A DNA stretch of 42,784 bases from a virus, in IMG/VR virus record IMGVR_UViG_3300045988_017185, one strand, 5' to 3'. Shown here one piece after another: positions 1-42,784 of this stretch; the stretch's first letter is position 1, and each line of letters starts with the position of its first letter. The position numbers were made by a program, and so were the translations under genes. The notes beneath the pieces are model-generated. The model was not told where the DNA came from. It did not search any database and saw only the letters and a list, made by a program, of their open reading frames with translations.

Positions 1-77
1 AGTCAAACCAATATATTCCCTGAAGGTTTGGACATTAAGATACTTGTCAAGGAACTTCCGTTCAATGAGCTTCCAGA
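1..77. repeat. 77-bp terminal overlap, identical to 42708-42784 (circularised assembly junction)
   Basis: Base-by-base identity of the first and last 77 nt. The overlap lies inside a continuous reading frame (gp11-like). Confidence 0.97.
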
Positions 78-306
78 ACAATTTAGAAAATATATTACAG
101 TTCGTTCTTCTAGGATATTCCAAATGAGATACCTAGGGGACGATGGATTAGACCTTCATCTTCAAACTGAAGAGACTGCTGCTTATGCAGATGTGGTTGA
201 CTATGATTTGACTACAGGTGACTACAATGTCTTTGAGGATGGAGACTTTATCCAGATAGCAAGACACAGAGGAGTACCGTATGCCCCTTATTTCCCAGAG
301 CATTAG
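1..306 (+). CDS. tail tubular protein A (T7 gp11-like), C-terminal part; continues from 42399-42707 across the junction
   Basis: Frame 1 is open from base 1 and is the same frame as 42399-42784. The joined product is ~204 aa, and its N-terminus (ELDAVNEILSAIGSSPVSSLED) resembles T7 gp11. Confidence 0.9.
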   Translation, partial: SQTNIFPEGLDIKILVKELPFNELPEQFRKYITVRSSRIFQMRYLGDDGLDLHLQTEETAAYADVVDYDLTTGDYNVFEDGDFIQIARHRGVPYAPYFPEH

Positions 307-2788
307 TTCCTTTAAGGGTGGCGTATCCCAACAGCCTGATATTATACGGTTCCCTGACCAAGTAGAAGAACTTATAAATGGTTTCCCTAGTGAAGTAGAA
401 GGTCTTCAGAAGAGACCTCCAACTATTCATATAGCTAGACTCGGAGACTCTATGGGTAACAATAAGGTAAGATACCATGTTATCAATAGAGATGAGAATG
501 AGCAATACATCCTAGAGATGCGCTCAGGTAGTCTTAGAGTATGGGACTTGGATGGTAACGCTAAGACTGTCAACATTAAGGAAGATGCTAGTTATCTGAC
601 TGTAACAGACCCTATAAAGGAATTTAGAGCTGTAACTGTAGCTGACTATACGTTTATCCTGAACAACACCATTAAGACTGCTATGACTGATGATCTCAGT
701 CCAGACACAAATGATGGCAAGGTGTTGTTTGATGTCAGAGGTACTGCCTATGGTAAGACCTATGAGATATGGCTTAATGATAAGTTCTGTGCCGGTGTAA
801 GATTGCCTTCGGGTAACTCTGCATGGCACGTTAGATATGCCAATACTCAGAAGGTTGCAGAATGTCTTTACTATGCTTTGATTGGCACTAAGCCTACTGA
901 AGGTTATTGGGAAGGTGTAGCATGGAAGACTGGGTTTAGTCAACTGGCATCCCCAGGTGACGAAGATGTTTGTTCTATTGCTACGTCTGATGATGGTTGG
1001 AATAATGTAGGTATTACAGGTACCTTTGAGGCAGAACAAATAGATAACAGTTCTACTCTGTCTGTCCGTAAGAAAGATGGAAGTGACTTCGAGTATAACA
1101 TTGAAGATGGTTATGCCGGTGGTAACTTCTACTCTGCTAAGGACTGGGTGTCTTCAGAAAATAAGCTACCCAATGATGCACCTGATGGTTTTGTATTGAG
1201 AATTAAAGGCTACACTTCAGGTGATACTTCAGATGACTACTATGTCAAATGGAATGCTAGTGAAAAGACTTGGCAAGAAACTCTAGCTAGAGGGATTCCC
1301 TATAAGATTGATGCTCAGACAATGCCTCATGCTCTTGTAAGAGAAGCTGATGGTACCTTTAGTTTCAAGAGATTGGAATGGATAGATAGACAAACAGGTG
1401 ACGAAGATAGTAACCCTGAGCCTACCTTCATTACTCGTACAATCAATGATATATTCTTCTATCGTAATAGACTAGGCTTTATTGCTGATGAGAATATCAT
1501 CTTGAGTGCTAGTGCTGACTTCTTTAACTTCTGGTTTGAGACTGCTACGAGTGTCCTTGATACGGACGCTATAGACGTAGCTGTGAGTTCCAATAAGGTA
1601 TCCATTCTGACTCATGCTGTACCATTCTCTAGGGAACTTATGCTGTTTGCTAGGGAAGGACAGTTTGTCTTAGGCTCAGATGGTGTCTTAACTCCTAAGT
1701 CGGTTAAGGTAGATCAAGTGTCTAGCTTTGTGTACAATCCTAATGTTCAACCTATCAATATTGGTAATAGTATTTACTTCATTAACGATAGAGTGAACTA
1801 TTGCTCTCTTATGCGTTTCTATACGATTCAAGATGTAGCAGACCTAAGAGATGCTGAGGATTGTTCTAGTCACGTACCTAGATATATTCCTACAGGAATC
1901 ACTAGACTCTCTGGGAACTCCACAGAAAATGTCATTACTTGTCTTTCTGATAATACCCCTAATACTGTATATACTTATAAGTTTATTCTTGTCAACGGTA
2001 ATACAATCCAACAATCGTGGTTTAAATGGACTTTTGGGACTGATGACAGTCGTGTCTTATTGGCTGACTTTATCAATGCTAATATATACATGATTATAAG
2101 TACACCATCAGGTTTATTCCTAGAGAAAGCTGAATTGACTGGCAATACTCTAGATTATCCTGATGAGCCTGTAAGACTCTTCATGGACAGAAAGACAGAG
2201 TACACGATACCTCAAGGAAACAAGTATAGTGACTTCAATAATTATACAGAGGTGTCACTTAAAGATGTCTATGGTACAACTCCTACAGAAGGCTATACGT
2301 ACTTCCTTGTCACTCCTGAAGGTTATCTTTATAAGACAAGCGAATGGGATGATAACGGTGTATTCAGACTTACAGGAGACCTTAGAAATAAGAAGGTATT
2401 CGTAGGAAGACAGTATGTTCTTGATGTTACTTTGTCTAGACCTTTGATTAAACAGAATAATAGTCAAGGTGCAGTTGTTTCTGAAGACGAAGGAAGACTC
2501 ATGCTGAGATACTTCTGGTTTAACTATTCTGATTCCGGTGTGTTTAATACAAAGGTAATCAATAGTTTGAAACATAAAGAATATACCTATACTTGTGCAT
2601 CTAAGAATCTAGGAGTGTCTGACTTGTTGCTTGGTGTCAATAAGGTATTCGGTGGACGCTTTAAGTTCCCTGTGCATGAGCTGAATAATGAAGTAGCTAT
2701 TAAACTCTATAGTGACAATATGCTTCCTGTGAATATTGTTTCTGGTGGTTGGGAAGGTATGTATGTTAGAAGAACTCAGAAGGTATAA
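281..2788 (+). CDS. tail tubular protein B (T7 gp12-like)
   Basis: 835-aa ORF with GAGGAG SD upstream of the ATG. The N-terminus MPLISQSISSFKGGVSQQPDIIRFPDQ...GLQKRPP closely matches the T7 gp12 N-terminus as remembered. It follows gp11 as in T7. Confidence 0.93.
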   Translation: MPLISQSISSFKGGVSQQPDIIRFPDQVEELINGFPSEVEGLQKRPPTIHIARLGDSMGNNKVRYHVINRDENEQYILEMRSGSLRVWDLDGNAKTVNIKEDASYLTVTDPIKEFRAVTVADYTFILNNTIKTAMTDDLSPDTNDGKVLFDVRGTAYGKTYEIWLNDKFCAGVRLPSGNSAWHVRYANTQKVAECLYYALIGTKPTEGYWEGVAWKTGFSQLASPGDEDVCSIATSDDGWNNVGITGTFEAEQIDNSSTLSVRKKDGSDFEYNIEDGYAGGNFYSAKDWVSSENKLPNDAPDGFVLRIKGYTSGDTSDDYYVKWNASEKTWQETLARGIPYKIDAQTMPHALVREADGTFSFKRLEWIDRQTGDEDSNPEPTFITRTINDIFFYRNRLGFIADENIILSASADFFNFWFETATSVLDTDAIDVAVSSNKVSILTHAVPFSRELMLFAREGQFVLGSDGVLTPKSVKVDQVSSFVYNPNVQPINIGNSIYFINDRVNYCSLMRFYTIQDVADLRDAEDCSSHVPRYIPTGITRLSGNSTENVITCLSDNTPNTVYTYKFILVNGNTIQQSWFKWTFGTDDSRVLLADFINANIYMIISTPSGLFLEKAELTGNTLDYPDEPVRLFMDRKTEYTIPQGNKYSDFNNYTEVSLKDVYGTTPTEGYTYFLVTPEGYLYKTSEWDDNGVFRLTGDLRNKKVFVGRQYVLDVTLSRPLIKQNNSQGAVVSEDEGRLMLRYFWFNYSDSGVFNTKVINSLKHKEYTYTCASKNLGVSDLLLGVNKVFGGRFKFPVHELNNEVAIKLYSDNMLPVNIVSGGWEGMYVRRTQKV

Positions 2789-2790
2789 TA

Positions 2791-3669
2791 ATGGCTGGTA
2801 ATTTTGTTGGTGGTATTATTGGTGCGGCTATAGGTACAACTGTTGGTTTAATTGGCTCTATTAAGGGTATCAGAGACACACAGAAAGCAATGAGGAAATC
2901 CTACATTAGACAGATGGAAATCCTCATACAGAACTATAACTATAACCAAAATGCCTTAGATCAAGAAAGTAGGTTTAACCTAGAGTCTGCTAAACAGAAT
3001 CTTTTTAACATAACCTTCAATGGCATTCAGAATAACTCTGCTGTCTTTGCTGCTCAAGGTGAAACAGGTTATGAAGGACGTACAGGACAGCAGATAGCTA
3101 GAGCTATAACTGGACAAGTAGAGAGACGTAGAACTGGAGTAATAGAAAACTATCAACAACAAGATTATCAAATAAGAAGAGAAAGAGATAATCTTTATAT
3201 ACAGACACAAAAGACTGTTGAACAAGCAGAAGATAATTTCAACAATATGCAGACTTCTGATCTTGAAAATGTCTTTAATGTTATGCACACTTCTGCTATG
3301 GCAGGTTACCAAGGCTTTATGATTGGTTCTGGTATTGGTGGTGGCTTTGGTGGTGGCTTTGGTGGTGGTGCAGGTGCAAGTGGTGCCGGTAGTGGTTCAA
3401 TAAATCTTAATGGTCTTGGTTCTAGTGGTGCATTGAGTACAGGTGCATCAGGTGCTTCTAGTGCAGGTTCCTTCTCGTTGTCTGCCGGTGGTGGTGGTAG
3501 TGGGATGTCTTCTGGATGGAGTTGGAATAGAGCAATGCAGTCCTTCAATCAGGTTTACTCACAGCAAAGCTCCATACAGAATATGTTCTCTCAGTTCGGA
3601 GCATTGGGGCAATCTTTAGGTGCCTTGTTTGGTAACACTAGAAACAATAGATACAACTTTATTTACTAA
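2791..3669 (+). CDS. internal virion protein (T7 gp14-like) with a long Gly/Ser/Ala-rich C-terminal half
   Basis: 292-aa ORF. The N-terminal half (RQMEILIQNYNYNQNALDQESRFNLESAKQNL...ENYQQQDYQI) parallels T7 gp14. Its position is between gp12 and the gp15-like gene. Confidence 0.75.
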   Translation: MAGNFVGGIIGAAIGTTVGLIGSIKGIRDTQKAMRKSYIRQMEILIQNYNYNQNALDQESRFNLESAKQNLFNITFNGIQNNSAVFAAQGETGYEGRTGQQIARAITGQVERRRTGVIENYQQQDYQIRRERDNLYIQTQKTVEQAEDNFNNMQTSDLENVFNVMHTSAMAGYQGFMIGSGIGGGFGGGFGGGAGASGAGSGSINLNGLGSSGALSTGASGASSAGSFSLSAGGGGSGMSSGWSWNRAMQSFNQVYSQQSSIQNMFSQFGALGQSLGALFGNTRNNRYNFIY

Positions 3670-3678
3670 GGAGACTAG

Positions 3679-5913
3679 ATGCCAACTTATCAAAATAGTT
3701 CAGGTAATTCTGGTATCTCTAGACAGTATGGTGAGTGGAGATACTTTAATGCTAATCTAGGTGAGCTTGATAACTATAGGGCACCTAGATTGAATACTAG
3801 AGTTCAACCTGCTGTAGCTCCACAGCAAGTAGATTGGGGTAAAGCTCTTATAGAAGTAAACAAAGGATTGTTCGGTCTATTTGAAGCACGCAGAGAATAT
3901 TCCTATAAGTTAGCTGATGATTGGCTTGCAAAGCATAGCCTTGAAGAATATCATCAAATGATGAAGGACGGTAATGTACCCTTCCAAGATGACCCATTGG
4001 CTATGCAGAGACTCAAGTTTAGACACGGTGAGATTCTTGCAGACATAGCACAACAGGACTTTCAGAGTCGTATTGACAAGGGTGAGTTCGTAGGCATGGA
4101 GCCTGAAGAGGTAGATGCAGAAAACTTTAAGTACATGAATCAGGTACTTAATGAAGATACTGATGTCTATCCTTATAAGGCTGATGGTGACTGGTTCTTC
4201 AATCAAGGATTCTGGGCTAACTCAAATAAGTTTAGATCACAGGTATTTGCTAAGTCTAAGGCTGTCGATGATGACAGAACGAAACAGCAAGCTTTGATTG
4301 AGATTGAAGCAAGCATCCAAAAGATGGTCTTTGGTGGTGCCAATGCTAAACAACTTAGTGATGCTATGGGTTTAGCTTTTGATGCTTATGGTTATCATCT
4401 TACACCGACTGAATACGCTAAGTTAGCTAGTGGTCTAGGAGAGGTTCTTTCATCTACTCCTTGGGGTAGTCAAGTGTTGGAACGCATGAAGAACATGAAA
4501 GTTCCTACTCTTGGAAATATTACCTATAGTGATATTTGGGGTGGAGAGAAAGGACTACAAACCCTCAAGCTGAAGTCTGTCAACTTTAAGCATAGCAATG
4601 ATATGGAGCTTAGACGCTCTGATAGAAACAATATCGAAGCTATGATCGAAAAGGGAGATGTTGAAGGTCTCCAAGAAAAAGCTCTGCATATCAGAGCTGA
4701 GGATGGTGGAGACTCTGATAGATTCAAAGAATACTGGGATGCCGTAGCTAAGGCCCAAACACAGAGAGACAATCTAAACAAACAGGCAGCTAAGGCTTAT
4801 AAAGAGTCCACAGAGAATTATGCTAACTTATTGCTTGCAGATACCTATTTGTCTTACTTGAAGAATAGAGACCCAAGATTACAAAAGGATACTTTAGGTA
4901 ACTATTGGGAAGCTCTTGGTAAACAACTGGGTGGCTTCAAGCCTGATGCAGATGTTGACATCAAGTTAACCAGAGAAAACATAGATGCTATCTTTGCTGA
5001 TGCTGTACAGAGTGGACGATATTCTCCTGCTGATATAGCTTCAATGGCTAACGCTACGTTTGATACCTATAATCCGGCTAGAAAGTATATCAATAGTGGT
5101 TCTAGTGCTATTATCAGAACAATACAAGGACAAGTTAACGGTCTGATCTCTAATCCTAAGATGCAGATTGAAGCTCCTGATAACTTGTCTAGCTTCATGG
5201 AAATCTTTAACGCTGACCCTTCAGCTTTTGGTAATCTTGAGAATAAAGATTCATTGATGATGCAGTCGATGTTTTATGCACTATCAAGTGGTATCATGGA
5301 CTATAATCAAATGGTTCGATCAATGAATTGGTATGCTAAAGAAAGTAAAGATTCCAAGGATGTAAAAGTTCTCACCAATAAGATCATCAAGAGAGATATT
5401 ACAGATAAACTTGATTTGCTGTCTCTTGGTGCTAGTGGTGCTATTGATAACACACCTATGGTTAAATCTCTTGTTCAATACACAGCAGGTTTCTATAAGC
5501 TGTTGGGGTTGGACAATGAAGAAGCTATCAATAAAGCTGTTGAACAAATAGACCTTAATTATTATCAGATTGGTAACAATATGGTTCCTAAGAGATTCTT
5601 TAATAATAATGAATTGTCTGCTAAAGGAACTGAAGTTCTAGCTGATAAGTGGGCTAAGGATGTGTCTAAGGAACTTGAAGCTAGACACATGGATTTTGAT
5701 AGTGTCAACATCTGGCACAATCCTTATGATGATTCTATAGGTGTTTACGATAAAGGTAACGGTACTGAGATTATGTCTTTAACTAGAGAAGACTTGAAGA
5801 AGAGAATAGATAAAGAAAAAGACAATATCTTTATTAAGGTTAAGACAGAAGACTATCGTAGAGCCGCAGGTGGTACCGGTGTTGTACCTGAAACATTTGA
5901 AGGTGGAGACTAA
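3679..5913 (+). CDS. internal virion protein (T7 gp15-like)
   Basis: 744 aa (T7 gp15 is 747 aa). The motif QDDPLAMQRLKFRHGE resembles T7 gp15 QDDPYAMEALRVKTGR. Synteny agrees. Confidence 0.85.
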   Translation: MPTYQNSSGNSGISRQYGEWRYFNANLGELDNYRAPRLNTRVQPAVAPQQVDWGKALIEVNKGLFGLFEARREYSYKLADDWLAKHSLEEYHQMMKDGNVPFQDDPLAMQRLKFRHGEILADIAQQDFQSRIDKGEFVGMEPEEVDAENFKYMNQVLNEDTDVYPYKADGDWFFNQGFWANSNKFRSQVFAKSKAVDDDRTKQQALIEIEASIQKMVFGGANAKQLSDAMGLAFDAYGYHLTPTEYAKLASGLGEVLSSTPWGSQVLERMKNMKVPTLGNITYSDIWGGEKGLQTLKLKSVNFKHSNDMELRRSDRNNIEAMIEKGDVEGLQEKALHIRAEDGGDSDRFKEYWDAVAKAQTQRDNLNKQAAKAYKESTENYANLLLADTYLSYLKNRDPRLQKDTLGNYWEALGKQLGGFKPDADVDIKLTRENIDAIFADAVQSGRYSPADIASMANATFDTYNPARKYINSGSSAIIRTIQGQVNGLISNPKMQIEAPDNLSSFMEIFNADPSAFGNLENKDSLMMQSMFYALSSGIMDYNQMVRSMNWYAKESKDSKDVKVLTNKIIKRDITDKLDLLSLGASGAIDNTPMVKSLVQYTAGFYKLLGLDNEEAINKAVEQIDLNYYQIGNNMVPKRFFNNNELSAKGTEVLADKWAKDVSKELEARHMDFDSVNIWHNPYDDSIGVYDKGNGTEIMSLTREDLKKRIDKEKDNIFIKVKTEDYRRAAGGTGVVPETFEGGD

Positions 5914-5915
5914 TA

Positions 5916-8900
5916 ATGCCTAAAGACTTTAGTGGACAGTATCCTATACATAATTTAGATATTGTTAATTCTGGTATAACTGCTAGTGTTCCTTCTAGTG
6001 CCCAAGCCTATAGGGAAGAGCTATATCAGCAACAACGAAGAGAAGAACAAGCAGCAGATGAAGTAGGCTATTTAGGTGGCCTTGAGCATAGTGCATTGGG
6101 TACCGTAGCTAGAGTCAGATTTCTTTCAGATAATCCTTTCGGTGAAGCTACAGATTACATACCGACTGATGAACAACGAAAGAAGATACTTGAAGCAGTC
6201 AACTACAATGAAGATGCTTACAATGCTGTTGCTCGTAGATTGAACTCAGCAGATGATATAGACAATGCCATTGAGGTAATCAGAGACAACATAGAGTACA
6301 ACAAGAAGTCCGCTGATGCAGGCATATTGGATAACCTAGCGTCTGGTTTAGGTGATGCTATGGTTGACCCTGTTAACTGGGCAGCTACTATAGGTACCGG
6401 TGGTTGGGGTATGCTTGGAAGAGTAGTCGCAGGTGGTGTCTCTAATGTTGCTTCTGGTTTGTACAGTCAGCAACATACAGGTGTTGAATCTGATATGATG
6501 ATGGATGCAGCCGCAGGTATCGTGTTCGGTGCAGGTGCAGAACTTATGTCAGCAGCCTCAAGAAAGTTCTATGCTAAAGCATGGGCTGAGTCTATGACAG
6601 GTAAGAGTAACTTTGTTGCTGAAGGTAAACCTGCATTGGGATACTTTGAGAATCCTAGCAGACTTAGAAAATTCAGAGTAGCCGCAGAGTCTTTTGCAGA
6701 GAATCTTAAAGATGGCATGAGGGTTACTGTCAATGGGATGTTCGATGACATTGACCCTAATGGTGGACTTAGAAGAATCCTTGATAGCTTTGTCAAGAAT
6801 GAAGCAGGTATAGTTGACCCTGAAACAGGTATCCATAGACAATATGGAGATAGATTTAAGACTGCTGAAGAGTATCACAACGAAGGCGAGAGTGATATTC
6901 TAAGACTAAGAGAAGAGTTTGTTGATGACAAGAACAAGATGACTCTTAGAGGTATTTCCACAGAAGAACTGAGCGATGCTATGTACAAAGTAGCAGCCGG
7001 TAAGGAAATACCTGAAAGACTCAAAGAGTTCTCTCCACAGATTACAGCAATGGCTAAGAAGTATAGAGCATTGTTGGATAAAGACAATATGGACATGATT
7101 GCCATAGGTAAGTGGGAGAATGGTGCTGTTGACTCTGCTACCTATGTTCCTAGAGTCTGGGATGTCTATAAGATTTCGGATGCTCTTAGAAGAATTGGTG
7201 GCAACAACATAGATGCAATGCAGAAGCTAGGTCAGAGATTAGCTCACTTAGTCTATGATGGTACTCGTAAGAATCCTCAAGCTTTGACAGATGTCTATAA
7301 AAGCTATCAACTAAGACTTAAAGATGAACTGAAGGGTGTTAAAGGTGAAGCAGAAGCTTTCATACCTCCTACGATAGATTCACCTGAATTTGCTGAGTGG
7401 ATGATGAAGGAGGCCACAGAGTTTGCTCTAGGTGTAGTCGATCAGGGTAAGCACATTAACTCTGTGTTTGACCCTCGTAATCCTTTGTCTTCTTTTGGTG
7501 ATGGTGGCAAGCATAGAATACCTTGGGATACTTCCTTTAGAGATACTGATGGTTTGTGTCTGGATGACTTTAGAGTTGACTTCTTTGATGCTGTAGATAG
7601 ATACCATAGAAGAGCTACAGGTGAACTGATAGCAAAAGAAGTCTATGGTGCTGATGGAGCTAAGGGACTTCAGGATATGTTCAATAAAGCTATCCGTGAA
7701 GAAATAGACAAGAGACCTGTAGCTAAACCTGATGCAGAAGCTAGATACACTAAAGCTTCAGATATTCTCATTAAGAAAGCTTTTGGTATTGGACTAAGAG
7801 ACTATGATGAAGGTCTTGGTGTAGGTACAGCATTGAGTGAAATTCTTAGAAACCTTACCTTTGCTACGTCTAACAGCTATATGGGTATTTTGAACTATCT
7901 GGAGACTTCTGCGGGTGTTCTAGCGTATGGCCCTAGTCTTCTCCTTAAGTCTATACCGGGATTTAACAAGGTTATGACAAGATGGGCTAAGGGTGGCATG
8001 ACTCCTGCTGAAGAACGTGGTGTCATGGACTTGTTGTTTACTCAGGAGCCTGTAGTTAGATCGTCTTGGGGTGACATTAGAAGACACAACAGGTATCGCT
8101 TTGGAGATCATAAGGTTCTGGCTGATATTGTGTCTGGTACTCAGATATTGTCTCAGGCATTACCTACAACTAAATTCCTTCAGGCTTCACAGATCAACAT
8201 TGTTGATACAGCTAGAGGGATGATGTTGGCTCAAATCATCAGAGGACAGAAGGGAGGCTTCTTTAGAAAGGGTACTTTGACTAGACTGAATATTACCCCT
8301 AAAGATATGGCTCACCTGAAGAGAAAACTAAAGAAGGCTTTTGCTGTAGATGTTAAGGGTGGTATTATTATCAGAGATATAAATGAGGTTACTCGTGACC
8401 CTAGAGCTTTGACTACCTTGAGAAGGCTTGGAGACTATGCCGCTGATGAAACAATCCTTAGACCTAGCCTTGGTGATACCTTTAAGTGGGATACTAATGC
8501 TAGTCCTATCATTGGATTGTTGACTCAGTTTAAGAGTTTTGCTATTCGTTCTTGGTCTAAGAGAGCTGTAAAGGCAGTTAACAGAGTAAAGGAAGGAGAT
8601 GCTTTGTATCAGGCAGGTAACTTCTCTGTCTCTGTTGCATTGGCTACCATAGGTAACTTGGGTATCACAGCTATTAGAACTTCTGGTATGTCTGAAGAAG
8701 ACAGAGAGAGATACTGGCAGATGTCTATGGGTATTGATATTAACGGGAATATCAAAGAGCAATTGTTACCGGCAGTAGAATCAAGTATCCTTAGATCGTC
8801 TCTGTTGGCTGCACCTGCATTGTTGCTTAATGCAGCAGGTATAGGCACATTCTCTAAGACTACTTCTGATGCTCGTATAGTTGACCCTGATGCTCCTAAG

Positions 8901-9161
8901 CTGTGGAATAACATGAACCTTGGTGATTTCCTTGTTCAAAATATGCCTGCACTTAGAACAGCAAATAATTATACGAATCTTGGCATAGGTCTAGCTAATT
9001 ATATGGCTATTAGTACCAATCCTGATGATTATACCTACGAGCAAGAACAAAAGAATATCAATAATCTCTGGAAATCTTTAAAGTCTATTACTCCTCAATG
9101 GGGCTATATGACAAATGCACCTTTGGATAACCTAAAGGATGAATACACAGATTTAGAATAA
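5916..9161 (+). CDS. internal virion protein (T7 gp16-like), without a recognisable N-terminal lytic transglycosylase region
   Basis: 1081-aa ORF. Blocks GVDPVNWAATIGTGG, YVPRVWD and LLTQFKSFAIRSWSKR parallel T7 gp16 blocks. It is ~240 aa shorter than T7 gp16 at the N-terminus. Confidence 0.85.
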   Translation: MPKDFSGQYPIHNLDIVNSGITASVPSSAQAYREELYQQQRREEQAADEVGYLGGLEHSALGTVARVRFLSDNPFGEATDYIPTDEQRKKILEAVNYNEDAYNAVARRLNSADDIDNAIEVIRDNIEYNKKSADAGILDNLASGLGDAMVDPVNWAATIGTGGWGMLGRVVAGGVSNVASGLYSQQHTGVESDMMMDAAAGIVFGAGAELMSAASRKFYAKAWAESMTGKSNFVAEGKPALGYFENPSRLRKFRVAAESFAENLKDGMRVTVNGMFDDIDPNGGLRRILDSFVKNEAGIVDPETGIHRQYGDRFKTAEEYHNEGESDILRLREEFVDDKNKMTLRGISTEELSDAMYKVAAGKEIPERLKEFSPQITAMAKKYRALLDKDNMDMIAIGKWENGAVDSATYVPRVWDVYKISDALRRIGGNNIDAMQKLGQRLAHLVYDGTRKNPQALTDVYKSYQLRLKDELKGVKGEAEAFIPPTIDSPEFAEWMMKEATEFALGVVDQGKHINSVFDPRNPLSSFGDGGKHRIPWDTSFRDTDGLCLDDFRVDFFDAVDRYHRRATGELIAKEVYGADGAKGLQDMFNKAIREEIDKRPVAKPDAEARYTKASDILIKKAFGIGLRDYDEGLGVGTALSEILRNLTFATSNSYMGILNYLETSAGVLAYGPSLLLKSIPGFNKVMTRWAKGGMTPAEERGVMDLLFTQEPVVRSSWGDIRRHNRYRFGDHKVLADIVSGTQILSQALPTTKFLQASQINIVDTARGMMLAQIIRGQKGGFFRKGTLTRLNITPKDMAHLKRKLKKAFAVDVKGGIIIRDINEVTRDPRALTTLRRLGDYAADETILRPSLGDTFKWDTNASPIIGLLTQFKSFAIRSWSKRAVKAVNRVKEGDALYQAGNFSVSVALATIGNLGITAIRTSGMSEEDRERYWQMSMGIDINGNIKEQLLPAVESSILRSSLLAAPALLLNAAGIGTFSKTTSDARIVDPDAPKLWNNMNLGDFLVQNMPALRTANNYTNLGIGLANYMAISTNPDDYTYEQEQKNINNLWKSLKSITPQWGYMTNAPLDNLKDEYTDLE

Positions 9162-9171
9162 TGGAATAAAC

Positions 9172-12081
9172 ATGGCAGATACTATTGCTAATTATACAGG
9201 TAATGGTACTCAGACTGACTTTGTAGTTCCTTTTGACTACCTTAAGAAGAGCTTTGTGCATGTGTATGTGAACAATGGATTGACTCTTCTTACAGGTGGT
9301 GACTATGGAGATACCGGTGCTGACTATTATTTCCTAGATGATACTACAATACGCCTTAAGACTGCCCCTGCTGAAGGTGAAGGTATTGTAGTCAGACGTT
9401 ATACTTCAGCTACAGAACGAATAGTCTCCTTTGAGGATGCTTCTATTCTCAAAGCTACAGACCTTGATACGTCTCAACTTCAGGCATTCCATATTGCTGA
9501 AGAAGCTAGAGATAACGTTAAGGATGCTATGTTAAGAGACGATGAGAGTAACTGGGATGCTCAGAATACTCGTATTGTCAATGTAGCTGACCCTGTAGAT
9601 GACCAAGATGCTATGACTCTTGGTTACTATAAGAAAGATAAACAATCCGTCATAGACTTAAAGAATGAAACTAAAGGGTATCGAGACGAAGCTTTAGGTT
9701 TCAGAAATGAAGCTGAAGAATTCAAAGATACTGCTGAAGGTTACAAAAATGAGGCTGAAGAGTCCAAGAATCTAGCTAAAGACTGGGCTGTCAAGATGGA
9801 TGGTAAAGTAGTCGAAGAAGGCGAAGAGATAGACTACTCTGCCAAATATTGGGCACAGTCTGTAGCAGAGATGGGTGAAGCAGCTAAGGTTGTAGCAGAC
9901 AATATTGATGATGTTAATACTGTAGCAGACAATATTGATGATGTCAATAAGGTTGCAGGCGATCTTGAAGGTACCTTTAAGCCTCCTCAATTCACCGATA
10001 TGGGTAGAGTAGGTACAGGTGAAACTGAAGAGATTGAAGTAACTGGTGGTAACATCAAGACTGTAGCAGATAACATTGAAGATGTCAATAAGGTTGCAGA
10101 TGCTATCGAAGATGGTTCTCTACAAACAGCTATAGATTCTGTACCTGTTACTGTTGAAAATGTCAGATTGTCCAATGAGGCTAAAGATGATGCTGTAGCG
10201 GCTTCTAACAAAGCTAAAGACTGGGCCGTTAAGATTGATGGCAAGGTAACTGATGATGCAGGTCTAGAAGTAGATTATAGCTCTAAGTATTATGCCGATC
10301 AAGCTAAAGCTTCTGCTGAAGAGGCCAATGTCTCTGCTGATGTTGTGACTGAAGCTGTGACTGATGGTGTTTCTCAGATCAACGCTTTGTCTCAGCAAAA
10401 GGTAACTGAGATAACCAATGCAGGTACGGAACAAGTAAACAATGTGAATACCGCTGGTACGACTCAGGTTGAAGCTGTGAATACCGCAGGTTCAACTCAG
10501 GTATCTGCTGTAGAAGACGAAGGTGCTTCTCAGGTATCTGCTGTGACTGCTGAAGGGACTAAGCAAAGTGGCCTTGTTACTGCTGAAGGTACCAATCAGA
10601 TTACCTTGGTAGAACAAAAGGGTAACTCTGTAATTGCTACCGTTAATGCTTCTAAAGATGGTCTGATTGAAGAACTTCAAACTGAAGGTACTACTCAGAT
10701 TGGTCTTATAGAAACAGCAGGTACGACTCAGGTTGGTAATGTCAATACAGCAGGTACGACTCAGGTATCCAATGTAAACGATGCAGGGGATACTCAGGTT
10801 CAAGCTGTAAATACCGCAGGTACAACTCAGATTGCCGCTATAGGTACTGCCGCTGAAGAAGCTATAGCAGACCTTGAGCCTTATGTAGAGAAAGCTCAGG
10901 CATGGGCAGAGAAAACAGATGGCCCTGTTGAAGGTGGTTCTTATAGTGCCAAGTATTGGGCTAATCAGGCATCTAGTGGTCAACTTAATGCTGACTGGAA
11001 TGAGACAGATTCTAGCAATAAGGGGTACATTAAGAATAAACCTGATCTTTCTGTCTATGCTGAAAAGACCTATGTCGATAGTGCTTTAAGTAGTGCTTTG
11101 GTTTATCAGGGTTCTGTAAATACGTATGCTGATCTTCCTGTAGCTTCACAGAAAGTAGGCGATATGTACAACGTAGCTCAGGCTGATAGTTCCCACGGTA
11201 TCAAAGCAGGGGACAATGTAGCTTGGAATGGTAGTGCATGGGATGTTCTAGCGGGTGCTGTTGACTTGTCTGCTTACCTGACTAAATCTAGTGCCGCTTC
11301 TACGTATGCTACGATAGATGATCTTGATGCTACAAATAACAGCATTGATACCCTTGAGACTACTGTAGGTACTAAAGCTAATGATTCTGCTGTAGTTAAA
11401 CTTACAGGAAATCAAACAATAGCTGGTACTAAGACCTTTAGTTCTACCATTGCAGGTAATATCAACGGTACTGCTAGGAATGTCACTGAAAGATACACAA
11501 AGACTTCTAGAGGTGACATAGGGTACGGAGAGAATAATAACTACCTGATTGATAAAGCGGCTTTAGCATTTTGGAATGGTCGTTATAGGGGTACGTCAAG
11601 CAATCTAGAATATTGCAGATATGGTACTATTATAGATACAACCAGAGATCAAACTATAGGTGGTACTAAGACATTCTCTGAGACTATCGTAGGTAGTATC
11701 AATGGTAATGCGGCTACAGCAGATAAATTAAAGACAGCTATAACAATCAATGGTACTTCCTTTAATGGTACTGCAAATATCAACATTAACAATATTGTCT
11801 CTAGAGGACAAGTAACTGCACTTAGTGGTTCTACTAGAGGTTCTATTAAGGGTATTCAGCTTTATGAAGCCTACAATAATGGGTATCCTTATTCTTATGG
11901 TAATGTCATCCACATGAGCGGTGCTAGAGAATCTTATAGTGGTGACAATGAAATCATGTTTACTTGGAATGGTACAGATAGAGTATTCATTAGAAGCCTT
12001 AGAGATACTGCGACTTCTGAGTGGACTGAGTGGAGTGAACTACAGGTAGTTAGAACTGATTATGGGAGAGTAGGGAGTTAA
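9172..12081 (+). CDS. tail fibre protein (T7 gp17-like N-terminal adaptor domain, repeat-rich shaft)
   Basis: 969 aa. The N-terminus (YTGNGTQTDFVVPFDYLKKSFVHVYVNN...RRYTSATERIVSFEDASILKATDLD...AEEARD) matches the T7 gp17 tail-attachment domain. Internal repeats include an 11-aa NTAGTTQV unit and three copies of DWAVK.DGKV..DYSAKYWA. Confidence 0.92.
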   Translation: MADTIANYTGNGTQTDFVVPFDYLKKSFVHVYVNNGLTLLTGGDYGDTGADYYFLDDTTIRLKTAPAEGEGIVVRRYTSATERIVSFEDASILKATDLDTSQLQAFHIAEEARDNVKDAMLRDDESNWDAQNTRIVNVADPVDDQDAMTLGYYKKDKQSVIDLKNETKGYRDEALGFRNEAEEFKDTAEGYKNEAEESKNLAKDWAVKMDGKVVEEGEEIDYSAKYWAQSVAEMGEAAKVVADNIDDVNTVADNIDDVNKVAGDLEGTFKPPQFTDMGRVGTGETEEIEVTGGNIKTVADNIEDVNKVADAIEDGSLQTAIDSVPVTVENVRLSNEAKDDAVAASNKAKDWAVKIDGKVTDDAGLEVDYSSKYYADQAKASAEEANVSADVVTEAVTDGVSQINALSQQKVTEITNAGTEQVNNVNTAGTTQVEAVNTAGSTQVSAVEDEGASQVSAVTAEGTKQSGLVTAEGTNQITLVEQKGNSVIATVNASKDGLIEELQTEGTTQIGLIETAGTTQVGNVNTAGTTQVSNVNDAGDTQVQAVNTAGTTQIAAIGTAAEEAIADLEPYVEKAQAWAEKTDGPVEGGSYSAKYWANQASSGQLNADWNETDSSNKGYIKNKPDLSVYAEKTYVDSALSSALVYQGSVNTYADLPVASQKVGDMYNVAQADSSHGIKAGDNVAWNGSAWDVLAGAVDLSAYLTKSSAASTYATIDDLDATNNSIDTLETTVGTKANDSAVVKLTGNQTIAGTKTFSSTIAGNINGTARNVTERYTKTSRGDIGYGENNNYLIDKAALAFWNGRYRGTSSNLEYCRYGTIIDTTRDQTIGGTKTFSETIVGSINGNAATADKLKTAITINGTSFNGTANININNIVSRGQVTALSGSTRGSIKGIQLYEAYNNGYPYSYGNVIHMSGARESYSGDNEIMFTWNGTDRVFIRSLRDTATSEWTEWSELQVVRTDYGRVGS

Positions 12082-12089
12082 TACAAAAG

Positions 12090-12965
12090 ATGGCTGTAAA
12101 TTTAACTAACTTAGACATATCCACAAGATATGCTCTACAAGAAGACTTTGATAACGGTTTTGTAGGAAGGGACAGACAAATCGTTATTCAAACGGATGAT
12201 GCTAAAGGGTATCGTCCAATTATCATGGATGGTAAGACTTCAGGCGGTAAGAACAAGGTTGCCCTTATGGATGACCTTGAAGATTGGAAACCTGCAAGAG
12301 CGACTAGTGCAGATAAGTTGCAGACTGCAAGAACAATTAGAACGAATCTTGCATCTACTTCTACTGCATCCTTTAATGGTACTGCAAATGTAACACCGGG
12401 TGTTCAAGGTATCCTTGGTACTGCTAATGGTGGTACAGGTAATGATGATGGTACGGTTGCTAAATTAACTACAGCTCGTACCTTTATCTGCAACCTAGAG
12501 TCCACTTCTGCGGGTTCTTTCGATGGCTCTGCAAACGTGACATTGGGTGTTTCTGGTGAACTTCCGATTGCTAGAGGCGGTACTGGTCGTACTGATGGGC
12601 ATGCACCTAAAGACATCCTTATGTCAGGCAATAGAGGAAACCTTAACGGCTATGAGAACTCTAGCAATGTGACTTCAGCTAGTCTGACTGTCAACAATAG
12701 TTCTAGAGATTCTATTTGTTGGACTTACTCTGGTGATATGGCTTTGACTATTAGTAACGGTGCGGCTAACCAATCGTGGACTAAGGTTATTGTAATGAAC
12801 AATGCTAATAGTTCTGGTAGCTTGGCGGTAACTGCTGATTCGTCTGAGTTTACTTGGATAACTGATAATGCTACGAGTCTTCCTGCTAAAGCTTTTGTTG
12901 GCATTATGGTTGTTCACTGGTCTAATACTCATGGGTTTATCTCTCTGATGTTTAAGGAGTCTTAA
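12090..12965 (+). CDS. second tail-fibre-like protein (no gp17 adaptor domain)
   Basis: 291 aa with two ~46-aa internal repeats (KL.TART...L.STS.(A/G)SF(N/D)G(T/S)ANVT.GV.G.L....GGTG), a motif type seen in side tail fibres. The same (N/D)G(T/S)AN motif occurs in the C-terminus of the 969-aa fibre. Confidence 0.7.
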   Translation: MAVNLTNLDISTRYALQEDFDNGFVGRDRQIVIQTDDAKGYRPIIMDGKTSGGKNKVALMDDLEDWKPARATSADKLQTARTIRTNLASTSTASFNGTANVTPGVQGILGTANGGTGNDDGTVAKLTTARTFICNLESTSAGSFDGSANVTLGVSGELPIARGGTGRTDGHAPKDILMSGNRGNLNGYENSSNVTSASLTVNNSSRDSICWTYSGDMALTISNGAANQSWTKVIVMNNANSSGSLAVTADSSEFTWITDNATSLPAKAFVGIMVVHWSNTHGFISLMFKES

Positions 12966-12969
12966 TGCC

Positions 12970-13533
12970 ATGATTAAGAAATATACTTATAAAGGAAAAG
13001 AATACACGTCTGTTTACCAATTGAAGAAAGACATTTGGGAACAAGACGGTAAAGCCTTTTCTACTCCTAAGGATGCTTCTGGTTGGGCAATATATGGGGT
13101 GGTCTATCAAGAACTCCCTGACCCTGAGCCAGTAGAACCTTCCTTGGAGGAGGTAAAGCAAACCAAACTAAGTGAACTTGAAAGAAAGTTCCTTAGTTGG
13201 TATGAAAACGACGCTAAGATGATCTCTAGCTTAGGCTATGAGTGTGACTCTGATGCTAGAGCTATGATGGACGTTAATGGTCTGGTTATAGCGGCTGAGT
13301 CTGGAGCTATGACTTATAGTTCTATCTTCATGGATGCCAATAATCAGCCTCATATGGTATCCTTGGAACAACTCAAGACGATACAGCTTGAGATCATTAC
13401 AGCGGGACAATCTGCATATAACGAAAAGTGGACTTATAGAACTGCTATTGAATCTGCTACATCCGTAGAAGAAGTCAAAGGTATCACTATAAGTTTCACT
13501 AAGTGCGACTTTAGTGACAATGACGCATCCTGA
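12970..13533 (+). CDS. hypothetical protein, possibly DUF4376-like (commonly found next to tail fibres)
   Basis: 187-aa ORF with AAGGAG upstream. The C-terminal two thirds (KLSELERKF..WYEN....SSLGYECDSDARAMMDVNGL...) resemble my memory of the DUF4376 pattern. Confidence 0.45.
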   Translation: MIKKYTYKGKEYTSVYQLKKDIWEQDGKAFSTPKDASGWAIYGVVYQELPDPEPVEPSLEEVKQTKLSELERKFLSWYENDAKMISSLGYECDSDARAMMDVNGLVIAAESGAMTYSSIFMDANNQPHMVSLEQLKTIQLEIITAGQSAYNEKWTYRTAIESATSVEEVKGITISFTKCDFSDNDAS

Positions 13534-13765
13534 TTGTTTTCAGGTACTCGTTGCATTAGATCAACTAGTGAATACACTTTTTGGTGGATATGCAGATGAA
13601 ACGGTGTCTAGTCGATCATATAGAGCTTACATTACAGGTAAGCGAAAGTGGACTAGAAATTTAATTAACCTATTATTCTTTTGGCAAGACGATCATTGTA
13701 AGGAGGCGTATGAAAGTGAACTTAATAGGTTACAGTACCCTCCTGAATTTAGAGAGGATGATTAA
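13520..13765 (+). CDS. hypothetical small protein
   Basis: ORF of 81-83 aa (GTG 13514 or ATG 13520) that overlaps the upstream stop. Composition looks coding. No function recognised. Confidence 0.55.
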   Translation: MTHPDCFQVLVALDQLVNTLFGGYADETVSSRSYRAYITGKRKWTRNLINLLFFWQDDHCKEAYESELNRLQYPPEFREDD

Positions 13766-13771
13766 CAAAAG

Positions 13772-14209
13772 ATGCTAAATAAAGACCTAATATTTAGCTT
13801 GATGTCAATAATGGGAGACGAAATGCTATTTCCTGATTGGGCTAATGCTCAAGAGATTCGGTTACGTTCAGACGGTTGGGTTGATGATACCTATACAGTT
13901 ACGCAGGATTCTTTCCTTATAGGGCTATATAGCGAATCAAGCGAAATTAGTCCCGCTGGTGTGAGTATTAACGGAAAGAGGCTATTTAACGATAATTCTG
14001 GTGCAGGATCTCATAACTATTGTCCATGTTTTTATTGTACTAAAGGAACAGTTTTAAAAAATAATAGCAAGACTAACTTTGCATATTTTAACATAATTCC
14101 TTTAGTTAAGTCTGGGGGGGGGCTTAAATACCCTGTAGTCTTCTTTAGGTCTTACCAATTGAATAATATGGTTTGTATCAATAGAATTAAGTTTAAGAAG
14201 AGAGCTTAA
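13772..14209 (+). CDS. hypothetical protein, paralog 1 of a tandem triplet; contains a G9 tract at 14114-14122
   Basis: 145-aa ORF. Shares the N-terminal signature (M.NKDLIFSLMS..GDEMLFPDW), a YTVTQD block and a C.KGT block with the next two ORFs. Confidence 0.65.
   Translation: MLNKDLIFSLMSIMGDEMLFPDWANAQEIRLRSDGWVDDTYTVTQDSFLIGLYSESSEISPAGVSINGKRLFNDNSGAGSHNYCPCFYCTKGTVLKNNSKTNFAYFNIIPLVKSGGGLKYPVVFFRSYQLNNMVCINRIKFKKRA
14114..14122 (+). repeat. G9 homopolymer tract (encodes GGG in paralog 1)
   Basis: Nine consecutive G counted in tctgggggggggctt. Confidence 0.95.
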
Positions 14210-14212
14210 TAT

Positions 14213-14536
14213 ATGTTTGATAAAGACATAATGTTATTCTCATTGGTTGGACTTACAGGAGACGATGATATGCTTTTTCCTGATTTCTCTAGAAAACTAG
14301 CTAATAACGTTTTTAACTATACTGCTACAGAAGATGGTTACCTTGTGGTTAATTATCTTTCAAAATATGAGTCAGGTAGTGTTTCTGTGGATGGTGTTAT
14401 AGTAACAAAAAGGCTAAATATTAATAACTCTTCTACCCTGAGTATCCTATATATGTATGTACCTAAAGGTTCAGTTATAAAGGGAGATGGTGATATGAGA
14501 TTTACAGTATATGGGTTAAAGAAGGGGGGGGGTTAG
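14213..14536 (+). CDS. hypothetical protein, paralog 2 of the tandem triplet; ends in a G9 tract at 14524-14532
   Basis: 107-aa ORF (MFDKDIMLFSL..GDDDMLFPDF...YTATEDGYL...VPKGSV...KKGGG-stop). Confidence 0.65.
   Translation: MFDKDIMLFSLVGLTGDDDMLFPDFSRKLANNVFNYTATEDGYLVVNYLSKYESGSVSVDGVIVTKRLNINNSSTLSILYMYVPKGSVIKGDGDMRFTVYGLKKGGG
14524..14532 (+). repeat. G9 homopolymer tract (encodes the last Gly codons of paralog 2, immediately before TAG)
   Basis: Nine consecutive G counted in aagaaggggggggggttag (a single G after aagaa completes the Lys codon AAG; the nine-G tract follows). Confidence 0.95.
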
Positions 14537-14590
14537 AGTCAGCTCTTATCATATTGTCTCATTCAAAGAAAAATCAAAGAAGGAGAACTT

Positions 14591-14952
14591 ATGTCATTAA
14601 ATAAGGAAATGCTCTTTGGTTTATTATCTTTTGGAGGTGACAATATGAAATGGCCTATAGTGGATAGTACTGGTACTGAGAAAACGAAAATATAGGGCGC
14701 AATACTACATACACACTTGAAAAAGATGTTATGTTGACGTATTGGGGTTTCGATAATTCCAGCAGGCTAAATGCTAATATAACAATAGAATTTCCTGATG
14801 GCTCTAGTATAACTAAAGAATGGAGATATATTCCTAATCTACCTTGTTTATGCCCTAAAGGTACAAAATTCATAACTACTAACGTTAACTATCAGGTTAA
14901 TCTTAGAATAGATTACTATGACATTTTAGGTTATTTATCTTATAACCCTTGA
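14591..14952 (+). pseudogene. paralog 3 of the tandem triplet, split over two reading frames (N-part 14591-14695, C-part open from 14680 to 14952)
   Basis: Strong SD (AAGGAG) before ATG 14591. The N-part reads MSLNKEMLFGLLSFGGDNMKWP. The C-part, in the frame reached by adding one nucleotide, reads YTLEKDVMLTYW...LCPKGTKF and aligns with paralogs 1 and 2. The frames overlap in GAGAAAACGAAAATA. Confidence 0.6.
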
Positions 14953-15093
14953 AATTTATACTTATAAGCCCCATATAGTCTATATAATAGAATATAACAA
15001 GCTACTCGCTTGTGCATAGACAGTTTTGTATAGATAACCTGTCTGACGTGACAACTCTTTAAAACTATACACAACAATAAATGGATAAACTAA

Positions 15094-15306
15094 ATGTATT
15101 CTTTTGAACATAAAGATACAGAACATCCTATGAGAGACATGAGGAATATCCTTGAAGATACAGCTCATAGAGCAAAAGAGTGCCTTGAGCATCTTCTGGA
15201 TGAAACTTGTTGAGACTCTCAAGATTTGGATGATGTAAAGGACTGCATAGAAATTCTGTGTGGTATCCGTAAGTTTAACTATATGATGGAACATAAAGGA
15301 GAATAA
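15094..15306 (+). other. 70-codon reading frame interrupted by one in-frame TGA (15211-15213); either a 39-aa ORF, a readthrough product or a pseudogene
   Basis: Translation is MYSFEHKDTEHPMRDMRNILEDTAHRAKECLEHLLDETC-TGA-DSQDLDDVKDCIEILCGIRKFNYMMEHKGE-TAA. Both halves look coding. There is no clear SD. Confidence 0.3.
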
Positions 15307-15308
15307 AA

Positions 15309-16001
15309 ATGGCTGAATATGCGTCTAAAGGTGTAGCAGGTACGGCTCTTGGTTTGGGTATTGCCGGTACTGTTGGACTTGTGAATCAGCTTGGTAACTG
15401 TGGAGGCTGCGGTAATGGTCTCCTTGGTGGTATCTTTGGTGGCAATAACTGTTGTAATCGTGGTGTAGGTGTAGGTGGCATGGCAGAGGTTCAGTATGTC
15501 TCTGCTTTGCAAGCTGAAAATGGTCAACTGAAGGCTGAAAACTACAGCGATCGTACCTCCTTGGAAGCCTATAAGCAGACTGTGGCTGACAATAAGGAAC
15601 TTCGTACTGAAATGTATGCCTTCATTAAACCCTTGTCTGAAGAAGCGGCTAACAACAGAGTGACTATCGCTAGACTTGAAGAGCAAATTAAGTGTGCCGG
15701 TGAAAAGGCTGAACTTCGTGAACAGGTTATCCAAGGTCTGATTCGTGAACAAGGTCAGGCACTTAATGGAAAGATTGATCAAGTTGCTTCTGCTGCCAAG
15801 TGCTGCTGTGAAGCTAATTCAACGGCTATTGCAAGTCTCCAGGCTCTGGTTTGTAAGATTACTCAGACTAGTGTTCCTATTTCTGCTATCTGCCCGCAGC
15901 CGATGCCTCAGTATAACTCTTGGACGGCACCCACGGGTACTCCTACTCAGGTCAATGTGTCTGGCACCGTGAATACTCGTAGTGCTACTTGCGTTGGCTA
16001 A
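15309..16001 (+). CDS. hypothetical Gly/Cys-rich coiled-coil protein (orphan)
   Basis: 230-aa ORF with AAAGGAG SD. It has an N-terminal Gly-zipper-like hydrophobic stretch, CGGCG/NNCC motifs, a central heptad-like region and a Cys-rich C-terminus (KCCCE, LVCK, ICPQP, ATCVG). Arg codons are mostly CGT, as in the capsid gene. Confidence 0.8.
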   Translation: MAEYASKGVAGTALGLGIAGTVGLVNQLGNCGGCGNGLLGGIFGGNNCCNRGVGVGGMAEVQYVSALQAENGQLKAENYSDRTSLEAYKQTVADNKELRTEMYAFIKPLSEEAANNRVTIARLEEQIKCAGEKAELREQVIQGLIREQGQALNGKIDQVASAAKCCCEANSTAIASLQALVCKITQTSVPISAICPQPMPQYNSWTAPTGTPTQVNVSGTVNTRSATCVG

Positions 16002-16002
16002 T

Positions 16003-16023
16003 GATTTAATCTGACTGTAAGAT
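16003..16023 (+). promoter_or_regulatory. phage RNAP promoter (GATTTAATCTGACTGTAAGAT)
   Basis: Member of the repeated ATCTGACTGTAAGA family. Intergenic. Confidence 0.7.
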
Positions 16024-16034
16024 AAGTTAAGTTT

Positions 16035-16078
16035 AGCCTAGCTTAGGGATGATCTCTAGGCTAGGCTCTTTGTTTTAT
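16035..16078 (+). terminator. CTAGG-core hairpin followed by a T-rich run (terminator or processing site)
   Basis: AGCCTAGCTTAGGGA / TCTCTAGGCTAGGCT inverted repeat followed by CTTTGTTTTATT. Confidence 0.65.
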
Positions 16079-16089
16079 TGGAGGAGAAT

Positions 16090-16455
16090 ATGTCAGCCTT
16101 GATTAGTCTTAGTAAGTTACAGAACGTTATTCCTGAGTTCATTGATACTCGTCTTATGCCTTCAGCACCTTCTACTATGAAGTGGATTCTTGGAGGTTCT
16201 ACCTTTGTTATCCTGCGTAGAATGGATAGCATTGTCTCTCAGTATCTACCTATGCTGAAGACAGCCGGTATCGTCAATGATAACAATCAGATTGACATTG
16301 AGATGGCTAAAGGTTTTATTAACTCTGCCTTTGAGAAGAGTGGTAGAGTGACTGTGATGAATTTTACGTTTGATAAATCTGATGGTGAAGCATTGATTGG
16401 TATCCTTGAGAAGTACCGTGATACTGAAGAAGGAGTGTCGAATGAAGGTAATTAA
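16090..16455 (+). CDS. hypothetical protein
   Basis: 121-aa ORF from ATG 16090 with GGAGGAG SD. It overlaps the nrdD start by 14 nt. Confidence 0.7.
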   Translation: MSALISLSKLQNVIPEFIDTRLMPSAPSTMKWILGGSTFVILRRMDSIVSQYLPMLKTAGIVNDNNQIDIEMAKGFINSAFEKSGRVTVMNFTFDKSDGEALIGILEKYRDTEEGVSNEGN

Positions 16456-18436
16456 GAGAGATGGTCGTGAAGTAGAATATGATTGGGATAAAGTAGAGTC
16501 AGCTATCGGTAAAGCCTATAAAGCTATAGGTAAAAATATTGACAATCCTGATCTGAATATGGTGAACTGCCTTGTTAATCTCGAAGCAGAACTTACAGAT
16601 ATTGAGTATTTCAATGAAAAGATCAATGTAGAAGAGATTCAGGATATGGTTGAAAGATTCCTGAGTGACTACGGATGCTTTGAGACAGCTAAGGCATTTA
16701 TTCTTTATCGTGAACAACACAGAAAGCAACGTACAGCAGTCCAAGTCAAGGAAGCTATCGAAGAATACATTGGACATGCTGACTGGAGAATTAAGGCCAA
16801 TAGTAATCAGGGATATTCCCTTGGTGGCATGATTCTGAATACTGCCGGTAAGATCACAGCAAACTATTGGCTCAATGAAGTTTATCCTAAAGAGATCGGA
16901 GAGAAGCACCGTGATGGTTCCTATCATATTCACGACTTGGATATGCTCTCTGGTTATTGCTGTGGTCATAGTCTTAGAGCTTTGCTTGAGGAAGGTTTTA
17001 ATGGTATTGTAGGAAAGATTTCGAGTAATCCTCCGAAACATTTCTCTACGGCCTGTGGTCAGATCGTTAATTTCCTTGGATGTCTTCAGAATGAATGGGC
17101 AGGTGCTCAGGCATTCTCTAGCTTTGATACCTATATGGCTCCCTTTGTACGACTTGATAATATGAGCCTTGAGGATATTAAGAGAGAGCTTGAGTCTATG
17201 ATCTTCAGTCTCAATGTGGGTAGCCGGTGGGGTTCTCAATGCCCCTTCACTAACCTTACGTTTGACTGGGTGTGTCCTGAGGATTTGAAGGATAAACATC
17301 CTATTATCGGTGGTGAAGAACAAGAGTTTACTTATGGTGACTTCCAAAAGGAAATGGACATGATTAACAGAGCCTTTATGGAAGTGATGATTGAAGGTGA
17401 CAAGGATGGTAGAGCCTTTACGTTCCCTATTCCTACCTATAATATTACCGATGCTTTTGACTGGGAGCATCCTAACTGTGAGTACCTGTTTAAGATGACT
17501 GCTAAGTATGGTAATCCGTACTTTGCTAACTACTGCAATAGTGAACTGAAGCCTACCGATATTCGTTCTATGTGTTGCAGACTTAGACTTGACCTTAGAG
17601 AACTCCTTAAGCGTGGCAATGGTTTGTTTGGTAGTGCAGAACAAACCGGTAGTATCGGTGTAGTCACAATCAATATGGCTAGACTGGGGTACAAGCATAA
17701 AGGTGACTATGAAGGTTTCTATAAAGAGCTGACTGAACTCCTTGTCTTAGCTAAAGAGAGCCTTGAGATCAAGCGTAAGTTTATCACTAAGATGATGGGT
17801 GAAGGTCTCTATCCGTACACTAGACGTTATCTTGGTACCTTTAGAAACTTCTTCAGTACGATTGGTGTCAATGGTATGAACGAAATGGTTCGTAACTTTA
17901 CGGATGACAAAGAGGATATTACTACTAGTTTTGGTGAACAATGGTGTCTTGAAGTCTTGAACTACATCCGTGAAAAGATGATTGAGTTCCAAGAAGAGAC
18001 TGGAAACCTATACAATCTTGAAGCTACTCCTGCTGAAGGTACGACCTATAGATTCGCTAAGGAAGACATCAAGAGATACCCTGATATTCTCCATGCAGGT
18101 ACAGCAGAGAATCCTTACTATACGAACAGCTCTCAGTTGCCTGTAGGATTCACAGATGACCCCTTTGAGGCTCTTCTGAGACAAGAAGAGATGCAATGTA
18201 TGTACACCGGTGGTACTGTATTGCACCTGTATATTGGTGAACAGATTAGCTCTTGGGAGTCCTGTAGAAACCTTGTAAGAAAGGCTGTGACTAACTTTAA
18301 GTTGCCCTATATTTCTGTTACACCTACATTCTCTATTTGTCCTAAACATGGATACCTAGCAGGTAAACATGACCATTGTCCTTTGTGTGATAAAGAAATC
18401 ATTGAAAAATATAAAGCTAAGGAGTGTTGTAAATGA
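16442..18436 (+). CDS. nrdD: anaerobic ribonucleoside-triphosphate reductase (class III RNR, NrdD) lacking the glycyl-radical C-terminal segment
   Basis: Start MKVIKRDGREVEYDWDKV (ATP-cone) with GAAGGAG SD. The body of ~660 aa looks like NrdD. C-terminal Zn-ribbon-like CPKH...HCPLC. The frame stops before any RVxGY motif. Confidence 0.85.
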   Translation: MKVIKRDGREVEYDWDKVESAIGKAYKAIGKNIDNPDLNMVNCLVNLEAELTDIEYFNEKINVEEIQDMVERFLSDYGCFETAKAFILYREQHRKQRTAVQVKEAIEEYIGHADWRIKANSNQGYSLGGMILNTAGKITANYWLNEVYPKEIGEKHRDGSYHIHDLDMLSGYCCGHSLRALLEEGFNGIVGKISSNPPKHFSTACGQIVNFLGCLQNEWAGAQAFSSFDTYMAPFVRLDNMSLEDIKRELESMIFSLNVGSRWGSQCPFTNLTFDWVCPEDLKDKHPIIGGEEQEFTYGDFQKEMDMINRAFMEVMIEGDKDGRAFTFPIPTYNITDAFDWEHPNCEYLFKMTAKYGNPYFANYCNSELKPTDIRSMCCRLRLDLRELLKRGNGLFGSAEQTGSIGVVTINMARLGYKHKGDYEGFYKELTELLVLAKESLEIKRKFITKMMGEGLYPYTRRYLGTFRNFFSTIGVNGMNEMVRNFTDDKEDITTSFGEQWCLEVLNYIREKMIEFQEETGNLYNLEATPAEGTTYRFAKEDIKRYPDILHAGTAENPYYTNSSQLPVGFTDDPFEALLRQEEMQCMYTGGTVLHLYIGEQISSWESCRNLVRKAVTNFKLPYISVTPTFSICPKHGYLAGKHDHCPLCDKEIIEKYKAKECCK

Positions 18437-18615
18437 TAAGTGAAGTAGATATTGAACAAAAGATTCTGAAAGAACATGCTGAAGAAAGACAGTCGTGTGA
18501 AGTCTGGAGTCGTGTTATGGGTTACCTTAGACCGACTTCTGGTTACAATAAAGGTAAGATAGGTGAGTTCAATGAACGAAAGTTCTTTAAAGAACCAAAA
18601 ACCAAAGATATATAG
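18433..18615 (+). CDS. stand-alone NrdD C-terminal glycyl-radical segment (60 aa)
   Basis: Contains SRVMGYLRP....YNKGKIGEFNERK, the class III RNR glycyl-radical signature. ATG overlaps the nrdD stop (ATGA). AAGGAG lies 8 nt upstream. Confidence 0.75.
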   Translation: MISEVDIEQKILKEHAEERQSCEVWSRVMGYLRPTSGYNKGKIGEFNERKFFKEPKTKDI

Positions 18616-18814
18616 TGCTGATTGGTGCATGAAGTGTAGGAGCCTCAAGAACACTTTGGATAGACTTGGAGTATCCTATGAAGTTATAGATATATCTAAG
18701 TTATCAGAAGAAGAATATGCCTCAATTCGTGAGCTTCCTACTATTGAATTCAATAATCATAGACTTTCTGGTGAAATACATTTGAAAGCTCTAAAAGAAT
18801 TCTTGGATTTATAA
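18572..18814 (+). CDS. glutaredoxin/NrdH-like redoxin
   Basis: KIYSADWCMKCRSLKNTLDRLGVSYEVIDI...LPTIEF has a CxxC motif and the Grx-fold pattern. Start is ATG 18572 (or GTG 18563). It overlaps the previous ORF. Confidence 0.7.
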   Translation: MNESSLKNQKPKIYSADWCMKCRSLKNTLDRLGVSYEVIDISKLSEEEYASIRELPTIEFNNHRLSGEIHLKALKEFLDL

Positions 18815-18817
18815 AAT

Positions 18818-19099
18818 ATGCTTGTATTAGATGACGAGGATGTCAAGAAGATTGCTGATGGTGTATTGCAGTCTTCTCCTCCTGCTGTAGTCTCTTCATG
18901 TACTCTTCTTGGCTTCCCGTTATCTGATTGGGTTTATATAGCAACAATCATTTATACATTTGTTGGAATCCTTAGTATCATAAAGAGATATTGGGTTGAC
19001 CCCTATCTTAGAGCTAAAAGAAGACTAAGAGAAATAGAAGCGAGGATTAAAAGAGAACATGAGCAACAGAAAAGCAAAGAAAACAACACAAGAACTTGA
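18818..19099 (+). CDS. putative holin (single TM; position of T7 gene 17.5)
   Basis: 93 aa with one hydrophobic helix (WVYIATIIYTFVGILSII) and a highly basic C-terminal tail. It lies directly upstream of the small terminase, as gene 17.5 does in T7. Confidence 0.45.
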   Translation: MLVLDDEDVKKIADGVLQSSPPAVVSSCTLLGFPLSDWVYIATIIYTFVGILSIIKRYWVDPYLRAKRRLREIEARIKREHEQQKSKENNTRT

Positions 19100-19334
19100 A
19101 GAACTCCTAGGGTTAATCCAAGAGAAACTTTATGATGCTATGAGTAACGACTTGGATGACCCAGATAAGCGTTCCCCACAGCTCTATAACGCCATTATTA
19201 AGGAGCTAGAACGTAATGGCATAGATTGTGTCCTAAAAGCAGGAGACGCTGAAGGAAACGCTTTGAATAGCCTTCTGATGAAGGTACATAATACCTATAG
19301 TGAAGCAGGATATGACAGAGAAAGTCTCAATTAA
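19059..19334 (+). CDS. terminase small subunit (T7 gp18-like)
   Basis: 91 aa. DPDKRSPQLYNAIIKELERNGID parallels T7 gp18 DHERRSPQLYNAINKLLDRH. Confidence 0.88.
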   Translation: MSNRKAKKTTQELEELLGLIQEKLYDAMSNDLDDPDKRSPQLYNAIIKELERNGIDCVLKAGDAEGNALNSLLMKVHNTYSEAGYDRESLN

Positions 19335-21066
19335 CGGTAACCCGTCAACTAATGAACTACTCCTAGAGTATTACAATAACTTCCCCTTGTTCTGTAACCT
19401 CGTATGGAAGCTCATCGGGTTGCCTCCGCTCACGCCTATTCAGAACGAAATAGCTAAGACACTACAGAATCCTCCTAATGACCGGTATATCATTGAAGGG
19501 TTCCGTGGTGTCGCTAAGTCATTCCTTACGTGTGCTTACTGTGTGTGGAGCTTATGGAGAGACCCACAGATTAAGGTAATGATTGTGTCAGCTAACAAAG
19601 AACGTGCTGATGCTAACGCCATATTTGTCAAGAAGATTATTGATACTGTTCCCTTTCTCAGTCACCTGAAGGCTAGAGAAGGACAGAGAGACACACAAAA
19701 TTTGTTTGATGTCGGCCCTGCATTGCCTGACCATAGCCCTAGTGTCAAGTCTGTAGGTATTAAAGGGCAGCTTACCGGTAGTCGTGCTGATCTCCTGATC
19801 TCAGATGACGTTGAAGTTGTACAAAATAGCTTCACTCAGGTACTCAGAGATCAACTATTCGAATATGTCAAGGAATATGATGCTGTGATTAAGCCTAATG
19901 GTAAGATCATATATCTTGGTACTCCTCAAAATGAAATGTCTTTGTACAATGAGCTACAAGAAAGAGGCTACACCTGCATCATATTCCCTGCTAGATATCC
20001 CTATGATGATAAGTCTAGGAACAACTATGGCGATAGACTAGCCCCATATATCGCTAAGAGATACGATAGTGACCCTAAAAAGTACGCAGGGAGACCTACA
20101 GACCCCCTGAGATTCAATGAAGAAGACCTACAGAGACGTGAACTGTCTTATGGTAGAGCAGGGTTTGCTCTTCAGTTCATGCTCGATACAACGCTCTCAG
20201 ATGCCGATAGATACCCGCTCAGGCTTCAAGATTTCCTTGTGGGTATGTTTGATAGGGTAGAGGCTCCAATGAAGCTTACGTGGCTCCCTGAGGCCAGCAA
20301 AAGGCTGTCTAGTGATACTCCTACGATGGGACTGAAGGGTGACTACTTCTATTACTATAATACAGCTTCAGAAGAGATCAAAAAGTACGACTATAAATGC
20401 CTAGTAATTGACCCCTCAGGTAGAGGTAAGGATGAGACTGGATATGGTGTTCTATACCTAATCAATGGTTATATCTACCTGATGGATGTAGGTGGACTAT
20501 TAGGTGGCTATAGTGAACCTGTCTTGAATAAACTGGCTAATATTGCTAAGTTATACAATGTCCAAGAAGTCATCATAGAAGCTAACTTTGGTGATGGTAT
20601 GTACACCAGACTCTTTGAACCTGTCTTAAAGAAGGTCTATCCTAATTGTGGTGTTACAGAAGTCAAATCTACAGGTCAGAAAGAATTACGCATCATAGAT
20701 ACACTAGAACCTGTCTTAGGAAATCATAAATTATGTACTACTCCTGAGTGTATTCAGAATGATTTCAATAGTGTACCGGAAGGAGACTTTAAGTATTCCT
20801 TCTTCTATCAGCTAACTCGTATCACTCACGATAAAGGTGCCCTGATACATGATGACAGATTAGATGCTGTAGCTATAGGTGTCAAGTACATTAAAGACTT
20901 TATGGGGATTGATGCTGATGAAGGTATCTCTGAAACTAGTGCTCAATGGTATGAAGATTCTATGGATGGCCTATTGAAGCATCTTACAACTAAGACCTAT
21001 GGTAAATACCTTGTCGATACATACGATGATGGTATGGACAATGTAGCTAATATACAGATATTTTGA
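19312..21066 (+). CDS. terminase large subunit (T7 gp19-like)
   Basis: ~585 aa. FRGVAKSFLTCAYCVWSLWRDPQIKVMIVSANKERADANAIF, SPSVKSVGIKGQLTGSRADLLISDDVE and VIDPSGRGKDETGYGVLY closely parallel T7 gp19. Start is ATG 19312 or GTG 19300. Confidence 0.95.
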   Translation: MTEKVSINGNPSTNELLLEYYNNFPLFCNLVWKLIGLPPLTPIQNEIAKTLQNPPNDRYIIEGFRGVAKSFLTCAYCVWSLWRDPQIKVMIVSANKERADANAIFVKKIIDTVPFLSHLKAREGQRDTQNLFDVGPALPDHSPSVKSVGIKGQLTGSRADLLISDDVEVVQNSFTQVLRDQLFEYVKEYDAVIKPNGKIIYLGTPQNEMSLYNELQERGYTCIIFPARYPYDDKSRNNYGDRLAPYIAKRYDSDPKKYAGRPTDPLRFNEEDLQRRELSYGRAGFALQFMLDTTLSDADRYPLRLQDFLVGMFDRVEAPMKLTWLPEASKRLSSDTPTMGLKGDYFYYYNTASEEIKKYDYKCLVIDPSGRGKDETGYGVLYLINGYIYLMDVGGLLGGYSEPVLNKLANIAKLYNVQEVIIEANFGDGMYTRLFEPVLKKVYPNCGVTEVKSTGQKELRIIDTLEPVLGNHKLCTTPECIQNDFNSVPEGDFKYSFFYQLTRITHDKGALIHDDRLDAVAIGVKYIKDFMGIDADEGISETSAQWYEDSMDGLLKHLTTKTYGKYLVDTYDDGMDNVANIQIF

Positions 21067-21104
21067 CTTGAATCAATGTATATAAGGGTTTCTACTACTT
21101 GAAT

Positions 21105-21125
21105 AATAAAATCTTACTATAAGAA
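21105..21125 (+). promoter_or_regulatory. phage RNAP promoter, variant class (AATAAAATCTTACTATAAGAA)
   Basis: Shares AATAAAATCT with the main family. Intergenic, after the terminase gene. Confidence 0.55.
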
Positions 21126-21139
21126 TTTAGACTCGAAAT

Positions 21140-21160
21140 AATAAAATCTGACTGTAGAAA
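21140..21160 (+). promoter_or_regulatory. phage RNAP promoter (AATAAAATCTGACTGTAGAAA)
   Basis: Near-consensus family member. In tandem with the 21105 copy. Its position is analogous to T7 phiOR. Confidence 0.65.
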
Positions 21161-21213
21161 AACAAAGTAGGGCTTTAAGTATATATAAGATTATAAAAAA
21201 ACTAAGGGTGTAA

Positions 21214-21247
21214 CTTAAAGTCCCTTATAGAGGTGGTATCTTATTGT
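21214..21247 (+). repeat. 34-bp imperfect direct repeat, copy 1 (CTTAAAGTCCCTTATAGAGGTGGTATCTTATTGT)
   Basis: About 28 of 34 positions match copy 2 at 21301-21334. Confidence 0.85.
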
Positions 21248-21300
21248 TTCCAATGTTCATTGGTGTTGCAATAAGGTGAGTCTCTAGTAGGCTATAGAGA

Positions 21301-21334
21301 CTTAAAGCTCCTTATAGGAGTGGTAACCTATTGT
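21301..21334 (+). repeat. 34-bp imperfect direct repeat, copy 2 (CTTAAAGCTCCTTATAGGAGTGGTAACCTATTGT)
   Basis: See copy 1. Confidence 0.85.
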
Positions 21335-21359
21335 AATACATGAAGGAGAGGGGGCAATA

Positions 21360-21530
21360 ATGATACAAATACTCTTGTCTATCTTTAATAGACTATCGTC
21401 TATCCTAAGGAATCCTAAGGTCGTACATTGGGTGAAACTTGTGGTAGTTGTGGTGTTGTTTGTGATTGCGTTGGTGAATAAAGATGTCGATCAATTACTG
21501 CAAGTTGTAACCCAATTGTGTTTACCATAG
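21360..21530 (+). CDS. hypothetical small membrane protein (56 aa; position of T7 gene 19.5)
   Basis: GAAGGAGAGGGGG SD before the ATG. One TM (WVKLVVVVVLFVIALV). Below the 60-aa cutoff of the ORF track. Confidence 0.45.
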   Translation: MIQILLSIFNRLSSILRNPKVVHWVKLVVVVVLFVIALVNKDVDQLLQVVTQLCLP

Positions 21531-21675
21531 GTTAGACTTTATGTTCCTGATTAAAAAAATTGAAAATAATTATAAGACCTCACTTAAGTTTAATGAGGCG
21601 TGCATTACCCCCTGTGGGTGCCCCTGAGTGTCACTTATAGCTACACTTCCGGGGATTCATCAGGGTTTTCTCTAA

Positions 21676-21705
21676 TTGACATGAAGGGCAAGCTTACTGT
21701 ATAAT
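21676..21705 (+). promoter_or_regulatory. sigma70-type early promoter (TTGACA, 18-nt spacer, TATAAT)
   Basis: Perfect -35 and -10 hexamers read directly from the sequence. Upstream of the early genes, like T7 A1-A3. Confidence 0.75.
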
Positions 21706-21735
21706 GGTAGGTTTGCCTTATTTTTTATCTAATAG

Positions 21736-21768
21736 TTGACTAAAGTGTATGGTTATTTATTGTATACT
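21736..21768 (+). promoter_or_regulatory. possible sigma70-type promoter (TTGACT; -10 TATTGT at 16-nt spacing, or TATACT at 21-nt spacing)
   Basis: Good -35 hexamer. The -10 assignment is ambiguous. Confidence 0.35.
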
Positions 21769-21990
21769 TTAAGTTCACCTGTTGGTTTACCTGTGCTTTT
21801 TCTTATTTTGTATACTTAAAGGTGTGACTAAGAGATATATCTATACACACTTAACCCATAGTTACACTTATAGGTATTACCCCTAATTTAAATTGTGATT
21901 AACTTGTGCTATTCACATGTGCGTACTGACTAAGAGATCATGGGCACCTATACGGTTATCTATGGTTTACACTTTTTTACATTCTAGGGC

Positions 21991-22019
21991 TTGACAATAG
22001 AGTTTGAGTGCTTTACTAT
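21991..22019 (+). promoter_or_regulatory. sigma70-type early promoter (TTGACA, 17-nt spacer, TACTAT)
   Basis: Hexamers and spacing read directly from the sequence. Confidence 0.7.
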
Positions 22020-22178
22020 TCGAGTCATACAAAAGAACAGTCGTTGATGACTGATCGAATCTCTTAGATAGATGCTCTTTAACAATTCGGGTATTTGCTG
22101 GGCACTTATAGGGCTTATGGTAGCTCTATAGAGATAGACTAAAAGGGTTTGCTATCCGAGTGCATCAGGATAATATAG

Positions 22179-22278
22179 CTAGGGTAGGCCCTAGTTTAAT
22201 TTCTCCTTTCTCCTGGGCTATTTCCCTAGTTTACTAGGGTCTAGCCTAAAGGGTCTTATAAGGGTCTTTTAGGCTAGA
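22179..22278 (+). other. three consecutive CTAGGG/CCCTAG-core hairpins in the early leader
   Basis: CTAGGG-tagg-CCCTAG (22179-22194), CCCTAG-ttta-CTAGGG (22224-22239) and TCTAGCCTAAA...TTTTAGGCTAGA (22240-22278). Possible RNase III-type processing or attenuation sites. Confidence 0.6.
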
Positions 22279-22306
22279 TTATTAGCATACTTTAAAGGAG
22301 AAAAAC

Positions 22307-22378
22307 ATGTTGTTAAAATCTTGTCTTTACCGCAATGGTACTAGCTTCAAAGAAGTCCTTTTTGAAGAAGTAGGATAA
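22307..22378 (+). CDS. possible 23-aa early micro-ORF
   Basis: AAAGGAG SD 6 nt upstream of the ATG. Translation MLLKSCLYRNGTSFKEVLFEEVG. Too short to be sure. Confidence 0.25.
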   Translation: MLLKSCLYRNGTSFKEVLFEEVG

Positions 22379-22393
22379 ACAAGGAGGAATAAA

Positions 22394-22624
22394 ATGGAAG
22401 TCCTAAACCCATTCTACTACATTGTAGTTAAAGAAGACATTAACGGTGTTTATCGTTTTATGTCAATCAATTGCCAAACCGCTACGGATGACAAGGATTT
22501 TGCTCTAAGCTATCCAACAGCGGCACAAGCATACAAGCGAGTAGCCATGCTTCAGAGCATTCAGCCTGAAAAACTCTTCGGAGTTTTAAGGTTGTTGGAA
22601 GAAGAGGAAGTAGGGGAAATCTAG
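22394..22624 (+). CDS. hypothetical early protein (76 aa)
   Basis: AAGGAGG SD. It is the only ORF of 60 aa or more between the sigma70 promoters and the RNAP gene. Confidence 0.75.
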   Translation: MEVLNPFYYIVVKEDINGVYRFMSINCQTATDDKDFALSYPTAAQAYKRVAMLQSIQPEKLFGVLRLLEEEEVGEI

Positions 22625-22626
22625 AG

Positions 22627-22647
22627 AATAAAATCTGACTGTAAGAG
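22627..22647 (+). promoter_or_regulatory. phage RNAP promoter (AATAAAATCTGACTGTAAGAG)
   Basis: Consensus family member, immediately after the stop of the 76-aa ORF. Confidence 0.7.
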
Positions 22648-22652
22648 AGACA

Positions 22653-22682
22653 CCTAGGGGTAACTTAAGGTTATACCCTAGG
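22653..22682 (+). other. CCTAGGG-core hairpin downstream of the promoter
   Basis: CCTAGGGGTAAC...GTTATACCCTAGG imperfect inverted repeat. Confidence 0.55.
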
Positions 22683-22770
22683 TTACTTACTTAAGGTAAA
22701 ACTGAAACTGGACTTTAAGTAAGTGACCTATAATTAACATCCTTAATAAAGACCTATAAAGGAGTAACTT

Positions 22771-25425
22771 ATGGTTGACTTAAGGAAAGATACAAGTTAT
22801 GAATCTCTTGTGTCTCAATACGGGGAATCTCTTGTTAACCAAGAGATAGACCTAGAGCTTGAGTCTAAGGAAATTGCAAAAGAAAAGTTTTTGCATGATC
22901 TTTATGCTCAGAACAACCCTTCATTAAACAAGCTGAAGGAGAGAAAACAGTCTCAGCTAAAGGGAACTACAGGAACACTTTTAAAGGAGTGCATTCCTGT
23001 CTTTCAACAAGGCTTAGAGAGATACTATAAGGCAGTAGATACAGGCAGACCCGGTAAAAGACACATCATTTGTAGTCTTTTCAGGGAAATGCCAACACAG
23101 TATATTGCCTATGTGTCTCTCAAGGCTATCTTGTCTAGAACAGTCGGAGTTAAGAAAACCATTGTAGGATTGTCGAATCTCTGCAAGGGTATAGGTGCAG
23201 ACATAGAACAAGAGCTGCGCTTTAGTCGTATCTTTAACTCTTTGGAAGACAAGAGAAAGACTCAAGTCAGTCAAGGCTTGTCTAAGCGTATTGGTTTGTC
23301 TTATCGTGAAGCCTTTATGAGGTATATCGAAAAGACAAGCATCGAAGACGGTCTGATAGATGACTGGAAAAAGTGGAGTGAAGAACAAAAAGTTACAGCC
23401 GGTCTTAAACTTGTAGAGATCTTTATAGAATCTACAGGACTTGCTAAACTCCAAAAGACAAGTCAGATCAACACGAAGGGGTATTGCTATCTCTTTGTCT
23501 TCGATCAAATGATGCTTGACTATATCGACCACAATGACGAAATGTTGGCCGATATGTGCTTTAAGTTTAGACCTATGGTAATACCTCCGAAGGACTGGAC
23601 AAGTCCCTATGATGGAGGCTATTACATTAACTTAAAGCGTCAACCCTTGTTAATCAAGGAATCAAAAAAGGAAGTCGCAGACTTTTATAAAGACGTTGAC
23701 ATGCCCAATGTGTATAAGGCTGTCAATGCTATCCAAAAGACTGCGTGGAGAATCAACCGTAGAGTTCTGGACGTAGCTAACGAAATACTTGATTGGAAGG
23801 CTATACCTGAAGCCTTAGGGATTCCATCAGCCGAGCCTGAAGAGAAACCATTAAGACCGGCTGAAGCTGACACCAATGAGGAAGTCGCTAAGGAGTGGCG
23901 TGTGAGAATGACTCACTACTATTCACGTCAAGCAAGCCTTAGGGGTAAAAGAATCCTAGCTAATGCTCTTGTCTCTATGGCAGATTCCTATAAGGACTAT
24001 GAGGCAATCTACTTTCCTCATAACTTAGACTTCAGGGGAAGAGTCTATCCGATGACTACTCTCAGTCCACAAGGATGTGATTTGTCTAAGGGGCTTTTGG
24101 AGTTCTCTGAAGGTATTCCTTTAGGGGAACATGGAGCAACATGGCTAGCCTTTCAAGGAGCTAATTGCTTTGGCCTTGACAAAAAGCCTATGCAAGAGCG
24201 TCTTGAGTGGGTGTATAGCAACTCTGCCATGATTGTCTCCATTGCTCAGAATCCTTTGGAAAACCTTCAATGGGTAGATACAGACTCACCGTGGGAATTC
24301 CTAGCGTTTTGCTTTGAGTGGGCCGATTATCTGGCAAAAGGGGAACTCTTTGTCTCTCACTTGCCTGTAGCCTTTGATGGCTCCTGTAGTGGACTGCAAC
24401 ACTTCTCAGCGATGCTTAAAGACGCTATCGGGGGGAAGGCTGTCAATCTTGTTCCTAGCGATACCGTTCAGGACATTTACAAGATTGTTGCAGACAAGGT
24501 TACAGGGTATCTCAAAGAAGATGCTCATAATGGCTCTCAGGACGCGATAGAGGCTCTTGAGGATGGGGGGCAATACCTTCGTAAGGGTACATCGTCTTTA
24601 GCTCAAGAATGGCTCTCCTACGGCGTTACACGCAAGGTTACTAAGCGTAGCACCATGACGCTGTGTTATGGCTCTAAGCAATATGGGTTTGCCGAGCAAG
24701 TGCTAGAGGATACAATCCTACCGGCCATTGCAAAGAATCCTACAGCATTTTCCAAGCCACAACAGGCAGCTCGATACATGGCTGCTTTGATATGGAAGGC
24801 TCTTGGTGACGTTGTAGTCAAGTCTGTCGAAGCAATGGATTGGCTACAAATTGTCTCTGGCCTATTGGCTACTGATAAGGACTATAAAGGGAATGCTTTA
24901 CCGGTTACTTGGGTAACACCTGCGGGATTCCCTGTCAGACAGAAGTATCAGAAGCCTAAGCTGAAGAACATTAAGACTGTCCTTAATGGCTCTATCACGA
25001 TTATTGAACCTGATGGTGAGAAACAGTTAACTGAAGGCACGGCTTTAAATACATCAGTCCAAGTCGCTGATGGAAACAAGCTTGATACTAGAAAGCAACG
25101 CCAAGGGATTGCACCTAACTTTGTTCACAGTATGGATGCAAGTCACTTGATGCTTACGGTATGTGCCTGCGTTGACAAGGGTATCAATGCGTTTGCAATG
25201 ATTCATGATTCCTATGGTACTCATGCAGGGAAGGCAGACATTCTCTATCAGACTGTTAGGGAAGTGTTTGTCAACACCTACACAGAACATGATGTCCTTC
25301 AGGAGCTACACGATCATGTAGCAAACCAATTGAGACCTTCGACTCTCAAGGATTTGCCTAAGCCTCCGACTAAAGGAGACTTGGACTTGAACCTTGTCTT
25401 ACAGAGTCTTTATGCTTTCTCCTGA
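22771..25425 (+). CDS. single-subunit DNA-directed RNA polymerase (T7 gp1-like)
   Basis: 884 aa (T7 RNAP is 883 aa). Motifs AFDGSCSGLQHFSAM, RKVTKRSTMTLCYGS, IAPNFVHSMDASHL, MIHDSYGTH and a C-terminal YAFS. Confidence 0.97.
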   Translation: MVDLRKDTSYESLVSQYGESLVNQEIDLELESKEIAKEKFLHDLYAQNNPSLNKLKERKQSQLKGTTGTLLKECIPVFQQGLERYYKAVDTGRPGKRHIICSLFREMPTQYIAYVSLKAILSRTVGVKKTIVGLSNLCKGIGADIEQELRFSRIFNSLEDKRKTQVSQGLSKRIGLSYREAFMRYIEKTSIEDGLIDDWKKWSEEQKVTAGLKLVEIFIESTGLAKLQKTSQINTKGYCYLFVFDQMMLDYIDHNDEMLADMCFKFRPMVIPPKDWTSPYDGGYYINLKRQPLLIKESKKEVADFYKDVDMPNVYKAVNAIQKTAWRINRRVLDVANEILDWKAIPEALGIPSAEPEEKPLRPAEADTNEEVAKEWRVRMTHYYSRQASLRGKRILANALVSMADSYKDYEAIYFPHNLDFRGRVYPMTTLSPQGCDLSKGLLEFSEGIPLGEHGATWLAFQGANCFGLDKKPMQERLEWVYSNSAMIVSIAQNPLENLQWVDTDSPWEFLAFCFEWADYLAKGELFVSHLPVAFDGSCSGLQHFSAMLKDAIGGKAVNLVPSDTVQDIYKIVADKVTGYLKEDAHNGSQDAIEALEDGGQYLRKGTSSLAQEWLSYGVTRKVTKRSTMTLCYGSKQYGFAEQVLEDTILPAIAKNPTAFSKPQQAARYMAALIWKALGDVVVKSVEAMDWLQIVSGLLATDKDYKGNALPVTWVTPAGFPVRQKYQKPKLKNIKTVLNGSITIIEPDGEKQLTEGTALNTSVQVADGNKLDTRKQRQGIAPNFVHSMDASHLMLTVCACVDKGINAFAMIHDSYGTHAGKADILYQTVREVFVNTYTEHDVLQELHDHVANQLRPSTLKDLPKPPTKGDLDLNLVLQSLYAFS

Positions 25426-25444
25426 TATAATCTGACTGTAAGAA
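25424..25444 (+). promoter_or_regulatory. phage RNAP promoter (GATATAATCTGACTGTAAGAA)
   Basis: Family member that overlaps the RNAP stop codon. Confidence 0.7.
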
Positions 25445-25460
25445 AAAACAAATCAACTTT

Positions 25461-25496
25461 GCCCTAGGTGCCAAGTGTGCCTAGGGTTTTCTTTTA
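25461..25496 (+). terminator. CCCTAGG hairpin plus T-run (candidate early terminator after gene 1)
   Basis: GCCCTAGGTG..CCTAGGG followed by TTTTCTTTTAT. Confidence 0.7.
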
Positions 25497-25520
25497 TATT
25501 AACTTTTACGAAGATAAATT

Positions 25521-26186
25521 ATGCAAGCAGTTAAAGCTCCGCGTTATACGACTCCCCTTGGTGTTGCTCAGTATCCTTGGCTTGTCGAACCTGATACTAA
25601 GTTCAATCCTGATGGCGACTATAAGGTGAACATGTTGTTTGCCAAATGGACACCTGAACTCAAGTACATTGTCAATGATCTCAATCAAATGCTTGAGGAA
25701 TACTATCAGGCAATTATCACAGACCCTAAGTATGCTAAGAATGCCTCAAAGATTCAGAAGGCGGACATCTGGGAGGAAGATTGCGATGGAAACATCGTGA
25801 TGAAGTTCAAACAAAAGGCTATCATCAAGTCAATCAAGGGTACTCATGAAGTTAAGATTCCGATCTTTGATTCTAAGGGTAAGCCTTTGTCTGATATTAA
25901 GCTCGGTGGTGGCTCTCAGATCAAGCTTTGTTTCTCAGCAGCTCCCTACTATGTGCCTTCGACTCGCATGTGTGGCTTGTCTCTTCGTCCTGTAGCAGTC
26001 CAAGTGATTGAACTCAAAGAATGGGCTGAAGGAGGCACGATGCAAGCCTATGGGTTTGAATCTGAAGATGGTTATGAAAGTGAAGCTAAGGACGAGGAAG
26101 AAGACCCTCCGTTTGAAAACTTTACTAACGACCCCATTCCTGATCTTGCTGATGATGACCCTCGCACCGGAGCTAATCAGTTCTAA
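25521..26186 (+). CDS. single-stranded DNA-binding protein (T7 gp2.5-like)
   Basis: 221 aa. GGGSQIKL block and an acidic C-terminal tail ending in F, as in gp2.5. Synteny agrees. Confidence 0.85.
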   Translation: MQAVKAPRYTTPLGVAQYPWLVEPDTKFNPDGDYKVNMLFAKWTPELKYIVNDLNQMLEEYYQAIITDPKYAKNASKIQKADIWEEDCDGNIVMKFKQKAIIKSIKGTHEVKIPIFDSKGKPLSDIKLGGGSQIKLCFSAAPYYVPSTRMCGLSLRPVAVQVIELKEWAEGGTMQAYGFESEDGYESEAKDEEEDPPFENFTNDPIPDLADDDPRTGANQF

Positions 26187-26189
26187 AAT

Positions 26190-26645
26190 ATGACAACTCG
26201 AAGTGCCTGCTATAGCCGTTATGGTAGGCACAACAGATCGACCTATCGGAGTGGGCTTGAGCAGGCAGTAGATGAACTCCTCAAGTCCCATTCTATAGAT
26301 GGGCGATATGAGCAATTTTATATTGACTATGTTGTGCCTGAATCAGAACACAAATATACGCCTGACTTTGTGCTACCTAACGGAATCATTATAGAAACTA
26401 AAGGCGTCTGGGATGCTGAAGACAGAAAGAAACACCTGTTAATTAAAGAACAACATCCTGAATTGGACATTCGTTTTGTCTTTAATAGATCGAAGAGTCC
26501 AATATATAAAGGCTCAAAGACAACTTATGCGTCTTTCTGTGAGAAATATGGATTCAAGTATTCTGACAAAAAGATACCTGAGGAATGGTTTAAGGAGTCT
26601 AAACGTAAATACTCAAAGACTATTCTAAAGGAAAAGAAGAAATAA
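26190..26645 (+). CDS. endonuclease I / Holliday junction resolvase (T7 gp3-like)
   Basis: YRSGLEQAV...HKYTPDFVLPNGIIIETKGVWDAEDRKKHLLIKEQHPELDIRFVF...YKGSKTTYASFCEKYGFKY is nearly collinear with T7 gp3. Confidence 0.95.
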   Translation: MTTRSACYSRYGRHNRSTYRSGLEQAVDELLKSHSIDGRYEQFYIDYVVPESEHKYTPDFVLPNGIIIETKGVWDAEDRKKHLLIKEQHPELDIRFVFNRSKSPIYKGSKTTYASFCEKYGFKYSDKKIPEEWFKESKRKYSKTILKEKKK

Positions 26646-27226
26646 TGAAGACAGACTTTCATAAGAATTTTATAAAGGTAAAGTCTAGAACATCAACTAA
26701 ATATATTGTCGTTCATTGCTCTGCAACTCAGAATAAACCTGAGATTGACTGGAAGACCATTGACAGGATGCACAGAGAGAATGGATGGCTTATGTGTGGT
26801 TATCACTATGTGATTAAGACCGATGGAACAATTCAAAATGGACGTGATAGGGAGGCTATAGGTGCTCATGTATCTGGATTTAATGATTGCTCTATCGGCA
26901 TTTGTCTTGTGGGTGGTGTGGATTCTAAGTCAAAACCCATAGATAACTTTACTGATGAACAAAAGGAAGCTCTTGCGCAGCTCCTTCTGGAACTCAAGAA
27001 TGAGTATCCTGAAGCTGTCATTCAAGGACACAGAGACTTTGAGGGTGTAGCGAAGGATTGCCCATGCTTTGACGTAAAGAAGTGGATGGAGAAGCATTGT
27101 AAGCTAGTAGCTTTTTCTGATGGAGAACTACCGGCTATCTTTGCTAAATACAACTTGTCTTTGTCTATTTTTGATGCCTTGAATCCTAACTTCAATGATA
27201 CCTCTAGGTTTGTAAGGGTGCGCTAA
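26645..27226 (+). CDS. N-acetylmuramoyl-L-alanine amidase (T7 gp3.5 lysozyme-like) with a ~40-aa C-terminal LysM-like extension
   Basis: YIVVHCSAT...GYHYVIKTDGTIQNGRD...GAHVSGFNDCSIGICLVGG...KDCPCFDVKKW parallels T7 lysozyme. The extra tail reads GELPAIFAKYNLSLSIFDALNP. Confidence 0.9.
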   Translation: MKTDFHKNFIKVKSRTSTKYIVVHCSATQNKPEIDWKTIDRMHRENGWLMCGYHYVIKTDGTIQNGRDREAIGAHVSGFNDCSIGICLVGGVDSKSKPIDNFTDEQKEALAQLLLELKNEYPEAVIQGHRDFEGVAKDCPCFDVKKWMEKHCKLVAFSDGELPAIFAKYNLSLSIFDALNPNFNDTSRFVRVR

Positions 27227-27681
27227 TGAAGGTTACTGTCATAGCTTCCATTTTGTCTCTTATTGCCGGTGGCTATATTGGTTATAAGATAGCTAATGAT
27301 GATCTTCAGGAGTACATTCAAGCATCACTAAAGGCTTACAATGAAACTGAACAACTTAACAAGGAGGCTATGCAGGAACTTGAAAAAGAGAAGGACAACA
27401 TTATATCAAACCTCATTGTCTCACTTGATGCAATGCGGGATTATCAGTATGCTATTAGGGACTCTGCTAACAGGGTGTACAACGACACCCGTAGCAGTAA
27501 CGACAGAGACACCAAAACTGATGATTCCTGCGGAACTCTTAGAGAAACACTCAGGGAACGCTCAGAACTACTCGGAAGATGTTCTAAGCTTCTTGAACGA
27601 GGCACAGAAGAGCGTACAGAAGAAGCCTTAAAGCATGATACTCTAGTTGACATTGTGAAGAGCTATCAAGCCAAACAATAA
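27226..27681 (+). CDS. i-spanin (Rz-like)
   Basis: 151 aa with an N-terminal TM (VIASILSLIAGGYIGY) followed by a charged coiled-coil-like periplasmic region. It contains an embedded lipoprotein ORF in another frame. Confidence 0.7.
   Translation: MKVTVIASILSLIAGGYIGYKIANDDLQEYIQASLKAYNETEQLNKEAMQELEKEKDNIISNLIVSLDAMRDYQYAIRDSANRVYNDTRSSNDRDTKTDDSCGTLRETLRERSELLGRCSKLLERGTEERTEEALKHDTLVDIVKSYQAKQ
27428..27631 (+). CDS. o-spanin (Rz1-like lipoprotein) embedded in the i-spanin gene
   Basis: MQCGIISMLLGTLLTG-C lipobox, then a Thr/Pro-rich mature part. It lies entirely inside 27226-27681 in a different frame. Confidence 0.7.
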   Translation: MQCGIISMLLGTLLTGCTTTPVAVTTETPKLMIPAELLEKHSGNAQNYSEDVLSFLNEAQKSVQKKP

Positions 27682-27697
27682 AATCTGACTGTAAGAA
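27677..27697 (+). promoter_or_regulatory. phage RNAP promoter (AATAAAATCTGACTGTAAGAA)
   Basis: Exact consensus. It overlaps the i-spanin stop codon. Confidence 0.75.
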
Positions 27698-27721
27698 TAC
27701 AACTCTCACTAGGAGAAAACT

Positions 27722-28123
27722 ATGAAATATAAGTTCACACTCAAAGATCAGTACAAAAAGCTGAAAGATCTTTATCCTGAAATTGAAGATAGAGTTACAG
27801 AAGCAGTTGAAGCTGAGGGTTGTTATAACACTTTTGGTGACTATTTGAGTATTCATAACGTTGTAACGGGCTGCTATGATAGACTTTGGGTTTCAGAAAA
27901 CTTCTTCGAAAAAGAAGACACCAGAACGTATTTCGTAAAGACCACTAATCCTCTTAGCAAGGTATTGAATGGTTATGTTCTTGATGATAAGCAATATAAA
28001 GAACTCCAACAGGCTATTAAAGATCAGATAGATGACGGTACTAGTTTCGTTAGTATCTCATTGACAATTTTTGGACATGAGCAATGCTTCAATATTGATA
28101 AGGAATATATTGGAGAAGAGTAA
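27722..28123 (+). CDS. hypothetical protein
   Basis: 133-aa ORF with AGGAGAA SD. Confidence 0.7.
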   Translation: MKYKFTLKDQYKKLKDLYPEIEDRVTEAVEAEGCYNTFGDYLSIHNVVTGCYDRLWVSENFFEKEDTRTYFVKTTNPLSKVLNGYVLDDKQYKELQQAIKDQIDDGTSFVSISLTIFGHEQCFNIDKEYIGEE

Positions 28124-28129
28124 TATTTA

Positions 28130-28516
28130 ATGTTTGAAATTCTGTGTGATATAAAGAAGGGTGATTATGTGTATGCTAAAGTGCCTAATCACCCACACGC
28201 AACTAAGAATGGATATGTTCTGAAACACCGTGTGGTTGTTGAAAATTATTTAGGGCGTGTTCTTGAATCTTGGGAAGTTGTTCATCATAAAGATGGAAAC
28301 AAGCTAAACAATGATATTTCTAATTTAGAAGTATTATCAAACCAAGATCATGCAAGAATGCACTCTAGTAAAGGAAGAAAATATATAACCCTTGTTTGTC
28401 CAGAGTGTGGTAAGGAGTTTGTAAGAGAACTTAGACAAGCATATAAGGGTAATAAGAGATGTTTCTGTTCTAGAAAATGTAATGGGAAATTTTATAAGCA
28501 TCTGACGGTAGCATAA
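28130..28516 (+). CDS. HNH homing-type endonuclease
   Basis: HRVVVENYLGR...VVHHKDGNKLNNDISNLEVLSNQDHARMH (HNH motif) plus a C-terminal CPECG...C.C..KC zinc-finger-like region. Confidence 0.85.
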   Translation: MFEILCDIKKGDYVYAKVPNHPHATKNGYVLKHRVVVENYLGRVLESWEVVHHKDGNKLNNDISNLEVLSNQDHARMHSSKGRKYITLVCPECGKEFVRELRQAYKGNKRCFCSRKCNGKFYKHLTVA

Positions 28517-28577
28517 TTGGAGATGCACCAATCTTCTAAATTGGAGAATGTGGGTTCGAGTCCCACCCGTCAGACCA
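28502..28577 (+). tRNA. tRNA-Arg (anticodon UCU), CCA encoded
   Basis: Hand-folded cloverleaf. Acceptor CTGACGG/CCGTCAG. D arm GCAT-AATTGGAG-ATGC. Anticodon arm CCAAT-CTTCTAA-ATTGG. T arm GTGGG-TTCGAGT-CCCAC. Discriminator A, then CCA. 76 nt. Confidence 0.9.
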
Positions 28578-28589
28578 AAAGGATATTAA

Positions 28590-29069
28590 ATGCACGAAGA
28601 TAAAGACATTAGCGTAGCAGGATATAGTGAAAATCCTTTGTTTGATAATCGAGACAGAATTTTCGACTATGATGATGAGCAAATGGTTCATTTCATTGGA
28701 AAGCACTATGGTTTCTGGAAGCAGCTCGAAAAGCTAAACGAAGAGACAGACGAACTCCGGCATGAGGTGTTGACCCTTCTGTCTATGAAGGATGCCTACG
28801 ATGCAGGTGACTATGAGAATGAAGCTGATGAAGATGGTACCGCTGAAGATTACTTTAAGATGGATACCGCACATCAGTTCTATAAGACTGCCGAAGAAAT
28901 TGCAGATACGCTTGTAGTCATTAAGACAATCCTTGTAGAGAAACCTGAACTGAATAAACTGGTTGAATCATTCGTTAAAATGAAAACTACTCGTCAAGCC
29001 TATCGTATTGCAACAGGATATGATTTTGTGGGTATGACTTCGTATGTATTTGCAGCAGCAGAAAGATGA
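28590..29069 (+). CDS. hypothetical protein, possibly MazG-like nucleotide pyrophosphohydrolase
   Basis: 159 aa. KLNEETDELRHE and AEEIADTLVV resemble the paired E..E / E..D helices of the all-alpha NTP-PPase fold. Confidence 0.4.
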   Translation: MHEDKDISVAGYSENPLFDNRDRIFDYDDEQMVHFIGKHYGFWKQLEKLNEETDELRHEVLTLLSMKDAYDAGDYENEADEDGTAEDYFKMDTAHQFYKTAEEIADTLVVIKTILVEKPELNKLVESFVKMKTTRQAYRIATGYDFVGMTSYVFAAAER

Positions 29070-29344
29070 TTGAAAAAGACGAAAACAAAGATAACCTTGA
29101 AGCTAGTGGTGCCCATTATCGTAAATGTGGAGTAGAGCCTTTTGCTGTGATGTTCTCCACGCTTACCGATGAGGAAATGAAAGGCTTCATTAAGGGTAAC
29201 ATCATTAAGTATTCCATTCGTAATGGTGCTAAAGATAGTGATAACTCTAAGGATGTCCAGAAGGCTAAGTTCTACATGCAAATGCTTGGAGAATATGCCT
29301 ACTATAAGGAATACTATAGAGACACTTATTTTTGTGAGGATTAA
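29066..29344 (+). CDS. DUF3310-like phage protein
   Basis: 92 aa. GVEPFAVM...FIKGNIIKYSIRNG.K......DVQKAKFYMQML resembles my memory of the DUF3310 signature. Confidence 0.5.
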   Translation: MIEKDENKDNLEASGAHYRKCGVEPFAVMFSTLTDEEMKGFIKGNIIKYSIRNGAKDSDNSKDVQKAKFYMQMLGEYAYYKEYYRDTYFCED

Positions 29345-29349
29345 GAATC

Positions 29350-29790
29350 ATGGGACTTGATTGTCATATTTATGCAGTTCCTTATAGCCTGCACAACAAG
29401 ATTAAGACAGATTGTAATGACGATGGGGACTTCATTGTACCTTCTCCTTTTCTTGAAGACATAGAGTGTCCTGATGCCTATACCGGTACTGAAGGTAACT
29501 TTATTGATTTCTGTCATCTTGTAGCTTACTGGCGTAAGAACTGGTTTATTTATACGTTCTTTGAAGAGTTCTATCCGAGTTACGAGAATGCTGACTACCG
29601 TCTGTTGGATGATATTGCTATTGAACGTCTCATTAGAGAACTGAAAGTTACACCTCAAGCTGAATACAATGCCATTAACGGTAATGATTATAGTGTTGTA
29701 GAGGCTGACATTGAACACCTGGGTAAGATTCTTGAGATGATGCGTAAGTATAAAGGAATCCTAGAGTTTTACTGGGAGGGTGATTATTAA
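29350..29790 (+). CDS. hypothetical protein
   Basis: 146-aa ORF (MGLDCHIYAV...AYWRKNWFIY...). Confidence 0.7.
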   Translation: MGLDCHIYAVPYSLHNKIKTDCNDDGDFIVPSPFLEDIECPDAYTGTEGNFIDFCHLVAYWRKNWFIYTFFEEFYPSYENADYRLLDDIAIERLIRELKVTPQAEYNAINGNDYSVVEADIEHLGKILEMMRKYKGILEFYWEGDY

Positions 29791-29794
29791 CTCA

Positions 29795-29815
29795 GATTAA
29801 ATCTGACTGTAAGAA
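29795..29815 (+). promoter_or_regulatory. phage RNAP promoter (GATTAAATCTGACTGTAAGAA)
   Basis: Family member. Intergenic. Confidence 0.7.
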
Positions 29816-29850
29816 GAGTGAGGTCAGGTCATGCCCCATTCTTCTACTTT

Positions 29851-29972
29851 AGGCGAGTTGCTAATGTTGGTCTTGGAGTTGGTCTTATAAACCAATAAAC
29901 AGAAAGAAAGCGCTGTCTAGATAAGGCAGGTCTTATGACTGAACGTGGGTTCGATTCCCACCTCGCCTACCA
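29851..29972 (+). tRNA. aberrant 122-nt tRNA-like element (acceptor, D arm, UAU anticodon arm and T arm present; ~49-nt insertion before the T arm)
   Basis: Acceptor AGGCGAG pairs 7/7 with CTCGCCT, followed by A-CCA. T arm GTGGG-TTCGATT-CCCAC. Anticodon arm TTGGT-CTTATAA-ACCAA. 49 nt lie between the anticodon arm and the T arm, against the usual 4-5 (or 13-21 in class II tRNAs). Confidence 0.5.
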
Positions 29973-29994
29973 AACAAACACAAGGAGAAATACT

Positions 29995-30870
29995 TTGCTT
30001 AACCATACGATCAATGACACCACGACTATTCAAGGTCAGTCTGTCGCTACGGTGATCGAAGATACGACTTATAAAGGCTCTCGTATCACAACCCTTGAGC
30101 TTGTCTATCCTCGGTATATCCATAGTGAGTTTATGACTCACCGAATGTTTAGCCGTAATGCTTCTTCTAGTCGTGCTATTCCTATCGAAAAGGTATCCAA
30201 TGAAGTTATTACTGACCCTGTAGGTTTTGACTATGTAGGACTCAATCAGTCTGGCATGGTGGCTGCTGAAGAACTCCCTGAGAATCTGAAAGAAGAGTTT
30301 CTTGAAGATTGGAAACTCTGGGGTATGCAGACTGCACTTAAAGTAAAACTGTGGGCTAAGAAGTACAACATCCATAAGCAAACCTTGAATCGTGCTTTGG
30401 AGCCTTGGAGTCGCATTAAGGTACTTGTAACTGCGACTGAGTGGGATAACTTCTTTAAGCTTAGACTGGCATCGGATGCACAACCTGAGATTCAGAACTT
30501 GGCTCAGGCTATGAAGTCAGCTATGGATGCTTCTAAACCGGTAGAGTCTAAGATTCACTTGCCTTATGCTGATCTAAAGGGACGCAAGTACACGTATGAA
30601 GATATTTATCATTCTGTAGCTCGTTGTGCCCGTGTGTCTTACAACAATAACGGTGGTACTACGAGTACAGTCGAAGAAGACAAGAAGCTGTTTGATAGAC
30701 TGAAGGATAGTGGACATTGGTCTCCTTTTGAACATCTTGCAGAATACTTTGGTGGTTATGAGATGTATGCTAACTTTCATAATTGGCGTTCCTTGAGAAA
30801 CATTTATGAAGAACAAAGCAACATTGATAAACTTGTGGAGTATATCCACGAAATCTTTAAGGAAAAGTAA
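29995..30870 (+). CDS. thyX: FAD-dependent thymidylate synthase ThyX-like protein with permuted motif order
   Basis: TTG start with AGGAGA SD 6 nt upstream (the ATG at 29935 lies in the tRNA-like T arm). Motifs: EFMTHRMFSRNASSSRAIP (RHR..S....S.R type), LEPW..IKVLVTATEWDNFFKLRL...AQPEIQ (core) and, near the C-terminus, ARCARVSY...DSGHWSPFEH. Confidence 0.7.
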   Translation: MLNHTINDTTTIQGQSVATVIEDTTYKGSRITTLELVYPRYIHSEFMTHRMFSRNASSSRAIPIEKVSNEVITDPVGFDYVGLNQSGMVAAEELPENLKEEFLEDWKLWGMQTALKVKLWAKKYNIHKQTLNRALEPWSRIKVLVTATEWDNFFKLRLASDAQPEIQNLAQAMKSAMDASKPVESKIHLPYADLKGRKYTYEDIYHSVARCARVSYNNNGGTTSTVEEDKKLFDRLKDSGHWSPFEHLAEYFGGYEMYANFHNWRSLRNIYEEQSNIDKLVEYIHEIFKEK

Positions 30871-30873
30871 TAT

Positions 30874-31263
30874 ATGGAAGTCGTTAGTGCTTTTCAGATT
30901 TACCTGTTTGGTTTGTTGCTTAACCTAAAGTCAGACGCTGGTTTCTTAGGTTTCTTGATGTTCTGGGTAGTTGTTGGTCTGGGCATAGCATGGTTTATGT
31001 CTAAGGATAAATATGTATTTGAGGGCCTTTCAGAATACACAGCTTCAATTGCTAAGTGGTTTAAGAGAGCAGTCATTACGTTTGTTTGTCTATTATTGAC
31101 TGCTGTCTTTGCTCCAACTAAAGAGATCGCTACAGCTATGGTTATTGTTCCTCCTGTAGTCAACAATGAGAAAGTCCAAGAGATTCCCCAGAATGTCTTA
31201 TACTTTGTTAATGGTTGGCTGAAGGAAAATACACATAAAGCACAGCCTAAAGAATCTTTCTAA
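30874..31263 (+). CDS. hypothetical membrane protein (about 3 TM)
   Basis: 129-aa ORF with hydrophobic segments FQIYLFGLLL, FLGFLMFWVVVGLGIAWF and VITFVCLLLTAVFA. Confidence 0.65.
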   Translation: MEVVSAFQIYLFGLLLNLKSDAGFLGFLMFWVVVGLGIAWFMSKDKYVFEGLSEYTASIAKWFKRAVITFVCLLLTAVFAPTKEIATAMVIVPPVVNNEKVQEIPQNVLYFVNGWLKENTHKAQPKESF

Positions 31264-31268
31264 CTGAC

Positions 31269-31342
31269 TGGGGTATCGTTCAAAGGTAGGACAACGGATT
31301 TTGATTCCGTCAATCTTGGTTCGATTCCAAGTACCCCTGCCA
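31269..31342 (+). tRNA. tRNA-Gln (anticodon UUG), CCA encoded
   Basis: Hand-folded cloverleaf. TGGGGTA/TACCCCT acceptor with an unpaired U1-U72 end. D arm GTTC-AAAGGTA-GGAC. Anticodon arm ACGGA-TTTTGAT-TCCGT. T arm CTTGG-TTCGATT-CCAAG. G-CCA. The 5' UGGGGUA and 3' UACCCC.GCCA ends resemble E. coli tRNA-Gln. Confidence 0.88.
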
Positions 31343-31372
31343 AACTTTGTTTGGTTCTGCCAAGGAGTGACT

Positions 31373-31555
31373 ATGTTGCACACCTACAGAGATGCAATTA
31401 CCGGTAAAGTCTATCAAGTCTATGATGATGAGCCTCCTGATCGTGATGATTCTGAAGAAGACGAGGAGGAGGGGGAAGACGAAGCCTTTGAGGAATCTCC
31501 TAGTCACTATGAGCGTGAGCTAGAGAGATACTACAGATGGCTTTACGGTGAGTAA
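31373..31555 (+). CDS. hypothetical highly acidic protein (60 aa)
   Basis: AAGGAG SD before ATG 31373. The longer ORF from 31301 would overlap the tRNA. Contains DDEPPDRDDSEEDEEEGEDEAFEE. Confidence 0.6.
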   Translation: MLHTYRDAITGKVYQVYDDEPPDRDDSEEDEEEGEDEAFEESPSHYERELERYYRWLYGE

Positions 31556-31639
31556 AGAATGGCCTAGGTAGCCCTGTGGATTATGTACAAATGAAGCAGG
31601 GTAAAGAAGACTGTAGAGAAACGTCTGGACAGCTACAGC

Positions 31640-31682
31640 GCACGGAGTTCTACTGGGTTTTTCATCCGTGCATTTTGTTTTC
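31640..31682 (+). terminator. hairpin plus T-run (GCACGGA...TCCGTGC ATTTTGTTTT)
   Basis: 7-bp stem with an 18-nt loop and a T-rich tail. The loop is large, so confidence is only moderate. Confidence 0.4.
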
Positions 31683-31694
31683 TCCTTGACGACA

Positions 31695-31736
31695 GGGGCT
31701 ATCTTAGAGTATACTCTAGGGTAGCCCCATTTTTTT
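31695..31736 (+). terminator. strong hairpin plus T7 run (GGGGCTATCTTAGAG..CTCTAGGGTAGCCCC ATTTTTTT)
   Basis: Long near-perfect inverted repeat followed by seven T. Located just upstream of the primase-helicase gene. Confidence 0.7.
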
Positions 31737-31757
31737 AAAGATTATCGAGTATGTTCT

Positions 31758-33395
31758 ATGGAAGACAATCATTTCATCAGTCATCTACCATGCCCTAATT
31801 GTGGCAGTCACGATGCACTAGCCATTTATTCTGATGGTCATGCCTATTGTTTTAGCTGTAAGGCATACTATAAAAACTTTGAGGAGAAACAAATGTCTGA
31901 GCCTGTAAGCGAAAAGAAAGACTATGAGTTAGTAGAAGTAGGGTATCTTAATTATGAGGCTCTACCGGCAAGAAAGATCACAAAGGAAACCTGTCAGAAG
32001 TATGGGTATCTTTGTGGTGAATACAAAGGAAAACCTGTTCAAGTTGCTTGTTATTATGATGCAAAAGGTAACTGTGTCGGTCAAAAGCTACGCTTCAAAG
32101 ACAAGGGATTTGCTGTTAAGGGCAAGATTAGTAATGTACTTTTTGGCTCTCAGCTTTGGAGCAATGGTAAGAAGATAGTCATTACTGAAGGCGAGATTGA
32201 TTGTCTTACTGTCAGTCAACTTCAGGGAAACAGATGGCCTGTCGTAAGTATTCCTAATGGCGCACAGGCAGCTAAGAAGGCTCTGGAGGCTAACCTAGAG
32301 TACCTGAACAATTTCGAAGAGATCATCCTAATGTTTGACATGGATGAAGCAGGTCGAAAGGCTATCGAAGAGTGTGTTGATGTGTTGCCTGTAGGTAAAG
32401 CCTTCATTGCTAACCTTCCGATGAAAGACCCTAATGAGTGTCTTGTTAACGGTAAAGGCGATGCTGTCATTCAGGCTATCTGGAATGCCAAACCTTACAG
32501 ACCTGATGGTATCGTAGCCGGTACTGATCTTTACGAAAAGTGTGTAACTGATATTGATGACTTAAAGGATAGTGTTCCGTATCCTTTTGAGGCATTGAAC
32601 AACAAAACTAAAGGAGCTAGGCATGGCGAACTTTATGTCATTACCAGTGGTAGTGGAATGGGTAAATCTACCCTACTCAGGGAACTTGAGTTTTATTTTG
32701 GACAAACAGAAAACTGCGGAATTGTTGCTCTTGAAGAAAGTAATAGAACAACAGGGCTTGAACTCATGTCTCTCTATTGTAATAGACGGCTCAGATTGTA
32801 TCCTGAAGCTGTCTCTGAGTGCGAACGATCAGAGGCTTTTAGTGCAACTATTGGAAATGGACGATACTACCTATATGACCACTTTGGCTCACTCGATAGC
32901 AGCAATTTGTTGTCTAAGATTAGGTACCTCATAGTTGGCTTAGGCTGTAAACGAATCTTTCTTGACCATATTTCCATTGTCGTATCTGGCATGGACAATG
33001 TAGATGATGGTGGTGAACGAAAGGCAATTGACAAACTGATGACTAACCTACGTTCTCTGGTAGAAGAGACGGGTTGTACTATGTTTGTTGTGTCTCACCT
33101 GAAGAGACCTGAAGGTAAGGGACACGAAGAAGGAGGAAAGGTCTCTCTCAGTCAACTAAGAGGCTCTGGTGGTATTGCACAGTTAGCTGACATGGTGATT
33201 GGCTTAGAGAGAAATCAACAAGGTAAGAATCCTAATGTTCTTACTATTCGAGTCCTGAAGAATCGTTTTTGTGGAGAGACTGGAATATCAGGCTACATGT
33301 ATTACGATCAGGAAACAGGACGTTTAAGTGATTATAAAGGAGATATTGAAAGTGACTATGAATTCACTCAAGAACAAGCTTCTGGAGATTTTTAA
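31758..33395 (+). CDS. DNA primase/helicase (T7 gp4-like)
   Basis: 545 aa. N-terminal Zn finger CPNCGSHDALAIYSDGHAYCFSC, TOPRIM-like ITEGEIDCLT...MFDMDEAG, Walker A GSGMGKST, and VVSHLKR/LRGSGGIAQLAD helicase motifs. Confidence 0.95.
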   Translation: MEDNHFISHLPCPNCGSHDALAIYSDGHAYCFSCKAYYKNFEEKQMSEPVSEKKDYELVEVGYLNYEALPARKITKETCQKYGYLCGEYKGKPVQVACYYDAKGNCVGQKLRFKDKGFAVKGKISNVLFGSQLWSNGKKIVITEGEIDCLTVSQLQGNRWPVVSIPNGAQAAKKALEANLEYLNNFEEIILMFDMDEAGRKAIEECVDVLPVGKAFIANLPMKDPNECLVNGKGDAVIQAIWNAKPYRPDGIVAGTDLYEKCVTDIDDLKDSVPYPFEALNNKTKGARHGELYVITSGSGMGKSTLLRELEFYFGQTENCGIVALEESNRTTGLELMSLYCNRRLRLYPEAVSECERSEAFSATIGNGRYYLYDHFGSLDSSNLLSKIRYLIVGLGCKRIFLDHISIVVSGMDNVDDGGERKAIDKLMTNLRSLVEETGCTMFVVSHLKRPEGKGHEEGGKVSLSQLRGSGGIAQLADMVIGLERNQQGKNPNVLTIRVLKNRFCGETGISGYMYYDQETGRLSDYKGDIESDYEFTQEQASGDF

Positions 33396-33543
33396 GATCA
33401 TCATTAACCTTCCTGTGTTGGGTATCATTTGGGCTGTTGATGGTAGTCCTGATGGTAACGAGAATAAGGAGAAGTTTGTTTACTTTGGAAACCTTCTGGT
33501 TATCTGGGTGTTTATCATTGCTTGTATTGTAGGTCTTTGGTAA
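33352..33543 (+). CDS. hypothetical small membrane protein
   Basis: ORF overlapping the helicase 3' end. Start is GTG 33352 (8 nt after AAGGAGA) or ATG 33358. Two hydrophobic stretches. Confidence 0.4.
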   Translation: MTMNSLKNKLLEIFKIIINLPVLGIIWAVDGSPDGNENKEKFVYFGNLLVIWVFIIACIVGLW

Positions 33544-33593
33544 ACTAATTAGTAGAGTATATACGTTAGGCGATACTATATGGAGTATAGGAA

Positions 33594-34034
33594 ATGCTTA
33601 CAAAAATATGCAGTACATGTGGTGTAGAGAAACCTATAACAGAGTTTTATAAACATAAACGTACAAAAGATGATTATAGGAATGAGTGCAAAGAGTGCCA
33701 CTCTAAAAGAGGTAAAGAGTATTATAAAAGAGAAGGCTCAAAAGAAAGACACAGGATTTCAGCAAGAAAATATACATTAAAACAATATGGTCTTGATGAA
33801 TCTTCTTATAAAGCATTATATGAAAATCAACATGGTAAGTGTCTTATATGTGGCAGACACTTTGAAGAGGTTTCAACTAACAGAACAAAAACAGCCTGTG
33901 TAGATCATGATCATGAAACAGGTGTAGTAAGAGGGTTGCTGTGTTGGAATTGTAATGTTGCAATAGGTAAGCTTGGTGATAACCCTGATACTGTTCTTAA
34001 TGCTTATAAGTATCTTAAAGGAGAGCTTAAATGA
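33594..34034 (+). CDS. HNH endonuclease (endonuclease VII-type), free-standing between the helicase and DNA polymerase genes
   Basis: 146 aa. CLICGR......CVDHDHETGVVRGLLCWNCNVAIGKL is the Endonuclease_7/HNH signature. N-terminal CSTCG zinc motif. Confidence 0.85.
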   Translation: MLTKICSTCGVEKPITEFYKHKRTKDDYRNECKECHSKRGKEYYKREGSKERHRISARKYTLKQYGLDESSYKALYENQHGKCLICGRHFEEVSTNRTKTACVDHDHETGVVRGLLCWNCNVAIGKLGDNPDTVLNAYKYLKGELK

Positions 34035-35932
34035 AGTACGTTGTTACTGATATAGAAACAAACGGTCTTTTAGATACTCTTACAAAATTCTGGTGTGCTT
34101 GGACATACGATAGTGAGACTAACGGATATACTCCATTTACTAGCTTTTCAGAATATGTTTCTTTTTTAGAAACAAAAGCATTTGATGGATATAAGCTTGT
34201 ATATCATAACGGTTGCAAGTTCGATATTCCGGCTATTAAAAAGCTCTTAGGTAGAGACCTGAAGTTTGACCCTAGGATTTGTGTGCTTGACACTTTAGTT
34301 ATGTCTAGGCTCATCTACACACAAATCAAAGATATAGATAATGGGCTGGTTAAATCAGGGCGACTGCCTAAGAGACTCTATGGTTCTTATTCTTTAAAAG
34401 CTTGGGGATATCGTTTAGGTGAATTGAAGGGTACTTATGGTGAGTCAGAAGGAGCATGGGATGCTTATTCTGAAGACATGCTTAAGTATTGCAAGCAGGA
34501 CGTTGTTGTAACTCTAAAGCTTTTTAAGCTTTTAATTAGTAAAGGTTATCCAGAAAAAGCCATTGAGCTTGAGCATAGCATTGCTTGGGTAATGGCTAAA
34601 CAGGAACGCAATGGGTTTGTCTTTGATTATGATAAAGCGGTTTCTCTTTATGCTACTCTTAGTGCTAAACGTAGTGAGATTGAAGATAAACTTGTGAAGA
34701 CTTTTGGTTCATGGGAGAAATACATTGGAGACAAAATCTACAAAAGAGACAATGCTAAACGAGGGATTGTTGCGGGTGTACCTTATCCACAGTATGAAAC
34801 GGTGGTGTTCAACCCTAGCAGCCGTGAGCATATTGCTAAAGTCCTTATGGAAAGGGGATGGACTCCGACAGTATTCACAGAGACAGGAAAACCTAAAGTA
34901 GATGAAGAGACTCTACAGTCTGCTATGGATATACCGGAGACAAAACTTATTCTTGAATACCTGTTAATCCAAAAGCGTATCTCTCAGTTGGCTGAAGGAG
35001 ACTACGCTTGGTTAAAGATGGAGAAGAAAGATGGTGATGGTATCCATAGAATTCACGGTAGCGTTAATCCTAATGGGACTGTTACTGGCCGTGCATCTCA
35101 TAGCTTCCCTAATGTTGCACAAGTTCCTTCGGGACACTCAGAATACGGAAAGGAATGTAGGGAGCTATTCACGGTACCTTCTGGATGGTTTGAGTGCGGT
35201 ATCGATGCTTGTGGACTCGAATTGCGTTGTCTTGCTCATTTCCTTTATCCTTATGATAAGGGTGAGTACGGTGATATTATCCTGAACGGAGACATCCATA
35301 CGCATAACCAACATCTTGCAGGTCTTCCTACTAGAGACATGGCGAAGACATTTTGTTATGGGCTATTGTACGGAGCCGGTAATGAAAAGATTGGTTCTAT
35401 CATTGGTGGTAGTGCCTCAGAAGGTAAAGCTTTGAAAGACAAGTTTATGAAGGGACTACCGGCATACAAGAAATTAACTAAGGCTATCCACAATGCCTTG
35501 GTAGAGGACGAAAGGTTTATAGGTGGTAAAAACATTGTTAAATGGCGTAAGCGACATCATAGAGACAATCCTAGTTTGGATATTACTCATTGCCTTATTG
35601 GTCTTGATGGTCGTGTTCTTTATTGTCGCTCTCCCCATAGTGCTCTTAATCTACTTCTTCAGTCTGCTGGTGCCCTCGTCTGTAAGCAATGGGTCATATA
35701 CCTCGAAGAAATGATGCGAGATAGAGGTTACAAGCATGGTTGGGACGGAGACTTTGCCCTTATGGGGTGGATACATGATGAGTGTCAAATTGCTTGTCGT
35801 ACTAAAGAAATAGCAGAAGACTGTGTTAAGATTGCCCAAGAAGCTATGCGTAGAGTACAGGAACACTTTAAGTTTAACTGTCAGTTGGACACCGAAGGAA
35901 AGATCGGTACTAACTGGTTTGAATGTCATTGA
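34031..35932 (+). CDS. DNA polymerase (family A, T7 gp5-like)
   Basis: 633 aa. Exo motif VVTDIETNGL. HGSVNPNGTVTGRASHSFPNVAQVP, IDACGLELRCLAHF (motif A), AKTFCYGLLYGAG (motif B), MGWIHDECQ (motif C) and a C-terminal NWFECH. Largely collinear with T7 gp5. Confidence 0.96.
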   Translation: MKYVVTDIETNGLLDTLTKFWCAWTYDSETNGYTPFTSFSEYVSFLETKAFDGYKLVYHNGCKFDIPAIKKLLGRDLKFDPRICVLDTLVMSRLIYTQIKDIDNGLVKSGRLPKRLYGSYSLKAWGYRLGELKGTYGESEGAWDAYSEDMLKYCKQDVVVTLKLFKLLISKGYPEKAIELEHSIAWVMAKQERNGFVFDYDKAVSLYATLSAKRSEIEDKLVKTFGSWEKYIGDKIYKRDNAKRGIVAGVPYPQYETVVFNPSSREHIAKVLMERGWTPTVFTETGKPKVDEETLQSAMDIPETKLILEYLLIQKRISQLAEGDYAWLKMEKKDGDGIHRIHGSVNPNGTVTGRASHSFPNVAQVPSGHSEYGKECRELFTVPSGWFECGIDACGLELRCLAHFLYPYDKGEYGDIILNGDIHTHNQHLAGLPTRDMAKTFCYGLLYGAGNEKIGSIIGGSASEGKALKDKFMKGLPAYKKLTKAIHNALVEDERFIGGKNIVKWRKRHHRDNPSLDITHCLIGLDGRVLYCRSPHSALNLLLQSAGALVCKQWVIYLEEMMRDRGYKHGWDGDFALMGWIHDECQIACRTKEIAEDCVKIAQEAMRRVQEHFKFNCQLDTEGKIGTNWFECH

Positions 35933-35945
35933 GAGAAAGAAACCT

Positions 35946-36167
35946 ATGAAAGAAAGCATTAAGATTAACTTTATCCATGAACCTGATGGACGTATCGGTG
36001 CTGATGTAGAACGTCATAATAAGGATGGTAGTGCCTCAGTTCACCTGTATCCTCCTCAGGATTGCACTATTGAAGAAATGTGGCTGACAGTATTTTCTGA
36101 GTTGTTCCCTAAAGTTAACTTCATGGTTGAAGAGGTGTATATCGAGGAGGATGATACCAATGAATAA
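35946..36167 (+). CDS. hypothetical protein (73 aa)
   Basis: ATG 35946. The longer ORF from 35823 overlaps the polymerase gene. Acidic C-terminus. Confidence 0.55.
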   Translation: MKESIKINFIHEPDGRIGADVERHNKDGSASVHLYPPQDCTIEEMWLTVFSELFPKVNFMVEEVYIEEDDTNE

Positions 36168-36393
36168 TCTTGTAGAAATTCTTTTGTATATCCAAGAGTT
36201 TTCTCCTAAGCTTCAGAGTGACTTTGCTAGAGAAGAAGCTAAGGTTGTAGCTGAAGCAGCATCTAGAGGATTGATCTCTTCTCTGGACTTCTGTGGGTTT
36301 GCTACGAATCGTTGGCACCTGACATCTAAGGGTGTTAAGATTCTTCAATTGTTCCAACATGAAGGTAACACCAATGAAAAGAATCTTGATTGA
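36160..36393 (+). CDS. T7 gp5.7-like protein
   Basis: GAGGAGG SD before ATG 36160. AREEAKVVAEAASRGLISSL parallels T7 gp5.7 NNASLVAEAASRGHISCL. Confidence 0.6.
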   Translation: MNNLVEILLYIQEFSPKLQSDFAREEAKVVAEAASRGLISSLDFCGFATNRWHLTSKGVKILQLFQHEGNTNEKNLD

Positions 36394-37186
36394 TGCAGAC
36401 ATTCTGTGCTATAGATCATCTTCAGCAGTACAAAAAGATATTGACTGGGGTGATGGTCTTTATACTTGTCATGCCTATTTGTCTGATGCTGAAGATCAGC
36501 TATTCAGTACACTTCAGGATATTGAAGATAAACTGCATGGATATGGTTACGATATAGATAAAGACTATAAGTGGATATTCTGTTTCTCTGGTAAGAATAA
36601 CTTTAGAAAGAATATAAACTCTGAATATAAATCGAATAGAGTAAATCATCGTAAACCAACCTGTTATTATGCTTTGGTTGAATCTCTAAAGTCTTCTTTA
36701 AGTGGTGATCGTTGTATATGGATGGAAGAAGATAGTTTAGAAGGAGATGATCTTATAGGTATCCTTAGTACTTTAAATGACAATGTTGATACCATTATAG
36801 TCTCTATGGATAAAGACTTTAAGACTATTCCATGCAATTACTTAAACTTCTCTAATGGTGAACTATATATTAACGAATGGAAGTATATAAATGCTTTCTA
36901 TAATATTATGTATCAAACCATGAAGGGAGATGTAGTGGATGGCTATAAGGGAGCTAAAGGTTATGGAGACAAGAAAGCTATGTCTATTATTAAGGAATAT
37001 GAAAATAAACCTTTAGACCTCTGGAATGCTGTAGTTAAAGAAGCCTTTAAGGATAATCTAGAAGAAGCCTTGATGAACTACCGTATGGCTCACCTGTTGT
37101 GGAACGGAGAGTATGACTTTGAGAAACACACAGTCATCTTTAAGACACCTGAAGAGCTTATCAACAGCTTCTACGCTAAGCACTAA
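36374..37186 (+). CDS. 5'-3' exonuclease (T7 gp6-like)
   Basis: MKRILIDADIL..., LEGDDLIG, VSMDKDFKTIP and QTMKGDVVDGYKGAKGYG parallel T7 gp6 blocks. Confidence 0.9.
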   Translation: MKRILIDADILCYRSSSAVQKDIDWGDGLYTCHAYLSDAEDQLFSTLQDIEDKLHGYGYDIDKDYKWIFCFSGKNNFRKNINSEYKSNRVNHRKPTCYYALVESLKSSLSGDRCIWMEEDSLEGDDLIGILSTLNDNVDTIIVSMDKDFKTIPCNYLNFSNGELYINEWKYINAFYNIMYQTMKGDVVDGYKGAKGYGDKKAMSIIKEYENKPLDLWNAVVKEAFKDNLEEALMNYRMAHLLWNGEYDFEKHTVIFKTPEELINSFYAKH

Positions 37187-37188
37187 AT

Positions 37189-37210
37189 AATAAAATCTTA
37201 CAATATAGAA
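37189..37210 (+). promoter_or_regulatory. phage RNAP promoter, variant class (AATAAAATCTTACAATATAGAA)
   Basis: Shares AATAAAATCTTAC with the 21105 copy. It sits at the start of the structural gene block. Confidence 0.55.
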
Positions 37211-37222
37211 ATGACTAAAAAT

Positions 37223-37243
37223 AATAAAATCTTACAGAAGATA
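37223..37243 (+). promoter_or_regulatory. possible second variant promoter (AATAAAATCTTACAGAAGATA)
   Basis: The upstream half matches. The downstream half diverges. Confidence 0.35.
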
Positions 37244-37261
37244 AAAGGAGGGCTTTAGGTT

Positions 37262-37513
37262 ATGACAGAGTATTTTGATGAAGTAGAACCTAAGAGTATT
37301 GTTGGGGCTGACTCTGAGGATTCTTTAGAGAAAACTATGGAAGAACCTAAGGTCTCTCCTAAGTTTTCTAAAAGTTTCCTAGAGTTCATGGAGAATACCT
37401 TTGATATTCGTAAGAGTATTCACTACGAGGATTCTATAGAGAAACTGAAAGGAATCCAAGAAGTGATCTCTTATATGAGATATTTATATAATAATAATTA
37501 CAAACTTAATTAA
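37262..37513 (+). CDS. hypothetical protein (83 aa)
   Basis: AAGGAGGG SD. Position of T7 gene 6.5. Confidence 0.65.
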   Translation: MTEYFDEVEPKSIVGADSEDSLEKTMEEPKVSPKFSKSFLEFMENTFDIRKSIHYEDSIEKLKGIQEVISYMRYLYNNNYKLN

Positions 37514-37542
37514 ATAAAGACTTATAAAAGGAACCTATAGAT

Positions 37543-37779
37543 ATGGGTGGTGTAGTTAAAAGTATAGCTAAGGTATTCGGTATAGACAAAGAAGAAGCTC
37601 CTGACGTAAAGATTGAACAAGCAGCTCCTGCTATAGATACTCCTCCAGAAGAACCTAAAGAAGTCGATGTAGGTACACAGACTACTCCTGAACAAAGAAA
37701 GCGTAGAGGGAAGTCTGGTCTTCGTATTGACTTGTCTTCTGCCGCAGGTGGCTCTCGTGGTGGACTTAACATTACTTAA
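37543..37779 (+). CDS. small virion protein, T7 gp6.7/gp7.3-like
   Basis: 78 aa. The basic/Gly-rich C-terminus RKRRGKSGLRIDLSSAAGGSRGGLNIT resembles the T7 gp7.3 tail ...SLSVARSSGGGINI. Confidence 0.6.
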   Translation: MGGVVKSIAKVFGIDKEEAPDVKIEQAAPAIDTPPEEPKEVDVGTQTTPEQRKRRGKSGLRIDLSSAAGGSRGGLNIT

Positions 37780-37790
37780 GGTGTGCCTAT

Positions 37791-38102
37791 ATGGGTAGAA
37801 TAATTAACTCAGCAGGGAGTACCTTTAGAAAAAGAGCCGGTGGTGGAAACTTTGTCACAAGAAAAAGGAGTGATGACTCTACTAAAGTATTGGAAGGTGT
37901 CTGGTTGCCTTCAGGTACAGGTGAAGCTAATCTTGGCTCTAAGGGTACTGTTGATGCTGACATTGCAGGTGGTGCTACTGTACAAGCAGGGAAACCTAAC
38001 AGAAGCAAGGGACAGTCTGTGAACTTTAGTCCTAACAAACGTAGAGTGTCTAAAGGTAATGCAGGTAGTTCAGGTAGTCAAAGAGCTTTAAATATTGTTT
38101 AA
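37791..38102 (+). CDS. small virion protein, T7 gp7.3-like (paralogous tail ...SQRALNIV)
   Basis: 103 aa, Gly/Lys/Ser-rich, with the same C-terminal LNI motif as the preceding ORF. Confidence 0.55.
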   Translation: MGRIINSAGSTFRKRAGGGNFVTRKRSDDSTKVLEGVWLPSGTGEANLGSKGTVDADIAGGATVQAGKPNRSKGQSVNFSPNKRRVSKGNAGSSGSQRALNIV

Positions 38103-38112
38103 TGATAATAAT

Positions 38113-38634
38113 ATGCCCCATAGTGAAGAAAAGAATTCAGTATTGATTGGTCTTGTAGAAACCGATGAAGAAGTAAATTATATTGTTGACAATGGACGTA
38201 AGTATTTTGAAGATACTAGTGCATTGTCTATCTTTAAGATGACTGACTTTGAGTATATCAAAGAGTTCTTTAAGTCAATCATTAAGAAGGATTCGAATAC
38301 TCCTTATTTTCTTTGTAAGTTTACTGATTCTAAGACCAATGAAATTGTAGGTTTTGTATTGTTCTCTATTGGTAGTCCTTGGTATAATCCTAAGTTGACT
38401 GCTATTAGTGAAGAGCTTACTGTCTCCCTTAAGAAAGGGTATGGTATAGCTAGAAGTGTCGCTGCTTATATGGCCTATTTTGTAAAGGAAGGAAAAGCAG
38501 ATATAGCTTCTGGTGCTAGTGCGCAGAATAATTGTGCCCCTGAAGTAGCTAATAGTTATGCTAAGCTTGGCTATGATCGTTATCCTACGTACTACCTTAT
38601 GAGTGACACAATCAAAACCTTTGGTAAAGAATAG
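38113..38634 (+). CDS. GNAT-family N-acetyltransferase-like protein
   Basis: IVGFVLFSIG...ELTVSLKKGYGIARSV (motif A-like KKGYGIA) ...SYAKLGYDRY. Start is ATG 38113 or TTG 38095. Confidence 0.55.
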   Translation: MPHSEEKNSVLIGLVETDEEVNYIVDNGRKYFEDTSALSIFKMTDFEYIKEFFKSIIKKDSNTPYFLCKFTDSKTNEIVGFVLFSIGSPWYNPKLTAISEELTVSLKKGYGIARSVAAYMAYFVKEGKADIASGASAQNNCAPEVANSYAKLGYDRYPTYYLMSDTIKTFGKE

Positions 38635-38652
38635 CAATAAAAATAATAAAAC

Positions 38653-40233
38653 ATGGTGGAAAAACAAACTGATGTAGCTTATGGTAGAGCTAAAGCAGTT
38701 TATGACAAGTTAACCCAAGATCGAGAGGATTACACACGGAGAGCCGAAGAGTGCGCAAAGTACACCATTCCTCGTCTATTCCCTAGAGAATATGATGATA
38801 GTGGTACCGACTATGCAACACCTTATAACTCAGTGGGTGCAAGAGGGGTAAACAATCTGGCATCTAAATTGTTGCTTGCATTGTTGCCTCCCAATCAGCC
38901 TTTCTTTAGGTTTGGTCTAGATGAAGAATCAATGACAATGCTTCAGGAATCGAATAACGAGCAAATGAAGGATGCCATTGAACTTGGTTTGTCTATGCTT
39001 GAGAATGCTGTAGTCAAGTATATGGAAGCTAATTCTCTTAGACCGACTCTAAGTGAGGCCATAAAGCAGCTCATTGTAGCTGGTAATGCCTTATTGTTTC
39101 TTCCTCCAAAAGAAGGCGGTGTCAAATGTTACAAACTCAGAAACTATGTTGTTCAGAGGGATGGGACGGGTAATGTCCTTCAGATTGTAGCTAAAGACAC
39201 TATGAGTAGAGCTTCGTTGCCTGACTATGTTTCTAAGTTCTTGAATGATCACAGACCGGTCATCAACGAAGACTCTAAGCCTTCTGAGGAAAAGGTAGAT
39301 ATTTATACGCATACCTACTTGGATGGTGACAGATGGAAGTCTTACCAAGAGATAGATGGCTTTAAGGTACCTAAGAGTGAACAAACGTATCCTAAAGACA
39401 AGCTTCCGTGGATGCCTATAAGATTCTCTAAGATTGACGGTGAGAACTATGGGCGTTCCTTTGTGGAAGATTTTCTTGGTGACTTAAGAAGCCTTGAAGT
39501 TCTCTCTCAGTCGATTGTTGATTTGTCAAAGATTGCTGCTAAGGTAGTCTATCTGGTTAGTCCTTCTTGTCAGACGAATATACAGGCTTTGGCTAAAGCT
39601 AGAAATGGTGCTTATGTGAAGGGACGTGTAGATGATGTTGTCCCTGTACAGTTAAACAAATCTGCTGACATGCAGGTTACTATGAGTACCGCTTCTAACA
39701 TTGAGCAAAGATTGTCTTTCTGTTTCCTTCTTAATAGTGCAGTCCAAACTGGTGCTCAAGGAAGAGATAGAGTTACGGCAGAAGAAATACGATATGTTGC
39801 AGGTGAACTTGAAGATACTTTAGGTGGCACCTATTCTCTTCTGTCTAATGAACTTCAGATGCCATTGGTTAAGTGTATCTTCAATCAGATGCAATCCAAT
39901 GGTCAACTCCCAGACTTCGGAGAGTTCGACTCTAGAATTGAACCTACGATTGTTACAGGTGTTGATGCTCTTGGACGTGGACATGATCTAGCTAACTTGA
40001 CTCAGGCTATGACAATTCTATCACAGTTCCCTGATGTTATGCAAAGTGTCAATCAAAACAATCTGGCATTGAGAGTCTTTACGAGTGCCCATATAGACCC
40101 AACAGGTTTGATTAAGACACCTGAACAAATCGAACAAGAAAGACAAGCTCAGATGCAAATGTATCAACAACAGGTTGCTACGGATACGGCAGGACAAGTC
40201 GTAGCAGATCAAGCTAGAGCACAAGCTCAATAA
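38653..40233 (+). CDS. portal (head-tail connector) protein (T7 gp8-like)
   Basis: 526 aa. VYDKLTQDREDYTRRAEECAKYTIPRLFP, GARGVNNLASKLLLALLPP, NYGRSFVEDFLGDLRSLE and RVTAEEIRYVAGELEDTLGG are nearly collinear with T7 gp8. Confidence 0.96.
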   Translation: MVEKQTDVAYGRAKAVYDKLTQDREDYTRRAEECAKYTIPRLFPREYDDSGTDYATPYNSVGARGVNNLASKLLLALLPPNQPFFRFGLDEESMTMLQESNNEQMKDAIELGLSMLENAVVKYMEANSLRPTLSEAIKQLIVAGNALLFLPPKEGGVKCYKLRNYVVQRDGTGNVLQIVAKDTMSRASLPDYVSKFLNDHRPVINEDSKPSEEKVDIYTHTYLDGDRWKSYQEIDGFKVPKSEQTYPKDKLPWMPIRFSKIDGENYGRSFVEDFLGDLRSLEVLSQSIVDLSKIAAKVVYLVSPSCQTNIQALAKARNGAYVKGRVDDVVPVQLNKSADMQVTMSTASNIEQRLSFCFLLNSAVQTGAQGRDRVTAEEIRYVAGELEDTLGGTYSLLSNELQMPLVKCIFNQMQSNGQLPDFGEFDSRIEPTIVTGVDALGRGHDLANLTQAMTILSQFPDVMQSVNQNNLALRVFTSAHIDPTGLIKTPEQIEQERQAQMQMYQQQVATDTAGQVVADQARAQAQ

Positions 40234-40253
40234 TACTAAAGGATGATAACTAA

Positions 40254-41030
40254 ATGAGTGGTGAAGCCCCTACTAATGAACCTGTAGATACCGGTAATAT
40301 TGATGTGCAGGTTGGTGCAGATACCGGTACTGTACAAATGAATACTGATGGGAGCAATGGTCAATCCATTATGGCTCCTGAAGGTGAACCTGATGTTACT
40401 ACACAAGGTGAAGCTGATACTAATGACAGCTCTAGCAACGACAATAATCCTCCTAGTGATACTACCCTAGCGAATGACGTAGCTAAACATCAGGATACTC
40501 TTAAGGCTCTTGAAAAAGACCTCCGTAATAAGGGAGTGGACTTCAAGCAGGCCATTAAGGAATATGAAGAATCTGGTAATATTTCCAGTCGTACTTTGGC
40601 TAACCTTGTGAATGCAGGTTATCCGAAAGAAGTGATTGAGTCTTTTATTGAAGGAAGACATGCAATCGAAGAAAGATTCACTAAAGCAGTCTATGAATCT
40701 GCCGGTGGTGAAGAAGAATACTTTAAGATGACTCAATGGGCGGCCAATAACCTTCCTCAGAGTACCCTTAAAGCGTTCAACAAAGCTCTCGATAGTAATG
40801 ACTTGGATTTGATCTCGATGATGGTTGCAGGGATTCAATCCAAGATGAACGCTACGAGAGGTACATCTAATCCTACACTTTTGGGCAGTACCCAAGGTGC
40901 AGGCGGAGGAGAACCTAAAGGGTTTGCATCGAAGCAGGATATGATTAAAGCTATGTCTGACCCTAGATATGCGAGAGACCCTGCATATACCCGTTCTGTT
41001 GAACAAAAGATGCTCTATACTGTATTTTAA
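40254..41030 (+). CDS. scaffolding protein (T7 gp9-like)
   Basis: 258-aa acidic protein between the portal and capsid genes. Confidence 0.8.
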   Translation: MSGEAPTNEPVDTGNIDVQVGADTGTVQMNTDGSNGQSIMAPEGEPDVTTQGEADTNDSSSNDNNPPSDTTLANDVAKHQDTLKALEKDLRNKGVDFKQAIKEYEESGNISSRTLANLVNAGYPKEVIESFIEGRHAIEERFTKAVYESAGGEEEYFKMTQWAANNLPQSTLKAFNKALDSNDLDLISMMVAGIQSKMNATRGTSNPTLLGSTQGAGGGEPKGFASKQDMIKAMSDPRYARDPAYTRSVEQKMLYTVF

Positions 41031-41090
41031 AAAAATAAATAAACCGATAATAATATAATAAAAATAATAACATAATAAGAGGTTATTTAA

Positions 41091-42107
41091 ATGGCAGCTC
41101 TTAATGCTAATTCTATTTCCAATCCTGGTCAACAACTGAGTGCAGGTGATCGCCGTGCGTTGTTCCTGAAGATTTTTGCAGGTGAAGTTCTGACGGCTTT
41201 TGCTCGTACCACGGTTATGATGGACAAGCATATTGTCCGAACTATTAACTATGGACGTTCGGCAAGTTTTCCTGTTATGGGCCGTACGCATGCTAAGTAC
41301 CTTGAACCCGGTAACAACTTGGACGATCAACGTAAGAAGATGGAACACACCGAGAAGATCATCGAGATCGACGGTCTTCTTACGGCTGACTGCTTGATTA
41401 CCGATATTGACGAAGCAATGAACCACTATGATGTTCGTTCTGAATACTCTCGTCAACTTGGTGAAGCTCTTGCTCAGGCTGCTGACTGTGCTGTTATCAA
41501 TGAACTTGCTAATCTGGCAGCTAAGAAAACTGCGGGTATGCAAGAAAACATTCCTGAAAATTCTACCCTTGAAAACCCCGGTACGGGTAAGGCTTATGAA
41601 TTTGTTACCGGTATGGACGAAGCCCAATCCGCAGCGTATGGCAATAAGCTTCTTGAAGGTCTGATTGCTGCTCGTGCTGCATTTACCCGTAACTATGTGC
41701 CTCAGGCTGATCGTTACTTCTTGACGACTCCTGAAGGTTACTCTGCTATTCTCCGTGCGTTGATGCCTGATGCGGCTAACTATGCGGCTCTCTTTGACCC
41801 GTCTAGCGGTCGCTTGATGAATGTTGCAGGCTTCCAGATCATTGAAGTTCCGCACTTCATTAACGATGGTGTTGACAACAAGCATAAGCTGAAGGCTCAA
41901 TTGACTACTGCTGTGTTGCAAGGTATTGTATTCCACAGATCGGCTGTGGGTACGGTTAAGCTCCGTGATCTTGCTATGGAACAAGCACGTAGAGCTGAAT
42001 ATCAGGCAGATCAAATTATCGCTAAGATGGCTGTTGGTCACGGTGGTCTTAGACCTGAAGCCGTTGGTGTCTTTGTTAAGACTGCTCAGGTTGGCTCCGA
42101 TACCTAA
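41091..42107 (+). CDS. major capsid protein (T7 gp10A-like)
   Basis: 338 aa. LFLKIFAGEVLTAFARTTV, HTEKIIEIDGLLTADCLITDIDEAMNHYDVRSEYSRQLGEALA, FHRSAVGTVKLRDLAMEQARRAEYQADQIIAKMAVGHGGLRPEA closely parallel T7 gp10A. Confidence 0.97.
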   Translation: MAALNANSISNPGQQLSAGDRRALFLKIFAGEVLTAFARTTVMMDKHIVRTINYGRSASFPVMGRTHAKYLEPGNNLDDQRKKMEHTEKIIEIDGLLTADCLITDIDEAMNHYDVRSEYSRQLGEALAQAADCAVINELANLAAKKTAGMQENIPENSTLENPGTGKAYEFVTGMDEAQSAAYGNKLLEGLIAARAAFTRNYVPQADRYFLTTPEGYSAILRALMPDAANYAALFDPSSGRLMNVAGFQIIEVPHFINDGVDNKHKLKAQLTTAVLQGIVFHRSAVGTVKLRDLAMEQARRAEYQADQIIAKMAVGHGGLRPEAVGVFVKTAQVGSDT

Positions 42108-42117
42108 GGAGTAGTCG

Positions 42118-42300
42118 ATGCCTGCTGATCTTAATAAGTATGGTAACACCTACGATATTACTGCTAAGAAGTGGGTGAAAGACATGACGGATTCTGAGCT
42201 TGAAACTTATGGCTACAAAGAAGAGGAAGAGGACGGAGAAGAAGGCCAAGCTCTTCAGACTGTAGCTACTAAGACGAGAGCTAAGAAGACCGTAGCTTAA
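42118..42300 (+). CDS. hypothetical protein (60 aa) downstream of the capsid gene
   Basis: TAAGGAG SD. Acidic centre and basic tail. Confidence 0.65.
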   Translation: MPADLNKYGNTYDITAKKWVKDMTDSELETYGYKEEEEDGEEGQALQTVATKTRAKKTVA

Positions 42301-42313
42301 CTAATAAACTATA

Positions 42314-42356
42314 AGCCCTAGAGTGTACTTTAAGTATGCCCTAGGGCTATTTTTTC
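42314..42356 (+). terminator. CCCTAGG-core hairpin plus T6 run (Tphi-like late terminator after the capsid genes)
   Basis: AGCCCTAG...CCCTAGGGCT followed by ATTTTTTCT. Its position matches T7 Tphi. Confidence 0.75.
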
Positions 42357-42398
42357 TAGGATAGTGTAAACTATCTACGATATTTTAGGAGATTAGCT

Positions 42399-42784
42399 TT
42401 GATTATAACTCCGCAAAATGAATTAGATGCAGTCAATGAAATCCTAAGTGCTATAGGCTCTTCTCCTGTTTCTAGCCTTGAAGACGAAAACAATGTTGAT
42501 GTCATCAATGCTAAAAGAATTCTTAAAGGTGTATCCAAGGAAATACAAGCAAGAGGGTGGTTCTTTAATACTCTTGAAATGATACATCTTGACCCTGAAG
42601 ATAACCGGTATGGTAAATTTAATGTTCCTTGTCCTAATAGTTATCTCAGGTTTGAAGCTCCAACCTATAAGTTAATTCGAAGAGACGGGTATTTCTTTGA
42701 TGTGTATAGTCAAACCAATATATTCCCTGAAGGTTTGGACATTAAGATACTTGTCAAGGAACTTCCGTTCAATGAGCTTCCAGA
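42399..42784 (+). CDS. tail tubular protein A (T7 gp11-like), N-terminal part; continues into 78-306 via the circular junction
   Basis: TTG start 6 nt after AGGAGA. The frame stays open to the window end and is continuous with bases 1-306. Confidence 0.88.
   Translation, partial: MIITPQNELDAVNEILSAIGSSPVSSLEDENNVDVINAKRILKGVSKEIQARGWFFNTLEMIHLDPEDNRYGKFNVPCPNSYLRFEAPTYKLIRRDGYFFDVYSQTNIFPEGLDIKILVKELPFNELP
42708..42784. repeat. 77-bp terminal overlap, identical to 1-77
   Basis: See the feature at 1-77. Confidence 0.97.

Follow-up and report, generated by a model that had tools for sequence, protein, structure and literature searches.

Tail-fibre tip homologs in tandem, with poly-G tracts and predicted start-site hairpins: a possible phase-variable translational-coupling cascade in an uncultured gut phage

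The window, i.e. the whole stretch of 42,784 nucleotides analysed here (IMG/VR virus record IMGVR_UViG_3300045988_017185), derives from an uncultured human-gut T7-like phage, which probably infects an anaerobic diderm. An earlier note on this DNA had assumed a T7-like gene order, which is borne out by genes for a nozzle, gp14, a gp17-type fibre, a T7 holin, a terminase and a T7-type RNA polymerase. It had also described three consecutive small paralogs that share conserved motifs, and all three, here called A, B and C, were found with every quoted motif on the plus strand within positions 13772-14952 (Table 1). This array is flanked by tail-fibre genes on one side and lysis/packaging genes on the other. 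According to Pfam and PHROGs, a gp17-type fibre, a second fibre and DUF4376 genes lie directly upstream, the DUF4376 match belonging to a separate gene (12970-13533). Of the fibre genes, the gp17-like one occupies 9172-12081, and 12090-12965 encodes a fibre protein of 291 aa.

Table 1. Positions of the array genes, poly-G tracts and predicted linker hairpins in the window.
Feature	Position	Strand	Remarks
Gene A	13772..14209	+	ORF, 145 aa
A leader and tip domain			18-residue leader (MLNKDLIFSLMSIMGDE) and predicted jelly-roll tip domain from Met18 (ATG 13823, preceded by GGGAGA), ending ...IPLVKSGGG
Poly-G tract of A	14114..14122	+	G9; directly 3' of last beta-strand
Linker-1 hairpin	14138..14263	+	predicted; 5' arm, A tail/linker; 3' arm, B codons 1-17
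Gene B	14213..14536	+	ORF, 107 aa; BLASTP to A
B leader and tip domain			leader (MFDKDIMLFSLVGLTGDDD) and predicted tip domain from Met20 (ATG 14270), ending ...YGLKKGGG; TAG 14534-14536 directly after tract
Poly-G tract of B	14524..14532	+	G9; directly 3' of last beta-strand
Linker-2 hairpin	14549..14648	+	predicted; 5' arm, B-C linker including AAGGAG; 3' arm, C codons 6-19
Gene C, first part	14591..14695	+	34 codons (MSLNKEMLFGLLSFGGDNMKWPIVDSTGTEKTKI-stop); ATG 14591, TAG 14693-14695
Gene C, second part	14689..14952	+	NIGRNTTYTLEKDVML...YLSYNP-stop; -1 frame; TGA 14950-14952

A and B align by BLASTP over 122 residues with 34% identity (E=5e-12), and C matches A in this search through its N-terminal 20 residues only (E=6e-5). 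In the family profile (37 sequences), C aligns over its whole length, and C-type proteins are found by this profile with E values of 1e-31 to 1e-10. Judged on these comparisons, the paralogy of A, B and C is established beyond chance. A protein identical to A (P0001) is encoded on a JGI contig, and homologs of B include P0009, P0014, P0016, P0026 and others. The frame break that had been reported for this region is genuine: C, the terminal unit of the array, is split by a 1-nt deletion, with one G absent between 14686 and 14687 by comparison with relatives in which the gene is intact (P0006, 119 aa; P0022 and others). The truncated C product has also been called in a JGI contig (P0039). A neighbouring 70-aa ORF contains a premature TGA in the window; recoding of TGA was considered for this ORF but discarded, given that TGA also terminates gene C and its relatives.

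The earlier note had named a single invariant copy without tracts in relatives as an outcome that would refute it. Instead, relatives carry between one and four units, with at least six body types, and the same design turns up in numerous independent assemblies produced by different studies, in distant lineages and with unrelated linker sequences. Among the relatives, the ORFs are intact in nearly all cases, the linkers are almost invariant and the bodies are swapped. The family comprises 136 representative clusters at 50% identity, intact tail fibres among them, and the design is common across the uncultured phages that carry it. A scan of IMG/VR returned only three loci. Neither blastn with the region nor tblastn with A and B retrieved a match among GenBank phages, and the array is therefore absent from the cultured or deposited phages of that collection.

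With regard to the encoded proteins, in which the earlier note had recognized no known domain by eye, Pfam and PHROGs searches with A, B and C (the last in repaired form) gave no described family or chaperone and merely a sub-threshold Secapin match. What had escaped the earlier reader is the homology of the bodies to a domain found at the tips of tail fibres. The domain profile hits proteins at their very C-terminus, and these proteins contain Collar or collagen domains or match tail-fibre PHROGs; hhalign comparisons with the fibre C-termini gave probabilities of 95.7% and 94.7%. The unit body is a homolog of the tip domain that ends the tail fibres with a Collar domain (P0091, P0128, P0136 and similar; hhalign probability about 95%), a domain that is unnamed in Pfam. 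Array bodies and Collar-fibre tips have in common the motif FPD[WFY] ... YT.T.D ... [IV][DN]G ... KG[ST] ... [VY].L. In the Collar fibres the tip is fused to a shaft, whereas in the array it stands alone as a protein of about 100 residues that carries a leader of 18-20 residues and occurs in several diverged copies.

For residues 19-117 of A, AlphaFold2 (AF2) yielded a confident jelly-roll model (pLDDT 88.4, pTM 0.78), and for full-length A a pLDDT of 69.5 with the tail below 50. Foldseek with the full-length model gave nothing significant in PDB and BFVD, the domain-only model had no significant PDB neighbour, and a sequence-profile search of PDB was without meaningful result. The best structural matches in PDB/BFVD (E about 0.06-0.1, TM about 0.4-0.5) were generic jelly rolls, i.e. 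TNF-like proteins, cupins and STIV A223. The bodies demonstrably evolve fast, with a dN/dS of 0.78 as compared with 0.08 in a neighbouring gene, and the divergence is concentrated in loops. Because the loops evolve fast, the domain probably binds a receptor; this function is inferred in the absence of binding data, and the presence of the proteins in the virion is likewise an inference.

The homopolymer tracts that had been pointed out near the array are real and non-random. The G9 tracts of A and B, which occupy the same codon position in both genes, are the only G or C runs of at least eight in the 42.8 kb window; shuffled sequences contain a mean of 0.37 G8 matches, and none of 100 shuffles reaches the four overlapping matches observed. 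Both tracts are made of GGG, the rarest glycine codon in the genome (8.6%). In 14 distinct arrays, a tract is present in every non-terminal unit and absent from all terminal units, and in the wider family many small proteins have ...PLVK(S)GGG(G) ends. We regard the presence of the tracts as selected at the nucleotide level. Each lies past the end of the domain, which is placed by fibre homologs whose own C-terminus falls at the equivalent ...VY.L, and owing to this 3' position a slip should not knock out the gene that carries the tract.

A change in tract length is predicted to shift the reading frame with a defined effect on the gene products. In A, the G9 phase reads through to TAA 14207-14209 and appends a 28-residue tail (LKYPVV...KFKKRA) to ...IPLVKSGGG, while G8 would give KSGGGLNTL-stop and G10 would give KSGGGA-stop; all three C-termini occur among relatives. 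In B, the present G9 stops at once at TAG, and the other phases would read the linker (GGGLESALIILSHSKKNQRRRTYVIK-stop or GGVRVSSYHIVSFKEKSKKENLCH-stop) as far as TAA 14602-14604 or TAA 14598-14600, shortly past the ATG of C. Both of these read-through tails are found in relatives (P0038, P0044, P0036, P0046).

Tract length is also polymorphic. It ranges from G6 to G13 in relatives, the tracts of 12-13 G being present in distant arrays, and three identical or nearly identical contig pairs differ in it. The sole difference between L005 and L007 is G9 versus G8 (0 mismatches in 3484 nt), L005 and L004 differ by a tract indel and one mismatch across 6390 nt, and L025 and L026 by one tract indel with 0 mismatches in 733 nt. 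These are comparisons of assemblies and not of reads. Among clusters at 90% identity, read-through and early-stop alleles occur in about equal numbers, and interrupted 'locked' tract alleles are known in both phases. In L009/L010, an interrupted tract is fixed in the early-stop phase and the downstream gene is intact; hence, either the hairpin described below is no absolute block or the locked allele is recent. On the strength of these sequence comparisons alone, the tracts are considered hypermutable; homopolymer errors in the assemblies are possible in principle, and there are no read-level data.

At both junctions of the array, the linker is predicted to pair with the beginning of the next gene. 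The linker-1 hairpin (MFE -45.6 kcal/mol, z=-5.56) encloses the purine-rich ribosome-binding region of B together with ATG 14213, and its base covers the GGAG before ATG 14270. The linker-2 hairpin (MFE -29.8 kcal/mol, z=-4.68), which matches inverted repeat I1, includes GGAGG and the internal ATG 14645 in its 3' arm, with ATG 14591 in an apical stem-loop. For neither hairpin was an equally stable fold obtained in 200 shuffles. The consensus structures comprise 45 pairs from eight distinct relatives for linker-1 and 36 pairs from ten distinct relatives, with 98.3% of cells paired, for linker-2. Upstream of the first unit, z is -0.65 as against the values at the two junctions, and when all 37 gene starts of the window are ordered by structure, B comes second and C fifth, A being unremarkable. 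In relatives, hairpins of -43 to -58 kcal/mol over 180 nt occur at all junctions. They reach about 55 nt into the downstream ORF, over its start sites, each unit having a second pair of Shine-Dalgarno (SD) sequence and ATG, and 15-16 nt separate the tract from the hairpin. A stable structure over the downstream SD and start codon is thereby predicted, albeit in silico only. This also qualifies one claim of the earlier note: the N-terminal signature is present as described, but its conservation is in part a matter of RNA, since it makes up the 3' arm of the hairpin with the upstream linker.

In terms of predicted duplex energy, the complementarity is cognate-specific. Three unrelated linker types exist in the lineage, and in distant arrays further unrelated linkers pair with the 5' coding region of the next gene at three of four junctions, no long-range pairing having been found at the second junction of the distant array L027. 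In a duplex-energy matrix across unrelated linker types, the cognate linker/leader duplex was the best in its row at six of eight junctions; for linker-1, it scored -40.6 compared with -24.3 for the best non-cognate one. The matrix took the place of aligning linker types 2 and 3 with each other in search of compensatory pairs, as MAFFT could not align their 5' arms structurally. Within one linker type, no significant covariation was detected, the sequences being near-invariant and shuffles often reaching the observed score. Conservation of the linkers could therefore also reflect recombination homology. Other hairpins of equal stability exist elsewhere in the window, and stable hairpins may be a general mRNA-processing feature of the phage. 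Rfam yielded a single match, to the hairpin, which was miRNA-precursor-like and due to chance (E=0.71, well short of the gathering threshold), and a scan for sigma-70 promoters and intrinsic terminators returned nothing above chance.

The stop codons follow a geometry that can be read directly from the arrays. In the early-stop phases, translation would terminate 1-5 codons past the tract, with stops 54-88 nt upstream of the next ATG. In the read-through frames, the upstream ORF spans one hairpin arm and ends near the downstream start, at -8, -3, +1, +8, +10 or +14 nt from the next ATG, and this applies to all linker types. Compared with shuffled sequences, the linkers show only a modest excess of open frames, of weak significance (P about 0.05-0.2 for each linker type).

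Taken together, the array may represent a phage contingency locus for host recognition that is built as a phase-variable translational-coupling cascade controlling receptor-binding tip proteins. As a whole, we hold this reading to be evenly balanced between right and wrong; its contingency-locus part is well supported, and its translational-coupling part is inferred. The earlier note had likewise taken the expanded, diverging array for a contingency or host-interaction locus, which gains support from the variable copy number, the tracts and the dN/dS values. Each unit consists of a short conserved leader and a stand-alone tip domain, modelled as a jelly roll, and the G tract of the non-terminal units would gain or lose bases by slippage. 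The linker would pair with the next gene over its initial ~55 nt to form a 36-51-bp hairpin over two SD/ATG pairs. The length of the tract would then decide in which frame the end of the upstream gene is read. Ribosomes in the OFF phase(s) would stop 1-5 codons past the tract, before they reach the hairpin. Those in the ON phase(s) would translate through the 5' arm and finish -8 to +14 nt from the next start codon, thereby opening the hairpin and enabling initiation or re-initiation on the next gene. It is inferred, in particular, that the hairpin blocks initiation and that upstream translation lifts this block.

Since the phase of the tract would gate the opening of the hairpin, a one-base slip would toggle the next tip gene without destroying the upstream protein, which would merely gain or lose a tail of 23-29 residues. 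That slippage at the 3' end of one gene gates the next start via the hairpin, so that an ON/OFF state is passed down the tip array with the upstream protein kept, is a proposal we advance tentatively and rate at somewhat under an even chance. The phage population would, as an outcome, consist of mixed particles with different sets of tip proteins. For the window, B is predicted to be ON because A is in the read-through phase, and C is predicted to be OFF because B stops at TAG; C would in addition be inactivated by its 1-nt deletion.

One alternative confines the switch to the protein that carries the tract. Tract length would then alter only the C-terminal tail, which is either short or a basic/hydrophobic stretch of 23-29 residues, and thereby modulate assembly or activity; we think this unlikely, though far from negligible. 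The hairpins would in that case serve as sites of RNase III-type processing, as mRNA-stability elements or as homology arms for cassette exchange, and the downstream genes would always be expressed, which we also judge to be unlikely while granting it a real chance. Several observations are compatible with such a scheme. Strong hairpins elsewhere in the genome would fit a general processing system as in T7, the second SD/ATG pair of each unit could be exposed by cleavage, almost invariant linkers between swapped bodies are the pattern expected of recombination arms, and neither the lack of covariation within a linker type nor the intact gene downstream of the locked early-stop allele of L009 speaks for coupling. 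However, the amino acids of the tail are poorly conserved in either open frame (LSHSKKNQ / LSCTKANQ / LSHPKANQ) and the tail peptides are modelled at pLDDT <50. Moreover, a switch of the own protein does not predict the absence of tracts from terminal units, the read-through frames reach the next start codon in all linker types including unrelated ones, and the hairpins extend into the downstream ORF over its start sites instead of occupying an intergenic spacer.

Conceivably, the G run could instead be a programmed recoding site, slippery for the phage RNA polymerase, which would stutter as at the P-gene editing sites of paramyxoviruses, or for ribosomes, whose frameshifting the downstream hairpin would stimulate. 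Every infection would then supply a fixed mix of long and short forms, with ribosomes coupled and uncoupled alike. The succession of a long homopolymer and a very stable hairpin is consistent with this, as are the defined and conserved ends in all three frames, and no polymerase would easily copy the 12-13 G tracts of distant arrays without error. We nevertheless find it improbable. Tract length differs between otherwise identical genomes, so that, unlike at true recoding sites, the zero frame is not fixed, and locked alleles exist in both phases. Stimulators of -1 frameshifting are usually located 5-9 nt downstream of the slippery site, as opposed to the 15-16 nt spacer here; with this spacer and a tract of G6-G13, a -1 programmed ribosomal frameshift signal was rejected. 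Recoding can, however, coexist with DNA-level switching.

A further alternative concerns the proteins and not the switch, namely that they are no receptor-binding tips and instead act as fibre chaperones or caps, or as intracellular accessory (e.g. anti-defence) proteins that share the jelly-roll fold. There is indeed no receptor-binding protein of solved structure that they match significantly, and small proteins that follow a DUF4376 gene lie in a region where chaperones often occur. Against this slim chance stand the sequence homology to the terminal domain of fibres and not to chaperone families, and the rapid divergence focused on loops, which is typical of receptor-contact domains. Tail-fibre assembly chaperones (Tfa, gp38, DUF4376 and similar) were considered as candidates and dismissed, as none of A, B and C has a Pfam or PHROG match to them. 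Finally, the notion that nothing is regulated at all, i.e. that decaying ORFan paralogs are combined with neutral G relics, length errors from sequencing or assembly and hairpins as by-products of repeats, can appeal to the frameshift in C, the premature TGA in the neighbouring ORF and the origin of all data from metagenome assemblies, but is very improbable and already largely refuted by the recurrence of the design in independent assemblies and distant lineages with unrelated linkers, by the 136 clusters with their intact tail fibres, by nearly always intact ORFs, by tracts of the rarest glycine codon and by cognate-specific hairpins.

If the phase-variable coupling cascade is confirmed, a single genome could provide several host-recognition variants, which bears on the prediction of host range from metagenomes and could be relevant to the engineering of phages with switchable tropism. 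For such predictions it matters that tract states are collapsed in assemblies; gene callers truncated or split the array genes. Receptor-binding proteins subject to poly-G phase variation have to date been demonstrated in phages of Campylobacter (PMC10579305, PMC12823448), and contingency loci of T-even phages have been proposed only recently (PMC12633550). The present array would extend the phenomenon to an abundant uncultured T7-like lineage of the human gut and adds a new, unannotated tail-fibre tip domain. It also suggests a new wiring, in which the switch acts on the next gene via an RNA hairpin and not by truncation of its own gene. To our knowledge, phase-variable translational coupling has not been described as the wiring of a contingency locus.

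The coupling step itself has well-known counterparts. In the MS2 coat to replicase and the E. coli rpmI-rplT systems, a structure that sequesters the ribosome-binding site is opened by upstream translation. As in the array, the start region lies in a long-range helix with one arm in the upstream frame, and termination takes place near the next start. In these systems, however, coupling is constitutive, whereas in the array it would be heritable, stochastic and reversible by virtue of the hypermutable tract. Opening of alternative C-terminal frames of a single gene at a G run is also encountered in the P/V/W mRNA editing of paramyxoviruses. This editing takes place during transcription and is not inherited, the genomic tract being fixed, in contrast to the varying length of the genomic tract in the array.

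At the level of the population, alternative receptor-binding fibre ends from a single genome are likewise provided by tropism-switching cassettes such as the invertible segments Mu G and P1 C and the diversity-generating retroelement of Bordetella phage BPP-1, which are cited in PMC10579305. Mu G and P1 C employ site-specific inversion and BPP-1 reverse-transcriptase mutagenesis, and the mechanism of the array is different. No invertase or reverse-transcriptase gene was noted in the annotated parts of the window, which were not searched systematically for them, and near the array there are no inverted repeats other than the linker hairpins. Parallels also exist in the contingency loci of coliphages T2 and T4, where ON/OFF frameshifts take place inside genes (e.g. 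agt and rIIA) of many functional classes (Gomez, Barrick & Waters 2025 preprint, PMC12633550). Simple-sequence repeats, reversible frameshifts and heterogeneous progeny are shared with the array; the abstract of the preprint describes neither an RNA structure that couples the repeat to a gene downstream nor a paralog array.

The hypermutable polyG tracts of Campylobacter phages underlie phase-variable expression of receptor-binding proteins (Sorensen et al. 2021, Cell Rep 35:109214; PMC10579305, PMC12823448). Going by the summaries of that work in the latter two papers, both systems place poly-G in host-recognition genes, and in both, slippage would create phenotypic subpopulations as a form of bet-hedging against receptor variation. 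They differ in that the Campylobacter phages are myophages with other protein families, while the array belongs to an uncultured human-gut T7-like podophage. Furthermore, the tract of the array is situated past the folded domain, so that its own protein should not switch off. Instead, and again going by those summaries, the array is set apart by the coupling of each tract to a predicted hairpin over the start of the next gene and by its arrangement in tandem with one to four units.

The window belongs to an uncultured T7-like podophage, whose T7-type RNA polymerase shares 41% identity with those of cultured phages and whose relatives stem from human-gut metagenomes. By annotation, genes for a nozzle protein, gp14 and an internal virion protein lie, with the fibre genes, upstream of three small genes, A, B and C, and the array is followed by genes for a Gly/Cys-rich spanin-like protein, NrdD, a T7-family holin and the small and large terminase subunits. 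The earlier note had described A, B and C as consecutive paralogs between the tail-fibre and the lysis/packaging genes. This is confirmed by their coordinates, by the similarity of A to B (E=5e-12) and by the family alignment, in which C aligns over its full length (its BLASTP match is confined to the first 20 residues). Compared with intact C-type relatives such as the homolog P0006, one G is missing from C between 14686 and 14687. As the identical truncated product (P0039) was called in an independent JGI contig, this frameshift is probably real.

Just 3' of the array, a conserved 70-aa ORF (MYSFEHKDTEHPMRD..., 15094-15306) carries an in-frame TGA (15211-15213) that is TGG (Trp) in relatives, apparently a second lesion near the frameshifted gene. 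As TGA serves as the stop codon of gene C and its relatives, recoding here is unlikely. NrdD, an anaerobic ribonucleotide reductase with an ATP-cone (16397-18436), lies between the array and the holin/terminase genes and is a variable accessory gene; a comparison with the relatives' loci L003, L011 and L013 revealed its absence at the corresponding position in some, with terminase genes there instead.

Features of the array and its surroundings (window positions unless a relative's contig is named)
Feature	Position	Strand	Details
Fibre with T7 gp17 N-terminal domain	9172-12081		
Second fibre protein	12090-12965		after gp17-type fibre
DUF4376 protein	12970-13533		
Small phrog_3342 protein	13514-13765		just upstream of array
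A	13772-14209	+	145 aa
Tract of A	14114-14122		G9
Hairpin, A-B junction	14138-14263		-45.6 kcal/mol, z=-5.56
B	14213-14536	+	107 aa
Tract of B	14524-14532		G9
Hairpin, B-C junction	14549-14648		-29.8 kcal/mol, z=-4.68
C	ATG 14591, to 14952	+	broken after 34 codons, resumes in -1 frame
Gly/Cys-rich protein	15309-16001		230 aa
Other stable RNA structures	18811-18940, 21236-21365, 22176-22305, 23006-23135, 26201-26330		
Tracts on L025	808-820, 1166-1177, 1524-1532		
Tracts on L027	2510-2518, 2924-2932, 3369-3380		

A profile search of 5.8 billion proteins yielded 52 clusters, none named and all metagenomic, whose contigs measure 42-47 kb, and an exhaustive one against 1.84 billion representatives yielded 136. 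The family has no match in Pfam or PHROG, in agreement with the earlier failure to recognize a known domain by eye, and none among GenBank phages. Some remote matches are long proteins that carry the domain at their extreme C-terminus, behind Collar/collagen domains or regions matching a tail-fibre PHROG. The domain of the units (a unit being one such gene, i. e. leader plus body) aligns with fibre C-termini at hhalign probabilities of 95.7% and 94.7%, the motifs FPD[WY], YT.T.D, IDG and KG are common to units and fibre tips, and the fibre homologs terminate at the position equivalent to the units' ...PLV/YGL. A confident AlphaFold model of the domain alone (pLDDT 88.4, pTM 0.78) is an eight-stranded jelly roll without significant neighbours among solved structures. 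Divergence among units is concentrated between the conserved blocks; the A-type body shows a dN of 0.215 and a dN/dS of 0.78, compared with 0.008 and 0.08 for the gene adjoining the array. We conclude that each unit is a fast-evolving, stand-alone copy of the domain found at tail-fibre tips; its binding to receptors is only inferred.

Three remote matches from the representative library (P0056, P0057, P0127) are large proteins with 5-13 tandem tip-domain copies and no Pfam or PHROG annotation. Each unit also contains a second in-frame ATG 18-20 codons downstream of the first (13823, 14270, 14645), with GGAG(A/G) 5-8 nt upstream, at the exact point where fibre-tip homology begins (FPDW/FPDF). 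Gene callers often began there, which led to many 'MLFPDW...' proteins, and leader-bearing and leaderless products are both possible from each unit.

The number of units in relatives ranges from one to four; they belong to at least six body types and are flanked by sequence of ~93% identity. Bodies of different types are not alignable, and the leaders and inter-unit linkers are nearly identical between genomes, as in cassette exchange at conserved junctions. In the relative's locus L008, a deletion has joined the linker that follows a G7 tract directly (3727-3800) to a 125-aa gene (window homolog 16078-16455), with loss of the terminal unit and the lysis-region genes. In P0048, likewise a deletion variant, the N-terminal half of a C-type unit runs on into the C-terminal half of the Gly/Cys-rich protein of 230 aa. 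The array design recurs in more distant lineages (L025, L026, L027) with unrelated linkers and longer tracts (G9-G13), the G13 of L025 standing behind an apparent remnant of a lost unit (...ITQGGGG).

The tracts of A and B are the only G/C runs of at least eight in 42.8 kb. Both lie at the equivalent site, right behind the last beta-strand (K-S/K-GGG), and their codon GGG is the rarest Gly codon of the genome (8.6%). In 14 distinct arrays, each unit with a successor ends in a tract (G6-G11, some interrupted), and terminal units always lack it; the C-terminus ...PLVK(S)GGG(G) is shared by many small representatives of the wider family. The tract is the most mutable site of the region: three contig pairs, identical or with one mismatch over 733, 3484 and 6390 nt, differ by one tract indel each. 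Among clusters, C-termini with an early stop and with read-through occur in about equal numbers, and interrupted, 'locked' tracts occur in both phases.

At G9, A is read through the 5' arm of the hairpin to TAA 14207-14209, 3 nt before the ATG of B, and at G8 or G10 the predicted frames stop after 1-5 codons, ahead of the helix. B at G9 stops at a TAG right behind its tract; its other two phases read through to TAA 14598-14600 or 14602-14604, just past the ATG of C. All other linker types are alike: relative to the next ATG, read-through ends between -8 and +14 nt, and the early stops lie 54-88 nt upstream. By shuffling, the open-frame excess in linkers is only modestly significant.

The linker behind each tract is predicted to form a hairpin with the 5' ~55 nt of the gene that follows, and no comparable structure lies upstream of the first unit (z=-0.65). 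These hairpins enclose the next gene's Shine-Dalgarno region and ATG as well as its second GGAG(A/G) and ATG; among 37 gene starts, B ranks second and C fifth in start-region structure. The lineage has three unrelated linker types, each matched by its own variant of the leader in a helix of 36-51 pairs, and in a duplex-energy matrix the cognate partner is best in its row at six of eight junctions. Two distant arrays with other linkers form a helix to the leader G-x-D-x-M codons at three of four family junctions (z about -3); the second junction of L027 shows only a few of these pairs and is weak (z -1.15). The phrog_3342 start region (13424-13574) is also unusually structured among gene starts (z=-4.3). 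Elsewhere, very stable local structures of -48 to -55 kcal/mol per 130 nt, some intergenic, may be processing sites, terminators or phage-promoter-associated elements.

Taken together, the best-supported model, which we hold with roughly even confidence, is phase-variable translational coupling at a contingency locus. Depending on slippage at the tract, ribosomes translating the upstream unit would or would not run through the hairpin that covers the starts of the next unit and melt it. This would account for tracts behind rather than inside the domain, their restriction to non-terminal units, the immediate stop and the frames ending at the next ATG in each linker, and the pairing of unrelated linkers with the next leader. 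In the window, A would be in the ON phase for B and B in the OFF phase for C, which is decayed. The earlier note's contingency or host-interaction reading, with its rapid paralog divergence, local expansion and homopolymer tracts, is supported by variable copy number, tract polymorphism between near-identical contigs, frame geometry, tip homology and the dN/dS values.

The main alternative is that the tract toggles only a C-terminal tail, the hairpins being processing sites or recombination arms. We consider this less probable; it cannot be excluded, because the genome contains other strong hairpins, covariation within one linker type is without support (the sequences being too invariant for statistics), and a locked-OFF allele (L009) retains an intact downstream gene. 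Slippage during transcription or translation may contribute further heterogeneity but leaves the genomic length polymorphism unexplained. An artefact is unlikely, since many independent assemblies and lineages share this design.

For phase-variable translational coupling itself, no described case was found in a limited literature, which is absence of evidence only. Poly-G phase variation of receptor-binding proteins is described for Campylobacter phages (Sorensen et al. 2021, cited in PMC10579305 and PMC12823448), and contingency loci were recently reported in T2/T4 (PMC12633550). Three tested criteria place the array in the same class as these loci. What sets it apart is its phage lineage, its protein family, the position of the tract and the proposed hairpin-coupled cascade.

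Follow-up and report, generated by a model that had tools for sequence, protein, structure and literature searches.

Two uninterrupted runs of nine G residues, each at the 3′ end of a small gene followed by a paralogous gene, mark the junctions of a three-gene array in a complete T7-like phage genome of 42.7 kb (40% GC) from the human gut. These runs may be DNA-level contingency tracts that govern whether ribosomes stop or read through at the end of one gene (“cassette”), and hence whether its translation is coupled to that of the next, a reading to which we give about an even chance. The arrangement has the look of a heritable, stochastic switch of a new type. Coordinates refer to the whole stretch of DNA that was analysed (42,784 nt; “the window”), and the features of the array are collected in Table 1.

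Table 1. Features of the cassette array, with positions in the window.
Feature	Position	Strand	Description
Cassette 1 (paralog 1)	13772..14209	+	145 aa as assembled; ~117-aa core ending ..IPLVKSGGG, then 28-aa read-through tail
PolyG tract 1	14114..14122	+	G9, three GGG codons in register; read-through into the spacer
Spacer S1	14123..14212	+	two frames stop almost at once (GCT TAA; TAG 14134-14136)
Junction-1 mRNA hairpin (predicted)	14138..14263	+	−52.9 kcal/mol, z −4.4
Cassette 2 (paralog 2)	14213..14536	+	107 aa; C-terminus LKKGGG-stop
PolyG tract 2	14524..14532	+	G9 out of register (aaG GGG GGG GGt); TAG 14534-14536 directly after
Spacer S2	14533..14590	+	SD AAGGAG 14581-14586; stop frame TAG 14534-14536
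Junction-2 mRNA hairpin (predicted)	14549..14648	+	arms 14549-14590 / 14607-14648; −35.4 kcal/mol, z −2.9
Cassette 3 (paralog 3)	14591..14952	+	last of array; without polyG; split 14591..14695 / 14731..14952

No homopolymer in the window other than the two G9 tracts exceeds 7 nt; the next G runs are 6 nt, and about 0.06 runs of at least nine G would be expected by chance (0.056 under a first-order Markov model). A first-pass annotation, made from the sequence alone, had placed these tracts in two open reading frames (within ..VKSGGGLKYP.. and ..LKKGGG-stop) that it described as diverged paralogs. Positions and reading frames proved correct, and the two proteins are 36% identical, with a common leader and a common C-terminal strand. 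The annotation had also argued that the tract is maintained at the nucleotide level, given that glycine runs elsewhere in the genome avoid homopolymers. This argument stands: GGG accounts for 8.2% of Gly codons and for 4 of the 125 codons within Gly runs, and the Gly run at 3337-3371 is coded by GGT/GGC. Nucleotide-level maintenance is further supported by the context of the tracts, TCT GGG GGG GGG CTT for tract 1 as opposed to AAG AAG GGG GGG GGT TAG for tract 2; since the codon registers differ, it is the nucleotide run that is kept and not a Gly3 motif. A requirement for Gly3 as an amino-acid sequence was ruled out by these registers and by the rarity of GGG, together with polyG-free homologs that end in ..PLMKGE, ..IPLV or ..GLKPSS.

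Contingency loci typically contain an uninterrupted coding run of G or C of at least ~7-8 nt; here G9 occurs twice, and relatives carry G7-G11. In simulations, gain or loss of a single G toggled each junction between an immediate stop and read-through, and the alternative C-termini listed in the annotation were reproduced. For tract 1 these are GGGLNTL-stop with G8, the 28-aa tail with G9 and GGGA-stop with G10; for tract 2 they are ..GGVRVSSYHIVSFKEKSKKENLCH-stop with G8, GGG-stop with G9 and ..GGGLESALIILSHSKKNQRRRTYVIK-stop with G10. All tract states retain the full cassette core, of which the tract forms the last three codons. A tract-locked version would take the form of a recoding to GGAGGTGGC.

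Related metagenomic phages share this arrangement. Across 15 related loci, each cassette with a successor ends in G5-G11 and last cassettes never do, and in all related phages examined the tract lies at the 3′ end of paralogous cassettes, the homologous position proposed for the two genes of the window. Homologs lacking the tract had been named as evidence to look for against a switch; the related phages carry it, in some cases interrupted. A search of INPHARED by megablast, blastn and tblastn returned no close relatives. Among 57 family proteins, all three frames are present after ..GG(G). Tract length also differs within one pair of near-identical assemblies, the contigs L005 and L006, where 7,390 positions show two differences, one being G8 versus G9 and the other a SNP. 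The G8 form was recovered in three other assemblies as well, including those of two assemblers on run SRR769527, and three further near-identical assembly pairs showed no tract difference. Conserved tracts, varying length, the use of three frames and the G8/G9 pair together form the pattern expected of a slipped-strand hot spot among related genomes, and they speak against sequencing error as the sole cause. The annotation had envisaged isoforms generated either by phase variation or by slippage in expression; transcriptional slippage is improbable on G runs.

Alignments of the related loci show that conservation starts exactly at the G-run and extends for ~150 nt. Upstream of the run the sequences have diverged, and the run, the spacer and ~50 nt of the next leader are near-identical. 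This “junction module” is ordered as polyG, a stop 1-4 nt later in one frame, the spacer, the SD and ATG of the next cassette, and its leader, with the spacer being an imperfect inverted copy of that leader. There are three module types, S1, S2 and S3, whose arm sequences differ, each complementary to its own leader. The sole open frame of spacer S1 ends at TAA 14207-14209, 3 nt before the next ATG; in spacer S2, the two frames other than the stop frame stay open beyond the next ATG, by 10 or 14 nt. Counted from the next ATG, the ends of read-through frames overall fall at −3, −4, +1 (ATGA), +10 or +14, such that the upstream stop lies a few nucleotides from the downstream start, as expected of coupled genes; stop frames terminate 54-88 nt upstream of it. 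The absence of stops from the read-through frames is only suggestively non-random (P = 0.10, 0.25 and ~0.035).

Pairing between the spacer and the leader that follows is predicted to fold the mRNA into a hairpin of 40-50 bp, which encloses the RBS and ATG of the next cassette. At junction 1, the spacer contributes the 5′ arm and codons 2-17 of cassette 2 fall within the 3′ arm, with a weak SD and the ATG at 14213 in apical position; at junction 2, the hairpin loop opens with the ATG of cassette 3 at 14591. Consensus hairpins reach −48.4 (S1), −31.8 (S2) and −44.6 (S3) kcal/mol. The sense RNA is more stable than the antisense by 11-23 kcal/mol at 13 of 13 junctions, which argues that the structure acts at the RNA level and indicates that it depends on G-U pairs. 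The same asymmetry disfavours a DNA cruciform or recombination hairpin. One-sided changes in the arms are almost all wobble-compatible. No double-compensatory substitutions were found within the module types, where covariation is absent because the modules are nearly invariant; this conservation could reflect recent recombinational spread. No comparable hairpin was found at the start of cassette 1 or in the polyG-free homologs of a jumbo phage, and a search of Rfam gave no match, the junction-2 hairpin yielding only a sub-threshold match to a miRNA precursor. The long imperfect duplex may be a substrate for RNase III, though one arm is coding.

Opening the RBS was calculated to cost 16.1 and 15.8 kcal/mol at the two junctions, as compared with 9.7 ± 3.9 kcal/mol at 33 other starts. 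These values fell to 11.3 and 7.8 kcal/mol when the 5′ arm was held open, and the footprint of a ribosome in the stop state left the cost unchanged. Occlusion of the two sites ranks 4 and 5 among 35 starts, and is high, not unique. The configuration known from structure-mediated coupling, an RBS paired with an opposite arm that upstream ribosomes translate, is present in silico; the arm is translated in read-through frames only. S2 and S3 have strong SDs close to the hairpin apex, and initiation at these junctions could therefore be independent.

In the proposed switch, the G-run would be the first element of a module that joins successive cassettes of a diversified small-protein array. Tract length would shift through slipped-strand mispairing during replication of the phage DNA, making the tracts hypermutable. 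In one frame, ribosomes would terminate just after ..GGG, and the hairpin would remain closed, with little access to the next RBS. Ribosomes in the other frame or frames would translate the 5′ arm and terminate −4 to +14 nt from the next ATG; read-through would melt the hairpin and permit termination-reinitiation, and the next cassette would be translated more. The C-terminal tails would be mainly by-products of this process. As assembled, G9 places junction 1 in the read-through state, with an intact cassette 2, and junction 2 in the stop state, with cassette 3 a frameshifted pseudogene, split by a 1-nt deletion relative to its intact homolog P0010.

Four other explanations need to be weighed, of which the best survivor, though unlikely, is a non-adaptive mutational hot spot. 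Here the G-run would be part of a recombination junction or linker, or the base of a hairpin, and drift in its length would be tolerated because the extreme C-terminus is unimportant. The abrupt onset of conservation at the run would be expected under this explanation, as would the mosaic arrangement of leaders and spacers, which are shuffled relative to the cassette bodies. Interrupted tracts are common among the lineages and occur in both states; an interrupted tract (GGGGAGGGG) fixes the stop state in locus L106, where the next cassette and its hairpin are nonetheless intact, and L019 and L025 likewise have intact cassettes downstream of stop-state junctions. The G-run itself pairs with neighbouring pyrimidine stretches in some of the folds. 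However, a recombination linker needs no homopolymer, and yet three sequence-unrelated modules all start with one, built from a disfavoured codon. Runs of G7-G11 persist in diverged genomes instead of decaying, and frame use at S1 junctions is non-random, with 6 of 8 loci in a single read-through frame as opposed to the 1/3 expected.

Somewhat less probable again is that the output of the tract is the C-terminus itself, that is, phase-variable isoforms with or without a hydrophobic, basic tail of 22-31 aa, the hairpin being incidental. Such a tail might change the assembly or localisation of the cassette protein. The annotation had favoured isoforms of this kind, and part of its proposal is borne out: tract length varies, and every tail variant exists as a predicted protein in nature. 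The tail frame of S1 is over-represented, both among loci and among protein clusters (10 of ~17), and a 3-nt in-frame indel (INR versus INNE) preserves it. The emphasis on free tails did not hold up, given that the sequence after the tract is the 5′ arm of a conserved hairpin with the leader of the next cassette, and complementarity to that leader dictates the sequence of the tail. Within the variable part of the S1 tail, substitutions fall mainly at codon positions 1 and 2 (~1/10 at position 3), and the remainder is invariant in nucleotides, a pattern indicating that the tail evolves as one arm of an RNA structure rather than as protein sequence. Moreover, S2 and S3 each use two quite different tails, and the tail is not needed to complete the fold, since polyG-free homologs stop at a position equivalent to ..PLVK(GE).

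Programmed ribosomal frameshifting at G GGG GGG would produce a fixed −1/+1 fraction in each infection with the DNA unchanged, and we regard it as improbable. The run formally matches X XXY YYZ, tract 2 is followed at once by a stop in frame, a stable hairpin lies downstream, and T7 gene 10A/10B provides a precedent for a C-terminal extension through frameshifting. Nevertheless, the zero frame is not conserved; relatives occur in all three frames with varied run lengths, which would not be tolerable for a programmed site. The main stem begins 13-16 nt after the run instead of the 5-9 nt typical of frameshift-stimulating structures, and all-G heptamers are poor shifters in tested systems. Least credible is that run lengths and contig differences are homopolymer errors of sequencing or assembly, an option that the annotation had left standing: homopolymers are error-prone and the differing contigs have low coverage (~6-7x according to the contig names), but the window ends in a 77-nt exact overlap, which points to short-read de Bruijn assembly (k=77 likely), tract length varies across relatives, the two assemblers agreed on G8, a run occupies the same place in the junction in >15 assemblies that come independently from different studies, lengths agree between samples (L019 = L020, L001 = L012), and a conserved position, stop codon and hairpin cannot arise from errors.

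The cassette proteins may be involved in host recognition. The array follows the tail-fibre genes, and a T7 tail-fibre N-terminal domain is encoded in 9172..12081. An AF2 model of the cassette 1 core has an N-terminal helix, which is conserved, and a beta-sandwich (pLDDT 80.6). The cassettes had no match in Pfam, PHROG, PADLOC or PDB sequences, and Foldseek gave only weak matches, to cupin, C1q-like and tail-fibre-like jelly-roll folds (E > 0.01). A ubiquitin-like “GG” precursor was ruled out, since the model is a helix plus beta-sandwich and not a beta-grasp, and distant homologs lack GG. The genome has a promoter family, AATAAAATCTGACTGTAAGAA, with nine copies, one of them at 16003, just past the array; a phage-RNAP promoter beginning at the G-run was ruled out, as the tract regions do not resemble AATAAAATCTGACTGTAAGAA. 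Fibre proteins of 291 and 969 aa are encoded; the 291-aa fibre had no relative among 185k genomes, and the best identities of NrdD were only 62-65%, to Oxalobacter, gut Alphaproteobacteria MAGs and others. The use of SD sequences argues against a Bacteroidota host, and gut Proteobacteria are candidates.

A wider reading of the contingency tracts, which we put forward tentatively and with less confidence than the switch itself, is a “phase-variable translational relay”. The polyG at each junction would gate the hairpin of the next cassette, and progeny would express varied combinations of cassettes, giving combinatorial bet-hedging in host recognition. Such a relay, with the cassettes taken as virion-associated, would be mechanistically distinct from DGRs, invertible segments and the ON/OFF tracts of Campylobacter phages. 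In the literature searched, polyG hypermutation in phages is documented for one group only, the Campylobacter Fletcherviruses. If the contingency reading is true, the principle extends to an uncultured T7-like clade found repeatedly in the human gut metagenomes of many studies, and follows a new logic, where a homopolymer acts on translation of the neighbouring gene via a conserved RNA structure at each array junction. There are also consequences for annotation: gene callers mis-annotate the cassettes as 100-146-aa variants of one protein, and assemblies fold a potentially heterogeneous population into a single tract state.

Several known systems share parts of this arrangement. Structure-mediated coupling by termination-reinitiation is found in the coat-replicase/lysis region of the RNA phage MS2 and at ATGA overlaps in operons, where, as here, the start site is structured with upstream translated sequence and the upstream stop lies a few nucleotides from the ATG. 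That coupling is constitutive, whereas here a mutable homopolymer would decide whether ribosomes enter the structure. The T7-like lineage itself offers C-terminal extensions near a stop and the long, imperfect RNase III processing hairpins between late genes. However, the T7 10A/10B extension arises when ribosomes shift by −1 in a fixed proportion, without DNA polymorphism, and T7 RNase III sites are intergenic, the coding leader of the next gene not serving as an arm, while here the leader is one arm.

Bacterial contingency loci undergo polyG/C phase variation in Campylobacter, Helicobacter, Neisseria and Bordetella (PMC8355987, PMC1891110). They resemble the tracts described here in interruptions that lock the state, in length polymorphism among close relatives, seen here in one near-identical pair, and, presumably, in slipped-strand mispairing. 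Classical loci switch the tract-bearing gene ON or OFF or alter promoter spacing, whereas the proposed target here is translation of the downstream gene. The closest known system is that of the hypermutable polyG tracts of Campylobacter Fletchervirus phages (Sorensen et al. 2021, Cell Rep 35:109214; cited in PMC10579305, PMC10877375), of which the cassette-junction tracts would be a variant. In both, G runs lie in phage genes, in the host-recognition region in Fletcherviruses and next to the tail-fibre genes here, and changes in length shift the frame, which generates phenotypic diversity within Fletchervirus populations and may do so here. Fletcherviruses are large Campylobacter myoviruses, in contrast to the T7-like gut podovirus, and the proteins are unrelated. 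In contrast to an ON/OFF switch in which a frameshift truncates the product of the tract-bearing gene, the run in the gut phage is located at the extreme 3′ end and never truncates the protein core, and it is combined at every array junction with an adjacent stop and a conserved hairpin enclosing the next RBS.

The two G9 runs lie exactly where the first-pass annotation had placed them. No other homopolymer in the genome exceeds 7 nt, and 0.056 runs of at least G9 would be expected. The same annotation held that the phage elsewhere encodes glycine runs with GGT/GGC and so avoids homopolymers, and codon counts bear this out: GGG accounts for 8.2% of Gly codons and for 4 of the 125 codons within Gly runs. 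The genes carrying the runs (cassettes 1 and 2) are paralogs, as had been proposed, the codon register differs between the two runs, and every C-terminal tail predicted for a gain or loss of one G was reproduced.

The phage is T7-like. Because the window ends share an exact 77-nt overlap (bases 1-77 repeated at 42708-42784), the genome is 42,707 bp, complete and circularly assembled; the overlap looks like that of a k=77 short-read de Bruijn assembly. NrdD (62-65% identical to proteobacterial enzymes) and the large terminase are encoded, and phage genes use SD sequences. A repeated motif of ~21 nt with the consensus AATAAAATCTGACTGTAAGAA occurs in nine copies and is probably a phage RNA-polymerase promoter family. 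In relatives, homing-endonuclease-like genes (HNH_3/NUMOD4, LAGLIDADG) adjoin or sit inside the NrdD region (loci L005 7136-7390, L018 6832-7306 and L002 7172-7762), and the NrdD ORF of L002 appears interrupted.

Features of the window
Feature	Position	Remark
gp16-like internal virion protein	5916..9161	
Tail fibre	9172..12081	969 aa; T7 tail-fibre N-terminal domain (PF03906)
Tandem repeats in tail-fibre gene	9856-10111 and 10417-10834	In-frame; 30 nt and 33 nt
Second fibre-like protein	12090..12965	
DUF4376 protein	12970..13533	
Strong local RNA structure	13410-13589	
Junction 1 G9 run	14114-14122	
Junction 1 hairpin arms	14138-14159 with 14242-14263; 14171-14181 with 14217-14227	
Junction 2 G9 run	14524-14532	
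Junction 2 hairpin arms	14549-14590 with 14607-14648	
Cassette 3	14591..14952	Third paralog
Small ORF (MYSFEHKDTEH..)	15094-15306	
Gly/Cys-rich protein	15309..16001	230 aa
AATAAAATCTGACTGTAAGAA copies	16003, 21102, 21137, 22617, 25421, 27674, 29795, 37186, 37220	
884-aa ORF	22771..25425	
tRNA-Arg(TCT)	28502-28577	Phage-encoded
T-arm-like third repeat	29948-29975	No tRNA call
tRNA-Gln(TTG)	31269-31342	Phage-encoded

Family searches with the cassette protein gave no match. Its AF2 model (pLDDT 80.6) comprises an N-terminal helix and a beta-sandwich, and resembles jelly-roll, C1q-like or tail-fibre structures only weakly. Extremely diverse and placed behind the fibre genes, the cassettes may serve in host recognition. 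No relatives of the phage were found in INPHARED. A profile search with the paralogs returned 57 family proteins from Logan, ENA and JGI metagenome assemblies, many of them on 42-46-kb contigs from human gut samples. The first-pass annotation had named absence of the tract from homologs in related phages among the conditions that together would refute its reading. DNA comparison of 15 related loci showed arrays of 2-4 cassettes with very diverse bodies, in which every cassette with another behind it terminates in a run of 5-11 G, usually 7-9 and in some cases interrupted. The final cassette of an array never does. These runs are essentially the sole long homopolymers in the related loci.

Across contigs, all three frames of one of three spacers are used after ..IPLVKSGG(G), ..LKKGG(G) or ..RKLGG(G). 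Before the stop codon, spacer type S1 (junction 1 of the window) gives (L/H/Y)K(Y/F)PVV..NNMVCIN..KFKKRA or GGGA; S2 (junction 2) gives GGG, LESALIILSH..RRTYVIK or VRVSSYHIV..KKENLCH; and S3 gives GGG, LKSYYCLLKAQPKVLFFVTGE or (V/A)KVILLSSK..RRIM. Distant homologs with the MLFPDW motif, 5-6 in number and diverged, stand in tandem on a 295-kb T4-like jumbo phage scaffold (L015 9158-12413; ENA ERZ16268165 scaffold_88); this array has neither polyG nor junction hairpins. Since these polyG-free proteins end at the equivalent position (..PLMKGE, ..IPLV and ..GLKPSS), the core of the cassette protein is complete at ..GGG. The jumbo-phage array adjoins a TnpB/Cas12f1-like gene.

Alignments of all three spacer types revealed a new junction module that starts at the first G. 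Sequence upstream of the run is diverged, while from the first G onward the spacer, SD, ATG and ~50 nt of the next leader are near-identical, with divergence resuming beyond. Each spacer carries a stop 1-4 nt past the run in one frame (GGT TAG; GCT TAA or GCA TAA; GGT TAA), and each is an imperfect inverted copy of the leader that comes next. The resulting hairpin reaches -52.9 kcal/mol at junction 1 (z -4.4; 0/200 shuffles as good) and -35.4 kcal/mol at junction 2 (z -2.9; 1/200), and RNAalifold consensus values are -48.4 for S1 (7 sequences), -31.8 for S2 (10) and -44.6 for S3 (4). No comparable structure occurs at the start of cassette 1 (z -0.85) or at the paralog starts of the jumbo phage, and Rfam holds no family matching the hairpin. 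Within each module type, conservation is too high for double-compensatory changes to be present. Nearly all one-sided changes still allow wobble pairing (in S2 the pair is kept in 19 cells and broken in 3), and arm sequences differ among the three types, each fitting its own leader; this is taken as the chief evidence for selection on the structure. At 13/13 junctions, folding of the sense strand is favoured over that of the antisense by 11-23 kcal/mol, so the structure is a G-U-dependent mRNA feature, and a DNA cruciform is disfavoured.

Evidence that the run varies in length came from one event. Loci L005 (ENA ERZ919456 / SRR769527) and L006 (ERZ1741149) differ at 2/7,390 positions, namely one SNP and the second junction run, which is G8 in one and G9 in the other; G8 also appears in the Logan assembly of SRR769527, in ERZ1741147 and in OBDD01003639. 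This demonstrates that a junction G-run is a site of length polymorphism between near-identical genomes. In three other near-identical pairs the runs were identical in length.

The polyG junction is real, conserved and length-variable. The most economical model, a plausible one, is a DNA-level contingency tract that would choose between stop and read-through. Tract length would pick the frame: the ribosome would either terminate at the native C-terminus, so that the hairpin stays shut and the following cassette is initiated poorly, or read through the 5' arm, melting the hairpin and terminating at the ATG of the following cassette, whose translation would then be coupled. The C-terminal tails would be by-products. 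Counted from the next ATG, open frames end at -3 (S1), -4 or, as an ATGA overlap, +1 (S3) and +10 or +14 (S2), and stop frames end 54-88 nt upstream of it. Over -18..+13, opening the RBS has a computed cost of 16.1 kcal/mol in cassette 2 and 15.8 in cassette 3 (ranks 4 and 5 of 35), against 9.7 +/- 3.9 for the other 33 gene starts. It falls to 11.3 and 7.8, respectively, when the 5' arm is held single-stranded, and stays at 16 when a ribosome footprint is placed where translation terminates in the stop state. As a caveat, S2 and S3 have strong SDs close to the hairpin apex. S1 junctions are in their single read-through frame at 6/8 loci (binomial P about 0.02 versus 1/3, ignoring relatedness) and in 10 of about 17 protein clusters. 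For the openness of the spacer frames, dinucleotide shuffles give no more than a suggestion of non-randomness (P = 0.10, 0.25 and about 0.035).

Junction 1 of the window occupies the read-through state, and the cassette behind it is intact; junction 2 occupies the stop state, with a frameshifted cassette behind it. Compared with its homolog P0010, which is intact (..TGTEKTENIGRNTTY..), cassette 3 has lost one nucleotide (ACGGAAAAT to ACGAAAAT, shift region about 14675-14700) and is thereby broken into ORFs of 34 and 73 aa. The same split occurs in a JGI sister contig (P0049), and cassette 3 is probably a pseudogene. Because intact cassettes also follow stop-state junctions (L019, L025), and an interrupted run (GGGGAGGGG) locks locus L106 in the stop state, any coupling effect may be quantitative, or the lock recent.

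It was also considered that the tail isoforms are themselves the functional output, but the variable sites of the S1 tail are mostly first and second codon positions, and elsewhere its nucleotide sequence is invariant. A further reading considered was a non-adaptive hot spot within a recombination linker. Programmed ribosomal frameshifting is disfavoured since all three zero frames are occupied among relatives and the stem lies 13-16 nt from the run. A sequencing or assembly artefact is disfavoured by the conserved anatomy and by the agreement of different assemblers and samples on the runs.

Several observations concern the flanks of the array. The structure at 13410-13589 (-55.8 kcal/mol, z -4.7) encloses the end of the DUF4376 gene and the overlapping start (GTG 13514 / ATG 13520) of an 82-aa gene, whose RBS opening cost of 20.8 kcal/mol is the highest in the genome; by prediction, it may be another site of structure-mediated coupling. 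Downstream, the small ORF has an in-frame TGA (..LLDETC, then stop) at a position occupied by Trp in the L003 and L014 homologs (..ESCWDSQDLDD.., 70 aa); beyond it the frame is otherwise intact. Because TGA is an ordinary stop in 7/29 genes, this would be either a nonsense mutation or a site of read-through. Behind the array lies a rearrangement-prone region (L018 4226-4360, L021 4401-4598, L006 4797-4877 and protein P0055). In L018 an S2 spacer is fused straight onto the MSALISLSKL.. gene; the Gly/Cys-rich protein is truncated in some relatives, and P0055 is its fusion to a cassette N-terminus.

In the literature covered by the search, no paper on such polyG/stop/hairpin junctions was found. 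Hypermutable polyG tracts have been described in Campylobacter Fletchervirus phages (Sorensen et al. 2021, cited in PMC10579305 and PMC10877375), and these, together with bacterial contingency loci, are the closest precedent. Compared with those systems, the run described here belongs to another phage lineage, lies at the 3' terminus, is repeated at every array junction, and is physically linked both to a stop codon and to a hairpin that encloses the RBS.
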